Assembly (NCBI GenBank): GCA_030704615.1
Contig: CM060734.1
Location: 38,750,001 to 38,814,000, forward strand
Direction: 5' to 3'
Length of the DNA stretch: 64,000 bases
Source of the DNA: Takakia lepidozioides
Taxonomy: Eukaryota > Plantae > Bryophyta
In this document: positions 1 through 64,000 of the stretch, one piece after another
Layout of the letters: every line of letters begins with the position of its first letter
Position numbering within the stretch: position 1 is the stretch's first letter
Notes under the pieces: generated by a model
What the model saw: the letters and a program-made list of their open reading frames with translations, nothing else
Databases searched by the model: none
What the model was told of the DNA's origin: nothing
Program-made: the position numbers and the translations under genes

Positions 1-3000
1 CAACGTCTTGAATGGGAAATTTCAGACGAAGTATTGTCTAAAGAGCTAAGAACTATACAAGATGGTCTTACAGTACGTGTACTTCATTTATCTAGAAGAC
101 GTAATCGTAAAAAGTAATCCAGAGTGGGAGAATAGTTGATGGCTACACAGGTTGCAGACTTTCGTGATTCATCCTGCTTGCAAGATGCATCTCCTTGTCT
201 GTAACACAAAATAGCAAAAATGTAGTAGACTGTCGACCTTGAAAACTGGCACTTTGACGAGGTACTGCACGATTGGCCAGGTGACGAGAGATCAACAAGA
301 TTCACTCTGAAGCTCTTGAACATGACTCCAGTCTTAGCACAGAGCGAGCTTTATATTTTCAAGTTACCAAAGGCGAAGAAAAATAGTGACAGTGGGGCTA
401 GCTGGTTCATGAAGTCTGCGGAACATAAGCTGCCTCGAATTCGCAATACCCATGACACCTAGGGACAAACTCACACAAGGGAATGATTGCTATGACCATA
501 GAGAGTCCACAGAAGAAAATGGTAAGGAAAGAAAAAGCTGTATGAGTTTACTTTCGACCAAAACGCAGGTTGTTTGCAGTCGCGTGTCTAAGTATTGCCC
601 GTCGTTGGTACACACTTATACTGAACTGATCACTGTCCATGACATCTCGTATAGATCTACCTCTCCTTACAACTGCGTCGTCTCCATCAGAGCCCCCCCT
701 CCCTCTCTCTATATCCTCTGGGCCTCCCGCAGACCACACATTTTCGTCTTTCTCCCTCCTTTCTCCCTCCTTTCTCCTCTCTTCTCCCTCAGCAATCCAC
801 TGTCCAGCAACCGGCATCCTATCTCCCCCAAAACATCGTGTACGTCAACAATCCAGCGGCCATTCTATGCATGTAGCCCACCACGAGTATCCTCAGTATC
901 CCTCCTGAAATCTAGCCGCTCCTGTAGGCCCTGCAGCAGCAATGCAGACCTTCCGAAGCAGTGCATGACAGCGCCCACTCCCTGTATCGACGTGGCCTTG
1001 CAAAATAAGAGACGCGAGCAAAGCACTTGTATAATATAATAGCTCGCGGTGTTAGGCGGGAGTCAGGACCGAGCTGTTGTCGGTTCCTGTCCACCCTTTC
1101 TTTGGAGGGCCCCCCTCCCTCCTCTCCTTCTCGGGAGTCGGCACCATCACTTTTGTTGCACACGCACACCGTGGATGCTCTCAACTGCCCGACTCATCAT
1201 ACTATCCGTGTTTCCTCGCAACGAATTTCTGTCTACTTAAACATTGTAGTTGGGACTCCTTTGAAACAAAAAACGAAAGAAAAAACAAAAGAAAAAACAA
1301 AAATATAGACATCAAGACATTTGACCAGAGGTGAAAGTCTGAAAGTCTGGTGAGGGATAAAGATAAAAAAGATAAAGTTTCTTTAACGTGAGGTGAGGGA
1401 GAGAGAGTAAGTCTGCAGGAGGTAAGGAGTAAATGATCATTAGTATGCGGTGAATTGCGTTAGATTATGGTGATGAGGAATATCGGAAGTTTAGAAGCCC
1501 GCACAATTATGTGTGTACGCAGTACTGGGAGAGACATGGCCTGGATTTGAGTCATGGAGTGTTGGGCAATTGCAGCATGTCTCGTACTGCCACATCAATC
1601 TCCAAGTGTGGGTCCTCTGCTACCAACTTTAAGACGCTGAGTGAACGTGTGCGGGCCATATTGTATGCGAGGTCCGAGCGTGAGTGACAGGGTCCACCGA
1701 TTTCCATGCAATCATAAACTTCAAATGTCGCATAATTTGTACTGGCCATGTGATCCCGAGATGGCCGCAAGCAGTCCAAATGTCTATATGCGAGATCTGT
1801 CTAAACTCGAAAAGTGGCTGATCAGATTGCCTTTTACATTCAGGTTTGGGCAATCTAGCCAGAGTGCAAAGTTTCCAATTCAGTATTTATGAGTTTCTCA
1901 TCACAAATAGTCTCGAAGAACAAAGAGATGCCACCTAGCTCACCAGCCATCATTCTTCTGCTTTATGTGGGCATCGAAAACCCACCAAATATTCTAGCCT
2001 CGTCCGGCATGATCATGCTTCAAATTTCCTAGGAAATGGTTTGCCCTGAATCATGCACAAGATAGCGGTGACACTTATGCGATGGCTAGTTTTGTGCTTG
2101 GTTGAGATACGGCGTTCCTCAACCCTGTGCACACGAATAGTGGGGAAAATATAGCCTGGAAGGAGTATGCATCGCAAATGCAGACAGAGGTCCCGAAGAG
2201 GAACTAGTCATGCAGAATATGAACATGCCGCGTTCATATTCTGCATGACTAGTTCCGCCTATAGCACCACATCCACTGTACACCAACACAGAAGTACATG
2301 CACCACCATTTAATGGCAGGAGGCACTGAAATAGTAAGGCCGGAACGTCTGAACATAAATACCACACTTCAATAGTGTTAAGTAGGTGCTCCTTTCACAG
2401 CCACACTGTCTTTCACTACATTTCTTTAAGAGTACACTATATATGCCAGATGATACCATTCATATGGACCCTCTCATTCCGAAAACTTTGGAATAATAGT
2501 TTGCGGTATGACTTAAATCAGCACAAGGATCAGGTGAGGAATGTGGTATCCAGGATTTGTACCCATAATCATCTGCAGGGCACTCACTGTTGTTTTTTAA
2601 TTTGCAGATGACTGTAACTAGGTGTTCAGAAAACAGGCTGGCTGATTGGTTTACAGGTCCCCAAGTTCCACCCTTCCCAGGGCCTGCCAAGAACTCCGTG
2701 TCAGAAGTGTAAGGAATGTCAGAGCACTCACTACTCTCAGGGCTGAACTGGTTTCAAAGTAGGCAATTTACTAAGTTATAAGTTTATAAGTTATGTACCT
2801 CGGGATTCAACACTTTTCTCGTGGCTTTCTTCCTCATGCTCACTGCACGCTCACCCAAACACTCCCACTTGCTGCATTGTGAATGGTGGTGCTCTGGCAG
2901 GGCAGCGCCTGCTCGGTAAACCCCATTCCTGTACTCAAGGGGTTGGGCCCACCAACGCTGAGCAATTGACATCTTGCGGTGACGTAGAGAAGAGGACACA

Positions 3001-4808
3001 TGGAAGTTCGCTTTTCTGCTTACAATCTCGAGAAACTGGGATGCATTTCTTGGCCTTTCTTGCACTGCGGATTGAGTGAGCAAGTTGATTGTCGGTCGCA
3101 GGGCCATAACTTAATTTATAACTTATGCGGTCTTCCCAGTGTTGTACTGCCATAGATCATGAGCTGTGAGAGTGTGATGTGTTCAGACGTTCCGGCCTTA
3201 CTTACTATTTCAGTGCGTCCTGCCAATAATGGTGGTGGTGTACAGTTGATGTGATGCTGTGGACATGACCCAAAGTGTGTCTATGCAAGTATAAATTCAC
3301 CAGATTCACTTGATTTTGGTCGTCATCTGGCTCCTTCTAGATTTTGTGTCTCTTCATGATTTTTGCAGGTTTTGATTTGCAAATTGAGCAACTCGCCAGA
3401 TGATACAAACTAGAGAGAGTACCGTACACAGCAGTGTCAAAAATCGGTAAGCACGTCTTCCCCAGGTGTCACCTCCTCTCCTTTGCTGAAAACTAGTTCC
3501 ACAAGGATGTGCATTCTCCAAGTAACTCCTCCCTCAGGTACCGTATTGAACAACCTCTTATGAAAAGTAACTGGGTGATTTTTGTCGAAAATGTGAGTAA
3601 ACGAGAGTCCAATGCGAGAAAACGCTGGTTTTGATATAAGTATAAATATATATAAGTATGACGCCTCCCAAAGGACGGGTAAACCTAGGGCTACTGCCTT
3701 TTGGCGGGAGCAGTCCTTTTTTCCGTTTTTCCAAAATCGCCACATGGGTCACATGTAAATTCTACCCAAGGAGAATAACGGCAGGGTTCCAAAACTGGCT
3801 ACATGACAAGTGGCTCGGTTTAACAAGTCCACGTAAGCAAAAACAGGCTCCAGGAATTTTCCGATTTTAACCCCCATAATTCCTTTGCAAAAGTAGGTGA
3901 CCATTTTCCAGGTCGAAATCTGGCGGGAAGGTGGATGGCAACTTTTGGGACCCCAAAAAGGCCCAAATTTGGCACATTGGCTTGGAATTTCAGGTATCAA
4001 AGCAGTATGCAGATAAGGTGAAAGCCCACATTCTCTTTGCCTTTCCCCCAACCCACCTTTAGACATAAACTGGTAAAAATGGAATGAGGGTTAGCAACCT
4101 TCACATCATCCATAGAAGAACTGGCTTCCACTGATCAAAGGTAGACAAACAAGAGGTATGCAGGGAAGTGTGACACATACAATATGGTACTCTTAGTTGA
4201 CGTCATTTGGTTTCCCACTATCACACTATCAATATATAGCTCAAATGTTGTAACATTATCAATATAGCTTTTGCAAGATAATCCCCAAATCCTAACCACA
4301 ATCAATCTGATGGCTGAGGTTGATGGCTGTGAGCTGAGAGCCACTTTCCAATTCTCACAGAGATATGCCAAGCCTCCATGTTTGTTGGTCATGTCTTTCA
4401 ATCAAACTTCTAGGGACAAGGACTCCGAAGCGCCAACCAAAACAGACTGTCCACGTCAGTAGTTGCACAGATTGCATCAAACCCAAGCATGGTGCCTGAT
4501 CATGGTGGACAATACCCATCACACACATTCTGCTCAAGCCTTGGACCGGTTTGTCTGTCAGACTACCTTCTAGCTATATATGCCAGTAGAGCAATTTATG
4601 CCAGTGAGGTGCCTGGTGATGAGGTTAGTGGGATTTGTCTCCAATTAATCGTCAAATAAAAAGGTGGAAGAAGCTGTTTGAAGATATCGCTTTAGCTCAC
4701 TTTAGCAGTGTATGCATAAGTAAACTCTGCTCTTCCTGCTTTCCGAAAGCAGTTTCGTCCCATATGGTTGCAGACTCTGGTTGCAGCAGAGGACCACTTA
4801 AAGTAGAG

Positions 4809-7800
4809 TCAAAGGCCCCAAGGGCTTGTGACTTTGTGGTTTTGACACTGGACTGCTTGACCTGTCAAAAAGTGGTACCATCCATGGGGGACAACTAACA
4901 GAACCTTGCAAACCCAGGAAAGAGGAAGACATATGAGCAAGGAAAACAGCAGAGCCACAATCATTATGGCCCAGCCAAACAGGAACCCTGCCACTGGATA
5001 CAACGTCCACACCTTTTGTACAATTGGTAGCTCCATGGTAATCACTGCTCTTTCCAACGCTTCCCTGCAGCAAGCATGACCAGTTCACATGACAGACAAT
5101 AAACCTTACACGATGCCCTCAATGTCAAGTCCCGAAGGAAGGAAAAACGGAAGAAATGGGAAAGAGAAAGAAAGAAGCTTTTGTGATGTCTCAACGGGGT
5201 CTACGGTGCTACCCAAGGGTCTATTCAAGATTTTCCTCATCTCTCAAGCCCTTGCAAGTACATCTTCAAGAATGTAGACAGATCATATATAACTAGCTGG
5301 GAACAACAACATTCGTTTCACTTCATGATGTTGGTGTGACTACAGTAGATTCAACTTGTTGCTATAAAAAGGGAGAAGGTGCACACCTGTACTCCAGCAC
5401 ACGGTAAAATGGAGTGACAACACCACTGACACCAACAGAGGAGCAGCGCAGCAATGTGAAGCCATTCTCCACAGCCCGGAAGGAATCCGTGTCAAATAGC
5501 ATGCTTCCTCCTGGTCCCCATGTCCAACTTGGTTGAAGCATAATGTCAACCCTGTCCATCCCCCAATAACCGGCGTGATTAACATCAAGGATATCATATG
5601 CCTACTTCTCCAAAACATCTCACCATTCCAAGTCAGAACCTCCCAATTGCCTTCATGATACTTGTGCTGAAAATTTTCGTTGCGCAGTTAATAATATTGA
5701 CCCAATGGAAGGGGAGGAATGAACAGGAAGAAATGAACTTTACACTAGAAATGGTACTTTATAACATCTGTGGCTTAAAAGCGCAGAGAACTTATGGGAC
5801 AAGAGAAAAGAAAGAGAGAGGGGCCCCCCAAAAGCATCCCAAAACAACTATTATTCAAGGAGTCAACGCCTCATGTAGATATGCTGCTAAACATTTCTCA
5901 TCCTCTAATGGAAGACAGAAAGACACAGAAACTGCAGCCGGTCAAAGAGAGCAAGAGAGGTGGAGACAGACTCTCATTCAGACAGATCTGACACCTACCC
6001 CAGCCGTCCTGCCTGCTGAATCAAATCAGGGAATTCATAGTCAAAGCAAATGGCCCCTCCTATCCGTCCAAGATCTGTATCAACCACCTTCAACTCTCCA
6101 GGGCCAGGCATGATATCCGCCTCTACGAATGGGACAGGGTACGACTTTGTGTACTTGAATCCAACAGATCCATTTGGCAAAATCAACGAGAAGACATTGT
6201 GCGCTGCTGCACCCATAGGAGCCGAAGTGTTCAAATATTTGATATAAGAAATTCCCAAATATGGTCCAGATTGGGCAAATTTTCCCCCTGTCCTCTCATT
6301 GGCAACTGCTCTGGCTTGTCTTGAGTTACTCCCTTCCCTTGCAAGTTTTGCAGCTCTGAAAAGGAGCGCTGCTTCAGCCTCATCTCCTTGAACAATGGTT
6401 GCAATCTCAGACCACAAAATAAATGCATCTCCAGCTTCAATACGTGACTGTGTCTCATTCCAGAGGCTTGCACTACCCTCCTCTTCTTGCCTGCATTGCA
6501 GAAGTATAGAGATGAGCAAAAAGACATCAAGCAATGAATCCACCATTTGTATGCAAAAGGCAGTTTTGAATGGTTGGGTTCTTCTAGCATATCTTTAAGA
6601 TGAAAGCATAGATGAAATGCAGTGCTGTAAACAAAGTCTCAAACCAGTCAATTTGTGTATTTTCAGCTGGAATGGTGTCAATGACCAAATTCTGACAGTG
6701 CAGGCTTGCCGGAACCGACAAATCTGGCAGAAATTATCCACAAAGACATGACAAACATTTCTGAAAAATGTCATAGTAGCATCAGCCTAGCTTCCTCCAA
6801 TCAACCTGGCAACAGCAAGGTCGATGCACTTCAGGAGAGTGTCAGTGAAGAGCAATTGGGGGTGGATGCCTTCACCATCCACTGTTAGTCCCATTGAAGC
6901 AAATATCTGACGCTGAAATCTTTGGCAATTTCCCTGTTCTGGAATGCTGAGGTAAATAGTGGGCGAGTTGGAAAAACACCATCACAACAGAACAGAAGAC
7001 GCACAAATGACATCAGAGTCAATCCTGCTATATTTTGCTGGCAAAAGCTGGGATATGCATATTCTCAAATTTGTGCCTTTCAGAGTCAATCTCACCCGAG
7101 AATGCAGGAAGCTCCCACAGTGGGTTTCAAGGTCTCAGGGATTCCCTTCTGAAAGAAGCTCCCAGAAAACAACGCCACACTGCACCCTGTGTACAACAGC
7201 GCAAGCAAGAAGACTCCAGAAAAGGCTTTCAGGTGCAAGGTATGCTGTTGCCGTCCATTTCTTGCTTTATTTCTGATCTCCCCTAATAGATTCAAAGCCC
7301 TTGAGGAACTCTCTGCTTCTCGATATCCACATCCATCTGTCAAGACATTACAATGCAATCAAGTTGTGGGAGGGCACATGATGACCACTAGAAAAATCAG
7401 TAGCCATCCTGAAACACAAGAATTCAAACACAAAACTTGACTGAAACTTCTGAGAGCGCCTGCCAATTGAACAGTTTCTGGTGCACAGTCCTTAAAACTG
7501 AGGGTACTACTGGAGCGATGAAGTACCTGGAGCATGAGCTCCTATTTCTTCTTCCGAAAAATCAAAACCAACAGAGCAATTCTCCCCATCCTTCAAATTT
7601 CCGTATGGCCACTCTGCCCCTTCATCACTCGAGGCTTCTGGCTTGCTCTCTTCCATCCATAAAGAATAAGCACACCCTTTACTTGCTTCCATGCCTCGAG
7701 GGGCTTCGGAATCAGCTAAAACCAAGCTCCCATCTACAATTGCCGCCGCCCATGCCATCAGGAACACAACTCCATCCATGCCCCATATACTTATAGTCAG

Positions 7801-8283
7801 AACCAAGGCTTGGAAGTGTGCCTGCGAATAGGCTGGATTGCCCAAAGTCCCAAGTGGAGAAATGGAACCTTCCAGATGCCATAGAGCTGTCCAGATTGAC
7901 GGAAACACTAAGTACTGAGCCAGAGTCGCACCTCCAAACCTTTGCCTGTACATTGTGCTTGCAAAAAATGGAAAAGAGAGGATCGACCAGGCAATAAGAC
8001 TAACGAAGAAGACTGTAATCACCCCTCCGTATGTGAATGAAGGGTCGTTGAACATCCCAGCAAAAGCCACAGTGAAGCCCAGGGACTGAACCACAATTGT
8101 GAGCAGCAAAATCCATACTGCTCCAACCGACGTCTGGGCAGGAAATTGAACAACGTGCAAAAATCGGAGGAGAAATATAGGCTGGAGCCAAGACGTCACC
8201 ATAACCTGCTGGAACCCTCCCAGCCCCGTGCATAACGCCGATGCCCCCAGCAGCCCAGCAGCCTTCCATTTGCTCCCTCGCAT
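4809..8283 (-). CDS. Membrane-bound nitrilase-superfamily (CN-hydrolase) protein, apolipoprotein N-acyltransferase (Lnt)-like; 5 exons (8283-7527, 7336-7096, 6490-5999, 5551-5387, 5064-4809), ~636 aa
   Basis: N-terminal multi-pass hydrophobic ORF with an SPLGTLGNPAYSQ motif. Nitrilase catalytic triad in later exons: E (FILWSE), K (YTKSYPVPFVE), C (AICFDYEFP). RAVENG..R..S.G.S motif and a C-terminal TLY..G + TM helix, as in Lnt. All four introns are GT-AG and join in frame (1911 nt). The start ATG is uncertain. Confidence 0.82.
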
Positions 8284-8638
8284 CCCTACGTCCTCCAGGC
8301 TGTTGGAGAATGCCCGGGACCCACTCCGCAGATACAACTATGGAACACAGCGATCCGTTGAGAATAGAGCTTCCTTCAACACAAGTTGACCCCCAATTTA
8401 GATTTGAACCGGGTAAGTACAGTGTACAGCATAAAGTGATGCGTCAGGTGAATTATTTGGCCTGTCACACAACAGGCCAGAAATTCCAGCTTCTCGTTGT
8501 GAATCCAGTTTTTCCGATGACGATCGATGGCAGCTGTGTACGCATCTTTTCAACCATCATTGCCGTCTGCCCCTTTTTTCCAACTCTCCTGCAGCGTGAT
8601 TGCCATGGCTTCCAGTTCACATCGTAAAAACTTGTCAC

Positions 8639-8660
8639 CTCTCTCTCTCTCTCTCTCTCT
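8639..8660 (+). repeat. (CT)n microsatellite upstream of the Lnt-like gene
   Basis: Direct read: ctctctctct ctctctctct. Confidence 0.85.
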
Positions 8661-8779
8661 TTCTCTTCAATGTCTGTGGGGATATATTGTTTCTGGGTCT
8701 CTGTTTGGAACTCCCGTTGGCAGCGCTGCTGTTGAGCTCATGCTCTTCGCTTGGCTCGTTTGCGGGTTCACTGTTTCAT

Positions 8780-9110
8780 TAGGAATAATGCAAGAACTTA
8801 ATGCACACGTGCAACCTCTGACAGGATGGTACGCCGGTTTCGGACATGTCGAATTTTCCCCACCCTCTCTTGAGAGTGACATGGAACTGAAGGAGTGTAA
8901 ACTCCACTCGGGGTTACACTCGGTTACACGAGGAGGGTGTAACTCCACTCGGGGTTACATAGAATGGAGTGCAAGTCCACTGGGTGTAACTCACACTTGG
9001 TCTCAAAATTTGACGAAGTCCAAATTTGGCTAAGTATAAAATGGACCAACTAGAGTTACAGAGAGATCGGGGTTACAGAGGGTTACACTGATATACCCGG
9101 GTTACATTAC
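8780..9110 (+). mobile_element. Degenerate, truncated left end of a MULE related to the element at 9223
   Basis: taggaataatgcaagaacttaatgca matches the TIR core taggaataatgtaagaacttaatgca at 9232. It is followed by several GGGTTACA motifs (8910-9105). Confidence 0.7.
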
Positions 9111-9222
9111 AAGAGCCTCCCATCAAGAATCGAACCCGGAACCTTGCCGCATGCAAGGCTATCAGCTTATACTGACTCATGGCTGGATTTATCCCAGCTA
9201 AAATTCACGGGCCGCACGATAC

Positions 9223-9470
9223 GGAAGATAATAGGAATAATGTAAGAACTTAATGCAAGCGCGTCAGGACTGACACCCGTACCGCCGGTTCTTCGCCTCC
9301 GGCAGACATCGAAAGGCAGCCGGCTGGGCTCGGTCAATCCCTCCCCACCCCCGCCCTCATCCCATCGGCGTCGTCGCCCCCTGCGTCGTCATTCTGCGAC
9401 ACCAGTCCGCCGCTTCCAGCAGTCCGCCAGTTCCCTGTAACCCCCGCCCCGGGTTCAACCATCACCCCCA
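9223..9470 (+). repeat. Left terminal inverted repeat, unique GC-rich part
   Basis: Reverse complement of ~23805-24077, apart from a few substitutions and two short indels. Confidence 0.93.
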
Positions 9471-11610
9471 TGTAACCCTCTGTAACTCTGCCGAGTGTAA
9501 CCCACATTACCATGTAACCCTCTGTAACCCATATAACCCCATGACCCTCTGTAACCCTCACCACCATGTAACCCTCTGTAACCCATGTAACCCTCTATAA
9601 CACCGCAGAGTGTCACCCCCACCCCTATGTAACCCTCACTACATGTAACCCTCTGTAACCCATGTAACCCTCTATAACACCGTAGAGTGTCACACCCCTA
9701 TGTAACCCACTATGTAACCCTCACTACCCATGTAACCCTCTGTAACACTTTGCAACCCATGTAACCCTTTGTAACCCTCTGTAACACCGCAGAGTGTCGC
9801 CCTCACCCCTTATGTAACCCTCTGTAACCCATGTAACCCTCTGTAACACCGTAGAGTGTCGTCCTCACCCCTTATGTAACCCTCTGTAACCCATGTAACC
9901 CTCTGTGACCCTTTGTAACCCTCACCACCATGTAACCCTCTGTAACACCGCAGAGTGTCACCCTCACCCGTATGTAACCCTCACTCCATGTAACCCTCTC
10001 TGACCCTTTATAACCCTCACCACCATGTAACCCTCTGTAACCCATGTGACCCTCTATATCCCTCACCAGGTGTAACACCATGTAACCCTCTGTAACACCG
10101 CAGAGTGTCACCCTCGCCACCATGTAACCCTCCGTAACCCTCACAAACCCTTTGTGACACCGCAGAGTGTCGCCCTCACCCCTTATGTAACCCTCACTCC
10201 ATGTAACCCTCTGTAACCCATGTAACCCTCTGTGACCCTTTGTAACCCTCACCACCATGTAACCCTCTATAACACCGCAGAGTGTCACCCTCACCCCTAT
10301 GTAACCCTCATTCCATGTAACCCTCTCTGACACTCTGTAACCCATGTAACCCTCTGTGACCCTCTATATCCCTCACCAGGTGTAACCCTTACCACCATGT
10401 AACCCTTGTAACACCGCAGAGTGTCACCCTCGCCACCATGTAACCCTCCGTAACCCACACAAACCCTCTGTGACACCGCAGAGTGTCACCCTCATCCCCA
10501 TGTAACCCTCTGTGACCCTCCGTGGCTCTGTAACCCATGTAATCCTCTGTAACACCGTAGAGTGTCACCCTCACCCCTTATGTAACCCTCACTCCATGTA
10601 ACCCTCTGTAACCCATGTAACCCTCTGTGACCCTTTGTAACCCTCACCACCATGTAACCCTCTGTAACACCGCAGAGTGTCACCCTCACCCCTATGTAAT
10701 CCTCACTCCATGTAACCCTCTCTGACCCTCTGTAACTCTCTGTAACCCATGTAACCCTCTGTGACCCTCTATATCCCTCACTAGGTGTAACCCTTACCAC
10801 CATGTAACCCTCTGTAACACCGCAGAGTGTCACCCCCATCCCTATGCATCCCTCACTCCTTGTAACCCATGTAATCCTCTGTGACCCTGCGTAACCCGTG
10901 TAACCCTCTGTGACCCTGTGTAACCCATGTAACCCCATGTAACCCTCACTCCATGTAACCCTCTATAACCCATGTAACCCTCTGTGACCCTCTATAACCC
11001 TCACCAGGTGTAACCTTCACCACCATGTAACCCTCAGTAACCCTCTGTAACACCGTAGAGTGTCACCCTCACCCCTGTGTAACCTCACTCCATGTAACCC
11101 TATGTGACCCTCTGTGACTCTCTGTAACCCTCACCACCATGTAACCCTCCGTAACCCGTTTATCCCTCTGTAACACCGCTGAGTGTAACCCTCACTCCAT
11201 GTAATCCTCCCATGTAACCCTATGTCACCCTCTGTAACCCATGTAACCCCATGACCCTCTGTAACCCTTTGTAACCCATGTAACCCTCTGTTACTCCGCG
11301 AGGTGTAACCCTCACTCCATGTTATCCTGCATCGTGTAACCCCAATGTAAGCTTGTATCATGTTATCCCATATACCCCTCTCCGTGTAACTCCAGTTCCT
11401 CGTAACCCCATCATCCCTGTAACCCTCTGCACGTCAGCGCTTTAGCTCCGCCTCGTGTAACCCTCATTGTGCAACTCTCACATTGTAACCCCACCATGTA
11501 AACCCGATACTGTATCAATCCCCCCCGTGTAACCCCCGATTGTGTCACTCATAGCTCGTGTCACCCCGGATCCTTTATCCCCAACGCATGTCACCCCTGT
11601 TCGTGTAGCC
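9470..11610 (+). repeat. Left subterminal tandem array of TGTAACCC/TGTCACCC telomere-like motifs with a recurring higher-order unit (TAACACCGCAGAGTGTCACCCTCACC)
   Basis: Direct read: dense, nearly continuous tgtaaccc motifs over ~2.1 kb, degrading toward 11600. Confidence 0.93.
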
Positions 11611-11829
11611 CCTTAGTGCCCGGCAAAAATTGGCGGGCTCCAAGAGGTGTCAGATATTTTGAATTCAAACCTGGGTTACACGATTCGGTGACATCAAAAC
11701 CCACGTGTAACTCCATCATCGCTCGTCATTTTCACCAGGTGCGTAGACGACGTGCAGTCCCGAGGGCTCCGCTGCGTTGCCCGCGTGTGTTATGCGATTT
11801 GTACTGTACTGGTGGTACTGTTGCTGCTA

Positions 11830-14800
11830 ATGGCATGTGCTGCCGCGAAGGTGCTAGACGAGGAACGCAAAGCAGCATTGGAATCAAATGGTTTGAAAGA
11901 TGAGGCGGGAGAACTCTGTCATTTGCAGCATTTGGTATCTCATTTGAAATGCATCCTACAGCTGCCCATAGACGGGCTTTTCAATCACACAAACCTCCGT
12001 TGGATACGCCAGGTTTCCCAGGGAAAAGGGAAACGGATATCCATCGAAGTAGCTGTCGTTCCATGGTCTCGCATTCCTGACTTTCTGGAGGGAGAAAGGA
12101 GTAGAGTGGATGGGAAGACCCAATTTTATGTTCAAGATCGAAGGTACCGTGAGTTGCCAGATTTGACAACACCGCGTGCAAACAGTTATCGTCAGTGGCA
12201 TAAGTAAGTCACTTATGAGGGTTGTATAACATTCCCAGCCCCACTTCTTTCTGCTAGTCTAGCAAAGTCGTATATGGCGATAACCCTCCTCGCTTTATAT
12301 GCTTTTTTTGCAGGTACCACTGCTGCTACGGCCCGATAGATAGGCGCACGGACCCGCCGATTGTGAAGAAGAAAGAAAAACCGATAGCAGCCTCCGATAA
12401 TCAAACAGCAGTCAAGCGAATCAGACGTAAGGCAGCGGATTTCGGAGAGTCATACAAACGTGGGTGTACGTGTAGCTTCAAAGTTGGCCAGTGTTTTCTA
12501 GATTCAGAGTTGGCAATCATCACATACTTCCAGAAACAGCATGTGGATGCAAAAGGAAAGCCATGTCATGGTTCAGCTGACCCCTCTTCCCATTTCTCGC
12601 GATTCGTGCATGCCCCTCGTCTCAGCCAAGATATGAAACAGTGGATCGTCGATAGTCTTCGCAGTGGCCTATCTCCAGCTATGATTATGACACAACACAC
12701 TCAACAACTCCAGGAAGCTTGTGCGTCTCAGCCAGGCATGGAGTGGAGTCGCGATTGTTTCTTGTTCGAGTACGACGTGAGAAACATTGCCGACAAGCTT
12801 GCGATTGAGAGTTACAAAAAACATCCAGATGATGCACAAAGTGTACGTATGTGGGTCGATAGCAATCCTGAAAGCGTCTTCTTCTACCATGAAGAGACAG
12901 CGCCAGTGGCGGGTGATTTGAAGTTCGTAATTGGAATACAAACGGAGTGGCAAAAACAGAAAATGATCGACCTGGGACACAACCGTGTGGTATCCTGCGA
13001 TGCAACATTTGGGACCAACGAAAATAAGGTATTCGTGTCACGCTTTACCTTTCATTGCATTCTGAAATGTGAGTGCCATGCAACTGTTGCCAATATTATA
13101 ACGCTCACCTTATTCATTTTTGTACCATTGCGACATTGCAGTTCCCAATGTATACCATGATGGTGTTCGACGAATGGCTCAACGGCATACCTGTTGCTTA
13201 TATTATATCAGCGAGAAACAAAACGACTGACTTGAGCCCCTGGATGAAACGTCTTCGCGACCGACTTCTTCAGAGCAAACCAGATTGGAGGCCAAATGCT
13301 TTTGTTGTCGACGATGCAGACGCAGAAATCAATGCTATCAGGTACACGGCTAGAAGTTACAATGTTCTGAGTCACACTACAAGTTGCATGCACGAGGGGT
13401 TTCATGGATCGGGCTACACTGCTGCTAGTTACACTGAGAATCACAGTAAGAGTTAAACTGCCAGTTACACGAGGGGGTGCATTGCTGCCTGTAACACTTG
13501 GAGTTACACTGTCAGTTGCTCGAGGGGTTACATGGATTGGGTTGCAGTGCTGTCTATTACACTGAGGGTTACACTATCAGTTAGACAGATGGTTATACTG
13601 CCTTGAGTTGGACGGAGGGTTACACTGCTGTGAGTTAGACCGAGGGTTATACTACTGTGAGTTAGACCGAGGGTTACACTGCTATGAGGTAGACAGAGGG
13701 TTACACTGCGAGTTACACTGGGAGTTACACGGCGTGTCATCCGCAGTCCTACATGGATTAGGTTGCACTGCTATAGCATGTGAGTTACACTGGGAGCATC
13801 GCAGAGGGTTGTATGGGTTGGGTCGCTCTGAGAGTTACACGGTGTAACATGGATTGCGTTACAGCGCTGCGAGGGGTTATATGTGTTGGGTTACACTGCT
13901 GTGAGTTTCACTGATAGTTACATGACCAGATGCACGAGGGGTTACATGAGTCACACTACTAAGAGTGACACTTTGAAGAGTTACACTTCTACGAGTTACA
14001 CTGCGAAGAGTTCCTCTGATAAGAGTTACACTGACAAGAGTTACACTGATGGATTGGGTGGCATTTGATGTGTGTGCGTGCAGGGAATCGTTTGGGGACG
14101 TAGCAATATTTCTATGCCTTTGGCATGTTCGCCGCGCTTGGCTGAAACATTCGTGGCGTAAGATGCCCGATCCATACACTCGCAATGCTGTTTTGAAACA
14201 GCTTGGCGACGTAATGTACGGCATTAACGCCTGTGTGGGAGTCACCCCAGAAGAGTGGGCGCTGGAGCGACTGGAAGATTTGAATTATTCCTATCCGCTT
14301 GCGCGTGACTTCCTACGTTACATCAGAATGGAATGGGTCCCAAAACTGAGCATGTGGATCACGGGGGCTCGTTATATTCCCCACGCAAGTCAGGATACTA
14401 ATGCCGCAATTGAATCTTGGCACGGAAATTTGAAGGCTCGTTTACGCTCGGGAAAGCAAAGGCTTGATGGCAGGAGAATCGATTGGCTGATCAGCGAACT
14501 CGTGGGTCCTGTTCTAACCCACTATTGGTATAGAGATAACTTGAAATCGAAAGGCTTCAAAAGGAATGTACGACAGGAGGAATTTATCAGTAATGTTGTT
14601 TGGACTGCAAGGGAGATCCCTGATGTCAATGTTCATTTGCCCACTGTTCCTGGTCATCCGGCGATTGTGGATAGTGTTCAAACGGCCGGTCGAAGCTACA
14701 CAATCTATGCACCTGCGACCACCTGGGCTTGTTGCGATTGTCCATGGGCTTTGAAGGGTAACTTGTGCAAACATCAAATCCGCGTTCTTCAATTGATGAA

Positions 14801-15230
14801 GCCAAATCTGAAGGAAGGGCTTATTGTGAAGCTCTGTGGCACAAAGCTCGGGACCATTCATGGAGGTCTTCACATGTTGATGAAATCGGAACTTCCAGAT
14901 ATTGATGCAGAGGAGGAAGTTGTGAATCTAGCAGAGCCTACGGAGTGCTCAGCATCATCCCGGCGTGGTCGGCAGGAGCCATCGGATGTTTCATCAATTG
15001 AATCTGAGATGAAGTCCCTGTCGCTTCTTGGCAATGAGAGTGAAACAATGCGCAAACATTTGCTTGCCGAGCTTCGTTGTGTTCGTGGGAGGCTGTCCAC
15101 TTTACAAGTTAGAATCGACAAAGGTCTGTTGCACCCTCTTCAAGCAGTTCCATTCATAAAAAATGATGATGGAAACAACATGTCCCTTGCCAGGAAAGTA
15201 GATTTTGTAGACCGGTTCCGTAGTAAGTGA
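11830..15230 (+). CDS. MULE DDE transposase with SWIM zinc finger; 4 exons (11830-12203, 12314-13028, 13142-13341, 14084-15230), ~811 aa
   Basis: Motifs KRGCTCSF, D1 (SCDATFGTN), D2 (VVDDADAE), CxxH (CLWHVRRAW), E (TNAAIESWH) and SWIM (CDC..GNLCKH). GT-AG introns give a continuous 2436-nt frame with no stops seen. The start codon is tentative. Confidence 0.9.
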
Positions 15231-16189
15231 CCATTGAGTCCATTGGCAATGACACTTACTTTGTGATCACCCTTCAATACAGAGTGGGAAGATGTTGAAG
15301 TCGAGCACCTTTAGTCATCAACACTAGCCCCTGTATGTGTAACCCCTCTATGTGTAACCCAATTTGTGTGTAACCCATGGACGTGTAATCCATGAGATAG
15401 ATAATCATTCCGTTCAACCTATGTTATGGACCAGTGTAGCCCTCCGGAGTGTAACTTGTTGTTGTGTAACCCCAAGAAGTATGTATCCCGACCACATGTA
15501 ACCCCCATTGATGTCACCCCATCGCATGTAACCCATTGTACAATTTGGGGTGCACGCTATAAACCCCGATGCTACATCACCCCATCTTATGTATCCCCAC
15601 GACACGTAGCCCTTGTATAGGCAACCCTGCCCACTTTCATTGTGCACAGTGTAACTTAGAACTGTGTAACCCTCTTGAGTGAGTGTAACCCAGAGTGTTG
15701 TAACTCCAAGAAGTATGTAGCCCGACCAGATGTTACCCCCACACTATTGTGACCCCATCGTATGTAACCCATTGTACATAGCCCTCATGTATGTAACCCC
15801 ATGTAGTATAAATCTGAGAACTTCAGTGCACAAACACTTCAGTGCGAAAAAAAAAAAAAAAAAAACAAATGCGCATAGTCGAGGTGGGGTTACATGCCAC
15901 GAAAGTATACTGTTTCAGCAACGTGACCCTGACATAGCCAGGTATGTAACCCATAAGTGTAACCCCACGTTGTGAGACCCGGCATGGTGTAACCCATCAC
16001 TTATGTGTGAACCCACAGAGTGTAAGCCCATTGCCCCAGGGCCCAAAGGTGTACCCAAGTACTTGTCTATGATTCCACTTCATGTAACCTTATAAGGTGT
16101 AACCCCATGTAAGCCCATTGCATGAAACCCAAACTGTGAAGTGTTACGAACAAACCACATAGAAGCAAAAATGCATCAAGAGACGCTAT

Positions 16190-19100
16190 TTATTTCTTTG
16201 GCCATCTGACCAAGTCTTTGTCCATCTCGTCACACAGCCAACTAATCATATGAGTACGGGAAGCTATCATGGTTGACTCGTTGAACCAACTTGCAGTAAA
16301 CGCCCGCCTATGACGGGTTCGATCTTCTGTGGTTTTCACATTGAACTTCCACTCCAAGTAAAATTGCACAAAACAAAGTGCATAATAGCCGCACTCCCAA
16401 CAGCTCCGTTGTTGGGGGACACTGGCCTCAAACCATTCCATCCTCTCCATGACGTAACTGAAGTCATCAGATCCAGGCATGAAATCAAAGAACGCTATGG
16501 CAAAATTTCGCAAAATTCCTTCAATGAGTTTGGGTCGGGCAATGGTTTTATGGGAGTCCAAATGTACTATCCGACCTCGGCGCTCTAAAACAGCAACACT
16601 CCAGTGATCACTGCAACACAAACAAAGCCGTTACGTCAGAATAGAAAAAAACATCTCCAATGAAACCCATTGTGGTGTAACCCTTTGTACTGTAACTCTA
16701 AACGGTGTTACACAACTAGTCAGCAGTCACTAGTGCAACTCAGTCTAGAATAGAGGAGTGTAACCCAACATGCTCAGTCAATGCTGAAATTACTTACTCG
16801 AAGACAATAGGGATGACAACCACGTCCACAAGATCTCGATTCTTTGTGAACACCATCCCTCGGGCATCCTGAGTGTACCATTCTTGCACCAACCCGAATA
16901 GCGTCTGCAGATCGTTACCATTGGTACGCATGACATGCCATTGAAAAGGAGCACAGATGACAAACTCAGGTGCGATAGCCTTAAACAATTTGGCCTCCAG
17001 AAGTTTGTTGTAACCCGAGAGCAATGCATCTGTGACAGTTGCTCTTATTTTATACATCGGCTCAAAATCTGTCTCTTCCAAGTAAAACTGTAACGGACTA
17101 GAAGCCAGGAAGGCATCGCCATAATAAAACTTCACTTCGGGCGCCCCAGGAGGGTCCGACACCATTCTGAACTTTGTCAAGTACCGTTGTTTTAGTCTGC
17201 ACAACAAACCGCACATTACGAACATTACGATGCATCATACAAGAGTTATAATCAATATTCAAAATCAGAGAGGATCAAAGTACAATGAGGTACCTCGAAC
17301 GCTCCCGCAAGTGCTTGGCAAGGACCTCTTTGCTGGACAACGTCAACCTCCGAGACCCCTGCACTTTTGCCTTTCGGTTTGGTTCGCTGTTTTTTGGGTG
17401 CGACAAGAACAGATACTTCTTTGTCAGCGCTAGGGGGTTCAGCCAACCGCTTTCTTTGAGCAGGCGGCCGTTTTGACCTCCTGGGATTCTCTGCAACCCT
17501 GACAATGCCGCCGGTAGGGGGAATTTCTGAGCCAGAGGTGCCTTGTTCTGAGTTTGCTGCAAGTGCTGAAGACTGCACTCCCTCGTCTGAGACGTGCTGG
17601 GGAGGTGATTGACCAAGGGCAGAAGTGTCACAGCTCACCTCCTCGGTGCTACCCCTGTCAGTGTAACCCTTCTGTTCAAACCCCTTGTCACGCTTCTTAG
17701 TGTCACCCTTCTCTTCGGCTACCTCCTCAGTGTCACGATTCTCAGTGTCACCCTTCTCTTCGGCTTCCTTCTCAATGTCACCCTTCTCTTCGGCTACCTC
17801 CTCAGTGTCACTCTTCTTAGTGTCACCCTTCTCTTCAGCTACCTCCTCAGAGTCACGCATCTCAGTGTCGCCCTTCTCTCCGGCTACCTTCTCAGTGTCA
17901 CCCTTCTCTTTGGCCGCATTATCAGTGTCACTCTTCGCAGTGTCACCCTTCTCATCGGGTTCCTTCCCAGTGTCACTCTGCTGAGTAACAATCTTATGTG
18001 TGTCACCCTTGGCAGTGTCACTCTTCTCAGTGTCTAGATGCTCCGCAACATCCTTCTCTTCGTGACTCTCCACAGTGAAACGCTTCTCAGTGTGACCCTG
18101 CTTTGTGTCACCCTTCCAACTGACAACCTCCTCGGTGACACCCTTCCCCGTGTCACCCATGTCGATGTCACTCTTCTTTGCATCAACCTCCTCAATGCCA
18201 TCCTTGATTGTGTCGCCCTTCTCCGCACCCTCCAAGACCATGTTGACTAGCAGAAGACCGTCATCCGTCGCGACTAGTGGCCGTGGCAAAGGAGTGTCAC
18301 CTTCCACGACTAGTGGTAGTGGAATGTCATCCATGACAGTGTTACACTCACTGACATCTACCATGTGGGTTGGCTGTGGGGTGTCACCCCTATCAGTGTA
18401 ACCCATGTCAATGTCACTCTCAACGGAAGTTGCAGTGTTCACGGGCAATGGTGTGTCACCCACGACAATGTCCCTCACGACATTGTCAGCCACACCGGTA
18501 TCCGTAGTGTCACCTTGAGGTGCAGTGTAACCCTCCTTCCCTGTTGCTCCTCTCTGCACAGTGTCACCCTGAGGTGCAGTGTAACCCTCCTTCCCTGTTG
18601 CTCCTCTCTGCACAGTGTCACCCTGAGGTGCAGTGTAACCCTCCTTCCTCTGTTGCTCCTCTCTGCACAGTGTCACCCTCAGGTGCAGTGTAACCCTCGG
18701 TTTCAGGGCATCCTCCCCTTGCAGAGTCACCCTGCGCATCAATGGGACCCACGAAGGCTGGGTCATTCTGAGAGAGGTTGACCACATGATCCTGACAAAT
18801 ACTTACATTGCTGCATCGAGGGTTCAACCCAGCATCTCCAGATTCAAAGTCATACACAGACTCTGGGTCAAGCGGGTCCCCGATTCTTCGATTAAGACCT
18901 TCAAAAGAAATGACTGGGGCTGCGGACAAAGAGGTTCGCACTTGGGTGTTCCACCTTGATGTATCATCTTCAGTATCAGTATCAGAAATCATGGGCAAAT
19001 CCCGCGTCAAGTCTGCTAGGTTCACCCCTAAGTGCAGCTGGGTTGAGTACAATTCACCAACCTGCGACAAAGATACAACGGCAGATTGACTTGGAATGAT

Positions 19101-21712
19101 GTCCTCGTCATGTACATCGTCGCTCTGCGGGGCGGAAATTGGCCCATCGCTCGTCTGCGCGCCCCCTACGCCCCCTGTATCGCATTGTGGAGGGGCCCCA
19201 TACACAACTTCGTGAAGCTCACGTTGAGCCTCAAAAAGGTTTTTGAACGCATTGGCGACTTGATTGGTCATGAGCTCGGACTCATCTGCATCGGGGAAAA
19301 GACAAAGGTTTTTAGTCGTGGAACGAGGTTTTTGAAAGTGCAAGGGTTACACTATGTAAGGGTTACACTGACTAGGACAAGACAGTGGTTCGGATTACAC
19401 GATATGGGTTACACCACCCTGTTAGAGACAGTAGTTTGCAATGGGTTACACTACCATGGGTTACACTACTGAGATTACACAACGAGAGGGTAACAAATCT
19501 AGGGTAACACAGCGAGGGGTACCATTAGGGGTACACTGATTACAGGGTTACATACTCCGAGGGTTACACTGATTTACACACAGCGAGGGTTACACTGAGT
19601 ACAAGGTTCCACATAGCCGAGGGTTACACTGATTACAGGGTTACACACAACGAGGGTTACACTGAGTTACAAGGTTCCACATAGCGAGGGTTACAATGAT
19701 TACAAGATTACACACAAAGGGGTTACACGACGAGAGGGGTGACAGTGGATGGAGTAACACTTACAGAGATACCAAGGCACTACAGACCCAAGGTCTCTCA
19801 TATACTGGATGCCCAAACGCGCATTGAAGTCCATTTCTGTTGGTGATTCGCTGAAGAGGCCACAACACCAAAGCTGGATAAACGATTCTCTCTGTTGGAT
19901 CGCAAAGTGATGGGCGGCGCGACGACGGCTTGCCTTGCAAAACTGTATAGCTCCGTTGATCTTAATTGACCGGTCACCCCACTCTTCTGTACTCAAACTC
20001 GATCTTAAGTCTTCGAGCTCAGAATCCAAGGTCGCAATTCCGTCACCAGGTTGTGCAAAGTACATCAGACTAAAGCCGTAATACTCATCGACCAGGTCCT
20101 TCACCTTTGAGGCCGTAAGAGCACTTTCCAGAAGTTCAGTCGTGAACCCCAACCTGGGATGCGTTTGGGAAACTGACCTGCCATGATTTCTACATCGTTG
20201 TGGGCTAGAATTCTCAAAAGGAGTGGTGGCGGTCCAATGTGCGGTTTGGTGAGATTCTCCATTTGACTGATCAATCCTTCGGCAAAACCACGAGTGAATT
20301 CCAACGGATGTGGAACAACCAAACCTTTGATTCCATCTACAGTAATAGTGATGACAAGAGGATTTGAAGTTCTGGCATCGTCAAGGTCGGTATTGCCAAC
20401 AGCTAGTTCGTCCATCGTGTCATCATCATGTGAGGCTTGGCTCTCTCGATGGACTCGTGTAAGTCTCCCACCTTTTTTCTTTTTCTGCTTTGGCATGTCA
20501 GGATGCCCAATGCTCTCTAAATACTCCTTCACCCGATTCAATTCCTCTATCATTAACGGACATGATCCGGCTGGGCAGTAAACGCCTTGTGGGCAGCAAC
20601 AACACTGTCCATATCATCGCTTCTAAGATGATATCGAGCTCCCTGCGCAATACAGCGTGAGGGTTACACCAAAGAAAAAGGTTACAGCACGAGGGGTTAC
20701 ACATGAAAATGGGTTACAAACAAGATGGGCTACACGGGGTTACACAGAGGTGGGTTACACACCATAGGGGTTTTTAAAAGGGGTCCTCCGTAGGTGGGTT
20801 ACACTCTGGGTTACACGCCACAGGAGAGACAGGGGGGGTAACACAAGGGGTTACATGGATAGACAACAGCCCAAAATTTGAAAAACAGAGAAATGGCAGG
20901 GAATCCAACTTGATTGTCTGTCGATAGAACCCAACTTGATTTTGCAGCTGTCGCATGGACTGCGCCCTCGCCTCGCGCAACAAATTCTTGGAATGCCGGC
21001 CAAAACCCCTTCTCATTGACATTCGGAAATGGGAACTGAGGAATAAGGCCATGCGGTAGCAGAAGGATTGAGCCTGGAGTTCTCTTTCGCAAGATGAACC
21101 TTGAGCTCCGGTTTCCCCGGTTTCCAATGTTGATTTTCTTTGCAATAGGGACAGGTAGAGGCGGGCTCAATCGCCGCTTGTCTCTCTCGTTAGAAACCTG
21201 CCGAATAGAAGGACCAGGGACAGAAACAGCAGGAGCACTAGAAGATGGAACCTCTGTAGCAGAAATAGCCGAAGAAGGTACAACAGCAGGCACTTCAATA
21301 GGATCTGCAATCTCCCCAAAGCCACCCTATTTTGCAGAATCCATGCATGATATGCATCAACAGAAGAAGCTCGAACATAATTCATCACATTTTCAACAGC
21401 CATGGCATGCTTGAGCTCCGCATCAGGAAACGGTTTTGTTCCTTTCGGTCTGGCCATACATGCGGCCGTTCCATCGACAATATGCCGATTCAATCTGCTC
21501 TTATCTACCTTTACTGCCCCACAATAAGGACATTTGAACTTAGGCCGGCCCTTTGCTCCCTCCACCTTGGCCTCTCTACACCTAGTGTGGCAGTACGCGA
21601 TCATTGTAGCATACTCATGCTCAGTGTACCAAAAGCGAACTCGTTCGCCATCCCTTTTCAAGTGATCAAATGGAATAGTGGCCTCTCCAGGGAACAAATA
21701 ACAATCAGCCAT
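16190..21712 (-). pseudogene. MULE-borne multi-exon gene: N-terminal CxxC..H zinc-finger-like motif, long acidic repeat region, C-terminal Ulp1/C48-type cysteine protease; apparent frameshifts
   Basis: The last exon has the C48 catalytic set H (SDHWSVAV), D (VHLDS) and Q/C (VPQQRSCWECGYY). The preceding exon ends in VVVIPIVFE with a GTAAGT donor. The 5' exon has CPYCGAVKVDKSRLNRH. There is a 1-bp insertion at ~18649 and a probable frameshift near 20150. Joining all ORF pieces into one gene is inference. Confidence 0.7.
17630..18700 (-). repeat. Coding tandem repeats inside the Ulp1-like gene (EEVAEEKGDT-like units; 54-bp EGYTAPQGDTVQRGATGK units)
   Basis: Visible in ORF 17252..18787 and in the DNA as repeated agtgtcacccttctct motifs and 54-bp units at ~18509-18700. 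Confidence 0.88.
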
Positions 21713-23034
21713 GACAAAAGAAAAAGCTGACAGAAGAGAAGAGAAGAGCAAGAGCAAGAAAAGACAAGACAAGAAAAGACCAAGACCAAGAGAATTCCGA
21801 AGAACGCACAACAGGGAGCACGCACAACAAGAAGTGCAGGAAGAATATGAAGGCTGCGAGAAGGGGAAAACTGAACAATGATCAAAGAACGAAGAACGAA
21901 GCTAGCTAGATGTCACCCGTAAGGCACGTCGGTTAAGCGAAAGACGGCGGTTCATTAAAATCTGGCGGCTTGCAATCAATTATATCCGCACTGACTCACA
22001 CGTGTATGAGTTGCAATCCCGGTGTCACCCGGAATAGCGGAGTGTAACCCGTAACCCTACACTTGTGAGCGCGACAAACCGGCCGTTACTCGAATGCCAG
22101 GCACGTCGAGTGTAACCCTCCGTCAGGTACCCAGATATGATGTAACCCTTCGTCACAACCTCATGTACCCCTAGTCTATGTGACTCCCGAACACAACATC
22201 GATGTAACCCTGTCATATCAAACCATTAGTATGCAACCTCCAGGTAAACATGGTCAATGTAATGCCCCACCCATGTAACCCTAGCCTATGTGGCTCCGCG
22301 AGTGCAACATCCACGTAACCCATCAAACATGTCAACCCCATCTAAACCTCCATTACTAAACCGTCTACCAAGCTAGCATGTATTGAGAAAGAAAACACCG
22401 TGTAACCCCTTGTGTGTAACCATACCACACGTGAGGTAGTCATATAAACCATCAGACATGTAACCGGTTGACAGTGCTTGCAAAACACGCATGATTCGAT
22501 ACGTATTGCATCCATAATAGCGATGAGTAGGCTGCCCCGGCTGGTGTGTGAACAAAAGATACACGAGAGGAGAGTGAATGGGCACCCCGTCAAATGAGCG
22601 GCTGCTTGCATGGCTAGACCGAAAGAAACAAAACCCTTTCCTAATGCGGATCTTAGGAATACCATAGCCATCGGGGACGGTGACAAAACAACAAGAATGA
22701 CATTGAGAAAGAAAAAGAATAGAGACAACCGTATCAATCGTAGAGAAAACCGTGGTAATAAATTTGACGGATCGTTGCGCTGAAAGCGTTGTCTTGTATG
22801 TTGCTGGGATGACGATACTGAACTGAATGAACTACAAATCTTTCACATTGATGTGTGAAGCCGATTGGGCACCATGGGAATTGCAGAAAGCTGATGCCCC
22901 AAAGCAAAAAAACGAGCGAGCTAAGAATCTGGAAACGGATGGAGAGAGCAAATTAGGGTTTCGGCCTCTATTTAAACCTCCATTCGGCCGTCGGATAGTT
23001 TACACGTGTATGATGTACACGAGGCGGTGTTACT

Positions 23035-23805
23035 GAGGGTTACATGGTGGTGAGGGTTACAGAGGGTCAGAGAGGGTTACATGGAGTGAGGGTTACATAC
23101 GGGTGAGGGTGACACTCTGCGGTGTTACAGAGGGTTACATGGTGGTGAGGGTTACAAAGGGTCACAGAGGGTTACATGGGTTACAGAGGGTTACATAAGG
23201 GGTGAGGACGACACTCTACGGTGTTATAGAGGGTTACATAGGTTACAGAGCCACAGAGGGTTTGTGAGGGTTACATGGAGTGAGGGTTACATGGTGGCGA
23301 GGGTGACACTTTGCGGTGTTACAGAGGGTTACATGGAGGTAAGGGTTACACCTGGTGAGGGATATAGAGGGTCACAGAGGGTTACATGGAGTGAGGGTTA
23401 CATGGTGGTGAGGGTTACAGAGGGTCAGAGAGGGTTACATGGAATGAGGGTTACATACGGGTGAGGGTGACACTCTGCGGTGTTACAGAGGGTTACATGG
23501 TGGTGAGGGTTACATGGGTTACAGAGGGTTACATGGAGTGAGGGTTACATAAGGGTGAGGGCGACACTCTGCGGTGTTACAAAGGGTTACATAGGGTTAC
23601 ATGGGTTGCAAAGTGTTACAGAGGGTTACATGTAGTGAGGGTTACATAGGGGTGGGGGTGACACTCTGCGGTGTTATAGAGGGTTACATGGGTTACAGAG
23701 GGTTACATGGTGGTGAGGGTTACAGAGGGTCATGGGGTTATATGGGTTACAGAGGGTTACATGGTAATGTGGGTTACACTCGGCGGAGTTACAGAGGGTT
23801 ACATG
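23035..23805 (+). repeat. Right subterminal GGGTTACA tandem array, inverted relative to the left array
   Basis: Dense gggttaca motifs with the unit GGGTGACACTCTGCGGTGTTACAGAG, the reverse complement of the left-array unit. Confidence 0.93.
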
Positions 23806-24077
23806 GGGGTGATGGTTGAACCCGGGCGGGGGCTACAGGGAACTGGCGGACTGCTGGAAGCGGCGGACTGGTGTCGCAGAACGACGACGCAGGGGGCGAC
23901 GACGCGCCTGGGGCGACGACGCCGATGGGATGAGGGCGGGGGTGGGGAGGGATTGACCGAGCCCAGCCGGCTGCCTTTCGATGTCTGCCGGAGGCGAAGA
24001 ACCGGCGGTACGGGTGTCAGGGCTGGACCGTCCTGACGTGCTTGCATTAAGTTCTTACATTATTCCTATTATCTTCC
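23805..24077 (-). repeat. Right terminal inverted repeat
   Basis: Reverse complement of 9223-9470, followed by TSD gcacgatac. Confidence 0.93.
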
Positions 24078-25925
24078 GCACGATACCCCTTTTATTGGCC
24101 CTCCCCCCAGGCAGGACTACTCGAGTATTGTAGTGGGGCAGGTAGCCCAGTGGATGGGAGTTTGTATGCATAACCAAGGTGGACTAGGGTTCAAATATCC
24201 GTCTTCCAATAGTTCCTAGTTAGTCTGTCGGATGAAGAGGCACCATAGATACGCCTTACTTCGGATCTTGAGAGTAGACTGATCGCTCGCAGCCTTTGCT
24301 GGCTCTCTCTTAACTTCAGACATAGCTCCTAATTTGTCTAAATCATCTAGAGCTTCTTTTTCAAGCATGGCACTTGTGAAGACCGACATCGTGATGAGAA
24401 GTAATGAAACGTTGTTTGTGGATCACATATACAGCTTCCCCAAGCGACTATAGAGTACCCCACGCTCGGTCTTCAGCCAAAAGTGACGCCTTTTTCAGAA
24501 TGAGGGCCGCTTTATACTAGGGCCCAAGCCTTGGGCCATCCTCAACGGTCATGATCAAACAGTCATGATCACACAAAAGTAGTCTATTTTAATACCAAAC
24601 TTCTTGGGCCCAAGAGCTCAGAGTTGGGTCTCCATTCTAGGAGGGTTCCTTTTTCTTGGTCCGGCCCAACAAGTTGAAGTTTGCACCAAAATTTGTGCCA
24701 TGTAGGCAAATACTCACTTCCATTTTCTTGGGCTCGGGCCGTAGTGTAAAGCCGTTGGGCCCAATTTTCAGGCCTCCGCCAATGGGAATGCTCCATTCTC
24801 ACTTGGTCTTGGGCCCTAGAAGCGGCCCCAAGTTAGAGTGTGCATGGGATAACACTCAACAATGGCCGGGTTACACATGCCTACTTTCTCTTTCCCAAAC
24901 AGCCCTTGCACTTTGTGTTGCTGCTATTTCCTTGGTACCTTGGTAGGTATGATTTAACTCCAACTCAAAGAGGGGCAGTTGGAATGCGATCGTGACAATC
25001 CTAATAAGCACCGGATCAAGGAAACTCACCCTCCCTCCCCAAAGTGCTTCTCTGTTACTGACCCATCAACTGGCTAAATTTTTGTCACACCCATGGCAGC
25101 ACTTACTTACCACTTGATTTCCCAGGCGGCTAGACATCAACGAGGCTGCCAAAAACTCTGTCATTCTTCTCATGAACGTTGGATGCAAGGTGTCCTAGAG
25201 TGTGTGCACGAGACAGTGTCAATTGACCCCATAACCTTGCGCGCAGCAGAGACGACCCAGTTGCACCGATTTGAGTGTAACTCGAATTCGACTCCAGACC
25301 TGCTCCTCCTCCTAGTAGTCCTCCTCGATGTGGGAAATGCAGAAATCAAGTCTGAGCCATAAACTCTCACAAGAGGGGGGTAACGACGTAACGACCAGTG
25401 TTGGGCGGGTATAGATCATCATGATTCACGGGACACATTCACGGGGCAGACTCGATTGTGTGTAAGTATCTTATTATTTGAACAAATCGCAATTTTAATT
25501 GGAGGGGTGGCGAAACAGAAATGGCGATGGGGTGGTCTGTTCCCGCCCGCGCGCAAGAGCGAGAACACGAGAGAGACAGAGAGAGTTGTGGATTGAAGGA
25601 GTTGAGAAAATCAAGAAAGAAAGACGTCAATTACGTCGACAGAGAACAGAAAGAAAACACAGGAACTCCTTGGGTAGTGAAGAGGAAAGGATTTCTTGGA
25701 GAATGATGATGGCTGGCTGGCGCGGACTCCGCCTGTCTCATGCTCCACCGATGGGAGGGGGAGGGCAATTATGCTTCAAGGTTATGAGATGCAGGAGTGG
25801 TTGTTTCATGCTCCGACATTATAGAAGTTGTATTCTCTCTGTCGCATAGAAGGGGTGCTTTATAAGTTTCCGATATAGGCCGACAGTTGAGCTGAATTTC
25901 GTTTCCTGGAATAATAGATAATGGG

Positions 25926-27657
25926 ATGGAGAACTCCGGCCTATCCACCATGGCCAATTTAGACCCCTTGGCTGCGTTAGCCAGTGATACAGATGCGCCT
26001 TCGTTTGGTGTGGAGCAGCTGAAGCATCTTTTTAGGGAGCAGCAAAGGTTTCTTGATTATTTCTTCAAGAATCTTGACTACGAGCAGGTCAGTTATATCG
26101 CCCATTTATTGAACTAAGCGGATTCTAATGACTAGGGGTCGACCGGTTCTAGTTCCATGTTTAGCACACTGATACTTCTGGAATGCACTGCTAGATGTTT
26201 GTTGAGAAACTCTCTGTCTCTGTCTGTCTCTTGGTTTTCTTGGAGATAACTGTCTTTTGTTCTAAGCTCTATTATAAATGTCGCAGGTTTGCCTTATTCA
26301 CTCAATCTGAACAAACTTTTGTTGGGGCTGGAGGCCGAACAGGTACAAGCATTTACCCAGCTCTGCCTCGATACCAAGGGTGTGATTTTCTTCTCAGGAG
26401 TTGGAAAGAGCGGATTCATTGCCCAGAAAACTGCACAGACTTTAGTCTCGACAGGCACAAAGGCTGTCTTTCTGTCTCCTACCGATGCATTACATGGTGA
26501 TATAGGCATCGTGGGGCCCAAGGACACCCTGGTTCTCTTCAGCAAAAGTGGGGCCACAGAAGAGCTCAGTAAACTGGTGCCATGTGCGCGTGCAAAAGGG
26601 GCATACCTTGTCGGAGTCTCCTCCCTCAAGAACTCAAACCTCATGAAACTTTGTGACATGCATGTGTATTTGCCACTAGAGAGAGAGCTCTGCCCATTCG
26701 ATTTGGCTCCAGTAACATCAACTGCAATCCAAATGCTCTTTGGAGACACCGTTGCAATTGCACTGATGCAGGCAAAGAATCTGACACGTGAGCAGTATGC
26801 ACTGAACCATCCGGCTGGCCGCATTGGCAAACGTCTAATTTTCAGAGTGAGTGTCATCCACTTCCTGCTACTACTTTGTCTTTCCCCTGCTCTTCCTCAC
26901 TGAGATTGTCACAAGCAGGTCTCTTTAGCTCTGTGAGGGCCACAGAGCTTCAGCATGGCAAAACTCCAAATGTAATGAGCCCATTCTCTATGTCCCTATT
27001 TTGATTCTTCGCATTCGTACAATACCTCAGGTTTGAATTTCCCCTGACATATTCAGGCAAAATTTTAGGCCTTCCATGTGGAAACCAGCCTCTATTGTTG
27101 GAACTGCCACAATGAAATGCCAGTGAAGATTCATGCAGTTCCATGGATAGCTGCAGGTTCAAGATGTGATGAAAGTAGGGGATGAGCTCCCTCTGTGCAA
27201 AGAGAGTGACTTAATTATGGAGCAACTTGTGGAGCTGAGTGCTAAGGGCTGCGGGTGTCTCATTGTAGTTGATGGATACCGCCGCCTGCTGGGCACCTTC
27301 ACTGATGGTGATCTGAGGCGTACACTCAACACCAACAGGGAGGGCATCTTTCATCTCACAGTTGGGGAAATGTGTAACCGGTATGGATCCTGATTCCACT
27401 TTCTGGGAGGTAGGGGTGGACACTTAGACACAGATATATTGACTATACGTTGGCTAATTCCCTCTTGTTGCACCATTAATTTGTGAATCAATTTCAGGTC
27501 ACCAAGATCAATTACGGCAAATGCCATGGCAGTTGATGCCATGCAAAAGATGGAAGCACCTCCATCCCCTGTCACCTTTTTGCCTGTGATCGACGACTTC
27601 AACAAAGTTGTCATTGGCCTCATTTCTCTCCATGGCCTTGTATCTGCTGGTTTGTGA
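25926..27657 (+). CDS. SETH3: Arabinose-5-phosphate isomerase (KpsF/GutQ family, SIS + 2 CBS domains); 4 exons (25926-26087, 26343-26846, 27157-27380, 27498-27657), ~349 aa
   Basis: [47 protein letters not shown] and the CBS motif [10 protein letters not shown]; ends [12 protein letters not shown] introns are in frame (1050 nt). Confidence 0.93.
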
Positions 27658-28220
27658 AGAACTGGTTGCAATGGCATTTCATGAAGGGAAAAAAATTCAA
27701 AGCTCACATGGAACATCATGGGCTGGGAATATGATGGATACACATTCCTTTCATCTTGCGATGTCAGGGAGGCAGAATACCTCAGAGGGCATGGATACAG
27801 TGTGGTGTGCCTTCGAATACTTGTAAACACGGAGATCTTCTGAAGCATGGAGACACTTCCAAACATGTGGGTGCATCGGTGACACTCAACAACATGGTGC
27901 ATCTTCAAACGGCATCCTCGGAGGGACTAGCAAAAAATCACCACTAAATTGTATTTCAGCATTGACGGTGTTATCGAAGGGGTCCCAATCAGTCTAGTGA
28001 AAGACCTATATAAACATTATCAATTACATAGGAACAGTCTCATTCAATCAAAGATCACTTCACACGATTAGACAAGCTTCCCTTGCACAGATGGCAAAAA
28101 GGGAACTGTAAACATAATTGTAACACCATCAATATTTGAAGGTTGATGTCTCCACACTTCACAATTCCAAGGTATTAGAAAAGATGGAGAAACAGACCCA
28201 TCTACGTAGGAGTCCAGAAG

Positions 28221-31200
28221 CTACCAAGCTTCAACTGGGGTTTGACTTGGTAAACATCCGAAGCCTTTCTCGTAGAGGGAGCCATCACTTCTGATTCGGT
28301 ACAACCCTGAGTCTTTGACAGCAGGTAGTCCCTTCCCAACTGACTTGCTATGTTGGTGGCTATGATGCTGATACTTGTGAGAAGCCTTCTCCAAACCCCT
28401 GTTTACACTTGATTGATGACCCCCAGACACCACACTCTCCCTTCCCCCACTGCGGCTTCTTCGAGAAGAGGTGTGGCCAGCTGCAAGCAAACTTGACCCA
28501 CCTCGTCTGAGAGCTTTGCCTGACCTTTTACTAGCACGATGAGAGAGATGGGTGGCAGTGCCCAATGCAGCTCGAGCCACGCTATCCACTGCAGCATCTC
28601 GTGTAGAGCCAGCCTTCATAGCTTGTTTGTTCAAGTACAAAATGTGGGGAGTCAGCCCAGTAACAAGTTTTCGAAGAGGTTCATCACCAAGGTTTCTATG
28701 AAGGGCATTGCCAAGGAGGTTAAGGGCCTGCACAGAACTGTAGTTTGCAGCCAACTGGCCAATAGACTTGGATGTAGTCAGCTTGTTGATGCTGAGATCC
28801 AAGAAATTCAGCTTCAGTAGGCGATGCAGCCCTTCAATCTCGCTGATCTTGTTTCCTGCCAGGTTAAGCTCCCTTAGGGAACTGCAGTTGCCGAGACCTG
28901 AAAAATAGCACAAGATGAGGTGAGCAAAATTTAGACATCAGAGTTTTGTGAAGCACGACCGTCACCAGCGCTCAACTACTTTGAGACTAAGCAAAGGTAA
29001 TACTTGGGAGACAAGAAAATACCATGCAATAATCCTTGAAATATCCCGTGGATCAGAACCCCTGTACATAAACTAAATAGTCACAATCGCGGCATGGCAG
29101 GCACAGCTAAAAATCATTTAGATCCATGATCTGAAACAGCAAATCAGTCTGCCTCACCTCCTCACCACGACTAAGAAACAACCATCAATGACAAAATTAT
29201 GAATGGAGAACACAACATACCATGTCCAATCCGGGAGAGGCGATTGAATGACAAGTTAAGCACGCGCAGACGAGTGAGTTCTCGAAGCCCTTCGATTACC
29301 GCAATCTTGTTGTGTGAGAGATCCAGTGAGTGCAGACTTCTTGGAAGACATCCAGGAACTATGCGCACTGAAGACACACATCTTCACTCAGTATACACAC
29401 CATAACCACGTGTACATATAACGCAGGAGAGATGATGGCTTCTGCAAAATGTTGAACAAAATCAAACCAATACCTCACAAACCCTGAGATTGGTGAAGCC
29501 TCCTCCTGAGGGGCTCTCTAGGTGATGGTCTAGGTAACATCTCCCACCATCGAAGTGGGCAAACTGTTGTTTGACACTGTATGCAGAACCTATATAATAC
29601 TAGAATATGCCATCATACTAATATCTGGTAAACCGATAACAAGGTGTAAGTGCTAGCATTCCAGTGTGACGCAATACAATCAAACAACCTATAGCAACCA
29701 AACTGAGGCTTACCTATAGCATTTCCTGAGAGGTTCAAGCTGTTCAAGCTGTAGAGAAATCCAAGAGGTGGAACAGTTTTCAACCCCACACTTGCAAAAT
29801 TTATTACTGAGGATGAGGAATTCACAGCACGAGCCATCATGCTTGCCATTTCAACATCTCCATCCATTAGCGGATCACCATGGTGCTCCTTGTGCTCAAC
29901 TAGCCCAGCTCCATCTGCATGCAGCTGATCAGCTGACCATGATTTCATGCTGGAAAAGGAAATTGCTTGTGCTGCAGCTGGGTCTGATCCTTCACCTGCC
30001 TTAGATTCCATTTCCATGTCTTCATCAACAGCTGTTGCCACAATGTCAATACTCCTCAGCCACTCCTCCACATGGCTGAGATCAGATTTTGCAAGATTCA
30101 AATATTTCAATTCCTTTCCTTTACCCAGTGTAGACATTCTTCTGGAAGGGGGCACAGCAAGAGGTTGCACAACCTGAGACAGACTTGCACTGTTCTCAGA
30201 CTTGATTTCTCCTTCCTCCAGATCAACAGCCTTGCTTGCCCCAGAGGTATCCACAAATAGCACTGCATCCTTCATAGGAGAAGCCCCATTTGATTCCATC
30301 TCATACTGAACTGGGGGAAGGCCTTTCAAAAACACCCTGGAAATTCCACCACTGCAACATTCAATATCCGTGCCATAGCCCGTGACTGGATTTGACATTG
30401 CTCCCTCACCAGGCTTGGAAGTATGAGTTGTCATCCCCTTCATGTTCTTCACATCCCGGTGGATATTCCGATGTGTAGCAAGAAATACTCTCCACCAGGG
30501 TTTGCACTTCTGCAATGATAACTCTTGCTTGGAAAACTTGACATCAAGTATCATCTCATTCCCATCCCGGAGAGTGCTTTCGGAGTGTGGACTGTTCTGG
30601 ATAGCAATGCCTGCTTTCAACAGCTGACTGTTTGAATCCTTGCTGCTGCGACCTGCAGTGGAGCCACTATGACAGGACTCTGAAATCACCAAGTTCCCTG
30701 TTAGGGTGATTGCCATCTCGCTCAAGCGCCCTTCACTGCGTGTGTCTTCTATTCCAATATTTTCGGACTGGTGACTTGAATGATGGTGTGGAAGAAACAT
30801 TGGACTGCATGCCAGTCCTAGATCTTGTGCATTATAGAGTCCTGGATCACTGACATAGTCACCACAGATTTCTCCATCTGAGAAGTGTTGACACCCCCCC
30901 GCATCAGACCTTGAAGCATCGTTAGATTGAGTTTCATAGTATTTGACAGTCTCATTGTCCAGAAGCTGAACTGAAGCCCCATCTTCTCCAGCAAGTTCTG
31001 CGCTTCGTTCTGACAATTCCCTCAACTCTGCTGTACCTGCATGATATATAGTTCCCTTAGACTACACTTTCCATAAATATGAAGAGTACATGCACTGCCA
31101 AATACATGCACAGTATGCAGTACACCAGTGCTGTGCTTGACGCCTTACAACTTCTCCTGTCCCTTATTAATCCGAGGAAACAGACAAATATTATCTCACC

Positions 31201-32011
31201 ATCCCAATGCCTACACTTTTACTTTGCAAAGGGAGAGCCAGTGGCTTATATAATCTCTAACAACAACACCACAGATATAGGGCTCACCTGCGGACTCGTC
31301 ATCCTCATCACCTCCTTCGTAGGCCACTTCTCCAACAGCATCAGTGTTCACTGGCTTTTTTGGTCCAGAATTTCCAAACCTTTCTTCCCCCAAACCAACC
31401 TCGTTTAAGTTGACGGTAGTATACTCAACAGCAACAGCTGTGTTTTCTTTCATGAGGTTGGAAGAGAGGGGGTCATTTTGCACCGACCATACAGACACTT
31501 TGCCTTCATTTCCCCACTCCGCCATGGAAGGAGCTGTGGATAGTGTTGATGTATTGCTAACAGGAACCTTCATAGCTGCATTAAAGGTTGACGAATCTTT
31601 CATATGCTCCTGGCAACACCCTTTCTCCAAATTGGCCTCAAAGGACAGCATCTCTCTCTCAAAGGAATTCATGTTCTCCACTCCTTCCACTACTGTACAC
31701 TGCCAGCCACGAGATCAAACACTGGATCAATATAACAAGTCTGCTAAAGAGATATGCAAGTGATTGCATGTGGACAGCAGAATATTTATTGCCTGTACAG
31801 AAACTACACAGCTTGGTTCAAATAAGCACCTCTATCCACAACAGAAGCTAGAACTCCCAAACAACTTGGCAGTACTCAGTGAGTCCATGAGGTGCAAACT
31901 CCACCTGAATGCAAAGATGAAATGCAGGTTACATACATAAGTGCACAGATAGTATACCTTATCCTTGTTTTTTCGCCTGAACATAGCTTTCAGACATGTA
32001 ATTTTTGCCAT
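28221..32011 (-). CDS. Leucine-rich-repeat protein (SDS22/outer-arm dynein light chain 1-like plant family); 5 exons (32011-31958, 31699-31288, 31036-29714, 29367-29221, 28897-28221), ~870 aa
   Basis: LRRs LNLSGNAI, LDLSHNKI, LNLSFNRL, LNLAGNKISEIEGLHRLLKL and GQLAANY..LNLLGN follow a long disordered N-terminus. The exon chain stays in frame (2613 nt). The first exon is less certain. Confidence 0.85.
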
Positions 32012-35000
32012 CTTCCAAAATTTCCCAATCTTCTAGGATTTGGCACTGAATGCTGCGAGACCAAAGTCCCCCTTCAGAATCCACAGCCTGCCCTGGCAGA
32101 TGCACAAAGCAACACCGCTGAATCTTCGGAAAGATAGTTGGCTCCCTTCGTTAAGGTTGAACTGTCTTTTTCTCCAGGTAGATGCCACATACAACACACC
32201 TTTTCTCCCCTAAGATGTTGAGATGAGAACATCCGGTATTTGCTGCACGTGCCCTAGAGTTCAGAGACCAGATACTAAATCGAGTGAACAGGGGTGTGAG
32301 ATCGAGTACAGCAGCCCGAGACCAGCACCGGAAAGGTAAAATAGTCTACATTGATAGTGCTCTTCACATTTCACTGTTGGTATATTAGCCGTAGTCTACG
32401 GACAATCCCTGCACCATGCGGCAGGCCCTCCAGATTTGGGAGTGTCTCCCCTTTTGAGGGGCAACACGGGCTGGGCAGAAGCCAGTTCGTCCCCACACCT
32501 GCTTACAGGTGCCAGAACGGTATGCTGTAGAGGCGGCCAGAGTGAACTATCAGAATCACGACAAGTTTCTGCGCCTCCCTCCGTGGTCTTTACCTTGATC
32601 CACTGCAACACACCATAACCTAACGTTAGATACAGGAGGAAACTTGAGTACAGAGGAGAGGTTGCCTCGTAGAACCCTCCGAAAACGGAGACTCTTTGCC
32701 GTCAAACAAATAACATCAGCGACAGATGAAAAAATCTCAAAACAACTTTCAGAGGTGAAGAGAGTGTGCATCAATTGTTCACAACCTTACAACCTCAATC
32801 CCCTCGCAAAAATTGGGCAATCAATCGAGAATCCAAGCCAGAGCGCCAGAGATCACCCGAGCTACAGAGTGGCGAGTTCTTACCACACTTATCCGAGTTG
32901 CAGACAGTTGGCAGCACAAAACATCTCAATACGCCAGCCTCCCCATATAATAAGGAGAAATCCGAGAGAAGGACGAGGGAAGAGGCAGGGCGAACAGACG
33001 GGAGAGCCCAAAGGGTGAGAGCTCGGAGCATTAAATAGGCGAGACGGCAACAGAGCGCCTCCGAGATAGCCGTGGGAGAGAGACGGCCCCCCTTCTTTGG
33101 CTCCCAATTTTTAGCCTCAAAAAGGAAGATAGAAAAACAAAAAGAAATGCTATATAATTTATTTCCGTTTGTGTCTCAGGGTGATCCTGGGCTCAATCCT
33201 TCAACAAGTCCTCCAACCACGAAGGAAAATAATAGCACCCATTTACTGCTATGCAAATTGAAGAGGTTAACTTCCCCCACTTTTCGCCCCAACCAACAGC
33301 CTGAAACAAAATGACCTTGTATTATTTTAGGGAAAATATACAAAACAAATCCCTACCTTTCACCTAAAAAATACAACCCCCAAACAAATACACACATTTA
33401 TTTTACTTCTTACAAGCGATTAACCCCTTCCAATATTTCCCAAATGATCCAACATTCCGTTGAAGGACAGCAAGGGTGACAGGTGGCTGGCATGTGTGCA
33501 GTTGGGCCACCACCTACTTGTAAGCATGGGAGCCAGCAAGTGTTACTACTTTTATAAATTATTAATTTTAATTTTAATTTAATAATTTATTTATTACTAT
33601 ATAATTAATTAGCCGGTGAGTCTCTACAGATGGATCCTCAGTAACGGCCAACTGTCCTCAGTCCTCCAATACTGTCAATCCACATTTGCTGGTTCAAAGA
33701 GAGCCTATCCATAAAAGGCACTTCTGTCCCCTTTAAGGGAAAAAAAAAGAAAAAAGAAAAAAACTTCTGCATTGGGGTCACCAGTCACCACATCTTTGTG
33801 TGGTTAACTTAGTTTTGCCCGCCTCCAGCATTTTTTTTTTCATTTAAGAACTTGAGCCACGTTGGCTCCCGGTTGGCCTATGAGGAAAATCAATTGGCGA
33901 CTCCGTGGCATGTGATCTCTAACCAGTGGCTGTCAAGAATGTTTGATGAGTTTATGCGAACTCAACTCATGTAGTGTTCGTAACAACGACACTGCATCTT
34001 GCAAAGCCTAGCACAACTATGTCACATGGATACAATCCATTGACAAATATGACTAATCTTGTGCAAGATCAGAAAAGCCTCGTCTGTGCCAGTGTGGAGG
34101 TGCATGACACGATGAGAGTTCCCTCCATAGCTAGACCCCTTGGTGAAAGTGGGAAGAGTTTGAACCCAAGGCTTTGCTCCTTGCGCTGCAGGGTGGTAGG
34201 GTTTCTAGAAATCTATAGGCAAGATCATCCGGATCTAACGAACCCAAATAGCATGTGCTCTTTCCATGTGCGACAGTTGTACAGGCGGCGTCCTCATTGC
34301 AGCGACATGATGGCATTAGGGAGGGCAATAATGCGAAACAGTGCCATATTTTAACCCATAATTCCTTTGTAAATTTAGTGAGGCCAATTTCTGGATCGAA
34401 AAGTGGGGAAATCTTGCGCATAAAAAAAAAACCCCACTGGGCTCCATCCCTTTCAACCTCCAAAATGAATTTCCCTCTAAAAAACGTTTTGAAAAAAAGG
34501 GTAAAAAATAGAAACTTCTAAAATCCTACAGACGGACACCCATACCATATCGCACTCAACTACCGCTGTTGTCTGTGGTCCATGTGCTGAGTAAAGTAGG
34601 GCCACCTACTCAGGACACTAGGTAGTGGCAGTTGTAGCAGCAGTGGGTCACTAGTCACTACCAATGGAAGCCAATGGATGGGTGCATATTAGCAGGGGCC
34701 TACAGGCAACACTGATATATGGACCTTTGCGGCGGCTGGGGTGTAAGGTTCACGTGTGGCCGTCTTGGTGAAAAGCTTGCGGAACGTGGGCACGACCCAG
34801 TACTATCCTCGTATGGATGCCTTATTGGTGCCTTCTTACACCATCCACCAGTCAGCCGTCCGGTCTGGTTTGATATTACAACGGTTGGGCACTCAATATA
34901 CGAACTAGGGTCCACATTCCTGTTGGAAGGCAGTAGCTCTTTGGGATCAAACCTTGGGGTCGCATACTTTTCTTTTATGGCTTGGGTAGCCTGCGCTGGG

Positions 35001-35423
35001 AGGTCGAGTTATCCATGGACTCACTCATACAACACATATGCCATTTCAATTGGTCATATATTGGGAAAAGGCAAGACTGCTTTGGTAACGAGAACACGGC
35101 GAGCCTGGTCGCAAAAGCAATGCTGGGAGCCACAAAGAAAAAGACCCGACAACAACAACATGCTACTTACCGATCATTGTCCCAAGTAGCTACTTACATA
35201 AAACAGCGCACTTCTGTGAAGGGCCTTCCGTGTAGGACTCGTACATAGGTGCCTAGCAGCTACCGCCTGGCCCGGTCACCCACACGGAGCCCACCAGAAA
35301 GGCTGGACGTACGAACGTACCACCGTCCAGCGTCGTAGTCCCTTTCAACTGCACTCTCATCCAAAACCTGTGCAGTTGTGCCCAACAATATATATAAATA
35401 AAAAACCCAATTAGGTGGGATAA

Positions 35424-35497
35424 TCCGTTGTAGCCTAGATGGATACGATACGGGGCACGTTCCTAAGCAACCGTGTGTTCGAATCCCGGAATCGGTA
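35424..35497 (+). pseudogene. Degenerate tRNA-derived sequence (tRNA-Glu-like pseudogene or SINE head)
   Basis: TCCGTTGTAGCCTAGATGG 5' end and A box like plant tRNA-Glu, GTTCGAATCCCGG T-arm/B box, ~74 nt. The acceptor and anticodon stems are mismatched. Confidence 0.55.
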
Positions 35498-37185
35498 GCT
35501 CCGAATATGATGTCCCTTTTTCATTCTGCATTTGGTGGATTACACCCCAGATTGTTTCGGTGTGGTGTCAATGCTTATGATGAACCTTATAGAGATAGCC
35601 TGAGAGATCTGCTTCTCTTTCCTGCACAAGTTTTGTGGACCAGATAACCCTTCTGATCTTGCAGCTGAAAGACAAGGTTGTGCAGGCTGAATCTGCACAT
35701 ATTGACACGATCATGTTTGCTTTGGACCGTCTTTTGAGGCTGCAATTTCAAGTTGCATATCCTCCACTCATCCTGCAGCCCTGTACATTATGGCTGATTT
35801 GCTCCCCCAGACTGTCATGGTGTCGGACCGAACATATCAGTTATTCAGCACCTTTGGACGAGGGAATGATTCACAGTTCACTTTGGTTCTGCTTTGACCG
35901 TTTGGAAGGACTCTCTCCCCGTCTTGGGAGATCACCGGTTGAAGGCGAAGAGGGGGATGTCAACTGGCGGCACCGTCGTGCTAGGGATTCAAAGCGTGAA
36001 ACACAGATTGTCCAGCAGCTATATTTCACAGTTGAACGGGTGCCCATGTCCTTCAGCGGTGCACCCCATTTTGATTCACCTTTGGAATCGAAAGAGGCCT
36101 ATATTGGATTCCCCCCATAATGACGGTCCCTTGGAAATTCTACGGTCTTTTCTTAAGACAGGATGCAGAGGATGCTCATACATGACGTCTGTGAGGCTTG
36201 TGCATTTTTCAACTGAGGAAAGAAAAAGGAATTTAATATCAAGTCTGAATGAAGAACGTGCCTGTCCACAGAGTGATAGGCTCTTCTTTTGTGACCAAGC
36301 TGTGAAGGCTTGTTGAAGTGGCGGTGGTAACTAGTGCTGCTGTGTCCGATTTGGGAGAGTGATAACTCATAACCTCGAGGATAACGGCCTTGCTGCAGTG
36401 TTTCACTCAGATTGACATATGGGTTACATGGAAACATTTCTCGCACCATTTCCTTTTGAAAAAAGGGTCACCGGGTGGTTTCCCCTCTGTAAGCCTTCAC
36501 CGCCCTGATTGGTGGTTATTTTTTCCACCTCCTGCAATGCAATTCCGGTGCACCACTCCACTTTCTCCAAAAAGGGGGGGGGGAAGATTCTTTGCTGTCT
36601 ATGTCGCTCTGTTATCTATCTATTAGGTGGGTAAGTTTTAGTCCCCTTTGGCTTAGAGAAGACCCTAGAGAGGTGGGGATCACAAGTTTCTTTCCACCCT
36701 GTCCAGATAAGACATGCAGGAAGCTGCAAGGCATTCGAAAGAGACTTACAATCTGTGCTCGTAGTTCCTAACGAAACATAGGTTGGGAGGAGAAAATAAG
36801 GAAACAATCAGTGGTAATGCATCGTGAATGATCAACTTCCTCCAAATCGAAGGCCCCCTGCAATTGCAGCCAACTTTAATCTGTCTCCTCTATACTGTAT
36901 ACTCTCTACATATCTTTATTGAGTACATTTTCTTTGCAAGGCAACCTGCAAGGTCTCAGCAGAGACAACCTCCTTGGAAGTGTCTGCACCTCCTTGAGAA
37001 CCTTCACAGGAAAAGAATATAGGGAGATATACCACCTGCCACAAAAGATGCTGCAGTGAGTGAGCTGCAGTTGGTGATGCCATGCTGTTGCATTCAAATA
37101 TCGTTCTGCTTCCAAAAGTAACAAATTATGAGCTTTCTGCCCTCATGTTGGAATGATGCACTTACGTTCGTGCATGTTACTTTAT

Positions 37186-39177
37186 TCACCAATAGTCCCC
37201 ACAAGAACAAACACCCTCTTGGAAGTGGTGGAACCGGTTGGCATCCCGTAAAACAACCGGTCGCCCAACAATCTTTGAGATGAATTTCATGGCGGTGTGG
37301 CAGTCACCACACACCCGAAGGTTTTTTATCACATGAATAGGCATCCCAGGGGACGTGCTGATGAGCCCATAAGCAATGGCCAGCTTCTCACTGTGGTAAC
37401 AAAGAGAAAGTTCCTTTTGTTCCTCCTCCACATCATGCAATATAAAGCGCGTGTCGGGCACATATCCAGCCTCCTTCATCTGGCCACACAAAATCTTTAG
37501 CTCAGCATGGATTTCCTCAATTTGTGGGTGTATTCTGTCATCTACAAAGAATGCATGCACGCGGCTGTTGACCTCAATGCAGCTGCAACCTGCCTCCTTT
37601 CTAACGCCTCTGTCCACCATCAATTTTCTCACCTTTGCTTTATCATCCCACCTGCCAGCTGCAGCATATATGTTAGATAAAAGCACATAAGCTGCAGGGT
37701 GCTCCGGATCCCGCTTGAGTACGAATTGGGCCACACGTTCTGCTACCTCCACATCAGCATGAATTCTGCAAGCTCCAAGCAAGGCCCTCCACACCCCAGC
37801 ATCTGGTTTGATGGGCATGTTGTTAACAAAGTCCTCTGCTTTGTGGAATTGCCCTGCACGGCCAAGTAGATCCACCATGCAGCCAAAATGCTCGACAGTA
37901 GGTGTGAGGCCATAATCTTGACTCATAGACCCGAAGTAACGGCAGCCTTCATCCACTAGGCCCACATGGCTGCATGCAGAGAGAACCGAAATCAAGGTGA
38001 TGCCATCCGGCTTCAAGCCTTCCTTTTGCATTAATGCAAATAGTTGGAGGACCTCCCTACCACACCCATGATGAGCATATCCTGCCATCATCACATTCCA
38101 TGACACCACGTCTCGTTGAACCATTTTGTCAAACACTTGACGAGCATCCTTTATGGACCCACATTTGGCATACGTGCCAACAAGGGCATTCTCCAAATTA
38201 ATATAAGACACGATTCCAGCTTTCATAACGTCAACATGAACCTGCTTGCCCCTTTCTAGGGCTCCTAGATTGGCACAGGCATTGAAAACACAGATAAACG
38301 TGACCCTGTCGGGTATTACCCCTTCCAGTCGCATTTGCTCATAGATTCTGAGAGCCCCTTCACTATGCCCACACTGAGCATATCCTGCGATCATAGCACT
38401 CCACGAGACCGTATCTCGATAAGACATTTTGTCGAAGACTTGCTGAGCGTCCTTTACACTCCCACATTTACAATACATGTGAACTAGGCTGGTATCCAAA
38501 AAAATGTCTGACGCACTTCCAGTTTCAATGAATTCAGTGTGGACCCTCTTACCCCTATCCAGGGCTCCTAGGGTGGCACAAGCATTGAGAGCGGTAGTGT
38601 ATGTGACCTTCCCGGGCCTCATGCCTTCTTGCTGCATTTGCTCGTACAGTCTGAAAGCCTCCTCGGCCTGCCCATGCGCGATATATCCTGCCATTATCAG
38701 AGTCCAAATGTGCAGATCTCGTTTTGGCATTGCCTCAAACACCTGACGTGCATCCACCATGCTCCCACACTTGGTATACATGTTGACAAGGGTATTGACT
38801 ACACAAATGTTTGGCTTGAATGCACTTCGGATGATGTGGGCATGAACTTGCTTTCCCTCTTCCAGGGCTTTCATCTTGATGCACCCCTGCAAGAGACAAA
38901 CATAAATATTGGAATCTGCTCCAGCGCCTCGTTGGTCCAGAATGTGAAGTGCCTCTTCCAATCTTCCATCCTTACACAGTGTGCGAACATCTGCACGAGT
39001 AGCGAAAGTAATTTTGTCGATTTCCTCTCCTGGCCTTCCTTTAAAACTGGTGGTGGTCGTGCTCACCCGACCGCCAGTCCCAAGTCTTAATGCTTGTACA
39101 TATTTCACAGAAGAGCTCCTCATTAAGACAACCTGTTCACTAAGGTTGAGACATTGAAACATAAAACCTTCGGCCAC
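37186..39177 (-). CDS. PLS-class pentatricopeptide repeat protein with E and DYW deaminase domains (organellar C-to-U RNA editing factor)
   Basis: P/L/S repeats ([18 protein letters not shown]), E domain ([16 protein letters not shown]), DYW domain with HSEKLA, CGDCH and terminal CSCGDYW. A possible upstream exon (39565-39397) would extend the targeting peptide. Confidence 0.95.
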
Positions 39178-39986
39178 TCAGTAAACCACCAAAATAATCT
39201 TCAATCCAAAATCCAGCTAGGCTCCGTGAGAGACAGATGTGCGGCTGCATGGGGGAGAAGAGCCGACACAGGAAAGCAGGGATCAAGTCATCCATGTAGA
39301 AGCAGCAAAGAGATTCCACAGGTTGCTCAAACAGAGCGGCTATACATAACCTCGGTTGAATTTGTAGTCTGTAGATCGTCGAGACACCTAACATACCCCG
39401 GCTGGCACAGCATTTGGGTCTTAAACAGCCGTCTCCCTCATCACCGCAAAGGGGAGATGCGCCCAGTTTCCCAGAGTAGTAAGACAGCACAATTGTTCGC
39501 TTTGCAGCACTCCGTATGAATGCCCTGGTCTTCTCCCAACTTCCATAGATCGTAAGACCTCCCATCGCCTATAATAAACCGTCTGCTAACCCCAAAGCAA
39601 ACATCACGCCCACGATCAGAGAGAGCCCTCTCTGAAATCCCTCTTCCAAGTGTTCTCTCTCGAAATCATGCGATCGACAGGAAACCAGCGCCCCACAGAA
39701 AAACCCAAAACATTTACGACAACATCTTTTACGATTTAATTATATTCAACTAAAAGTGGGTACGCAAGAGACGGGGCGGGTGTATTCAACCCCAGAGTGG
39801 GCTAGCGTAGAGCGCACTTGCACAGCCGTGGTGTGGGTTTGTGGAAGTGAGGGGGAAGCACCTCGTTACGATTTCCAAGCATCCTCTGCCTGGATCTGGT
39901 GTGCGGCATAACAAGTTGCAGGTGAGTTGTTGTTTGCAGTGTGTTTCTCTTCCCGGCAGCTCCGCCTGTCTTTGACTACCGACACA

Positions 39987-42900
39987 ATGTCTCGGGAGAT
40001 GTCGATGAGGGTGATCAACTCGCCGTCCTCGGAGGTGGCCCTCACCAATTGTGCTTACTGCTCGCGATCTGACTTCGCCTGTTTTCAACTGCGTTCGAAG
40101 GATTTTGGCATGGTTTCTGTGGACAAGATCGTTCTCACAGTCCAATATCCTTTTTGCACATTCAGTATGTCGTCCCTTCCCAGATCGCTGCATGACTTCG
40201 ATGGGGATGCACGCTTACCTCGCGGTGTTTCTAGTCTGAGGGTGACTCTGTCAGGGTGAATCTGCACTTGTCTCCACAATGTCTCCCGTCCAGTTTCCAT
40301 GATGCAATTCTCCAGTTTTAAACTGTGCTTGTTTTTCTCTTTCTGTCCGGCTCTTTCTGTACCTCTCCTGACGTTCGTACCCCGATTGCATCTCTGACTT
40401 AGCTCAGATTTATTCGAAAGTTTGGATGGGAAAGAACTCCCAACCAACAAATTTGTGGGGAGCCTTAACCTGCTATCACGCTACATAGACAGGATGGGGT
40501 ACAAGGTTCATTGCAGCTGTCGAACTGTCTGCTGGTTTTTCCGGTTACCTTGGGGGTGACCTTGGACATTTGAAGTATGAGTTCAAAAATATGTGAGGCA
40601 CCAGTACATTCCGATGGGATTATTGCCGTCACGTCTGAGGGTGAGGGTGCCTTTGCGTTCAAATAAAGTATTGTAGATAGCTCCAGGGAGCACCCATAGA
40701 GCTAGGACAAACACTTAGGTGGGACATTTGTATGAAAATGTAAGCGATGTGGTTATCCTTGACCAAAGAGTTCACAGCTCATGATTTGGTACAGCAAAAC
40801 TGTCTTGCTCTCAACTCTATCCAACGCCGCATAGTGAGGGTTTCTTCAGGAGATTCGATCTCTGTGTCCAGGTATTTGCCTTCCACTCCTACCCTTTCTG
40901 TTCAACTGTCTACTTTCTTCGATTCCCCAGCTGACTGACTTCCGTTTGCCTCCGTCGCGTTTGTGCCTCCCTCTCTACCTGACTCCAAAGAAGTTATGGC
41001 TAGAGTTTAGATATATTCTTATAGTTTGGTTCCTTCTGTATATGGACTGCACCATCTCAAAGTTGCAACTTTGTCCGCTCTGTTGCAAGGACATGTTTGT
41101 TAGGGGTTTTCAAGGCACTGTAGGTCTAGGAGGATCTTGCAACGATCAATTTGTAGGGTTTCAGCAGGGTTTTAGTTATGGCAATTCTGAGCTGTTCACA
41201 TTGGAGTTGAGATTTTAGTTGAGGGCAGGGTGGAGGTGATAGGCCTTCGAAATGGTCTACTTATTTGCCATACGTAGGGCAGCTTTGATCTATTTCCTGG
41301 TAATCCTCCAAAGGATGTTTTCAGATTTTGTTTCCGCTATGTTGGTCTTAGAATAAAGTCTAGAAAGCACATATGAACAAACTAGATTCTAGTGTGGCAC
41401 CAAAGAGCCTTGGCAATTCTCTTCTTCAGTGTAGCACGGGTTGTAGCTGTCTCCTGCCTTTAGCTGCGAGATTATTGCATGGCAGGTTTGTACCTCCAGA
41501 TTATGGTTTCAACTTGATGGTTGTCAATGCTGAGCTCGATTTTTTCTCAAAAAACAAGAAGACAAATGAACAGGTACCCTTACCCCTGTTCCTTAACTTA
41601 TGGAAAGTATTGGTTGTTTGTAACATCAGTTTTTCCTGTCTCGAGGCATGAAAAGGATGTAATCCTTCATTTCTTAAAAAGCTTTTTCTCCTCCTGATCT
41701 GTAGACCTTGTAGTTATAGCATTTCCATTGCAATGAACAAGAAGACGAGGATCACTGGAGTTAGGTTATGGGGGGTTTTTCAGTACTTGCTGGGTAGATA
41801 CGGTTCTGTATTCACATCATATCTTCCATATCCAACAATAGTTCTGCCTTACAAGTCCTGGCACCTTGACACCATCAGCTTTTGCAGATGCAATGCCAGC
41901 CAGTATTGTGAGTCTAATGGCAGTTAGGGCACGGTAGAGGCCCCTTCAGTCTGCAGGCTACAAATTCAATCAATGTTATGTACATACAGGATCCAAAAGC
42001 TCGTGTGTTGTTGGTTGGGCTGAACGTCATTAGGAGATTGAATCATACTGGTCAGTGAACAGGGAAGGTGATAGAAGACAGGAAGAAATTGAATGCCAAT
42101 TTCCTGCATGCTAGAAATAGCATACCAGTACGGTGACCGTGAAATTTTAGTTGGCCGAACGGAAGGGCAGAAACGTGACACAGGCAGAGAGAGAGGAACA
42201 TAATAATTTTTGGTATCAGAAACATACTTCCTTAAGAGACTCACATGAAAAACATTGCTGTTGCTGAGCAGCTGGTGGAACTTGCTTGCTGCTGCTTATA
42301 TCCTTGATCCATACTACCCTTTGTCAACTCCTCTCCCAAGAGCAATTGCACACCGCTAGCAGTCTCATATTTTGAGTTTCGTTGTGCAGCTTGATTCCAT
42401 ACTTATCTCTAAGGAGCTCATAAAGAGATTTGCAGGCCAGGTATGTGATATGCTGATCTTTGCGCTGCTAATCCGGGAAAGCAAAATGTCTTTCTCAGAG
42501 CACATGTGTGATGGATTGTACAGCCTCTCCTGTGTAAATTGTCATGCACCATCTACAATTGGCCACTGTGCGGACCTAACTGGCCACCTCCTTCTTTCCT
42601 GTGGAGCCCAAAGTCACAGGATGTCCGAAGGAAAGTGAAGCCACTTTGACCAAATGCTCCATGCGCACTTGCAGATAGTTATTTCCCATACAGGTACCCT
42701 ATCTGTGACAGATTGCCACATGGCAAGGTGCGCATGGTTAAATAATTTGCTTAACCTATTTGGCATTCACATCTGGAGGTACCAGCAACAGATAGTATAA
42801 CCCCTGCTCAGAGCAGGGGTTAAGCGAGCTGTGAATTTTACACTAGGGTGCTACCTGCCACAGCTATCTTTGAAATTCAGCTATCCATGTGGCACTTACA

Positions 42901-45900
42901 TTTGCCACATGGGATAGCCATGAGCAAGTGTGAATAACAGATATGTTACACCTGCAGATAGTGATGCCATATTGGATATATATTGTTATGTACCTGCAAG
43001 TGCGAAAGAAGCTTTAGCCATTGTAGTCGCACACTTTGACTTCCTCACTTCGGAGTCTCTCAGACTTTCATATTTTGAGAACAATCTCTAGCTAAGCTCT
43101 GCCACTTCTGGCATGAACAGGTTCTGACAGTGGATCAGAAGGTATCGTTTGAGTACCATGGCACTAACTACACGTTTAGTGTTGTTGGAACGCTGGTAGA
43201 AGGCCAGTTGGAGAAGACCACACGTGGTATGCTGACTAAAAATACCCACTTCGTGTTTGAGACAGCCAGCAACTCAGGCATTAAGGTCAGTATTCTTGCA
43301 GCTCTTACATTTTGTCTTTCTATGAACCATCTCTGTTCTATCTTATTTTTAGTTCTGGTTAAGGATGATATGCTGTTCCAAATAGAAAGTGTGCCTGTTT
43401 TGATGAGAGGAACTTTGCCCCACATCTTCACCCTCAAAACTTCTGTGACATTAATTGTGGTACAAAACTTGATCCTTAACTCTCATTGATCACCACACGT
43501 CTTTTGGAATTCTCATGTCATCCTTGCGCTGGCGGTCTCTTTTGATGCAAGGATGACAGAGTTCCAGGGCAGGGATTGTCTGATGTTTAGATTGGTATAG
43601 AATGGTGCTAAATCTGGGTTATTAAAAGTGTGTCGGTAAAGGCTAGTCTTAAATCTGGGTTTCGAAGTGGGTTTGTGCTTACGAGGCTGTCCTAGTCGAG
43701 CTTAACCAGTTTTGGTGATGGGCAGGGCCCATTCATTTGTAAATGGTAGTGCAAATCTTGATGAATGAAATTTGTCAGAAGCAGTAAAACTGTGCTCTTG
43801 TATAACGAGTAAGGGCTTTGCTTCAACTATTGTGACCTATTGTGTACCTATAGAAGGAACTGATTACGAAACCCAACAGCTATGGTGGCACAAAGGTCAG
43901 CATTTACCCCATGCAACTGGCAGTCTGTGGTTGTTCTGGGCCAGTTTGCTTGGCTCACGGCTTCAATGAGATGAACTTGATATCTACTCCGGAATTTGTC
44001 TAACACTGAATTTGTAACCAGGGTCTTGTGAGTTCAATGTTGGAACAAGGCTATTACATTAATTGCAGACTAATTTTGACTTTCTTATGGTGCAGATTGT
44101 GAATCAACAGGGAGGGCAAACCAATAACTTGTTCAAGGCGAAGGACTTCAACTTCCAAAAGTTGGGGATAGGTGGTCTGGATGCTGAATTTGCTGACATT
44201 TTTCGACGAGCATTTGCTTCAAGAATCTTCCCGCCCCATGTTATTGCCAAGTAAGTTGCACAGTCTACCATATGTGCATGCAGTATGTATCTTGCAGGAT
44301 TGCCTGATAGTGGTATCCTCGTGTGATCATAAGCCAGACATGTCACTGTCAGGGTACAACAATTGTAGGTACGGCTGAACATTCACCAAATCCGCTTTTC
44401 ATAGCTTTGTTTGAGATCAATGATCCCTTTGTTCACTTCTGGTGCCTGATATCATTGGGTAGAACAAGATTAGGAAATAACGAATTTAAATGAAAAATGT
44501 TTATTGACAGAGGGCTCAGAGAGATGAGATATATAATACGACTATTACTCAGTGCAGGCATCTAATGCATAATGTGCAGTTCCGGATCCCTAGCAAATTA
44601 CTGACATGGAGGTAACGATGTATTTATGCACATTACACTCATCCAGACAGCAAGTATTTGTGTTGTTCGTCTGATGGATGTTCTCTTCGTGGGATAAATG
44701 TAGGTTGGGGATCCCACATGTGAAGGGGCTTCTGCTATATGGCCCCCCTGGTACAGGAAAAACTCTTATTGCTCGACAAATTGGCAAAATGCTCAATGGG
44801 CGTGAACCCAAGGTAGAGTTGTTGGGTTGAATGTGAAGCGGTGTGAGTTTACTGCTGTAGCAGACCTCTTTTTCATGTATGTTGTCATGTGTCCAATTTA
44901 TTCTGCTACAAAGGTCATTAAGACATGGGTTGATAGCTCAAACAGCCAAATTAGATCTCAGGTCCCTTCAGTATCATCCCTTTAGGTCCCTCAAGTTAGA
45001 TTATTTTCTATTGCTCTACATGCTAGAAGGAACTTATGTTGTGTGCTGGTGCTTGCACTGTAAAGGGCCGTGGAGTGGTGAAATGGCAATACTTTTGTGT
45101 TGATGACCTTATCTTTGTATCAGTTTTACCCCTGTGCAGGTTGTGAATGGACCTGAAGTCCTCAGCAAGTTTGTGGGAGAGACTGAGAAGAATGTGCGAG
45201 ATCTTTTTGCAGATGCTGAAATCGATCAGAAGGAACGGGGTAAGTCATTGTGGATGCCACTGTTTGCTCCTGTATGTGGGTGGATTGGTTTTTCTTGTTG
45301 TGACATCTGTGGTTTGCAGATGAATGGGAATCTGTTGGCCATAACCTCAATGCAGGACTCTGGCTTCACCTCATGTGGCTCCAGTCCTCTGATCTGGGTC
45401 TACCAAAGGACCATTATGTGACACAAGCCAGACTTACACTGTTGACCTTCCTGTTGTGCCTGAGGCAGGGGTGCATGTCCTGAGTACTAATGCTGAACCT
45501 AAACTAATCTTTCACTGTCAGGGTTCTCCCTACACTAAAGTTCTGTTCCTTCTTTTCAAGAGCGTTAGAATCTAAGGAAGAGATCGTTCTGGATGAGGTA
45601 ATCTGCAACTGCAGGAGTAAGGTTTGCAGCCATAGCCTTAACCAGGGCGAAAGGGTGGCATTAGCTTCTGATAAAATTTTGCTCGCTTACTTTGTCAAAG
45701 ATTGGACTTAACCTTTTCAGCAGGCGGCATTGTGTTTCTTTCAAAAGTGGAAAAAATCCAGGCCTGCCATTTCCTAATGTTTTGCAACAATTCCTTCCAG
45801 TTCCCATGATGAGTCCAGCTACAAACATTGGAAGAGAGTCTAGAAACAACTAGACAAACGTGAAATTTGAGGTTAATAGGAGTGAAATATGACTCATCGC

Positions 45901-48900
45901 CCAGAATTGTAAAATTATGCATCATGTGTTGCCAGATCGAATGTTACCCTTTACCAAGTGCTACTCTTGCCACTGCAATCTGACTGTGCCTCTTATTGTA
46001 GTGCAGGGGACCAAAGTGACCTGCATATCATTATCTTCGATGAGCTTGATGCCATTTGCAAGGTTTACCCAGTCCGACAATATCATATCATTGTTGTTGT
46101 TGTGGTCTTCACCATTAAGATCACCTGTGCAGATGTCTCGTAAGATTTGGCCCTGCTGGAAAAATTTGGTAGTTGCGTAGGGTGATACCTTGGCCTTTTC
46201 AGTATCACTGAAGCATGGTGCTTGTCAGTACTACTCTTCATTCCAGTTCTGGTTGAAAACTCTTCTGTTATTTCTGCTATCATTTTTTATTTCCTGCTGG
46301 TGATATTTGGACATGTCTTTGCCTTTTATTACTTGTCATTCAGACTAGAGGGTCAACGAGAGATGGCACTGGAGTGCACGACAGCATTGTCAATCAGCTG
46401 CTTACCAAGGTGAGTATCAGACTTTTCAAATTGATTGTTTTGTTCATCATGATTGTTCTGTTTATCTGCTTGTAAGGTATACCAGGAAACATTGGTTGGA
46501 CAACTATGAAAAGCTTCAATCTTGATTGGTCAGCTTCACTTTGATATTAAAACCTTTCATGGATTTTGCTTGGCGTTTTTCCAACAAACTGACGTGTGCC
46601 TGAATAGTCATGTTTCTTTTCACATGCTGCTTTTCTGTTTTGTCAGTTGGCTTGCCTGAGTGGTATGTTTTGCCGACTGTCAGTTTGGCTTGCTCTACAT
46701 TTGGCACTCTCAACAATCTGTTTTCTTGGTCTTATACTTTATAGTTTGCCCCAATTTGCACAGACCTAGAAATGTTGGTATGCTATAGGAACTTCAGATT
46801 TGGACGCACCTTCTGGCTTCTTGTTCATTTCAGCTGTTTTAATTTGTGGAGAATAAGCAAACCCTGCCATCGCCTATATAAGCACTTCTGAAACTTGAGT
46901 TCTATGGTGCTGGGCAGATTGATGGTGTTGAAGCTCTCAACAACATTTTGCTGATTGGAATGACAAACAGAAAGGATCTTCTTGATGAAGCCTTACTCCG
47001 GTAAGAACACTCCAATCTACTGTCTGTCATCACACAGCACTGGCAGGACCTGCTCTCTCGTGGAAAGTATATGTAATAAATGTGTCCTTCCTTTTGTGTT
47101 CATGACATGTGTGCAAACTCTATTCATATGTAGTGCTGTAATCTATGAAGTGAGAAAGCTATCAAAATGTTGAGATGGCAAATCCATACCATGTGTTTTC
47201 TCATGGTTCGTTAGGATAGGTTGGCCTAACCTATTTTGTCTGCTGGACGATTGTATGTTATTTAGTTTTTTGTGACTTATATTATTGTGTGCAGTCCAGG
47301 GCGTATGGAAGTGCAGATTGAGATTGGACTGCCAGATGAGAAAGGGCGGGTTCAAATCCTGGCCATCCACTCCAGTAAAATGAAGGAGAATTCATTTCTT
47401 GGTGCTGACGTCAACTTGGAGGAGCTTGGTAAGCTCATGCTTCTGTCAGCAGAGCGATGGAATTCACCTGCATTCACTAGTCCGGTTGCACAGAACAGTC
47501 ATGGATAGTGATTCAAGGTGGATAATGAGTGTTGGTAAGAAAGTGGGTTAATTTGGTAGTTTTGCATATTTGAAGGGTGAGGCGCCTACCTACCTCATTG
47601 TTTGCCTGTTTTTTATAGCAACAAACTGTTGGTGAACTCTGCTTGATGTGTTTGGTTTGTGTAGCCACAAGAACAAAGAATTTTAGTGGTGCAGAGTTGG
47701 AGGGGCTGGTAAAAAGTGCTACCTCATTCGCACTCAACAGGTGATATTCCAATTTTCTTTTTTCCATGAGAAAAGGTTTTTGTCAAGTGATGCGGACAGA
47801 TAACAATTTTGTCTTACTAATAATGTTGTCTCATCACTTGCCAATTTGAAAGTCAATAACTTGAAAGGAGAACATGAGGAGTTGCAATTAAATTTGACCT
47901 GTTCAAATTGATCTTTTCACTCTGGGGTTTGAGTTGAAGGTACTCCGATGGTGAATCGCAGATAGGTCAAAATATGAATTGTGTCAATTGATCTCTTCAA
48001 ATTAGGAGGAACCTGAAGAATTGCGTAGTGTAAGTCAAATGCTGGAGGTAGGTGTTCTAATTAACATCAGAGTGGCTATGGCTAATATGGGACCAGGAGT
48101 TGAAGGGATAGTTGGGCTGTAGTGCGGCCATCGTCAAATTCTAGATATTGTATCCAGCATTTGCTGCCATTGCAAGTCACCAAACTGTCTTTTGACACTT
48201 CAAAAGATCTTAAGATAAGTTTTATCAACCCAAAACTGATTGTTTTGTGAAACTGGAAGGCAAGTGAACCTTGATGATCTATCGAAACCACTGGATGAGG
48301 ACAACATCAAAGTCACTATGGAGGATTTTCTGGCGGCACTCATGGAGGTGAAACCGGCATTTGGTGTGGCCATGAACTCTCTGGAGATGTGCAGGTCCTT
48401 CTATTTCTCCTTTTCTCTGTGCCTCCCCGAGTGGTTCTCTTTCTTTTAGCAAGGTGATGCACTAAGCTAGCCGGAAGTTTGTGTTGGTATGTCATTTTCT
48501 TGAGCCTTTGTAAAAAGAACACGCTTGGTTGGACCTGACGAGAGAGTTACCTGAATCAGGGTGTTGTCTGCTGCTTATTGATTGGCTTGTGGCATGGCAG
48601 ACTGAATGGCATGCTGGATTGTGGAGAGAGACATTCACACATCCAAAAGACTGCGATGACTTTTGTTGAGCAAGTCAAGAAAAGCGAGCGAACTCCCCTT
48701 CTCACATGTCTTCTTGAAGGGCCCAACGGCAGGTCTGTGTCCCTTTCGTGTAATTTTACCAGTACTGAAGTGTTCTTTTTTTGTTATGGTTTATGTTCTT
48801 TCTTGTCATGCATTTCTTTCTTCTTGTTTTTTTCTCTCCTTTTCAAAATGTTACATTTTTAAGAGGAAAGGGACAAGACCCCAGATCAAATTTCTAACAA

Positions 48901-51900
48901 AACCTCCTCACCTAACAGAGATGCCAGGAAGGCAACAAAAGGATGCCAAATACATGCCACAGGACCCAAACAGAAGCCCTTGAAAAAGTAGCCCAAAACT
49001 AAGTAGAAGCCCAAGACCCTCCAACAGATCACCTATCTCTCCCCTTCTCTCTCACCAGTGGATGTGCCTTTCTGTCTGTGTCTCTCTTCTCTTGCTTTCA
49101 CATGGATTTTTCTTGGTGTTCTTCCCCCTTGGGAGGTTAGAATTTTTTGTTCTTTATTTCTCTACACACGACGTACTCACTCTTTGGGCAATGTGTGAAG
49201 TCTTTTGATGTGGTTTCTTGTTATTCTATAACATCACATGGGCCCTCAGTCCCCCATGTGGACTTTTTAAAATGTACTCATGACACGTTGTTCGCCATAG
49301 CCTTGTGGCCATAGACCTCGTGCCCAGTTTGTGGACTTCATAATGTTTCTGTGTTTTTTGCATTCTCTACATCCCTTGCAAGGGCCTTGGTACCTTCTGC
49401 ATTGGTTCTCGCACCCCACTGGGTGCTGGAATATGACAGCCTCCCGCCAGAAACTAGAGACAGTTTTTCTCCTGTCCTAGATAAAATCCCAGTCTTGGCA
49501 AAGGCCTTCAGCTTTAAGCACCCAAAGTGTCTGGTTGCTCATTTTCAAACGGCACTATAGCTTTAACAGATGTTTGGGCTTCTTGTTGTTCTACTTGTCC
49601 AATGGGGCCGTAAAGGTCCCTTGTGGACATTATAACCTATCTTTCTAATTTCTTTCTCGTAGCAGCTTACCTACTTGAGGCACTCCGTCTCCGAGCAATG
49701 TTTGGGAAGTTGTCTTGTTTTATCCCATTGGTGCTCAGGCTGTATAGTCAGGATGTGATATCAGCCTATGGGAGCATAGTCTCATAGGGAACCCGCCCTA
49801 TTTTGGATTTTTCCTCCTGTTGTGTGATTGGTTGCGGGGATGAAGGTGTGGGTTGAATGGGAACCCATTTCATTGCAAATGTCTTTCTCATACCCTAGTG
49901 CCCTGCACCCAGTACTTGTCTTGGGACAAATGCTTACTGCTATCATCTCCTGCTCTCATGACATGCCCTGCACTCTCTTGCAGTGGGAAGACAGCATTGG
50001 CGGCAACCATTGGCATTGAGAGCGACTTTCCTTTTATTAAAATTGTAAGATTAACCCTACTTGAAACTCAGGGCTATCCTATGAAGTTTGGGTTCTGGTT
50101 CTCTGGACAGCACTCAGATAGATGTAAATTATCATCTCTGACTATTTTTTGAATACTATTGGTCTATAAAAACCATTAAGGTATCCTGCGTGGTTTTTGC
50201 CAGGGGTTTCTTCTAACTTAAAAGGGTTTCAGGTTCTTGCATTATATGGTATCTTTCATCACCAAGTGCTAAATTTTCTGCTCAGGTGACGGCAGAAAAC
50301 ATGGTGGGTCTTATGGAGAGCACCAAATGTGCGATGATTTCCAAGGTAAGCTTGTACAACCATTGTGGCTTCTCTGAGGAGAAACTCGGCAATCACTGAC
50401 TGACATGGAGATCAACACTTTTCAAGTTTTTGAATCAGGGGAACTTCTGTTACAATGCCTGGACAGCATTCACTATTTGGCAGTGACTTAAAAGGCTAAT
50501 GTTTTTTTTGGCACTTTTTGATTCAAGGAGATTAAATTCAGAGAGTTTACAACCATTTTCCTGGAACCCTTTCCTATCTATGTGTATTTCATTGATGATA
50601 TCAAATCAATATAATGACCCTGGGACTGTTGAGGGTAATTTGGTCACTCATGCAAGAATGTAAATGGGAATGCAGGTATTTGAAGATGCGTATAAGTCTC
50701 CTCTAAGTATCATCATCCTTGATGATGTTGAACGGTGAGTGGGCTTTCTGTCCTATCATGAAAGGGCTTGTTGCAATGTCATGCTGGCTCTTGTAGGCTA
50801 CTCGTCTTTTGGAGTCTGCAACTGTACTTCCTGCCGGTACTGCCTAGAGCATACTGGTTTTGCCACCAACCGGATCTAGAAACATCACCATTTGACAGAT
50901 CCTGACTTGTTTCAATAATCTCAGAAGCTTCTTTCTTGGATGAAAAGAAGTGTGTGAGGGAATAGGTATTGTATAGGATTTAAAGGCTGTTTGGTTGGGT
51001 GCACAGGTTGCTAGAATATGTCAACATTGGGCCTCGCTTCTCAAATGTGATTTTGCAGACCCTACTAGTGCTTCTTAAGCGTATTCCTCCCAAGGTAATG
51101 TCTTCCTGGTTACGAAAGTACTTATTGCAGGATATTCTTATGGTTCCAAGACATATTTTATCATAGATGGAAGTTGTTTAGCAAACCTGACGAGTATATA
51201 GTCAATGAAAGTGGTTGTTTGGTTGTTTCATCCACTCATGGATGTCTCTCATATTTTGGCAGTGGTTTGTATGTGTCAAATTGTGAAAGCTTGTTAGCAA
51301 CATGGGAAGAAATTGTGGGTTTGATCTAGGATTGGTTGAAATCAGAGTGGAACTCGGTATGTACTGGTCCAGGTTTACAATTTTCATGGAAAAAAAAATT
51401 TCTACTGATCTTTTTCCAGGTGTCTTGGTGGGATGACAGGGGAGAAAGCTGCTGGTGGTTGGGACTACTAGCATGCCACAAGATCTTCTCGAGTCCATGG
51501 ACATCCTGTCAGCTTTCAATGTTACTCTGAATGTGCCCACATTGAAGCGTGAGGACATCCGACAGGTACAGATTTTTCTCCCTCTCTACATAGCAATCAC
51601 AGCCACATGTACAATGTGTCAGATTCAGGGCTACAGCAGCTATGCCCGAATGACTATTCCTTGATATGACTCTTACATCAACTGTCATTCCATGGAGTCA
51701 TGTTGTTTTTTGCTGTCTGAGCACAATCATCATTTTGGGGTGAGTTCCCATACCTGGTGTAAGGACCCCACGGCTGGCTCCACATAGCAATCTAATCAAG
51801 CCTTCCCAGGGTAGTCAAAGATCAAGGACTAAGGGTACTAGTCCACTGGCCATGACCTTGTGATTGGCTTTTGTTTGCCAGGTTTTGAAAGAGCTCAATG

Positions 51901-53036
51901 TGTTTGCGCCAATGGACATTGATTCAGCTGTTGAAGCTCTAACTACAGAGGTCTGCTCATGCTCTGAATTTTTCCTTTAGTCTTACAGTAATCATGCCTG
52001 TCTGTCTCACCCACACACACAGGTCTTGTAAGGGTTTAGCATATCTAAATGCTTTGAATGGTCACTAGCAATGGATTACCACTAGGGGAAATAGGTCCTT
52101 GTTGATATCCTATGACTTTCTCAGTGTTATTAAATCCCGCGCTTAGAGAGGATCAAGCAAGGTCAAGCGTGTTCAGGCATGACTTCTGTGTTTGCAAATG
52201 TGAACTCCTCAGATTATGGTGAGTGGATGATTTTAGACCACATAGCAATTTAATTAAGCCTTCCCAGGAAAGTCAAAGATCAAGGACTATGGGTACTTCT
52301 AGTTCACTGGCCATGACCTCGTGGTTGGCTTTTGTATGCCAGGTCGATATGTTTGCACCTTCTTTCATGGATGAGGTACAAGAATTTGATTCAGCTGTTG
52401 CAGCTCGAAATACAGAGGTCTGCTCATGATTTTTGGTTTTTTCCTTTGGTCTTGCAGTAGTCCCTGCCTGTCTGTCTCGTGCACACGCACACACATCTGA
52501 TTAAGGGTTAACATATTTGCATGCTTTGGATGGTCACTGGCAATGGATTATCACTAGGGGCAATATGTCCTTGTTGGTATCCTCCAACCTTCTCAGTGTC
52601 ACTACATCTACCTCATAGAGAGGGTTGGACAAGGTCAAGCATGTCCAGGCATGACTTCTGTGTGGCATTTATGTGAACTCCTCAGGTTTTGGTGAGTGGA
52701 TGATTTTAGACTATCAAGTTCTGATGCCTGAGTTTGATGGCTGTTGCTGAGTTCTCCATTGGTTCAGTTGTTATGTATCAAAATTGGACGGCAATAGGTG
52801 CTCGCTACATAAATTGACCCCCATGATCAAACTCCATTTATGATATAAGTTGTATGGGCTGTAAGTATGGTTCTAATAGCCAGCGCTTGCAGAGGACTAT
52901 GCCCATCAAGAGATTGCTTATGTTGATTGAGATGGCGGCTCAAGGGAAGGAGGGCGATGGAGCTGAGGCAGTGTATAAGGGCACTCAGAAGATCAACCTT
53001 GAACATTTTAAAGATTGCCTCCACGACCTTGCTTGA
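39987..53036 (+). CDS. NSF: Vesicle-fusing ATPase NSF/Sec18 (AAA+); 22 exons
   Basis: N-domain ([17 protein letters not shown]), [21 protein letters not shown], Walker A GPPGTGKT (44704-44812), [42 protein letters not shown]2 [19 protein letters not shown]-terminal [12 protein letters not shown]. Exons were traced from 39987-40144 through 52893-53036. Confidence 0.95.
40145..40775 (+). other. U12-type (minor spliceosome) AT-AC intron, NSF intron 1
   Basis: 5' splice site ATATCCTTTT, branch point TCCTTGAC about 12 nt before a terminal AC. Removal gives in-frame ...V-Q-A-H-D-L-V... Confidence 0.88.
42664..43004. mobile_element. Possible MITE in NSF intron 4
   Basis: 14-bp imperfect inverted repeat cgcacttgcag(a/g)ta at both ends, with internal palindromes (ccatgtggca..tgccacatgg). 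No clean adjacent TSD. Confidence 0.4.
51780..52711 (+). repeat. Tandem duplication (~460-bp units, 51780-52237 and 52238-52711) containing NSF exon 21
   Basis: Both units start ccacatagcaat.taat.aagccttcccagg and end ggtgagtggatgattttagac. Confidence 0.9.
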
Positions 53037-54293
53037 TACACGTGTTGACCTGATGTTCCATTTTCCCTCAAAATTCATCTGATTGCTTGAGCCTCCTTGT
53101 GAGGGACCACTCTCGCAGAGTCTACTAGAGTCTACTCACTTATGTGAACAATGGTTCCATCCTTCAGAATAAGTGAGTTGAGCAAAATCGGGAATGTTAA
53201 TTGTTATGGGTGAGTTTATCAAATTCATGGCATTATATTGCCAATATTTGGAACTTGGGTTTGTTGCAAGTTAGAGTTCTATATATGGTTCTGTAGATGT
53301 TGAGCATGTGTTCCCGGATGTGGTATCAGTATTTGCAAGCAGGTCCTAAGGCAATGTAAGTGAAGTCCCAGAACAGTAATGACTTGCGATGTCCCAAGGA
53401 AAATGGAACTTGTGCCTATGTGAATCTAAATTTATGTATACCTTTACCAACTGCCAAATTCATAGAAATACATCTTTCACGAGAGTTTTGTCTATGTAGC
53501 TATCTGAGTTCTTAAAAAAATAAAGTGGCACATCTTGCAAAGAGGACAATTGTCAATGAATTCCGAAGTAACAAATGTGAGCTATTGGGTTCTATTGCAG
53601 GTTGACACTTTCCTACAAATATACGTCCAGATTTCAAATAGGGTGTGGCTTTGTTTGAGTTGGCGGGTGTGTATGTGCAATCATATGCGATCTTGGGTCT
53701 CATTTGTTGGAGGACTGACCGCGCCTTTCACTGCTAATGTGTTTGTTACTTGGTTCCCTTGGTTGTCTGTGTGGGATACACTCAGTACATGGAGAACCAA
53801 CTCTATTACCCTATAATTGTAGTTCTCCCCCCCTTCCAATGTCCAGTTAGACTTTGCTCACATACATTTTTAGTCCCTTGACTGCACACCTTAGCCGATC
53901 CCTCTAAATGACCCCAAAGATGTTGGCCAGAGTATTCTCTTTTTTCGTTAGTCTTCAAATTCTTTTAGATGGTTACTTGGCGACAATTCAATCTTTGAGT
54001 TTTTGAAAAAATCAGAACTGTTTAAATCTAAAATGCATAATTTTGGAATGATTAGTTATTTAAGACTGTCATCAAATTCAAAACGGTTTTTTTATTAGCT
54101 GAGTTGAAACAATAGTATCAAGAGATAAAACACTCAGTGCGTAAGGTTTAAAATTAAATTATAGATCGAATCTTTTTGAATGGTCAGTTTTTTCGATATA
54201 ATTTGTCAATCCAGATGGTTGTCATGTGAGAACGAACATGATGTGTGGTTGTGGAGTAGAAATGAAGATGTGAGACTATTTGTGAAAATGTCA

Positions 54294-55035
54294 TGTGGCG
54301 TGACCACTATACAGATAACAAACTACTTTGTAGTTGCCCATGAATTCAATGCGTAGTACGGTAGGAGGTCATCGCCGTCTATGGGATGTATCTTCCTTAG
54401 TTGCAACCTGATATACTCCATAACATGCGCGTGTGTGTTATTTAGTGACATGTTCATGCAACGGGAGTGGGCCGTGGGATATTGAGGAATATCAATTCTG
54501 TCGGGTATTTGGGTTGTCGTGCACCTAAGCATCGTGCCACAACATACATCGTTCTCCAACCACACTTCCTAGCATATAGTCCTAGAAAGCCACACCACAA
54601 TGATACGGAAATGGTGAAAAGAGGAGAAACCACTCTATCACGTTATATAAGTCAAGCCAATGGCACATTTGCTAAAGGACTCCACCATACAGACCTCACC
54701 CACTCTCCATCTCAAGTACTAGAGCTATGGCGGCGAGAGAGGCCTCGGGAGGCTCGACTAGAAGAAGACGAGCTTGCCTACGTCTCACATGGAGATAACC
54801 TCTCCACATCCCAAGTGAGGTTCGCCACCTCACTTGGCACATGGAACCAAATGAAGTCCCAATGCCAACAAAATACAAATATAAATGTATAATGTCCTAA
54901 TTAGCTAGAAATAACTATTTCTAACTAATCACAAACAAAACCATGACAGCTGTCATGCACCTAAGCATCGTGCCACAACATACATCGCTGTCCAACCACA
55001 CTTCCTAGCATATAGTCCTAGAAAGCCACGCCACA
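54294..55035 (-). repeat. 3' LTR (742 bp)
   Basis: Bounded by the inverted termini TGTGGCGTG...CACGCCACA (TG...CA rule). Preceded on the minus strand by a G-rich polypurine tract (plus-strand cgccccccta, ~55038-55047). Confidence 0.8.
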
Positions 55036-55292
55036 ATCGCCCCCCTAGCTGGTGATTAGGTCACTCTAACACCGGATAGCTTGCAAGTATCCACCCCAAT
55101 AAGATCATCGCTTGGTCTTCAATCGCACAAGTCCCAACACATGAAGTCGATAGATCAAGAGGCCGGGTGCAAACGTAGCCCTATCGTTAGTCGCCTTCAT
55201 GCAATCCATGATCTTCAGTTGAGTATCCATAGCATTGAAACCCCACTAGCTAGACCTTGGATCACTTGTCCGCCTCACCATTGTCATGCCCA

Positions 55293-55445
55293 CTACCTCT
55301 GTCCAAGGCATCGTGGACACAACCATTCTCCGATAGGAACCTCCTCAAGTGGCGGTGTCAAGCATCCCATGTGCCACCCCCTTCAACATTTGTCACACAC
55401 CAACATGGTTGCGACACCACCAGCATGCCCACATAGCATGCAACG
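55293..55445 (-). other. PHD finger (C4HC3) at the C-terminus of the integrase
   Basis: CMLCGHAGGVATMLVCDKC*RGWHMGCLTPPLEEVPIGEWLCPRC, read through one TGA at 55383. Confidence 0.9.
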
Positions 55446-58400
55446 CAACCCTGCAGGTACCACTGCAAGGTTAGGATCTATCCTCCCATCCACATGTGGA
55501 AGGTGACATGGCGCACAATTGCGCACATGGTCCTTCCATACCATGCCATCTCGATCCTCCAGAATCAACACTCCTGAAGGCAACACCTCCCTGACCCTTA
55601 GAATCACACGTCCTGCGGTGATATCCAAGGTCGTAGGTGTTGTCTGCTGCAGATACACATAGTCCCCAGGGTGGAAACGCCGAACACTTGGCGGATATCC
55701 CCCTCCACGTATAGTGCCGTACCTCAATGTGTCTCGGTGTTGGGCAATAGCAAGGTTCTCAAAAGCCATAGGCATGACTCTCTTGAACAACTCTGCCCGT
55801 TAGGCACATGCTTGTGTCCACACATCCGGATCATCAAGGTTCAGAACTATTGCAGCCTCCCTGCGAATAGATGCAGGCAAATCCGGCTCTCGGCCGAAGA
55901 GAAGAAAGTAAGATGAGATGGAGGCAAGTGAAGCTTGTTTGCTGAACCTATAGCCCATAGCTAGCCAAGGCAGTTGAAGGTCCCAATCTCCTAGGTGTTC
56001 TTTCTGCAAACCGTACTTGCGCAAACCTCTCTTGACTGTCTGAACAACTCTCTCCGCCAAGCCATCAGCCTGGGGATGATCCTGAGAAGTAGTGTGGTGA
56101 TCTATGAAGGCTTGCTCACATAAAGCCTGAAACTCCCCCAAGAACTCTCTCCCCTGGTCCGTGAGTACCTCGGCTGGAGCACAAAAATGGCTAAGCACTC
56201 GATCTAAGAATGCATACGCAACCCCCTCACTTGCCTTGTCAGGCAATGCCACCAGTTCAATCCATTTGGAGAAGTGTTCCACCATCACTAGCACATACTT
56301 GTTGTGGCGAATCGTCAATGGCAATGGGCCTGCGAAGTCAAGACTCCAACGATAGCCCAAACCCATAATGGGTAAAGGATGCAATTGTGGAGTAGGGGCG
56401 TTGAAAGAAACCCGCACTCTATCACACACCATGCACCTTGCCACTAACTGTTGCACATCCGTGTGCATGTCTTGCCATCAATACTGCCCTTGCAGCAAAC
56501 TATGAGTGCGCCGCACCCCAAAATATCCCAACTCCTCATGGGCATGGCGTACCAATCGCGCTCGTTGTGTTGGATGAGGCACAATCCTCACTTGTCCATC
56601 CTCCCATACCCGAAGTAGGTGAGTCCCCTCCCACTTGAACCTCTTGGCTCGTTGTAAGACCCGATCCCTCTCCTTAGCAGTCACACTGGCTGCTGTCTCT
56701 CCGGTACGAAGGTATGCCCCCATTGTTGCATCTTCATGCACATCCTTAGCACCACCAAACTCCTCACTAATCTCTGGATCATCATGCACGCTATCTACAT
56801 GACCAATCGCATGGGATGGACCAGCTTGAGCTCCCATTGCTAGAATGCACAAAAAGGCCGATGCATGCCATCCTGGCACCATCTCCTCATCCGTCTCACC
56901 ATGCCACCGAGCTCCAGTATCATCATGCTCGCTCGTGCATGGATTACGACTCAATCCATCTGCATCCCGATTGACAATACCGGCTCGATGCACCACCTGG
57001 AAATCGTACTCTTGAAGCATAAGTGCCCACCGTGCAAGCTTCACTGTAAGCTTGTCTGACTCCATCAACCACTTCAATGGCTAGTGATCTGTGACAAGGA
57101 TGAAGATATTGTCATAGAGGTAGCATCTGAAATGTGTCACTGCCCATACCGCAGCTAGACACTTCTCTTCATAGGAACTATACTTCGCCTCGGCATCATT
57201 GTTCGAGCCGCTAGCATATGCCACTACGAACTCTCTTCCTTTATCATCTACCTATGTGAGCACTGCTCCAATCCCCATCATACTCCAATCCGTATGTAGC
57301 TGGAAAGGCGAATAGGCCGCCTCAGAATAGGTGCAGAAGTCAATCGAGCCTTGAGTTCCTCAAAGGCTTCCTCCTGCTCCTCCTCCCACTGCCACTCCTG
57401 ACCCACCTTGGTCAACTTGGCAAGAGCATTTGCAATGCTGCTAAATCCCTTGACAAACCGTTGATAGTAGTTTGCCAATCCCATGAAAGCACGAACTCTG
57501 CTCACATCCATGGGGCGTGGAATGCATGCAATGGCCTCCACCTTTGTCTATTGAACACCCAATCCTCCAGGGTATATCATATGGCCCAGATACTCAATCT
57601 GATTGTGGAAGAACTTGCACTTTCCGGGGTGCAGTTTCAACCCGTGCGCTCTCAAGCGCTCAAACACCACCTGAAGGTGTCTCTCATGCTCCTCAACCGT
57701 AGCACTAAAGACGATGATGTCATCAATATAGCACCGGACGAAGTCTAGCCCCGCGAGAATCCTATCCATGACCCTTTGAAACTCTGCAGGAGCATTCTTC
57801 AACCCAAACGGTAAGAACCACCATTGGTACAAACAATCTTTCCCATGTTGGTTAATCCCCCAGAATGCCGTCTTTTGCTTGTCAGCCTCTTTGATTGGCA
57901 ACTGGTGGTAACCAGATCGCAAGTCCAATGTGCTAAACACCTTTGCATGCCCAATAGCATCAAAGATCTCCTCTGGAGTTGGCATGGCATATCTATCGGA
58001 CTTAGTCTGACGGTTCACAGGGCAATAGTCCCCACACATCCTTCTTTTTGTCCAATTGCCATAGATATCCTTCTTAGCTGGCATCACCATTGCCGAGGCA
58101 TACTCCCCGCCTGACAACTCCACCAATCCAGCTTCGAACAACTCCATAGTCCTGGATCAATGACCTCTCCATGTCACTATACCGGTAGGGCCTTCAAAAG
58201 ATTGGCGTGTCACTTGTCAAATCAATACGAATCTCCTGACCCTTCAAACTCCCCAAATCCTTCAAACCGAAGGCAAAGCAATTCCTATAAGCCCTTAGAA
58301 ATCGCTGGATCCTCCGTCTCTCTCATTTGGTGACTGTAGGTCCAACATCTGGTTCCCAATTGTCCTCAGTGACTGCAACCTTGGGTACACCAGGCTTAGA

Positions 58401-58799
58401 GGTAGGAGACGAATCCTTTGATTGCTAGATAGCAACCTCTTGGGCCTTGTCCGCCCAATCTGACTATGGCGTAGCCTCCACTTGTTCCGCCATAGCCACC
58501 TTAGAACATCCTCTGAGCAAGAAACATTCTCAACCTCTTCAAAAACCTTGGTCACCTTAGCCTCCAACTGATCCTCAGTCCATGGCTCTCCCCACTCCTC
58601 ATACTGCTGTTTGAGAGATCCAATGACTCTCTCTTTGCGTATCTCATCCCACATCTGCCATGGGTGTTTGCAACCCACGATCCTGTGCTCGCCCCCCACT
58701 CACTGCCTCAAATCGTCCCGGTTGGCAGGGAAGATGCACCATCCAATGGGAGTGCAGAAGTAGCCATCAATGCTTGCAATCTTCGTTGCTCATCCATGC

Positions 58800-59750
58800 A
58801 CAAGCCAATTATCCATGTCAAGCAATTTAGATCCATTGCTTGACCCAACACTTGGCGGCGTGATGCCTCTGACAGAGCTGGCACATCTGTAGTGCCGGTG
58901 GCAAATCCCATTGCCCGCTTTCGCTCATCCGCATTGGGCTCCACCAATTGTTGTAGCACACTGTCCCAAATCAACCCAGGACCATTGTCTCGGAAAGCAT
59001 GAGACGAGGGAAAGCTCATGAGCGTAGGCAAGGCCGCACGTGGCTGCCCCACTCGATTGACCACTGCTAGCGGTGGACGATCATCATGTCGCACTCTCTG
59101 TGGTTGCCTCCCTTAGTCCAAAATGCCCTCAACTGTGAGATTGGGTGGCCGATGAATGGAATCGTATGCTCTCTTGAGGAGCTCTGGTGGTGCAAGATTG
59201 GTCCACCACAATCGAGGTTGATGCGCGCGTGATCCCACCGCTGCTGCATCCAATAGCACCGCCAATCCAATCCAAGACCGCACCTGATGCACACTGGCCA
59301 TAACCCTGGCCCGAGAATCCCCCATAAGATGAACATTCTCCAAGATATAGCCTAGAGGTTGCACTTGCCTCGTCTGCAAGTCCCGCAACACTTGCAACAT
59401 CTCCCAAAACAAATGCGATCGTGCATCATGCAAGCCATTCCCATGACCTGCGGGAGAGTGTCTTTGGCAAGGCCATCCGGCTATCACCAAGTCAATGGGA
59501 CCATGCTGCTGCAAATCATCCGCCCCCAGCAAGGTAATGTCTGATGGCAAGGCCTTTTGATACCCTTGAACTACTGAAAGAGGCAACAACTCAGGATACC
59601 GGTGTGTGAGCAAGGCAATGTGGCGCATGAAAATACGCCGAGCAATCTCATCCTTCTCCACATACAAGTACTTGCGTACTTTAATCCCTGCTTGCAACAC
59701 TCCTGCAAACCCAATGCTCATGCCTCCAAACAGGTCTAGCAAACAAATCC
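58800..59750 (-). other. C5 cytosine DNA methyltransferase domain (DNMT3/DRM-like) within the retrotransposon polyprotein
   Basis: Motifs I (LLDLFGGMSIG), II (YVEKD), IV with catalytic PC (GPIDLVIAGWPCQ), VI (ILENV), VIII (DAAAVGSRAHQPRLWWTNL), IX (ERKRAMGF..GTTDV) and X (RRQVLGQAM), in canonical order. One in-frame TAA at 59113. Confidence 0.9.
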
Positions 59751-61188
59751 CTGAGTCAGGTGGTTGCCAGGTAATGGGCACTGTGTCCAAAGGAGCTAAC
59801 TCAGGAGGTCTAGGTGATGTCACTGAACTCCCCTCACTCACCAATGGAAAGGCCTCCCGCCATGCTTGGTACACACACTTGCCTACTACTCGATGCAAAT
59901 TCCCAACTGTACCCCACAGTGGAATATGCACAGGCACATGAGGAAGCAAATCAGCCTCGTATGCCAATTGTTTGTCCTCATCAGATGATGGCCTATCATC
60001 TGCATGGCTATTGTCTTCCAAGAGCTCACCACCCCAAGCCACCACCCCTGAGAATGCAGCCAATGTGGGCATCATGTTCATATGATCCACCGCTACATTC
60101 CCAATAAACCGCACTGGGAGCAGTGCACGTCGGCCATCTCCTGACTGCCATTCCGGCCTGTAGGATGTCGTTTCCTCCCAAAAGTCCAAAGTGAATCCCA
60201 TGGGGTATAACACCGTCTCACCAACAAGCACATCATAAGACATCGCATCTGTAACAATGGCTTTAGCTCTCATGACTGAGCCGTCCGTAGGATGATCCGG
60301 CTGCAATCGAATGAAGAGCTCATGACGTGTAATCCCTCGTGCCTTCCCTGAACCGCCCAAATATGTTTGAATTTGGAAAAGACAAGGCTCCAAATCCGCC
60401 TCTGTAAGGCCCAAGCATGCAATTGCTAATCTTCCCAACATCAATGGCTGTGCTCCCGAGTCCAACAAGACCCGTAGTGGCCTATACCTCCTCCCGGCTG
60501 GGCCACCCAACTGAAACACACCATCCTGATTGTCCACCAGGACTACCCCAGGAGTCACCATACTACGCTCAATGGCTAGTCTAGCTGGCAATTCCTGCAA
60601 CCTTGCAGCTGCCGCTTGCCATGGTGCAGCTGTGGCTGTATTCACCCTTGAGTCCATGACATCCATGCACTGCACATTATCCGTTATCCCCGCAGATAAT
60701 GCCGATGCATCACCACTCTCACAGAGTCTAGCTGCTAGTCTGAACACAGCAGCTGGCCGAATCCCCGGCATTGCAATGGTCATCGCAGAAAACAATGGAG
60801 CTTGGCAAACCGCCGTAGCCGCCCCCAACAATGTACTGGCTGCACCCTGCTTTGCAGCACCACCCATTGGCATTTCCCGAGCCACACCAACTCTCCCCAC
60901 TGGTACTCGTGGCTCTATCTCTGACACACTTGGGTGAGCGGGTACCATCGATGGCGTAGTTGGCACTATCTCAGCCAATATGAAATACTGTGGAAGCCTT
61001 GTCTGTCGACTTGCTTCCCCCTTTTGTGGATCAAAATCCACATCTGCTCCTTTTGGCTCAGGAGCACGCGTTGCTGCTTGAGTGACAACAGCTGCAGAGT
61101 CCACATGCAATGGTCCAGCAAGTGCGGCTCCACACATGAAGCCCATATCAATCTGGTCTTCCCTAGGCATAGGAGGTTGTGCAGGCAA

Positions 61189-64000
61189 CGACGCAATGGC
61201 GTGAGCGTTGCACGTGAGCGCGCGAGCGTACGCTCACGCAAGAGTGACGTGGCGTGAGCGTACGCTCACGCCAGCTGACGTGGCGTGAGCCTGCACACAC
61301 GCTGACGTGGCGTGAGCGTCATGTCAGCATGCTGATGTGGCGGTAAATGATGACGTGGCACTGTCCGTCAAACTGCCACGTCAGCATTAACATGCGCCGC
61401 CTATAACCGTGGATGGTCCTATTACCGTGGAATTAATGCAGGGAATCTTGCCTAAATAGAATCAAGACGAGCGTTGAGGCCTACAATTGCAGCATCCAAC
61501 ATTGTGCAATTACAAATGCTTGTTTCACTTTTACAATTACGAAGACGACAAAATATCCTCACAAAGTGTGCGCCATAAAGGCTGCCACGAGAAGACTTCC
61601 TCCCTCCTCAAATAACAATGAGAGTTATGATCATCTTCAAAAGATGATTGTAGTGCATAGCGACAGCAAGACATGTAGACTTCGAACGGTGCAATGACAA
61701 ATGTGCACTACCTAAAAGTTGTCACTCAGACCTCACTCCGTATAGTTGGAGGCCATATCATTGCACAGCCGACGAATTGATGTGAATTACACATTTCAAA
61801 TCATGGTCATCCACATATCACATTACATAGTTCATGCTACCCATGTGTTGTATCCCGCTGCAAAAGAGTATCGACCTCGTTGAAACTCATAGTGGCCTGG
61901 TGAATGAAGTTGTCACGTTTGGGATCGCAAACCATCCTCCTCAAAAATATGAAATACAAATGTTTGCAGGGTATGAATTTACCTCTCTTGCCCAAACTGG
62001 TTGATAGCATATTCACAAAATCAGGACATGTGCAATTGGGGAAATTGGAAACCGTGATGTCGTAGGTCCTGTCATGAACAGCAGATGTGGAAGTGATGAT
62101 TGTGAATACCCGACCATATCCTGGATCGGGTACTTCCGTGGTGCTTCCGACACGAGCTTGGAGCATTCTTGCGGACTCCACTTTGCCAAAGTGTTCAGCG
62201 GTTGGAGGGAAACGCCGAACGAGCTTTCCATCTCGTTTGGTTGGCCACAAGTCAGGATTTGCCGGGGGGACCCGGGAGGACGCAGAAGTAGTAGCACATG
62301 CATGGAGTTGGGGTTGTCTCGCAAGGGAAAAACCTGCCTCCTCCAGCATTTCAATCTCCTGAAAGCTGAGATGTGTTCCCACCTTCACGGGCCAAACGGT
62401 TGGAGGAGATGGCTTCATCACTACGGAAGGACGCACAGTTCCATGCACACATCTGGCACAATCATCTGCGCAGAACCAGAACTTGTGGTTCTTGGCTTCT
62501 GGTTGACCGTATGGACGCATCAAGCCCGTGAAAGTCGGAGCAGGAGTTCGGGCACCACCTCTGGATATAGATGAAGTGCACTTCTCGAAATTAGTTGCCC
62601 TGATCGCTGTACATTTCACACGAGACCCGACACTTGTGCGTTCTATGTGCCAAACGTGGTCGGGGCATGCGGACTCAAGCACATCAAGGGGGTTGTTTCT
62701 CTCCTGCACCATTTCAGTGGCACGGTTTGATGCTGGAGCTTGCCGTCGTGTTGGAGGTTCCTCCACAATGGAGGTTCCGGACATGGAGCTGTCATGCAGG
62801 GGAACACGAGGCTTCGAGAAGTTATCACGGTCTGCCTGTGGGAATCTGAATCCGAACCAGGTGGAGTGTTCAATTTCCTCTTACAGGAGCCGAATCTCTC
62901 CTCCCCTTCAAGATGTGGAACTCTAGAAACAAGTGGCGTTCCCTGGGCATACATGCTCACCGCCCGTGCTATCTTGATTGGATCCCCAGATCTGTTTGCA
63001 GCACGCAACATCAACTCCCATTTGTCCGGACCCTTGCCACCAACCCCACCTCGTAAGAAATCACGGTATCGGGTTTGTTGTTGCAAGGCACGTATCAAAT
63101 CATCTGTTGTTGCCACATACAAATCCCGACCTCGTTTCCCAGACTGCTGCAACCATGCATTGTGCACAGTTTCTGCCAAATTGCAAGATGGCATGTCCGC
63201 CATTTCCTCAATGGACATGTTCTGCAAAGAGGATAACCACACTTCAGAATAGTGCACAGGAAACAACATAAAGAAAGCAATGAGTCAAAAATATGGAAAG
63301 CAAATGTATGAATAAAGCATGAAATAGAAGCCTCGTACCATTGTCATGGCTGCTCCCCACTGTCTATACCGGAAGTGCCAAAACGCCAGCCAATCTTCCA
63401 ATGCTCTCATACTCTCAAGTGATGCAGCTCCAGAAGAGAACCACCAGGCACGAATTGTCTGGAACAAAGTGTCCGCCTCCTTCATTGTTCTAGCATCTTT
63501 GTACTCTTTGCACAATTTACGGTGCTGAGTCTGCATCTCTGGTTTGATGTCCGACTTTGTATGTTTTTCCAGAGATTGTGTCCAATGGAATAGACATGTA
63601 CGCTCTCTTCCTGGCATAGGCACTTTTGGGTCGCCCGATCCGAAGACAATACGAACAGCATTGAAATTTGCTTGAGCACTATCCGCCATGAAACCTGCGA
63701 AATTTGGAGATGGCAGCCCATGGCAGCCCATGACACGTATCAGGGAATTCCACATGAGCTTCTGGGATTCCGTATCCTCGGATTGCATGTCACAAACTGC
63801 AATTGTCATAACTCGTTGGTACACTGGATCGTAGACATGACAAGCCATTGTCGTCCAATCCTTCACTCGTTTTACATGATCAAACATAAGAAAACAGTTC
63901 TGCAAGTCCCCAGTCTTCTGCATCCGCTTCACGAGGCTAACCCCACTGCCCTCCCCAACAGTCGACATTTTGAAAAGAAAAACTTTGATGGCACCTTGAC
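61189..64000 (-). mobile_element. Second Mutator-like element (different family), one end only, continuing beyond the window
   Basis: Gypsy coding sequence stops abruptly at ~61188 and is replaced by repeated (TGACG)TGGCGTGAGCG motifs (61197-61385), then a transposase gene. The exact terminus is not determinable. Confidence 0.75.
61837..64000 (-). pseudogene. MULE-type DDE transposase with C-terminal SWIM finger, 5'-truncated by the window; intron 63222-63338; 1-bp frameshift at ~62835
   Basis: LMFDHVKRV (D1), FMADSAQANF (D2), CLFHW (CxxH), NLAETVHNAW (E) and SWIM CTCPDF..CKHLYF. The frame changes between ORFs 62643..63269 and 61837..62784. Confidence 0.82.

What the first reader, a model, noticed from the sequence alone, without database searches (positions are those of the whole stretch)
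9470..23805. Transposon arms built from telomere-like repeats in true chromosome-end polarity
Seen: the left arm has ~2.1 kb of C-rich TGTAACCC motifs and the right arm ~0.8 kb of G-rich GGGTTACA motifs on the + strand. The core GGGTTA is a permutation of the TTAGGG telomere repeat, and C-rich-left/G-rich-right is the orientation of real telomeres, so an excised element would resemble a mini linear chromosome. The closely spaced GGG runs could form G-quadruplexes. Established: Foldback-type elements have modular repeat arms that bind transposase. Inference: the arrays may be transposase landing pads and/or recruit telomere-repeat-binding Myb proteins.
Basis: partly seen in the sequence, partly recalled or inferred. 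Interest (0 to 1): 0.7.

Follow-up and report, generated by a model that had tools for sequence, protein, structure and literature searches.

The report
Mutator foldback transposon, not telomere mimic
This is a 14.9-kb cut-and-paste transposon of a seed-free plant whose arms and introns are packed with one short DNA word that likely serves as a landing site for the transposon's own protein, and whose likeness to telomeres is probably chance.

Summary
The arrays are real, and their strand polarity is as described. The telomere reading is not supported. The element is a Mutator-like (MULE) transposon at 9223-24077 with a 9-bp target duplication. It has an intact 811-aa transposase and a convergent zinc-finger/Ulp1 gene. 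The arms hold no TTAGGG or CCCTAA, and the arrays start over 200 bp inside the tips. Opposite polarity is forced by any inverted repeat, so only its direction (1 in 2) carries information. The same motif (TGT[A/C/G]ACCC) fills inner introns and spacers in both orientations: 74 sites in 4.3 kb, against 2 in 5.4 kb of ordinary exons. Relatives with 42-50% identical transposases keep the GTTACA core but lose the GGG (GG before the core: 4 of 76, against 177 of 232 here). An AT-rich sister group uses ATGTTTC. The motif is therefore most likely a family-specific site for an element-encoded protein, probably the transposase. What remains of interest is that the motif layout and the Ulp1-fused accessory gene parallel the VANDAL/VANC-KIU anti-silencing system of flowering plants, with no detected VANC homology. 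Binding and anti-silencing were not tested.

The parts
9214..9222 (.). Left target-site duplication, 9 bp (GCACGATAC)
   Evidence: Identical to 24078-24086
9223..9435 (+). Outer left TIR: AT-rich tip (GGAAGATAATAGG...) then a GC-rich spacer, no motif
   Evidence: In run X4, 47 contigs have loose, mutually unlike ends before 9223 (agreement 0.39); also 7 in X5, 3 in X1, 3 in X7
9436..11713 (+). Left inner arm: array of TGT[A/C/G]ACCC-type motifs, 127 of 129 on the C strand
11830..15230 (+). MULE transposase gene, 4 exons (11830-12203, 12314-13028, 13142-13341, 14084-15230), 811 aa, no internal stop; DATF / DDA / CLWH / IESWH motifs and a SWIM finger
   Evidence: GT-AG introns, open frame, 30-38% identity to P0001-P0016
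13369..14045 (+). Motif cluster filling transposase intron 3 (742 bp), 19 of 20 on the G strand
15338..16105 (+). Motif cluster between the 3' ends of the two genes, 17 of 18 on the C strand
16190..21712 (-). Accessory gene (exon model inferred; may be more than one gene): N-terminal C-x2-C-x12-H-x7-C finger, low-complexity middle, C-terminal Ulp1-type protease domain. Frame breaks in this copy near 21310-21323 and about 18620-18800
   Evidence: Peptidase_C48 E 1e-4, 22.7 bits against a cut-off of 20.7. Zinc-finger families all below cut-off. P0017 is 96-98% identical and reads through in one frame where the window needs two
17625..18696 (-). Motif expanded in frame inside the accessory gene's large exon (Gly-Asp-Thr / Gly-Tyr-Thr repeats)
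   Evidence: 29 sites, 25 of 27 counted in one codon phase; 15- and 54-bp tandem units
19344..19744 (+). Motif cluster in an inferred intron of the accessory gene, 15 of 15 on the G strand
20661..20855 (+). Motif cluster in an inferred intron of the accessory gene, 8 of 8 on the G strand
21911..22408 (+). Motif cluster upstream of the accessory gene, 9 of 9 on the C strand (opposite to the right arm beside it)
23037..23803 (+). Right inner arm: 48 of 48 motifs on the G strand; a shorter version of the left array
23804..24077 (-). Outer right TIR and tip (...CCTATTATCTTCC)
24078..24086 (.). Right target-site duplication, 9 bp
8771..9160 (+). Neighbouring short non-coding relative with a decayed copy of the same tip and the same motif, mostly on the G strand (7 of 9); no right end found
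   Evidence: Tip 27 of 31 identical. Loose ends before 8780 read ...GGAAGATAA, and summed contig depth is high over 8768-9157

Best explanation
This is a young Mutator-like DNA transposon with foldback-type arms, and its repeated word TGT[A/C/G]ACCC is likely a family-specific binding site for an element-encoded protein, most likely the transposase. Shown: the ends, the 9-bp duplication, an open transposase frame, the accessory zinc-finger/Ulp1 gene, the motif layout, and the drift of the motif among relatives. Inferred mechanism: the N-terminal WRKY/GCM1-like domain of the transposase reads the GT(T/G/C)ACA core. The dense arm arrays would load many transposase molecules and raise pairing and excision of the ends, while the conserved AT-rich tip marks the cut. 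The same sites in introns and spacers, spread by local tandem duplication, would let the protein keep its own family transcriptionally open. The GGG run is a lineage-specific flank of the core; its likeness to GGGTTA and its moderate G4 potential are probably by-products.
For: MULE identity: PF10551 in 13 of 17 aligned members and SWIM in 16 of 17; 9-bp TSD; open 811-aa frame. Motif density per kb: arms 57, inner non-coding 17.3 (74 in 4271 bp), transposase exons 0.41, non-repeat accessory exons 0.34, host 0.35; binomial p 5e-24. Relatives: GTTACA is enriched in 6 of 6 loci of the closest group (L001-L005, L043; z 4.6-9.8), and ATGTTTC in 7 of 7 tested AT-rich loci (z 4.4-16.8). Neither is enriched in 8 tested loci outside that clade (highest z 2.6). 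GGGTTA is at or below z 2.2 in all 25 loci tested. GG precedes the core in 177 of 232 cases here and 4 of 76 in L001-L005/L043. In L003, 22 of 23 cores are non-coding (p 8e-9, exon limits set by me). The N-terminal part of fern homologue P0003 is nearest to CaRF/ALS2CR8, GCM, ZSWIM3_N, FAR1 and AFT clusters. MULE DNA-binding domains share the WRKY-GCM1 fold (PMC1702500, start of abstract). Yeast Aft1/2 read ANTGCACCC / BRCACCCB (PMC4161868, passages), one letter from TGTCACCC. Muta1 subterminal repeats raise binding and excision (PMC5499845, passages). AtMu1 transposase alone binds its TIRs and hypomethylates them (bioRxiv 10.64898/2026.08.24.746577, outline and section 7).
Against: No binding was shown. 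The fold of the window's own exon 2 was poor (pLDDT 53) and matched nothing; the atlas lead comes from a homologue 34% identical, and only 4 of its 10 best family hits agree. In Muta1 a lone subterminal repeat did not bind without the terminal motif, and AtMu1 peaks are at TIRs rather than introns, so inner clusters fit a VANC-like accessory protein at least as well. Four loci inside the clade show weak or no enrichment (L006, L007, L017, L040). The relatives' motifs were chosen after seeing k-mer counts, and the enriched loci form about two independent groups. Complete arms of relatives were not recovered, so their arm motifs are unknown. The tree is the quick one, midpoint-rooted.
Confidence: 0.7

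Rival explanations
1. The reader of the motif is the accessory zinc-finger/Ulp1 protein, acting like VANC/KIU: it binds same-direction motif clusters in introns, spacers and ends and removes silencing marks from its own family. This is a variant of the best explanation that differs in which protein binds.
For: VANC21 sites lie in introns, intergenic and terminal non-coding regions as dense same-orientation tandem arrays, and VANC proteins carry tandem repeats in variable regions (PMC5735166, passages); both are seen here. KIU proteins are VANC-Ulp1 fusions with the same behaviour (review PMC13317346, passages). L003 also has a convergent second gene with an N-terminal C-x2-C-x12-H-x4-C finger (13 of 40 identical, pairwise E 7e-4). 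3 of 4 substitutions between the arms are CpG transitions, which fits a methylated history.
Against: The accessory-gene pieces scanned gave no Pfam hit to a VANC-associated family (DUF1985/DUF287 as VANC domains are recalled). It has one finger only, below Pfam cut-offs. No finger or Ulp1 gene was found near the AT-rich relatives, which are enriched for their motif but look decayed (49 of 62 listed ORFs scanned). L003's second gene has no Ulp1 hit. This copy of the gene is frame-broken. VANDALs are described as non-TIR MULEs, whereas this element has kilobase arms.
Confidence: 0.3
2. One reading: the arms mimic telomeres, recruit TRB/TRF-like Myb proteins or fold into G-quadruplexes, and cap an excised linear copy.
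For: Polarity is as in chromosomes. AGGGTTA lies within the commonest unit. Only 0.7% of 8-mers hold six letters of a TTAGGG array. There are 14 canonical G4 patterns in the arms and none in 40 kb of host DNA. TRBs bind short interstitial telo-boxes and other motifs (PMC12616469, passages). L003's arm holds a true TTTAGGG at 54 and 8783, and GGGTTTA is above expectation in L006 (4 vs 0.4), L017 and L002 (2 each).
Against: 0 TTAGGG/TTTAGGG in either arm. The tips are motif-free, so an excised copy would not end in repeats. Inner clusters and the neighbouring relative face either way. The GGG is not conserved in relatives, and the position that varies here (A/C/G) lies inside the supposed GGGTTA while the flanking ACA is nearly fixed. 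The host is a seed-free land plant, and all bryophytes examined use TTTAGGG (PMC10856949, passages), of which the arms hold only 3 AAACCCT and no AAACCCTA. Real telomere-bearing transposons start with the exact host repeat (PMC4724952, passages).
Confidence: 0.07
3. The arrays are neutral slippage products or scars of nested relatives, with no bound protein.
For: Tandem units of many periods, unequal arms, and a related short element directly beside it show that the motif spreads mechanically.
Against: Slippage does not explain one fixed core under varying spacers in nine separate clusters and both orientations, its near absence from ordinary exons, or the same core in the non-coding parts of elements only 42-50% identical in protein.
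Confidence: 0.1

Closest known systems
Mutator/Foldback elements: Muta1 (Aedes aegypti), Tm1 (Meloidogyne, Phantom-like)
   Same: MULE transposase, 9-bp TSD, a distinct terminal motif plus subterminal tandem repeats, and arms of unequal repeat number (PMC5499845 and PMC3169594, passages).
   Different: Arms are far longer (about 2.5 and 1.05 kb against 145 bp in Muta1). The motif also fills introns and spacers. A zinc-finger/Ulp1 gene is carried.
VANDAL elements with VANC / KIU (Kaonashi) anti-silencing proteins (Arabidopsis, eudicots)
   Same: A MULE with an accessory gene ending in a Ulp1 domain; short family-specific motifs in dense same-direction arrays in introns, intergenic and terminal regions; motifs differ between related families; tandem repeats inside the accessory protein.
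   Different: Long TIRs instead of non-TIR ends, a seed-free host, a single zinc finger and no detected VANC-type domain. Demethylation is untested.
Flowering-plant 'SWIM-type domain' host proteins (P0004-P0012, P0014, P0016) and Adiantum MULE proteins (P0001-P0003)
   Same: 30-38% identical over more than 600 residues; same domain order.
   Different: They fall outside the clade of this element in the quick tree. The loci of that group show no motif enrichment. That they are domesticated single-copy genes is recalled, not tested.
Telomere-bearing elements (TBE, Oxytricha)
   Same: A DNA transposon whose TIR is C-rich on the left and G-rich on the right, with extra ORFs.
   Different: TBE is Tc1/mariner with a 3-bp ANT duplication, and its TIRs begin with the exact host repeat CA4C4A4C4. 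Here the tips lack the motif and no host-type repeat is present.

Membership tests
Mutator-like elements (MULE) | 8-11 bp target-site duplication | tested here: met
   9 bp, identical on both sides; range from PMC6446971 passages
Mutator-like elements (MULE) | MULE-type DDE transposase | tested here: met
   Homologues carry PF10551/PF21056; DATF, DDA, CLWH, IESWH and SWIM in an open frame. The window's separate exons gave only SWIM, just under its cut-off
Mutator-like elements (MULE) | Long terminal inverted repeats | tested here: met
Mutator-like elements (MULE) | Dispersed copies with the same ends | tested here: met
   47 contigs with unlike flanks at 9223 in X4; this shows the tip is dispersed, not how many full-length copies exist
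Foldback-type TIR (type 2) | Arms made of subterminal tandem repeats, variable in number between ends | tested here: met
Foldback-type TIR (type 2) | Repeats promote transposase binding and excision | not testable with these tools
   Needs EMSA and an excision assay
VANDAL / VANC-KIU system | Short motif in dense same-orientation arrays in introns, intergenic and terminal regions | tested here: met
   against PMC5735166 passages
VANDAL / VANC-KIU system | Accessory protein homologous to VANC | tested here: not met
   No such Pfam hit on the pieces scanned; no relative for one Ulp1-proximal exon. No direct comparison with a VANC sequence or structure was made
VANDAL / VANC-KIU system | Ulp1 domain in the accessory gene (KIU type) | tested here: met
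   Peptidase_C48 above cut-off; His, Asp, Gln and Cys residues visible in the ORF
VANDAL / VANC-KIU system | Non-TIR or degenerate ends | tested here: not met
   Arms 99% alike over the outer 418 aligned bases
VANDAL / VANC-KIU system | Sequence-specific loss of DNA methylation | not testable with these tools
   Needs transgenic methylomes
Telomere-bearing transposons (TBE type) | Exact host telomere repeat at the tips of the TIR | tested here: not met
   No TTAGGG/TTTAGGG in the arms, tips motif-free. The host's own repeat was not determined
Telomere-bearing transposons (TBE type) | Telomere-protein binding or subtelomeric location | not testable with these tools
   No genome held; the window is gene-rich with no telomere array

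The most novel reading that the evidence does not exclude
Seed-free plants have a Mutator clade that evolved its own sequence-specific anti-silencing system, independent of VANC. An element-encoded protein (the zinc-finger/Ulp1 fusion, or the transposase itself) reads a short motif that each family multiplies through its arms, introns and even a coding exon. The motif drifts between families around a GT(T)(A/T)CA core. A Ulp1 protease fused to a different DNA-reading domain would be a convergent copy of KIU.
Probability: 0.3. Interest if true: 0.7.

Novelty: new variant of a known kind. Interest (0 to 1): 0.4.

Why it matters
As a telomere mimic it does not stand. As a Mutator element it is useful: young, with an intact transposase and a dispersed tip family, so it could still be mobile in a seed-free plant. 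If the intronic motif arrays mark an anti-silencing system, the VANC/KIU strategy known from flowering plants arose at least twice. The matched pairs of protein and motif (this element, L003, the AT-rich group) would then give a direct test of how a transposon protein and its target word co-evolve, and of what transposon-borne Ulp1 domains are for.

Tried and rejected
No whole genome is held, so copy number, chromosomal position and the host telomere repeat could not be read. An exact scan of metagenome contigs with 24 bases of the tip found nothing. No RNA holder was listed for the inner element; this is no evidence on expression. Read coverage of the inner element was not obtained, so the number of full-length copies, the splice sites and whether the frame breaks are real remain open. 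The AlphaFold model of transposase exon 2 (17 sequences) had pLDDT 53 and no Foldseek match under E 0.001; it was not used. An atlas search with the finger exon gave unnamed and generic C2H2 clusters, with recognition below the tool's bar. A homologue search with one accessory-gene exon found none. tblastn of eight accessory-gene pieces against 54 loci found no hit at E 1e-3. DNA folding of 23500-23840 showed no unusual stability (z 0.46; G4 not modelled). The careful tree did not finish; the quick tree used 44 of 55 rows (11 dropped for under 300 residues) plus 7 proteins. A paper search for TGTAACCC / GGGTTACA / transposon gave 137 papers with at least two terms; I saw 15 titles and abstract starts, none describing this motif in a transposon. 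Sasaki et al. 2022 on KIU is not held, so it is cited through a review only. Three look-ups in earlier findings were empty. A 7-bp TSD with a C-starting TIR fits the letters equally; it was rejected because most loose ends fall at 9223 and 9 bp is the MULE norm. bioRxiv supplements were closed; those of the AtMu1 preprint may show whether transposases bind inner sites.
Full report
Verdict. The arrays belong to a Mutator-like transposon with foldback-type arms. The motif is most likely a binding site for the element's own protein. The telomere likeness fails most tests I could run.

Anatomy. A 9-bp duplication flanks them. The left limit is supported by contigs of public runs: in X4, 47 contigs have loose ends before 9223 that do not agree with each other (0.39), and the summed contig depth rises from 53 on the flank to 4-8 x 10^4 on the tip. 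The tool warns that this depth is no copy number, X4 and X5 are one sample, and it may be the window's own source. Over the outer 418 aligned bases the arms differ by 4 substitutions, 3 of them CpG transitions, and 3 indels, which fits a recent insertion with a methylated past (inference).

Genes. On the plus strand four exons with GT-AG introns give 811 residues without a stop, with the DATF, DDA, CLWH and IESWH motifs and a SWIM finger. The protein is 30-38% identical to 16 database proteins, 13 of which hit the MULE family. On the minus strand a convergent gene starts at 21712 with a single C-x2-C-x12-H-x7-C finger (Pfam hits below cut-off) and ends in a Ulp1-type domain (above cut-off). 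Its exon model is my inference. P0017, 96-98% identical, reads through in one frame where the window needs two, so another copy or allele exists and this one is broken or mis-assembled there. The host is a seed-free land plant: a neighbouring gene's best named near-full-length hits are a clubmoss (90%) and a moss (87%), and a PPR-DYW gene lies nearby.

The observation. Counts and polarity are confirmed (81 and 36 exact copies; 177 against 2.3 expected). The arms contain no TTAGGG or TTTAGGG, the cores repeat every 9-10 or 15-17 bases, and the position that varies lies inside the supposed GGGTTA while TGT and AC are nearly fixed. The tips have no motif. An inverted repeat must show opposite strands at its two ends, so 'true polarity' is one of two possible outcomes. 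Their G4 score is still far below real telomere arrays.

The motif fills transposase intron 3, the spacer between the genes, three inferred introns and the upstream region of the accessory gene. Each cluster faces one way, and different clusters face different ways. Density is 17.3 per kb in inner non-coding DNA against 0.4 in ordinary exons and 0.35 in host DNA. It has also expanded in frame inside one exon. A short relative next door, with the same tip, carries it mostly on the G strand behind its left end.

Relatives. A scan with a transposase alignment gave 54 loci. In a quick tree (44 of 55 rows kept, plus 7 proteins) the window's protein groups with 23 of them at SH-aLRT 99. I tested 25 loci chosen to reduce redundancy. 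L001-L005 and L043 are enriched for GTTACA (6 of 6), mostly preceded by AT or AC, and by GG in only 4 of 76. Seven AT-rich loci are enriched for ATGTTTC (7 of 7; L008 was not in the tree). L006, L007, L017 and L040 are weak or negative, and eight loci outside the clade are negative. GGGTTA is enriched in none; GGGTTACA reaches z 3.5 only in L034 (2 copies). L003 has inverted ends, a convergent second gene with a similar finger, and 22 of 23 cores outside coding DNA. Caveats: motifs were picked after seeing the counts, the enriched loci form about two independent groups, and full arms were not recovered. L003's arm does hold one true TTTAGGG per side, and L006 has four GGGTTTA, so telo-box use by relatives is not excluded.

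Mechanism. Shown: the layout and its conservation pattern. Established elsewhere: Muta1 subterminal repeats raise binding, cleavage and excision (PMC5499845, passages); AtMu1 transposase binds its TIRs and lowers their methylation (bioRxiv 10.64898/2026.08.24.746577, section 7); VANC proteins bind short motifs arrayed in introns, intergenic and terminal regions (PMC5735166 and PMC10398659, passages); KIU fuses VANC to Ulp1 (PMC13317346, passages). Inferred: an element protein reads the core (0.7 overall for this reading as stated). I favour the transposase, because the enrichment follows the transposase clade, a fern homologue's N-terminus resembles CaRF/GCM/FAR1/AFT domains (a lead only), and Aft proteins read TGCACCC (PMC4161868, passages). 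The accessory protein is the main alternative reader (0.3, overlapping with the best explanation). Telomere mimicry gets 0.07 and neutral expansion 0.1.

Comparison and novelty. It meets every MULE and foldback feature I could test. It works like a VANDAL/KIU element in motif layout and Ulp1 cargo but is not a member: it has long TIRs and no detected VANC homology. It is not a telomere-bearing element in the TBE sense (PMC4724952, passages). All bryophytes examined use TTTAGGG (PMC10856949, passages); the host's repeat was not determined. My one search for the motif in print (15 of 137 listings seen) showed no description of it, which is a weak negative. I rate it a new variant of a known kind, interest 0.4. 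The boldest reading left open is a convergent anti-silencing system in seed-free plants (probability 0.3, interest 0.7 if true).

Noticed in passing
window 8771-9160: Short non-coding relative sharing the tip and the motif, with very high summed contig depth and no right end found; the large element sits about 60 bp beyond it.
   Followed up: partly
window 22478-22672 (+): Decayed inverted duplicate of the accessory gene's finger exon (38% to P0017 residues 38-106, E 3e-8, with a stop) between that gene and the right arm.
   Followed up: partly
window 55800-63300 (-): RT and integrase pieces, a 706-aa frame with a protease-like LLDSGA stretch (my reading) and a C5 DNA-methylase domain (E 5e-11), then a SWIM-bearing frame unrelated to this transposase. 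Possibly a retroelement carrying a methylase beside another transposon remnant.
   Followed up: no
window 5998-8337 (-): Apolipoprotein N-acyltransferase-like gene (weak LNT_N and CN_hydrolase hits), a bacterial-type gene in a plant; RNA-guess contigs of X7 cover 8300-8708.
   Followed up: no
L003 1-8842: Near-complete related element: inverted ends (130 bp, 99%), transposase, a convergent finger gene without a Ulp1 hit, and a TTTAGGG in each arm.
   Followed up: partly
L008, L010-L016, L034, L037, L042, L048-L050: In these AT-rich relatives the gap at the position of transposase intron 3 is also long (about 410-930 bp), and ATGTTTC-type words are among the top words there or just downstream.
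   Followed up: partly
window 51780-52711 and 61220-61342: A 472-bp tandem duplication (79%) and a short GCGTGAGCGTACGCTCACGC-type repeat.
   Followed up: no

Follow-up and report, generated by a model that had tools for sequence, protein, structure and literature searches.

A streptophyte Ty3/gypsy family with a DNMT3-like methyltransferase at the end of its Gag-protease reading frame, probably ahead of a leaky stop codon

Does a retrotransposon of a land plant possess a DNA methyltransferase of its own, and if so, where does the domain sit in the polyprotein and what would it do for the element? The question is raised by a decayed Ty3/gypsy copy, truncated at its 5′ end, on the minus strand at positions 54515-61160 of the window, that is, the whole 64-kb stretch of DNA analysed here. 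From the letters alone, a sequence-only reading had proposed that a DNMT3-like cytosine methyltransferase is fused in frame between protease and reverse transcriptase (RT) inside pol. Our analysis favors, at a probability of roughly 0.6, a streptophyte Ty3/gypsy family in which the DNMT3-like domain ends the Gag-protease ORF, is followed by a conserved and likely leaky stop codon, would enter the particle at a Gag-level dose and would likely methylate the element's own new cDNA.

The stop-to-stop ORF at 59116-61233 on the minus strand contains the protease motif VLLDSGAQ (60453-60476, minus strand) and the C5-methyltransferase motifs I (LDLFGG), II (YVEKD), IV (GWPCQ), VI (ENV) and VIII (AHQPRLWWTNL), uninterrupted as had been described; it measures 706 residues, and the earlier length of 691 was not reproduced. 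Its first ~24 codons are assigned to the terminal repeats of the neighboring element, because Gag-family homology begins only near 61160. Motifs IX-X indeed continue in the same frame past a single TAA (59113-59115), beyond which RRQVLGQAMD is read, and the RT lies downstream. The profile search that had been called for yielded PF00145, RVT_1 and rve at E-values of 5.2e-11, 1.8e-32 and 1.8e-13, respectively. The window copy gave no Pfam protease match, and its protease aligns to relatives that match Asp_protease_2 or gag-asp_proteas (P0027; P0351 and P0283; also by tblastn). RNase H, located after the RT, has a Pfam match below the cut-off. The order protease-RT-RNase H-integrase, together with the DDE integrase, is that of Ty3/gypsy elements. 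A PHD finger at the integrase C-terminus, overlooked by the sequence-only reading, is shared by further loci, among them L034 and L068.

The copy is dead, being both broken and truncated. Its RT is in a different frame from the DNMT domain, and the RT-RNase H-integrase region contains frameshifts and at least six stops. Full-length relatives align to the window by tblastn only from their own residues 431-467, and the same queries found no gag elsewhere in the 64 kb; the capsid and zinc knuckle are absent because of the 5′ truncation. At this side, a separate minus-strand element (61170-64000), which is likely Mutator-like, replaces or interrupts the gypsy 5′ end, with a step in depth near 61222. 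It occurs in high copy number, has palindromic subterminal repeats of the GACGTGGC type, gives a weak SWIM match and abuts the truncated gag. On the 3′ side, the flanking DNA is single-copy as far as about 54539.

Table 1. Positions of the parts of the retrotransposon copy and of other features in the window
Feature	Position	Strand	Evidence
Nitrilase-family exon	5998-6594	-	
Degenerate tandem-repeat arrays, related, in opposite orientation	9440-11350; 23020-23820		80% over 1.1 kb
DNA-transposon-like ORFs	12258-15227; 16193-19346	+; -	Ulp1 protease match in one (E=1e-4)
Arabinose-5-phosphate isomerase gene (SIS-CBS)	26000-27650	+	
LRR protein gene	28224-31061	-	
PPR-E-DYW editing factor gene	37189-39177	-	
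CDC48/NSF-like exon	about 43079-43486	+	
Separate repetitive DNA-transposon-like element	61170-64000	-	SWIM E=0.0047 (below cut-off); palindromic subterminal repeats
ORF1 3′ part: post-zinc-knuckle gag linker, aspartic protease, DNMT motifs I-VIII	59116-61160	-	ORF, Pfam, tblastn
Aspartic protease (LLDSGA)	60100-60590	-	Motif; alignment to relatives' protease
DNMT3-like C5 cytosine methyltransferase with motifs I-X; TAA at 59113-59115 interrupts it	58770-59750	-	PF00145, PDB, Foldseek, motif table
ORF1 tail past DNMT, HPW motif	58428-58770	-	Sequence and relatives
Conserved stop and CAA (TAG CAA TCA), in RT frame; putative leaky ORF1/ORF2 stop	58419-58427	-	Relatives, sibling contigs
Reverse transcriptase and connection, frameshifted, with stops	57300-58343	-	RVT_1 E=1.8e-32
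RNase H, with stops	56970-57308	-	Sequence, relatives, tblastn
DDE integrase (H2C2; core LDFAG / TDQG / AERV), with stops	55740-56590	-	rve E=1.8e-13
PHD finger, integrase C-terminus, broken by TGA 55383-55385	55296-55445	-	PF00628 E=2.3e-10, X read at stop
Polypurine-tract-like run, immediately ahead of repeat B1	55038-55051	-	Same place in 7 related loci
Terminal repeat B1, end CATGACA	54951-55037	-	83/87 bases identical to B2
Terminal repeat A2, start TGTCATG 2 bases past B1	54603-54948	-	Position and terminal motif; analogy with L034, L060, L068, L073
Terminal repeat B2; 3′ end of element CACGACA	54515-54601	-	Repeat comparison; single-copy contig covers flank to 54539

The host is a land plant, as had been supposed. 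The neighboring arabinose-5-phosphate isomerase exon shares 92%, 91%, 87% and 76% identity with its counterparts of a Sphagnum cluster, Diphasiastrum, Physcomitrium and Chara, respectively; in a 45-row tree of this 173-residue exon it is sister to the mosses (support 98/87), with a Diphasiastrum paralogue next, and a PPR-E-DYW gene is present in addition. An early-branching moss is the likely host, and on this one exon a clubmoss is a less probable alternative. The element is abundant and highly repetitive in the same organism: runs of this organism gave 40,537 contigs over 10.5 kb that include the neighboring repeat, and a stretch of 171 bases within gave 405, a summed contig depth that indicates repetitiveness and does not equal copy number.

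Structural and sequence comparisons bear out the assignment to the DNMT3 type. With the TAA read as X, the best sequence matches in the PDB are DNMT3A (E=3e-12), DNMT3B and DNMT3C, whereas HaeIII, DRM2 and HhaI fall far behind, with E-values of about 5e-4 to 2e-3. An AlphaFold model built from 40 sequences has a pLDDT of 91.6, and a Foldseek search with it returned DNMT3A/B at E=5e-20 and about 21% identity. The methyltransferase fold and the motifs I, II, IV, VI, VIII and X are present in linear order; the window copy is interrupted by a stop and is altered in motif VIII, where Gln replaces the first Arg. Only 32 of 54 loci have Arg at this site, and at the position of the TAA relatives in other species read through without a stop. 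Among those of 59 non-redundant close loci that cover the respective site, the catalytic Cys is conserved in 54 of 56, ENV in 50-55 of 55 and FGG in 55-56 of 56.

The domain is not confined to one broken copy. The DNMT relatives include 34 longer ones, with named sequences in Marchantia, Calypogeia and Sphagnum, at identities of 33-68% (most of them 53-68%); taken together, liverworts and Sphagnum have relatives at 53-69%, and the relatives with a name come from Marchantia polymorpha, M. paleacea, Riccia, Calypogeia and Sphagnum. Vascular plants, Physcomitrium and Ceratodon are absent from the named DNMT matches, a weak negative that concerns these matches only. Of 470 metagenome matches that were confirmed, the best 80 served as related loci, and every locus of sufficient length has the domain order gag, zinc knuckle, protease, DNMT, RT, RNase H, integrase and PHD finger. 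One of these loci, L068, also contains a PPR-DYW gene (18019-19364) that is 65% identical to that of the window and marks the locus as plant host DNA.

The dN/dS ratios across copies, which had been suggested as a check, indicate that the DNMT domain is under purifying selection: 0.11 for the window copy against the main subfamily, and 0.14 and 0.18 between subfamilies, at dS values of 1.7-2.3 that are near saturation. These ratios are close to those of both the RT (0.05-0.08) and the protease (0.15-0.26) between subfamilies, as calculated from 7, 4, 1 and 1 loci per subfamily, more distant pairs being saturated. Within subfamilies the DNMT values rise to 0.4-0.6, as expected of decaying copies. 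Moreover, RT and DNMT distances are correlated (rho 0.54, n=55), with none of 999 permutations reaching as high a value, and all 11 elements of the order protease-DNMT-RT form a single clade in the unrooted RT tree (support 97).

A profile-free search retrieved 245 DNMT clusters at E<=1e-30. The DNMT tree, which is unrooted and contains no host DNMT3 outgroup, splits into a clade of 41 rows with the order protease-DNMT(-RT) and a clade of 109 rows with the order RT-RNase H-DNMT-integrase-PHD. The former (FastTree SH support 100) comprises the window copy, the bryophyte sequences, Klebsormidium GAQ93235.1 and Closterium GJP34393.1. The latter accounts for 109 of the 150 tree rows (P0033, P0266, P0268, P0277, P0278 and others), with the DNMT domain between RNase H and integrase and a PHD finger at the end; many of its members have EC or DC in place of PC in motif IV, and no description of this sister clade was found in the literature examined.

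Could a fragment of a host DNMT3 have been captured on a single occasion, or a host gene have fused with a retroelement by chance? The window copy is broken and truncated, and host DNMT3 genes, which share the non-rearranged DNMT3-type catalytic domain, occur in non-flowering streptophytes according to the accessible text of PMC6453930. However, these host genes have a DUF3444 domain and introns, whereas the DNMT segment here has no introns and no DUF3444 match; the domain occupies the same position in moss, liverwort and algal relatives, is under purifying selection and belongs to an element that is highly repetitive in the same organism. A single capture or chance fusion is refuted by the shared domain order across loci and the purifying selection, and we consider it hardly conceivable. 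With the same place in the relatives, the selection and the correlated RT and DNMT distances, the earlier view of an integral, selected domain rather than passive gene capture holds, and we are nearly certain that the DNMT3-like domain is integral to the element.

The position of the domain relative to the RT differs from what had been read. Fifty-one elements span the DNMT-RT junction, and in the close group 39 of 41 have an in-frame stop 22-28 codons before the RT reference start, with CAA as the next codon in nearly every case, whereas the distant subfamily has a conserved stop there in none of 10 and shows an uninterrupted fusion. After removal of duplicates, the stop is found at the junction of 35 of 39 loci, compared to 0.9% per codon elsewhere and 23% in the next highest column; most of these 39 loci come from one subfamily and are thus not independent. 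The junction stop is common to subfamilies with near-saturated synonymous sites. Sibling contigs of four same-organism runs have no variant at or above 15% at the TAG CAA (58422-58427), whereas the next stop upstream (58464-58466) and single-base indels near 58502, 58692 and 58712 are not shared by many or most of these contigs. A programmed frameshift after the DNMT domain was also considered and rejected, as many of the sibling contigs do not share the indels and the frame is intact in related loci. At the protein level, Gag-protease-DNMT proteins of Marchantia and the Calypogeia cluster end 42-44 residues past the HPW motif, and the Sphagnum-type ORF ends at 45. The in-frame fusion inside pol hence does not apply to the window's branch, in which the DNMT domain closes the Gag-protease ORF; P0271, P0403, P0408 and P0029 are uninterrupted DNMT-RT fusions, so that the stop is not family-wide.

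Looser contexts of leaky stops follow the consensus CAR-YYA. A stop of the tobacco mosaic virus (TMV) type, in the context CAA-UYA, is read through at about 10% according to the accessible text of PMC2754532. In the elements, the hexamer after the stop is CAA-TCA in the window copy only, CAA-CCA in its siblings and L009, and CAA-CCC in the Sphagnum-type family; L064 has no such hexamer. Alternatively, the stop might be a true ORF end, with Pol arising from an mRNA that is separate or spliced, or else through reinitiation, and the DNMT domain still on the Gag side. The imperfect hexamer would be consistent with this, as would an in-frame ATG two codons past the stop in the Sphagnum-type family, which supplies most of the loci; in addition, the Tca2 paper reportedly questions readthrough at a gag-pol stop (PMC2194720). 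Yet the frame is kept across the stop, CAA is found there in three subfamilies, and the window family and L009 have no ATG ahead of the RT start, and we regard a true ORF end as quite improbable. Because the conserved stop and CAA separate DNMT from RT, we propose that the DNMT domain ends a Gag-protease ORF1 and that Pol is quite probably produced by readthrough of the junction stop.

Such a stop predicts a high dose of DNMT per particle. If readthrough occurs about once in ten times, by analogy with TMV, the DNMT domain would be far in excess of RT and integrase; particles would take it up in amounts similar to those of Gag, and the element's own protease might free it. CG methylation of the cDNA would then let a new copy arrive marked like host DNA, and the PHD finger might guide the choice of chromatin. 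Methylation of the cDNA is rather probably the job of the domain.

A domain of this fold could instead serve mainly as a DNA-binding or shielding protein of the particle, or as a brake on the element. A Gag-level dosage would suit a stoichiometric role, and EC stands in place of PC in motif IV of many of the more distant relatives, among them Closterium P0283 and the L068 subfamily. The element shows no self-methylation signature in the form of extra CpG loss; its observed/expected CpG ratio of 0.51, compared to 0.32 in the flanking host DNA, corresponds to a weaker depletion. Moreover, the related KnitGypsy-Dnmt3 gave no methylation in yeast, a result that its authors call inconclusive in the main text of PMC5890265. 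However, according to the same text, human DNMT3B was likewise negative in this yeast test, and FGG, PCQ and ENV are retained in the window's branch. A shielding or braking role is thus in our view unlikely, and cDNA methylation remains the preferred reading; the DNMT3 domains of SymbioDIRS do methylate CG in yeast (PMC5890265, main text).

The ends of the element also depart from a canonical gypsy, in which two identical LTRs surround the coding region. The relatives have either A-coding-B-A-B or A-coding-B repeats and hence represent a variant; the complete A-coding-B-A-B form is found in L034, L060, L068 and L073, whereas the window copy retains B1-A2-B2, its 3′ CA end and the polypurine tract, and lacks A1, the 5′ partner of A2. 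The elements end in TGTCATG..CA(C/T)GACA, and among seven with both ends, five have 4-bp target duplications and two have none. A purine tract precedes B1 in eight of eight, the B1|A2 junction reads CA-NN-TG or a one-base variant, and the end of A2 meets the start of B2 within about 2 nt in eight of eight. Priming was compared in the relatives, since the window copy has no A1: of 20 loci, 13 have inside A, about 30 nt beyond a TATA-like box, a 9-16 nt complement to the bases just past A1, and another has a 9-nt complement elsewhere in A; the motif differs between two subfamilies. No tRNA primer site was seen by eye, and the complement within A fits self-priming.

The purine tract and priming-type sites would make B-A the LTR of the cDNA, so that A-coding-B-A-B would be a circular permutation, with the ends joined and the circle cut at the internal B|A. 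Transcription would start inside A, with self-priming of the Tf1 kind; the resulting linear cDNA, bearing a B-A repeat at each end, would be end-joined to a circle, which the integrase might cut at the internal B|A junction (CA-NN-TG) to give A-coding-B-A-B. Several loci have A-coding-B only, such as L007, which has a target duplication; this form would be explicable by a one-LTR circle or by recombination between B1 and B2. The mirror form A-B-A-coding-B, expected from a symmetric two-LTR circle, was not seen among loci with a left end, which means that the step is asymmetric or the circle model incomplete. Unlike the DIRS/Ngaro retroelements, which have a tyrosine recombinase and no target duplication, the elements have an rve integrase and 4-bp duplications, and no recombinase match was found in the ORFs scanned. 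We give this circular route, with a cut within the LTR, an even chance. From the permuted LTR one would expect a DDE integrase to use a circular intermediate for integration, which is not known to be the accepted route for LTR elements.

Among known systems, the closest is KnitGypsy-Dnmt3 of Klebsormidium nitens (de Mendoza et al. 2018, PMC5890265), which, according to the main text, likewise has a gypsy polyprotein that includes a DNMT3-related domain encoded without introns, split A-coding-B-A-B repeats of the DIRS kind and purifying selection on the DNMT. The elements differ in the land-plant host and high copy number found here, and in the DNMT, which that text places in the Pol ORF and which is separated from the RT by a stop in the window's branch. 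The main text of PMC5890265 does not mention readthrough, a PHD finger or Marchantia, nor target duplications or a model of priming or integration, on which its Fig. 4c may add. The K. nitens protein GAQ93235.1 (zinc knuckle-protease-DNMT), which may or may not be the published KnitGypsy-Dnmt3 element, belongs to the window's DNMT clade. Of the proposed land-plant lineage, the host stands, whereas a separate land-plant invention does not, given the Klebsormidium and Closterium proteins in the DNMT clade and the shared repeat layout. Based on the common A-coding-B-A-B repeats, the elements are best placed as a land-plant branch of the KnitGypsy-Dnmt3 family, and common descent with the algal element is very probable.

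SymbioDIRS-Dnmt3 and SymbioLINE-Dnmt of Symbiodinium are also retrotransposons that carry a C5 methyltransferase, and SymbioDIRS shares the A-coding-B-A-B repeats and has active CG methylases of its own (PMC5890265, main text). They are, however, tyrosine-recombinase or LINE elements, in contrast to the DDE integrase, TG..CA ends and 4-bp duplications found here. EpiLTRs and DAM-LTRs (bioRxiv 10.64898/2026.05.21.726589) are similar in being gypsy-like and in combining a methyl writer with a chromatin reader, but according to the accessible text they have a DNMT4-related enzyme with DAM and a chromodomain, compared to the DNMT3-like domain and PHD finger here. The same text names 'streptophytes (Gypsy-DNMT3)', with bryophytes and land plants unmentioned in it. 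The Tf1/Sushi and Tcn1 chromoviruses (PMC6317226 and PMC2864245, accessible text) share an LTR-derived complement just past the 5′ repeat, with no tRNA primer site seen, and a chromatin reader at the integrase C-terminus; here a PHD finger replaces the chromodomain of chromoviruses (Tcn1/Chlamyvir), for which no match was found, in addition to the DNMT and the split repeats.

In the accessible text of the literature examined, no report of such elements in bryophytes, or of the stop, PHD finger or ends, was found, and two later papers say only 'streptophytes' in the text accessible; within these bounds, DNMT3-carrying gypsy elements are probably in print only from a green alga. New with respect to the same literature are the stop and CAA that separate DNMT from RT, the PHD finger of the integrase, and the TG..CA ends with 4-bp duplications, a polypurine tract and a self-priming site, which may point to integration from a circle cut within the LTR. 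DNMT-carrying retrotransposons are thereby extended from one alga to land plants, including the model liverwort Marchantia, and the question of de Mendoza et al. of how a transposon benefits from its own cytosine methylase becomes testable with existing methylation mutants. More broadly, and only as a tentative and rather doubtful picture, an old green-lineage gypsy group may reach from streptophyte algae to mosses and liverworts, with DNMT3 at capsid stoichiometry via a leaky stop, chromatin reading by the integrase PHD finger and a two-LTR circle cut inside the LTR. If true, it would provide a natural DDE-integrase retroelement with a circular intermediate and pre-methylated cDNA, beside a large sister group with the DNMT between RNase H and integrase.

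Two further observations concern annotation and the company of these elements. Many 'hypothetical proteins' of Marchantia (P0005-P0020, gene models such as Mp_4g09160 and Mp_8g17980) are Gag-protease-DNMT ORFs of the window's family, and such models could inflate the number of host DNMT genes counted for bryophyte genomes. In L017 (14986-17700), elements of two DNMT-gypsy subfamilies adjoin each other: a main-subfamily end with B only is followed by RNase H-integrase-PHD and B-A-B of the distant subfamily.
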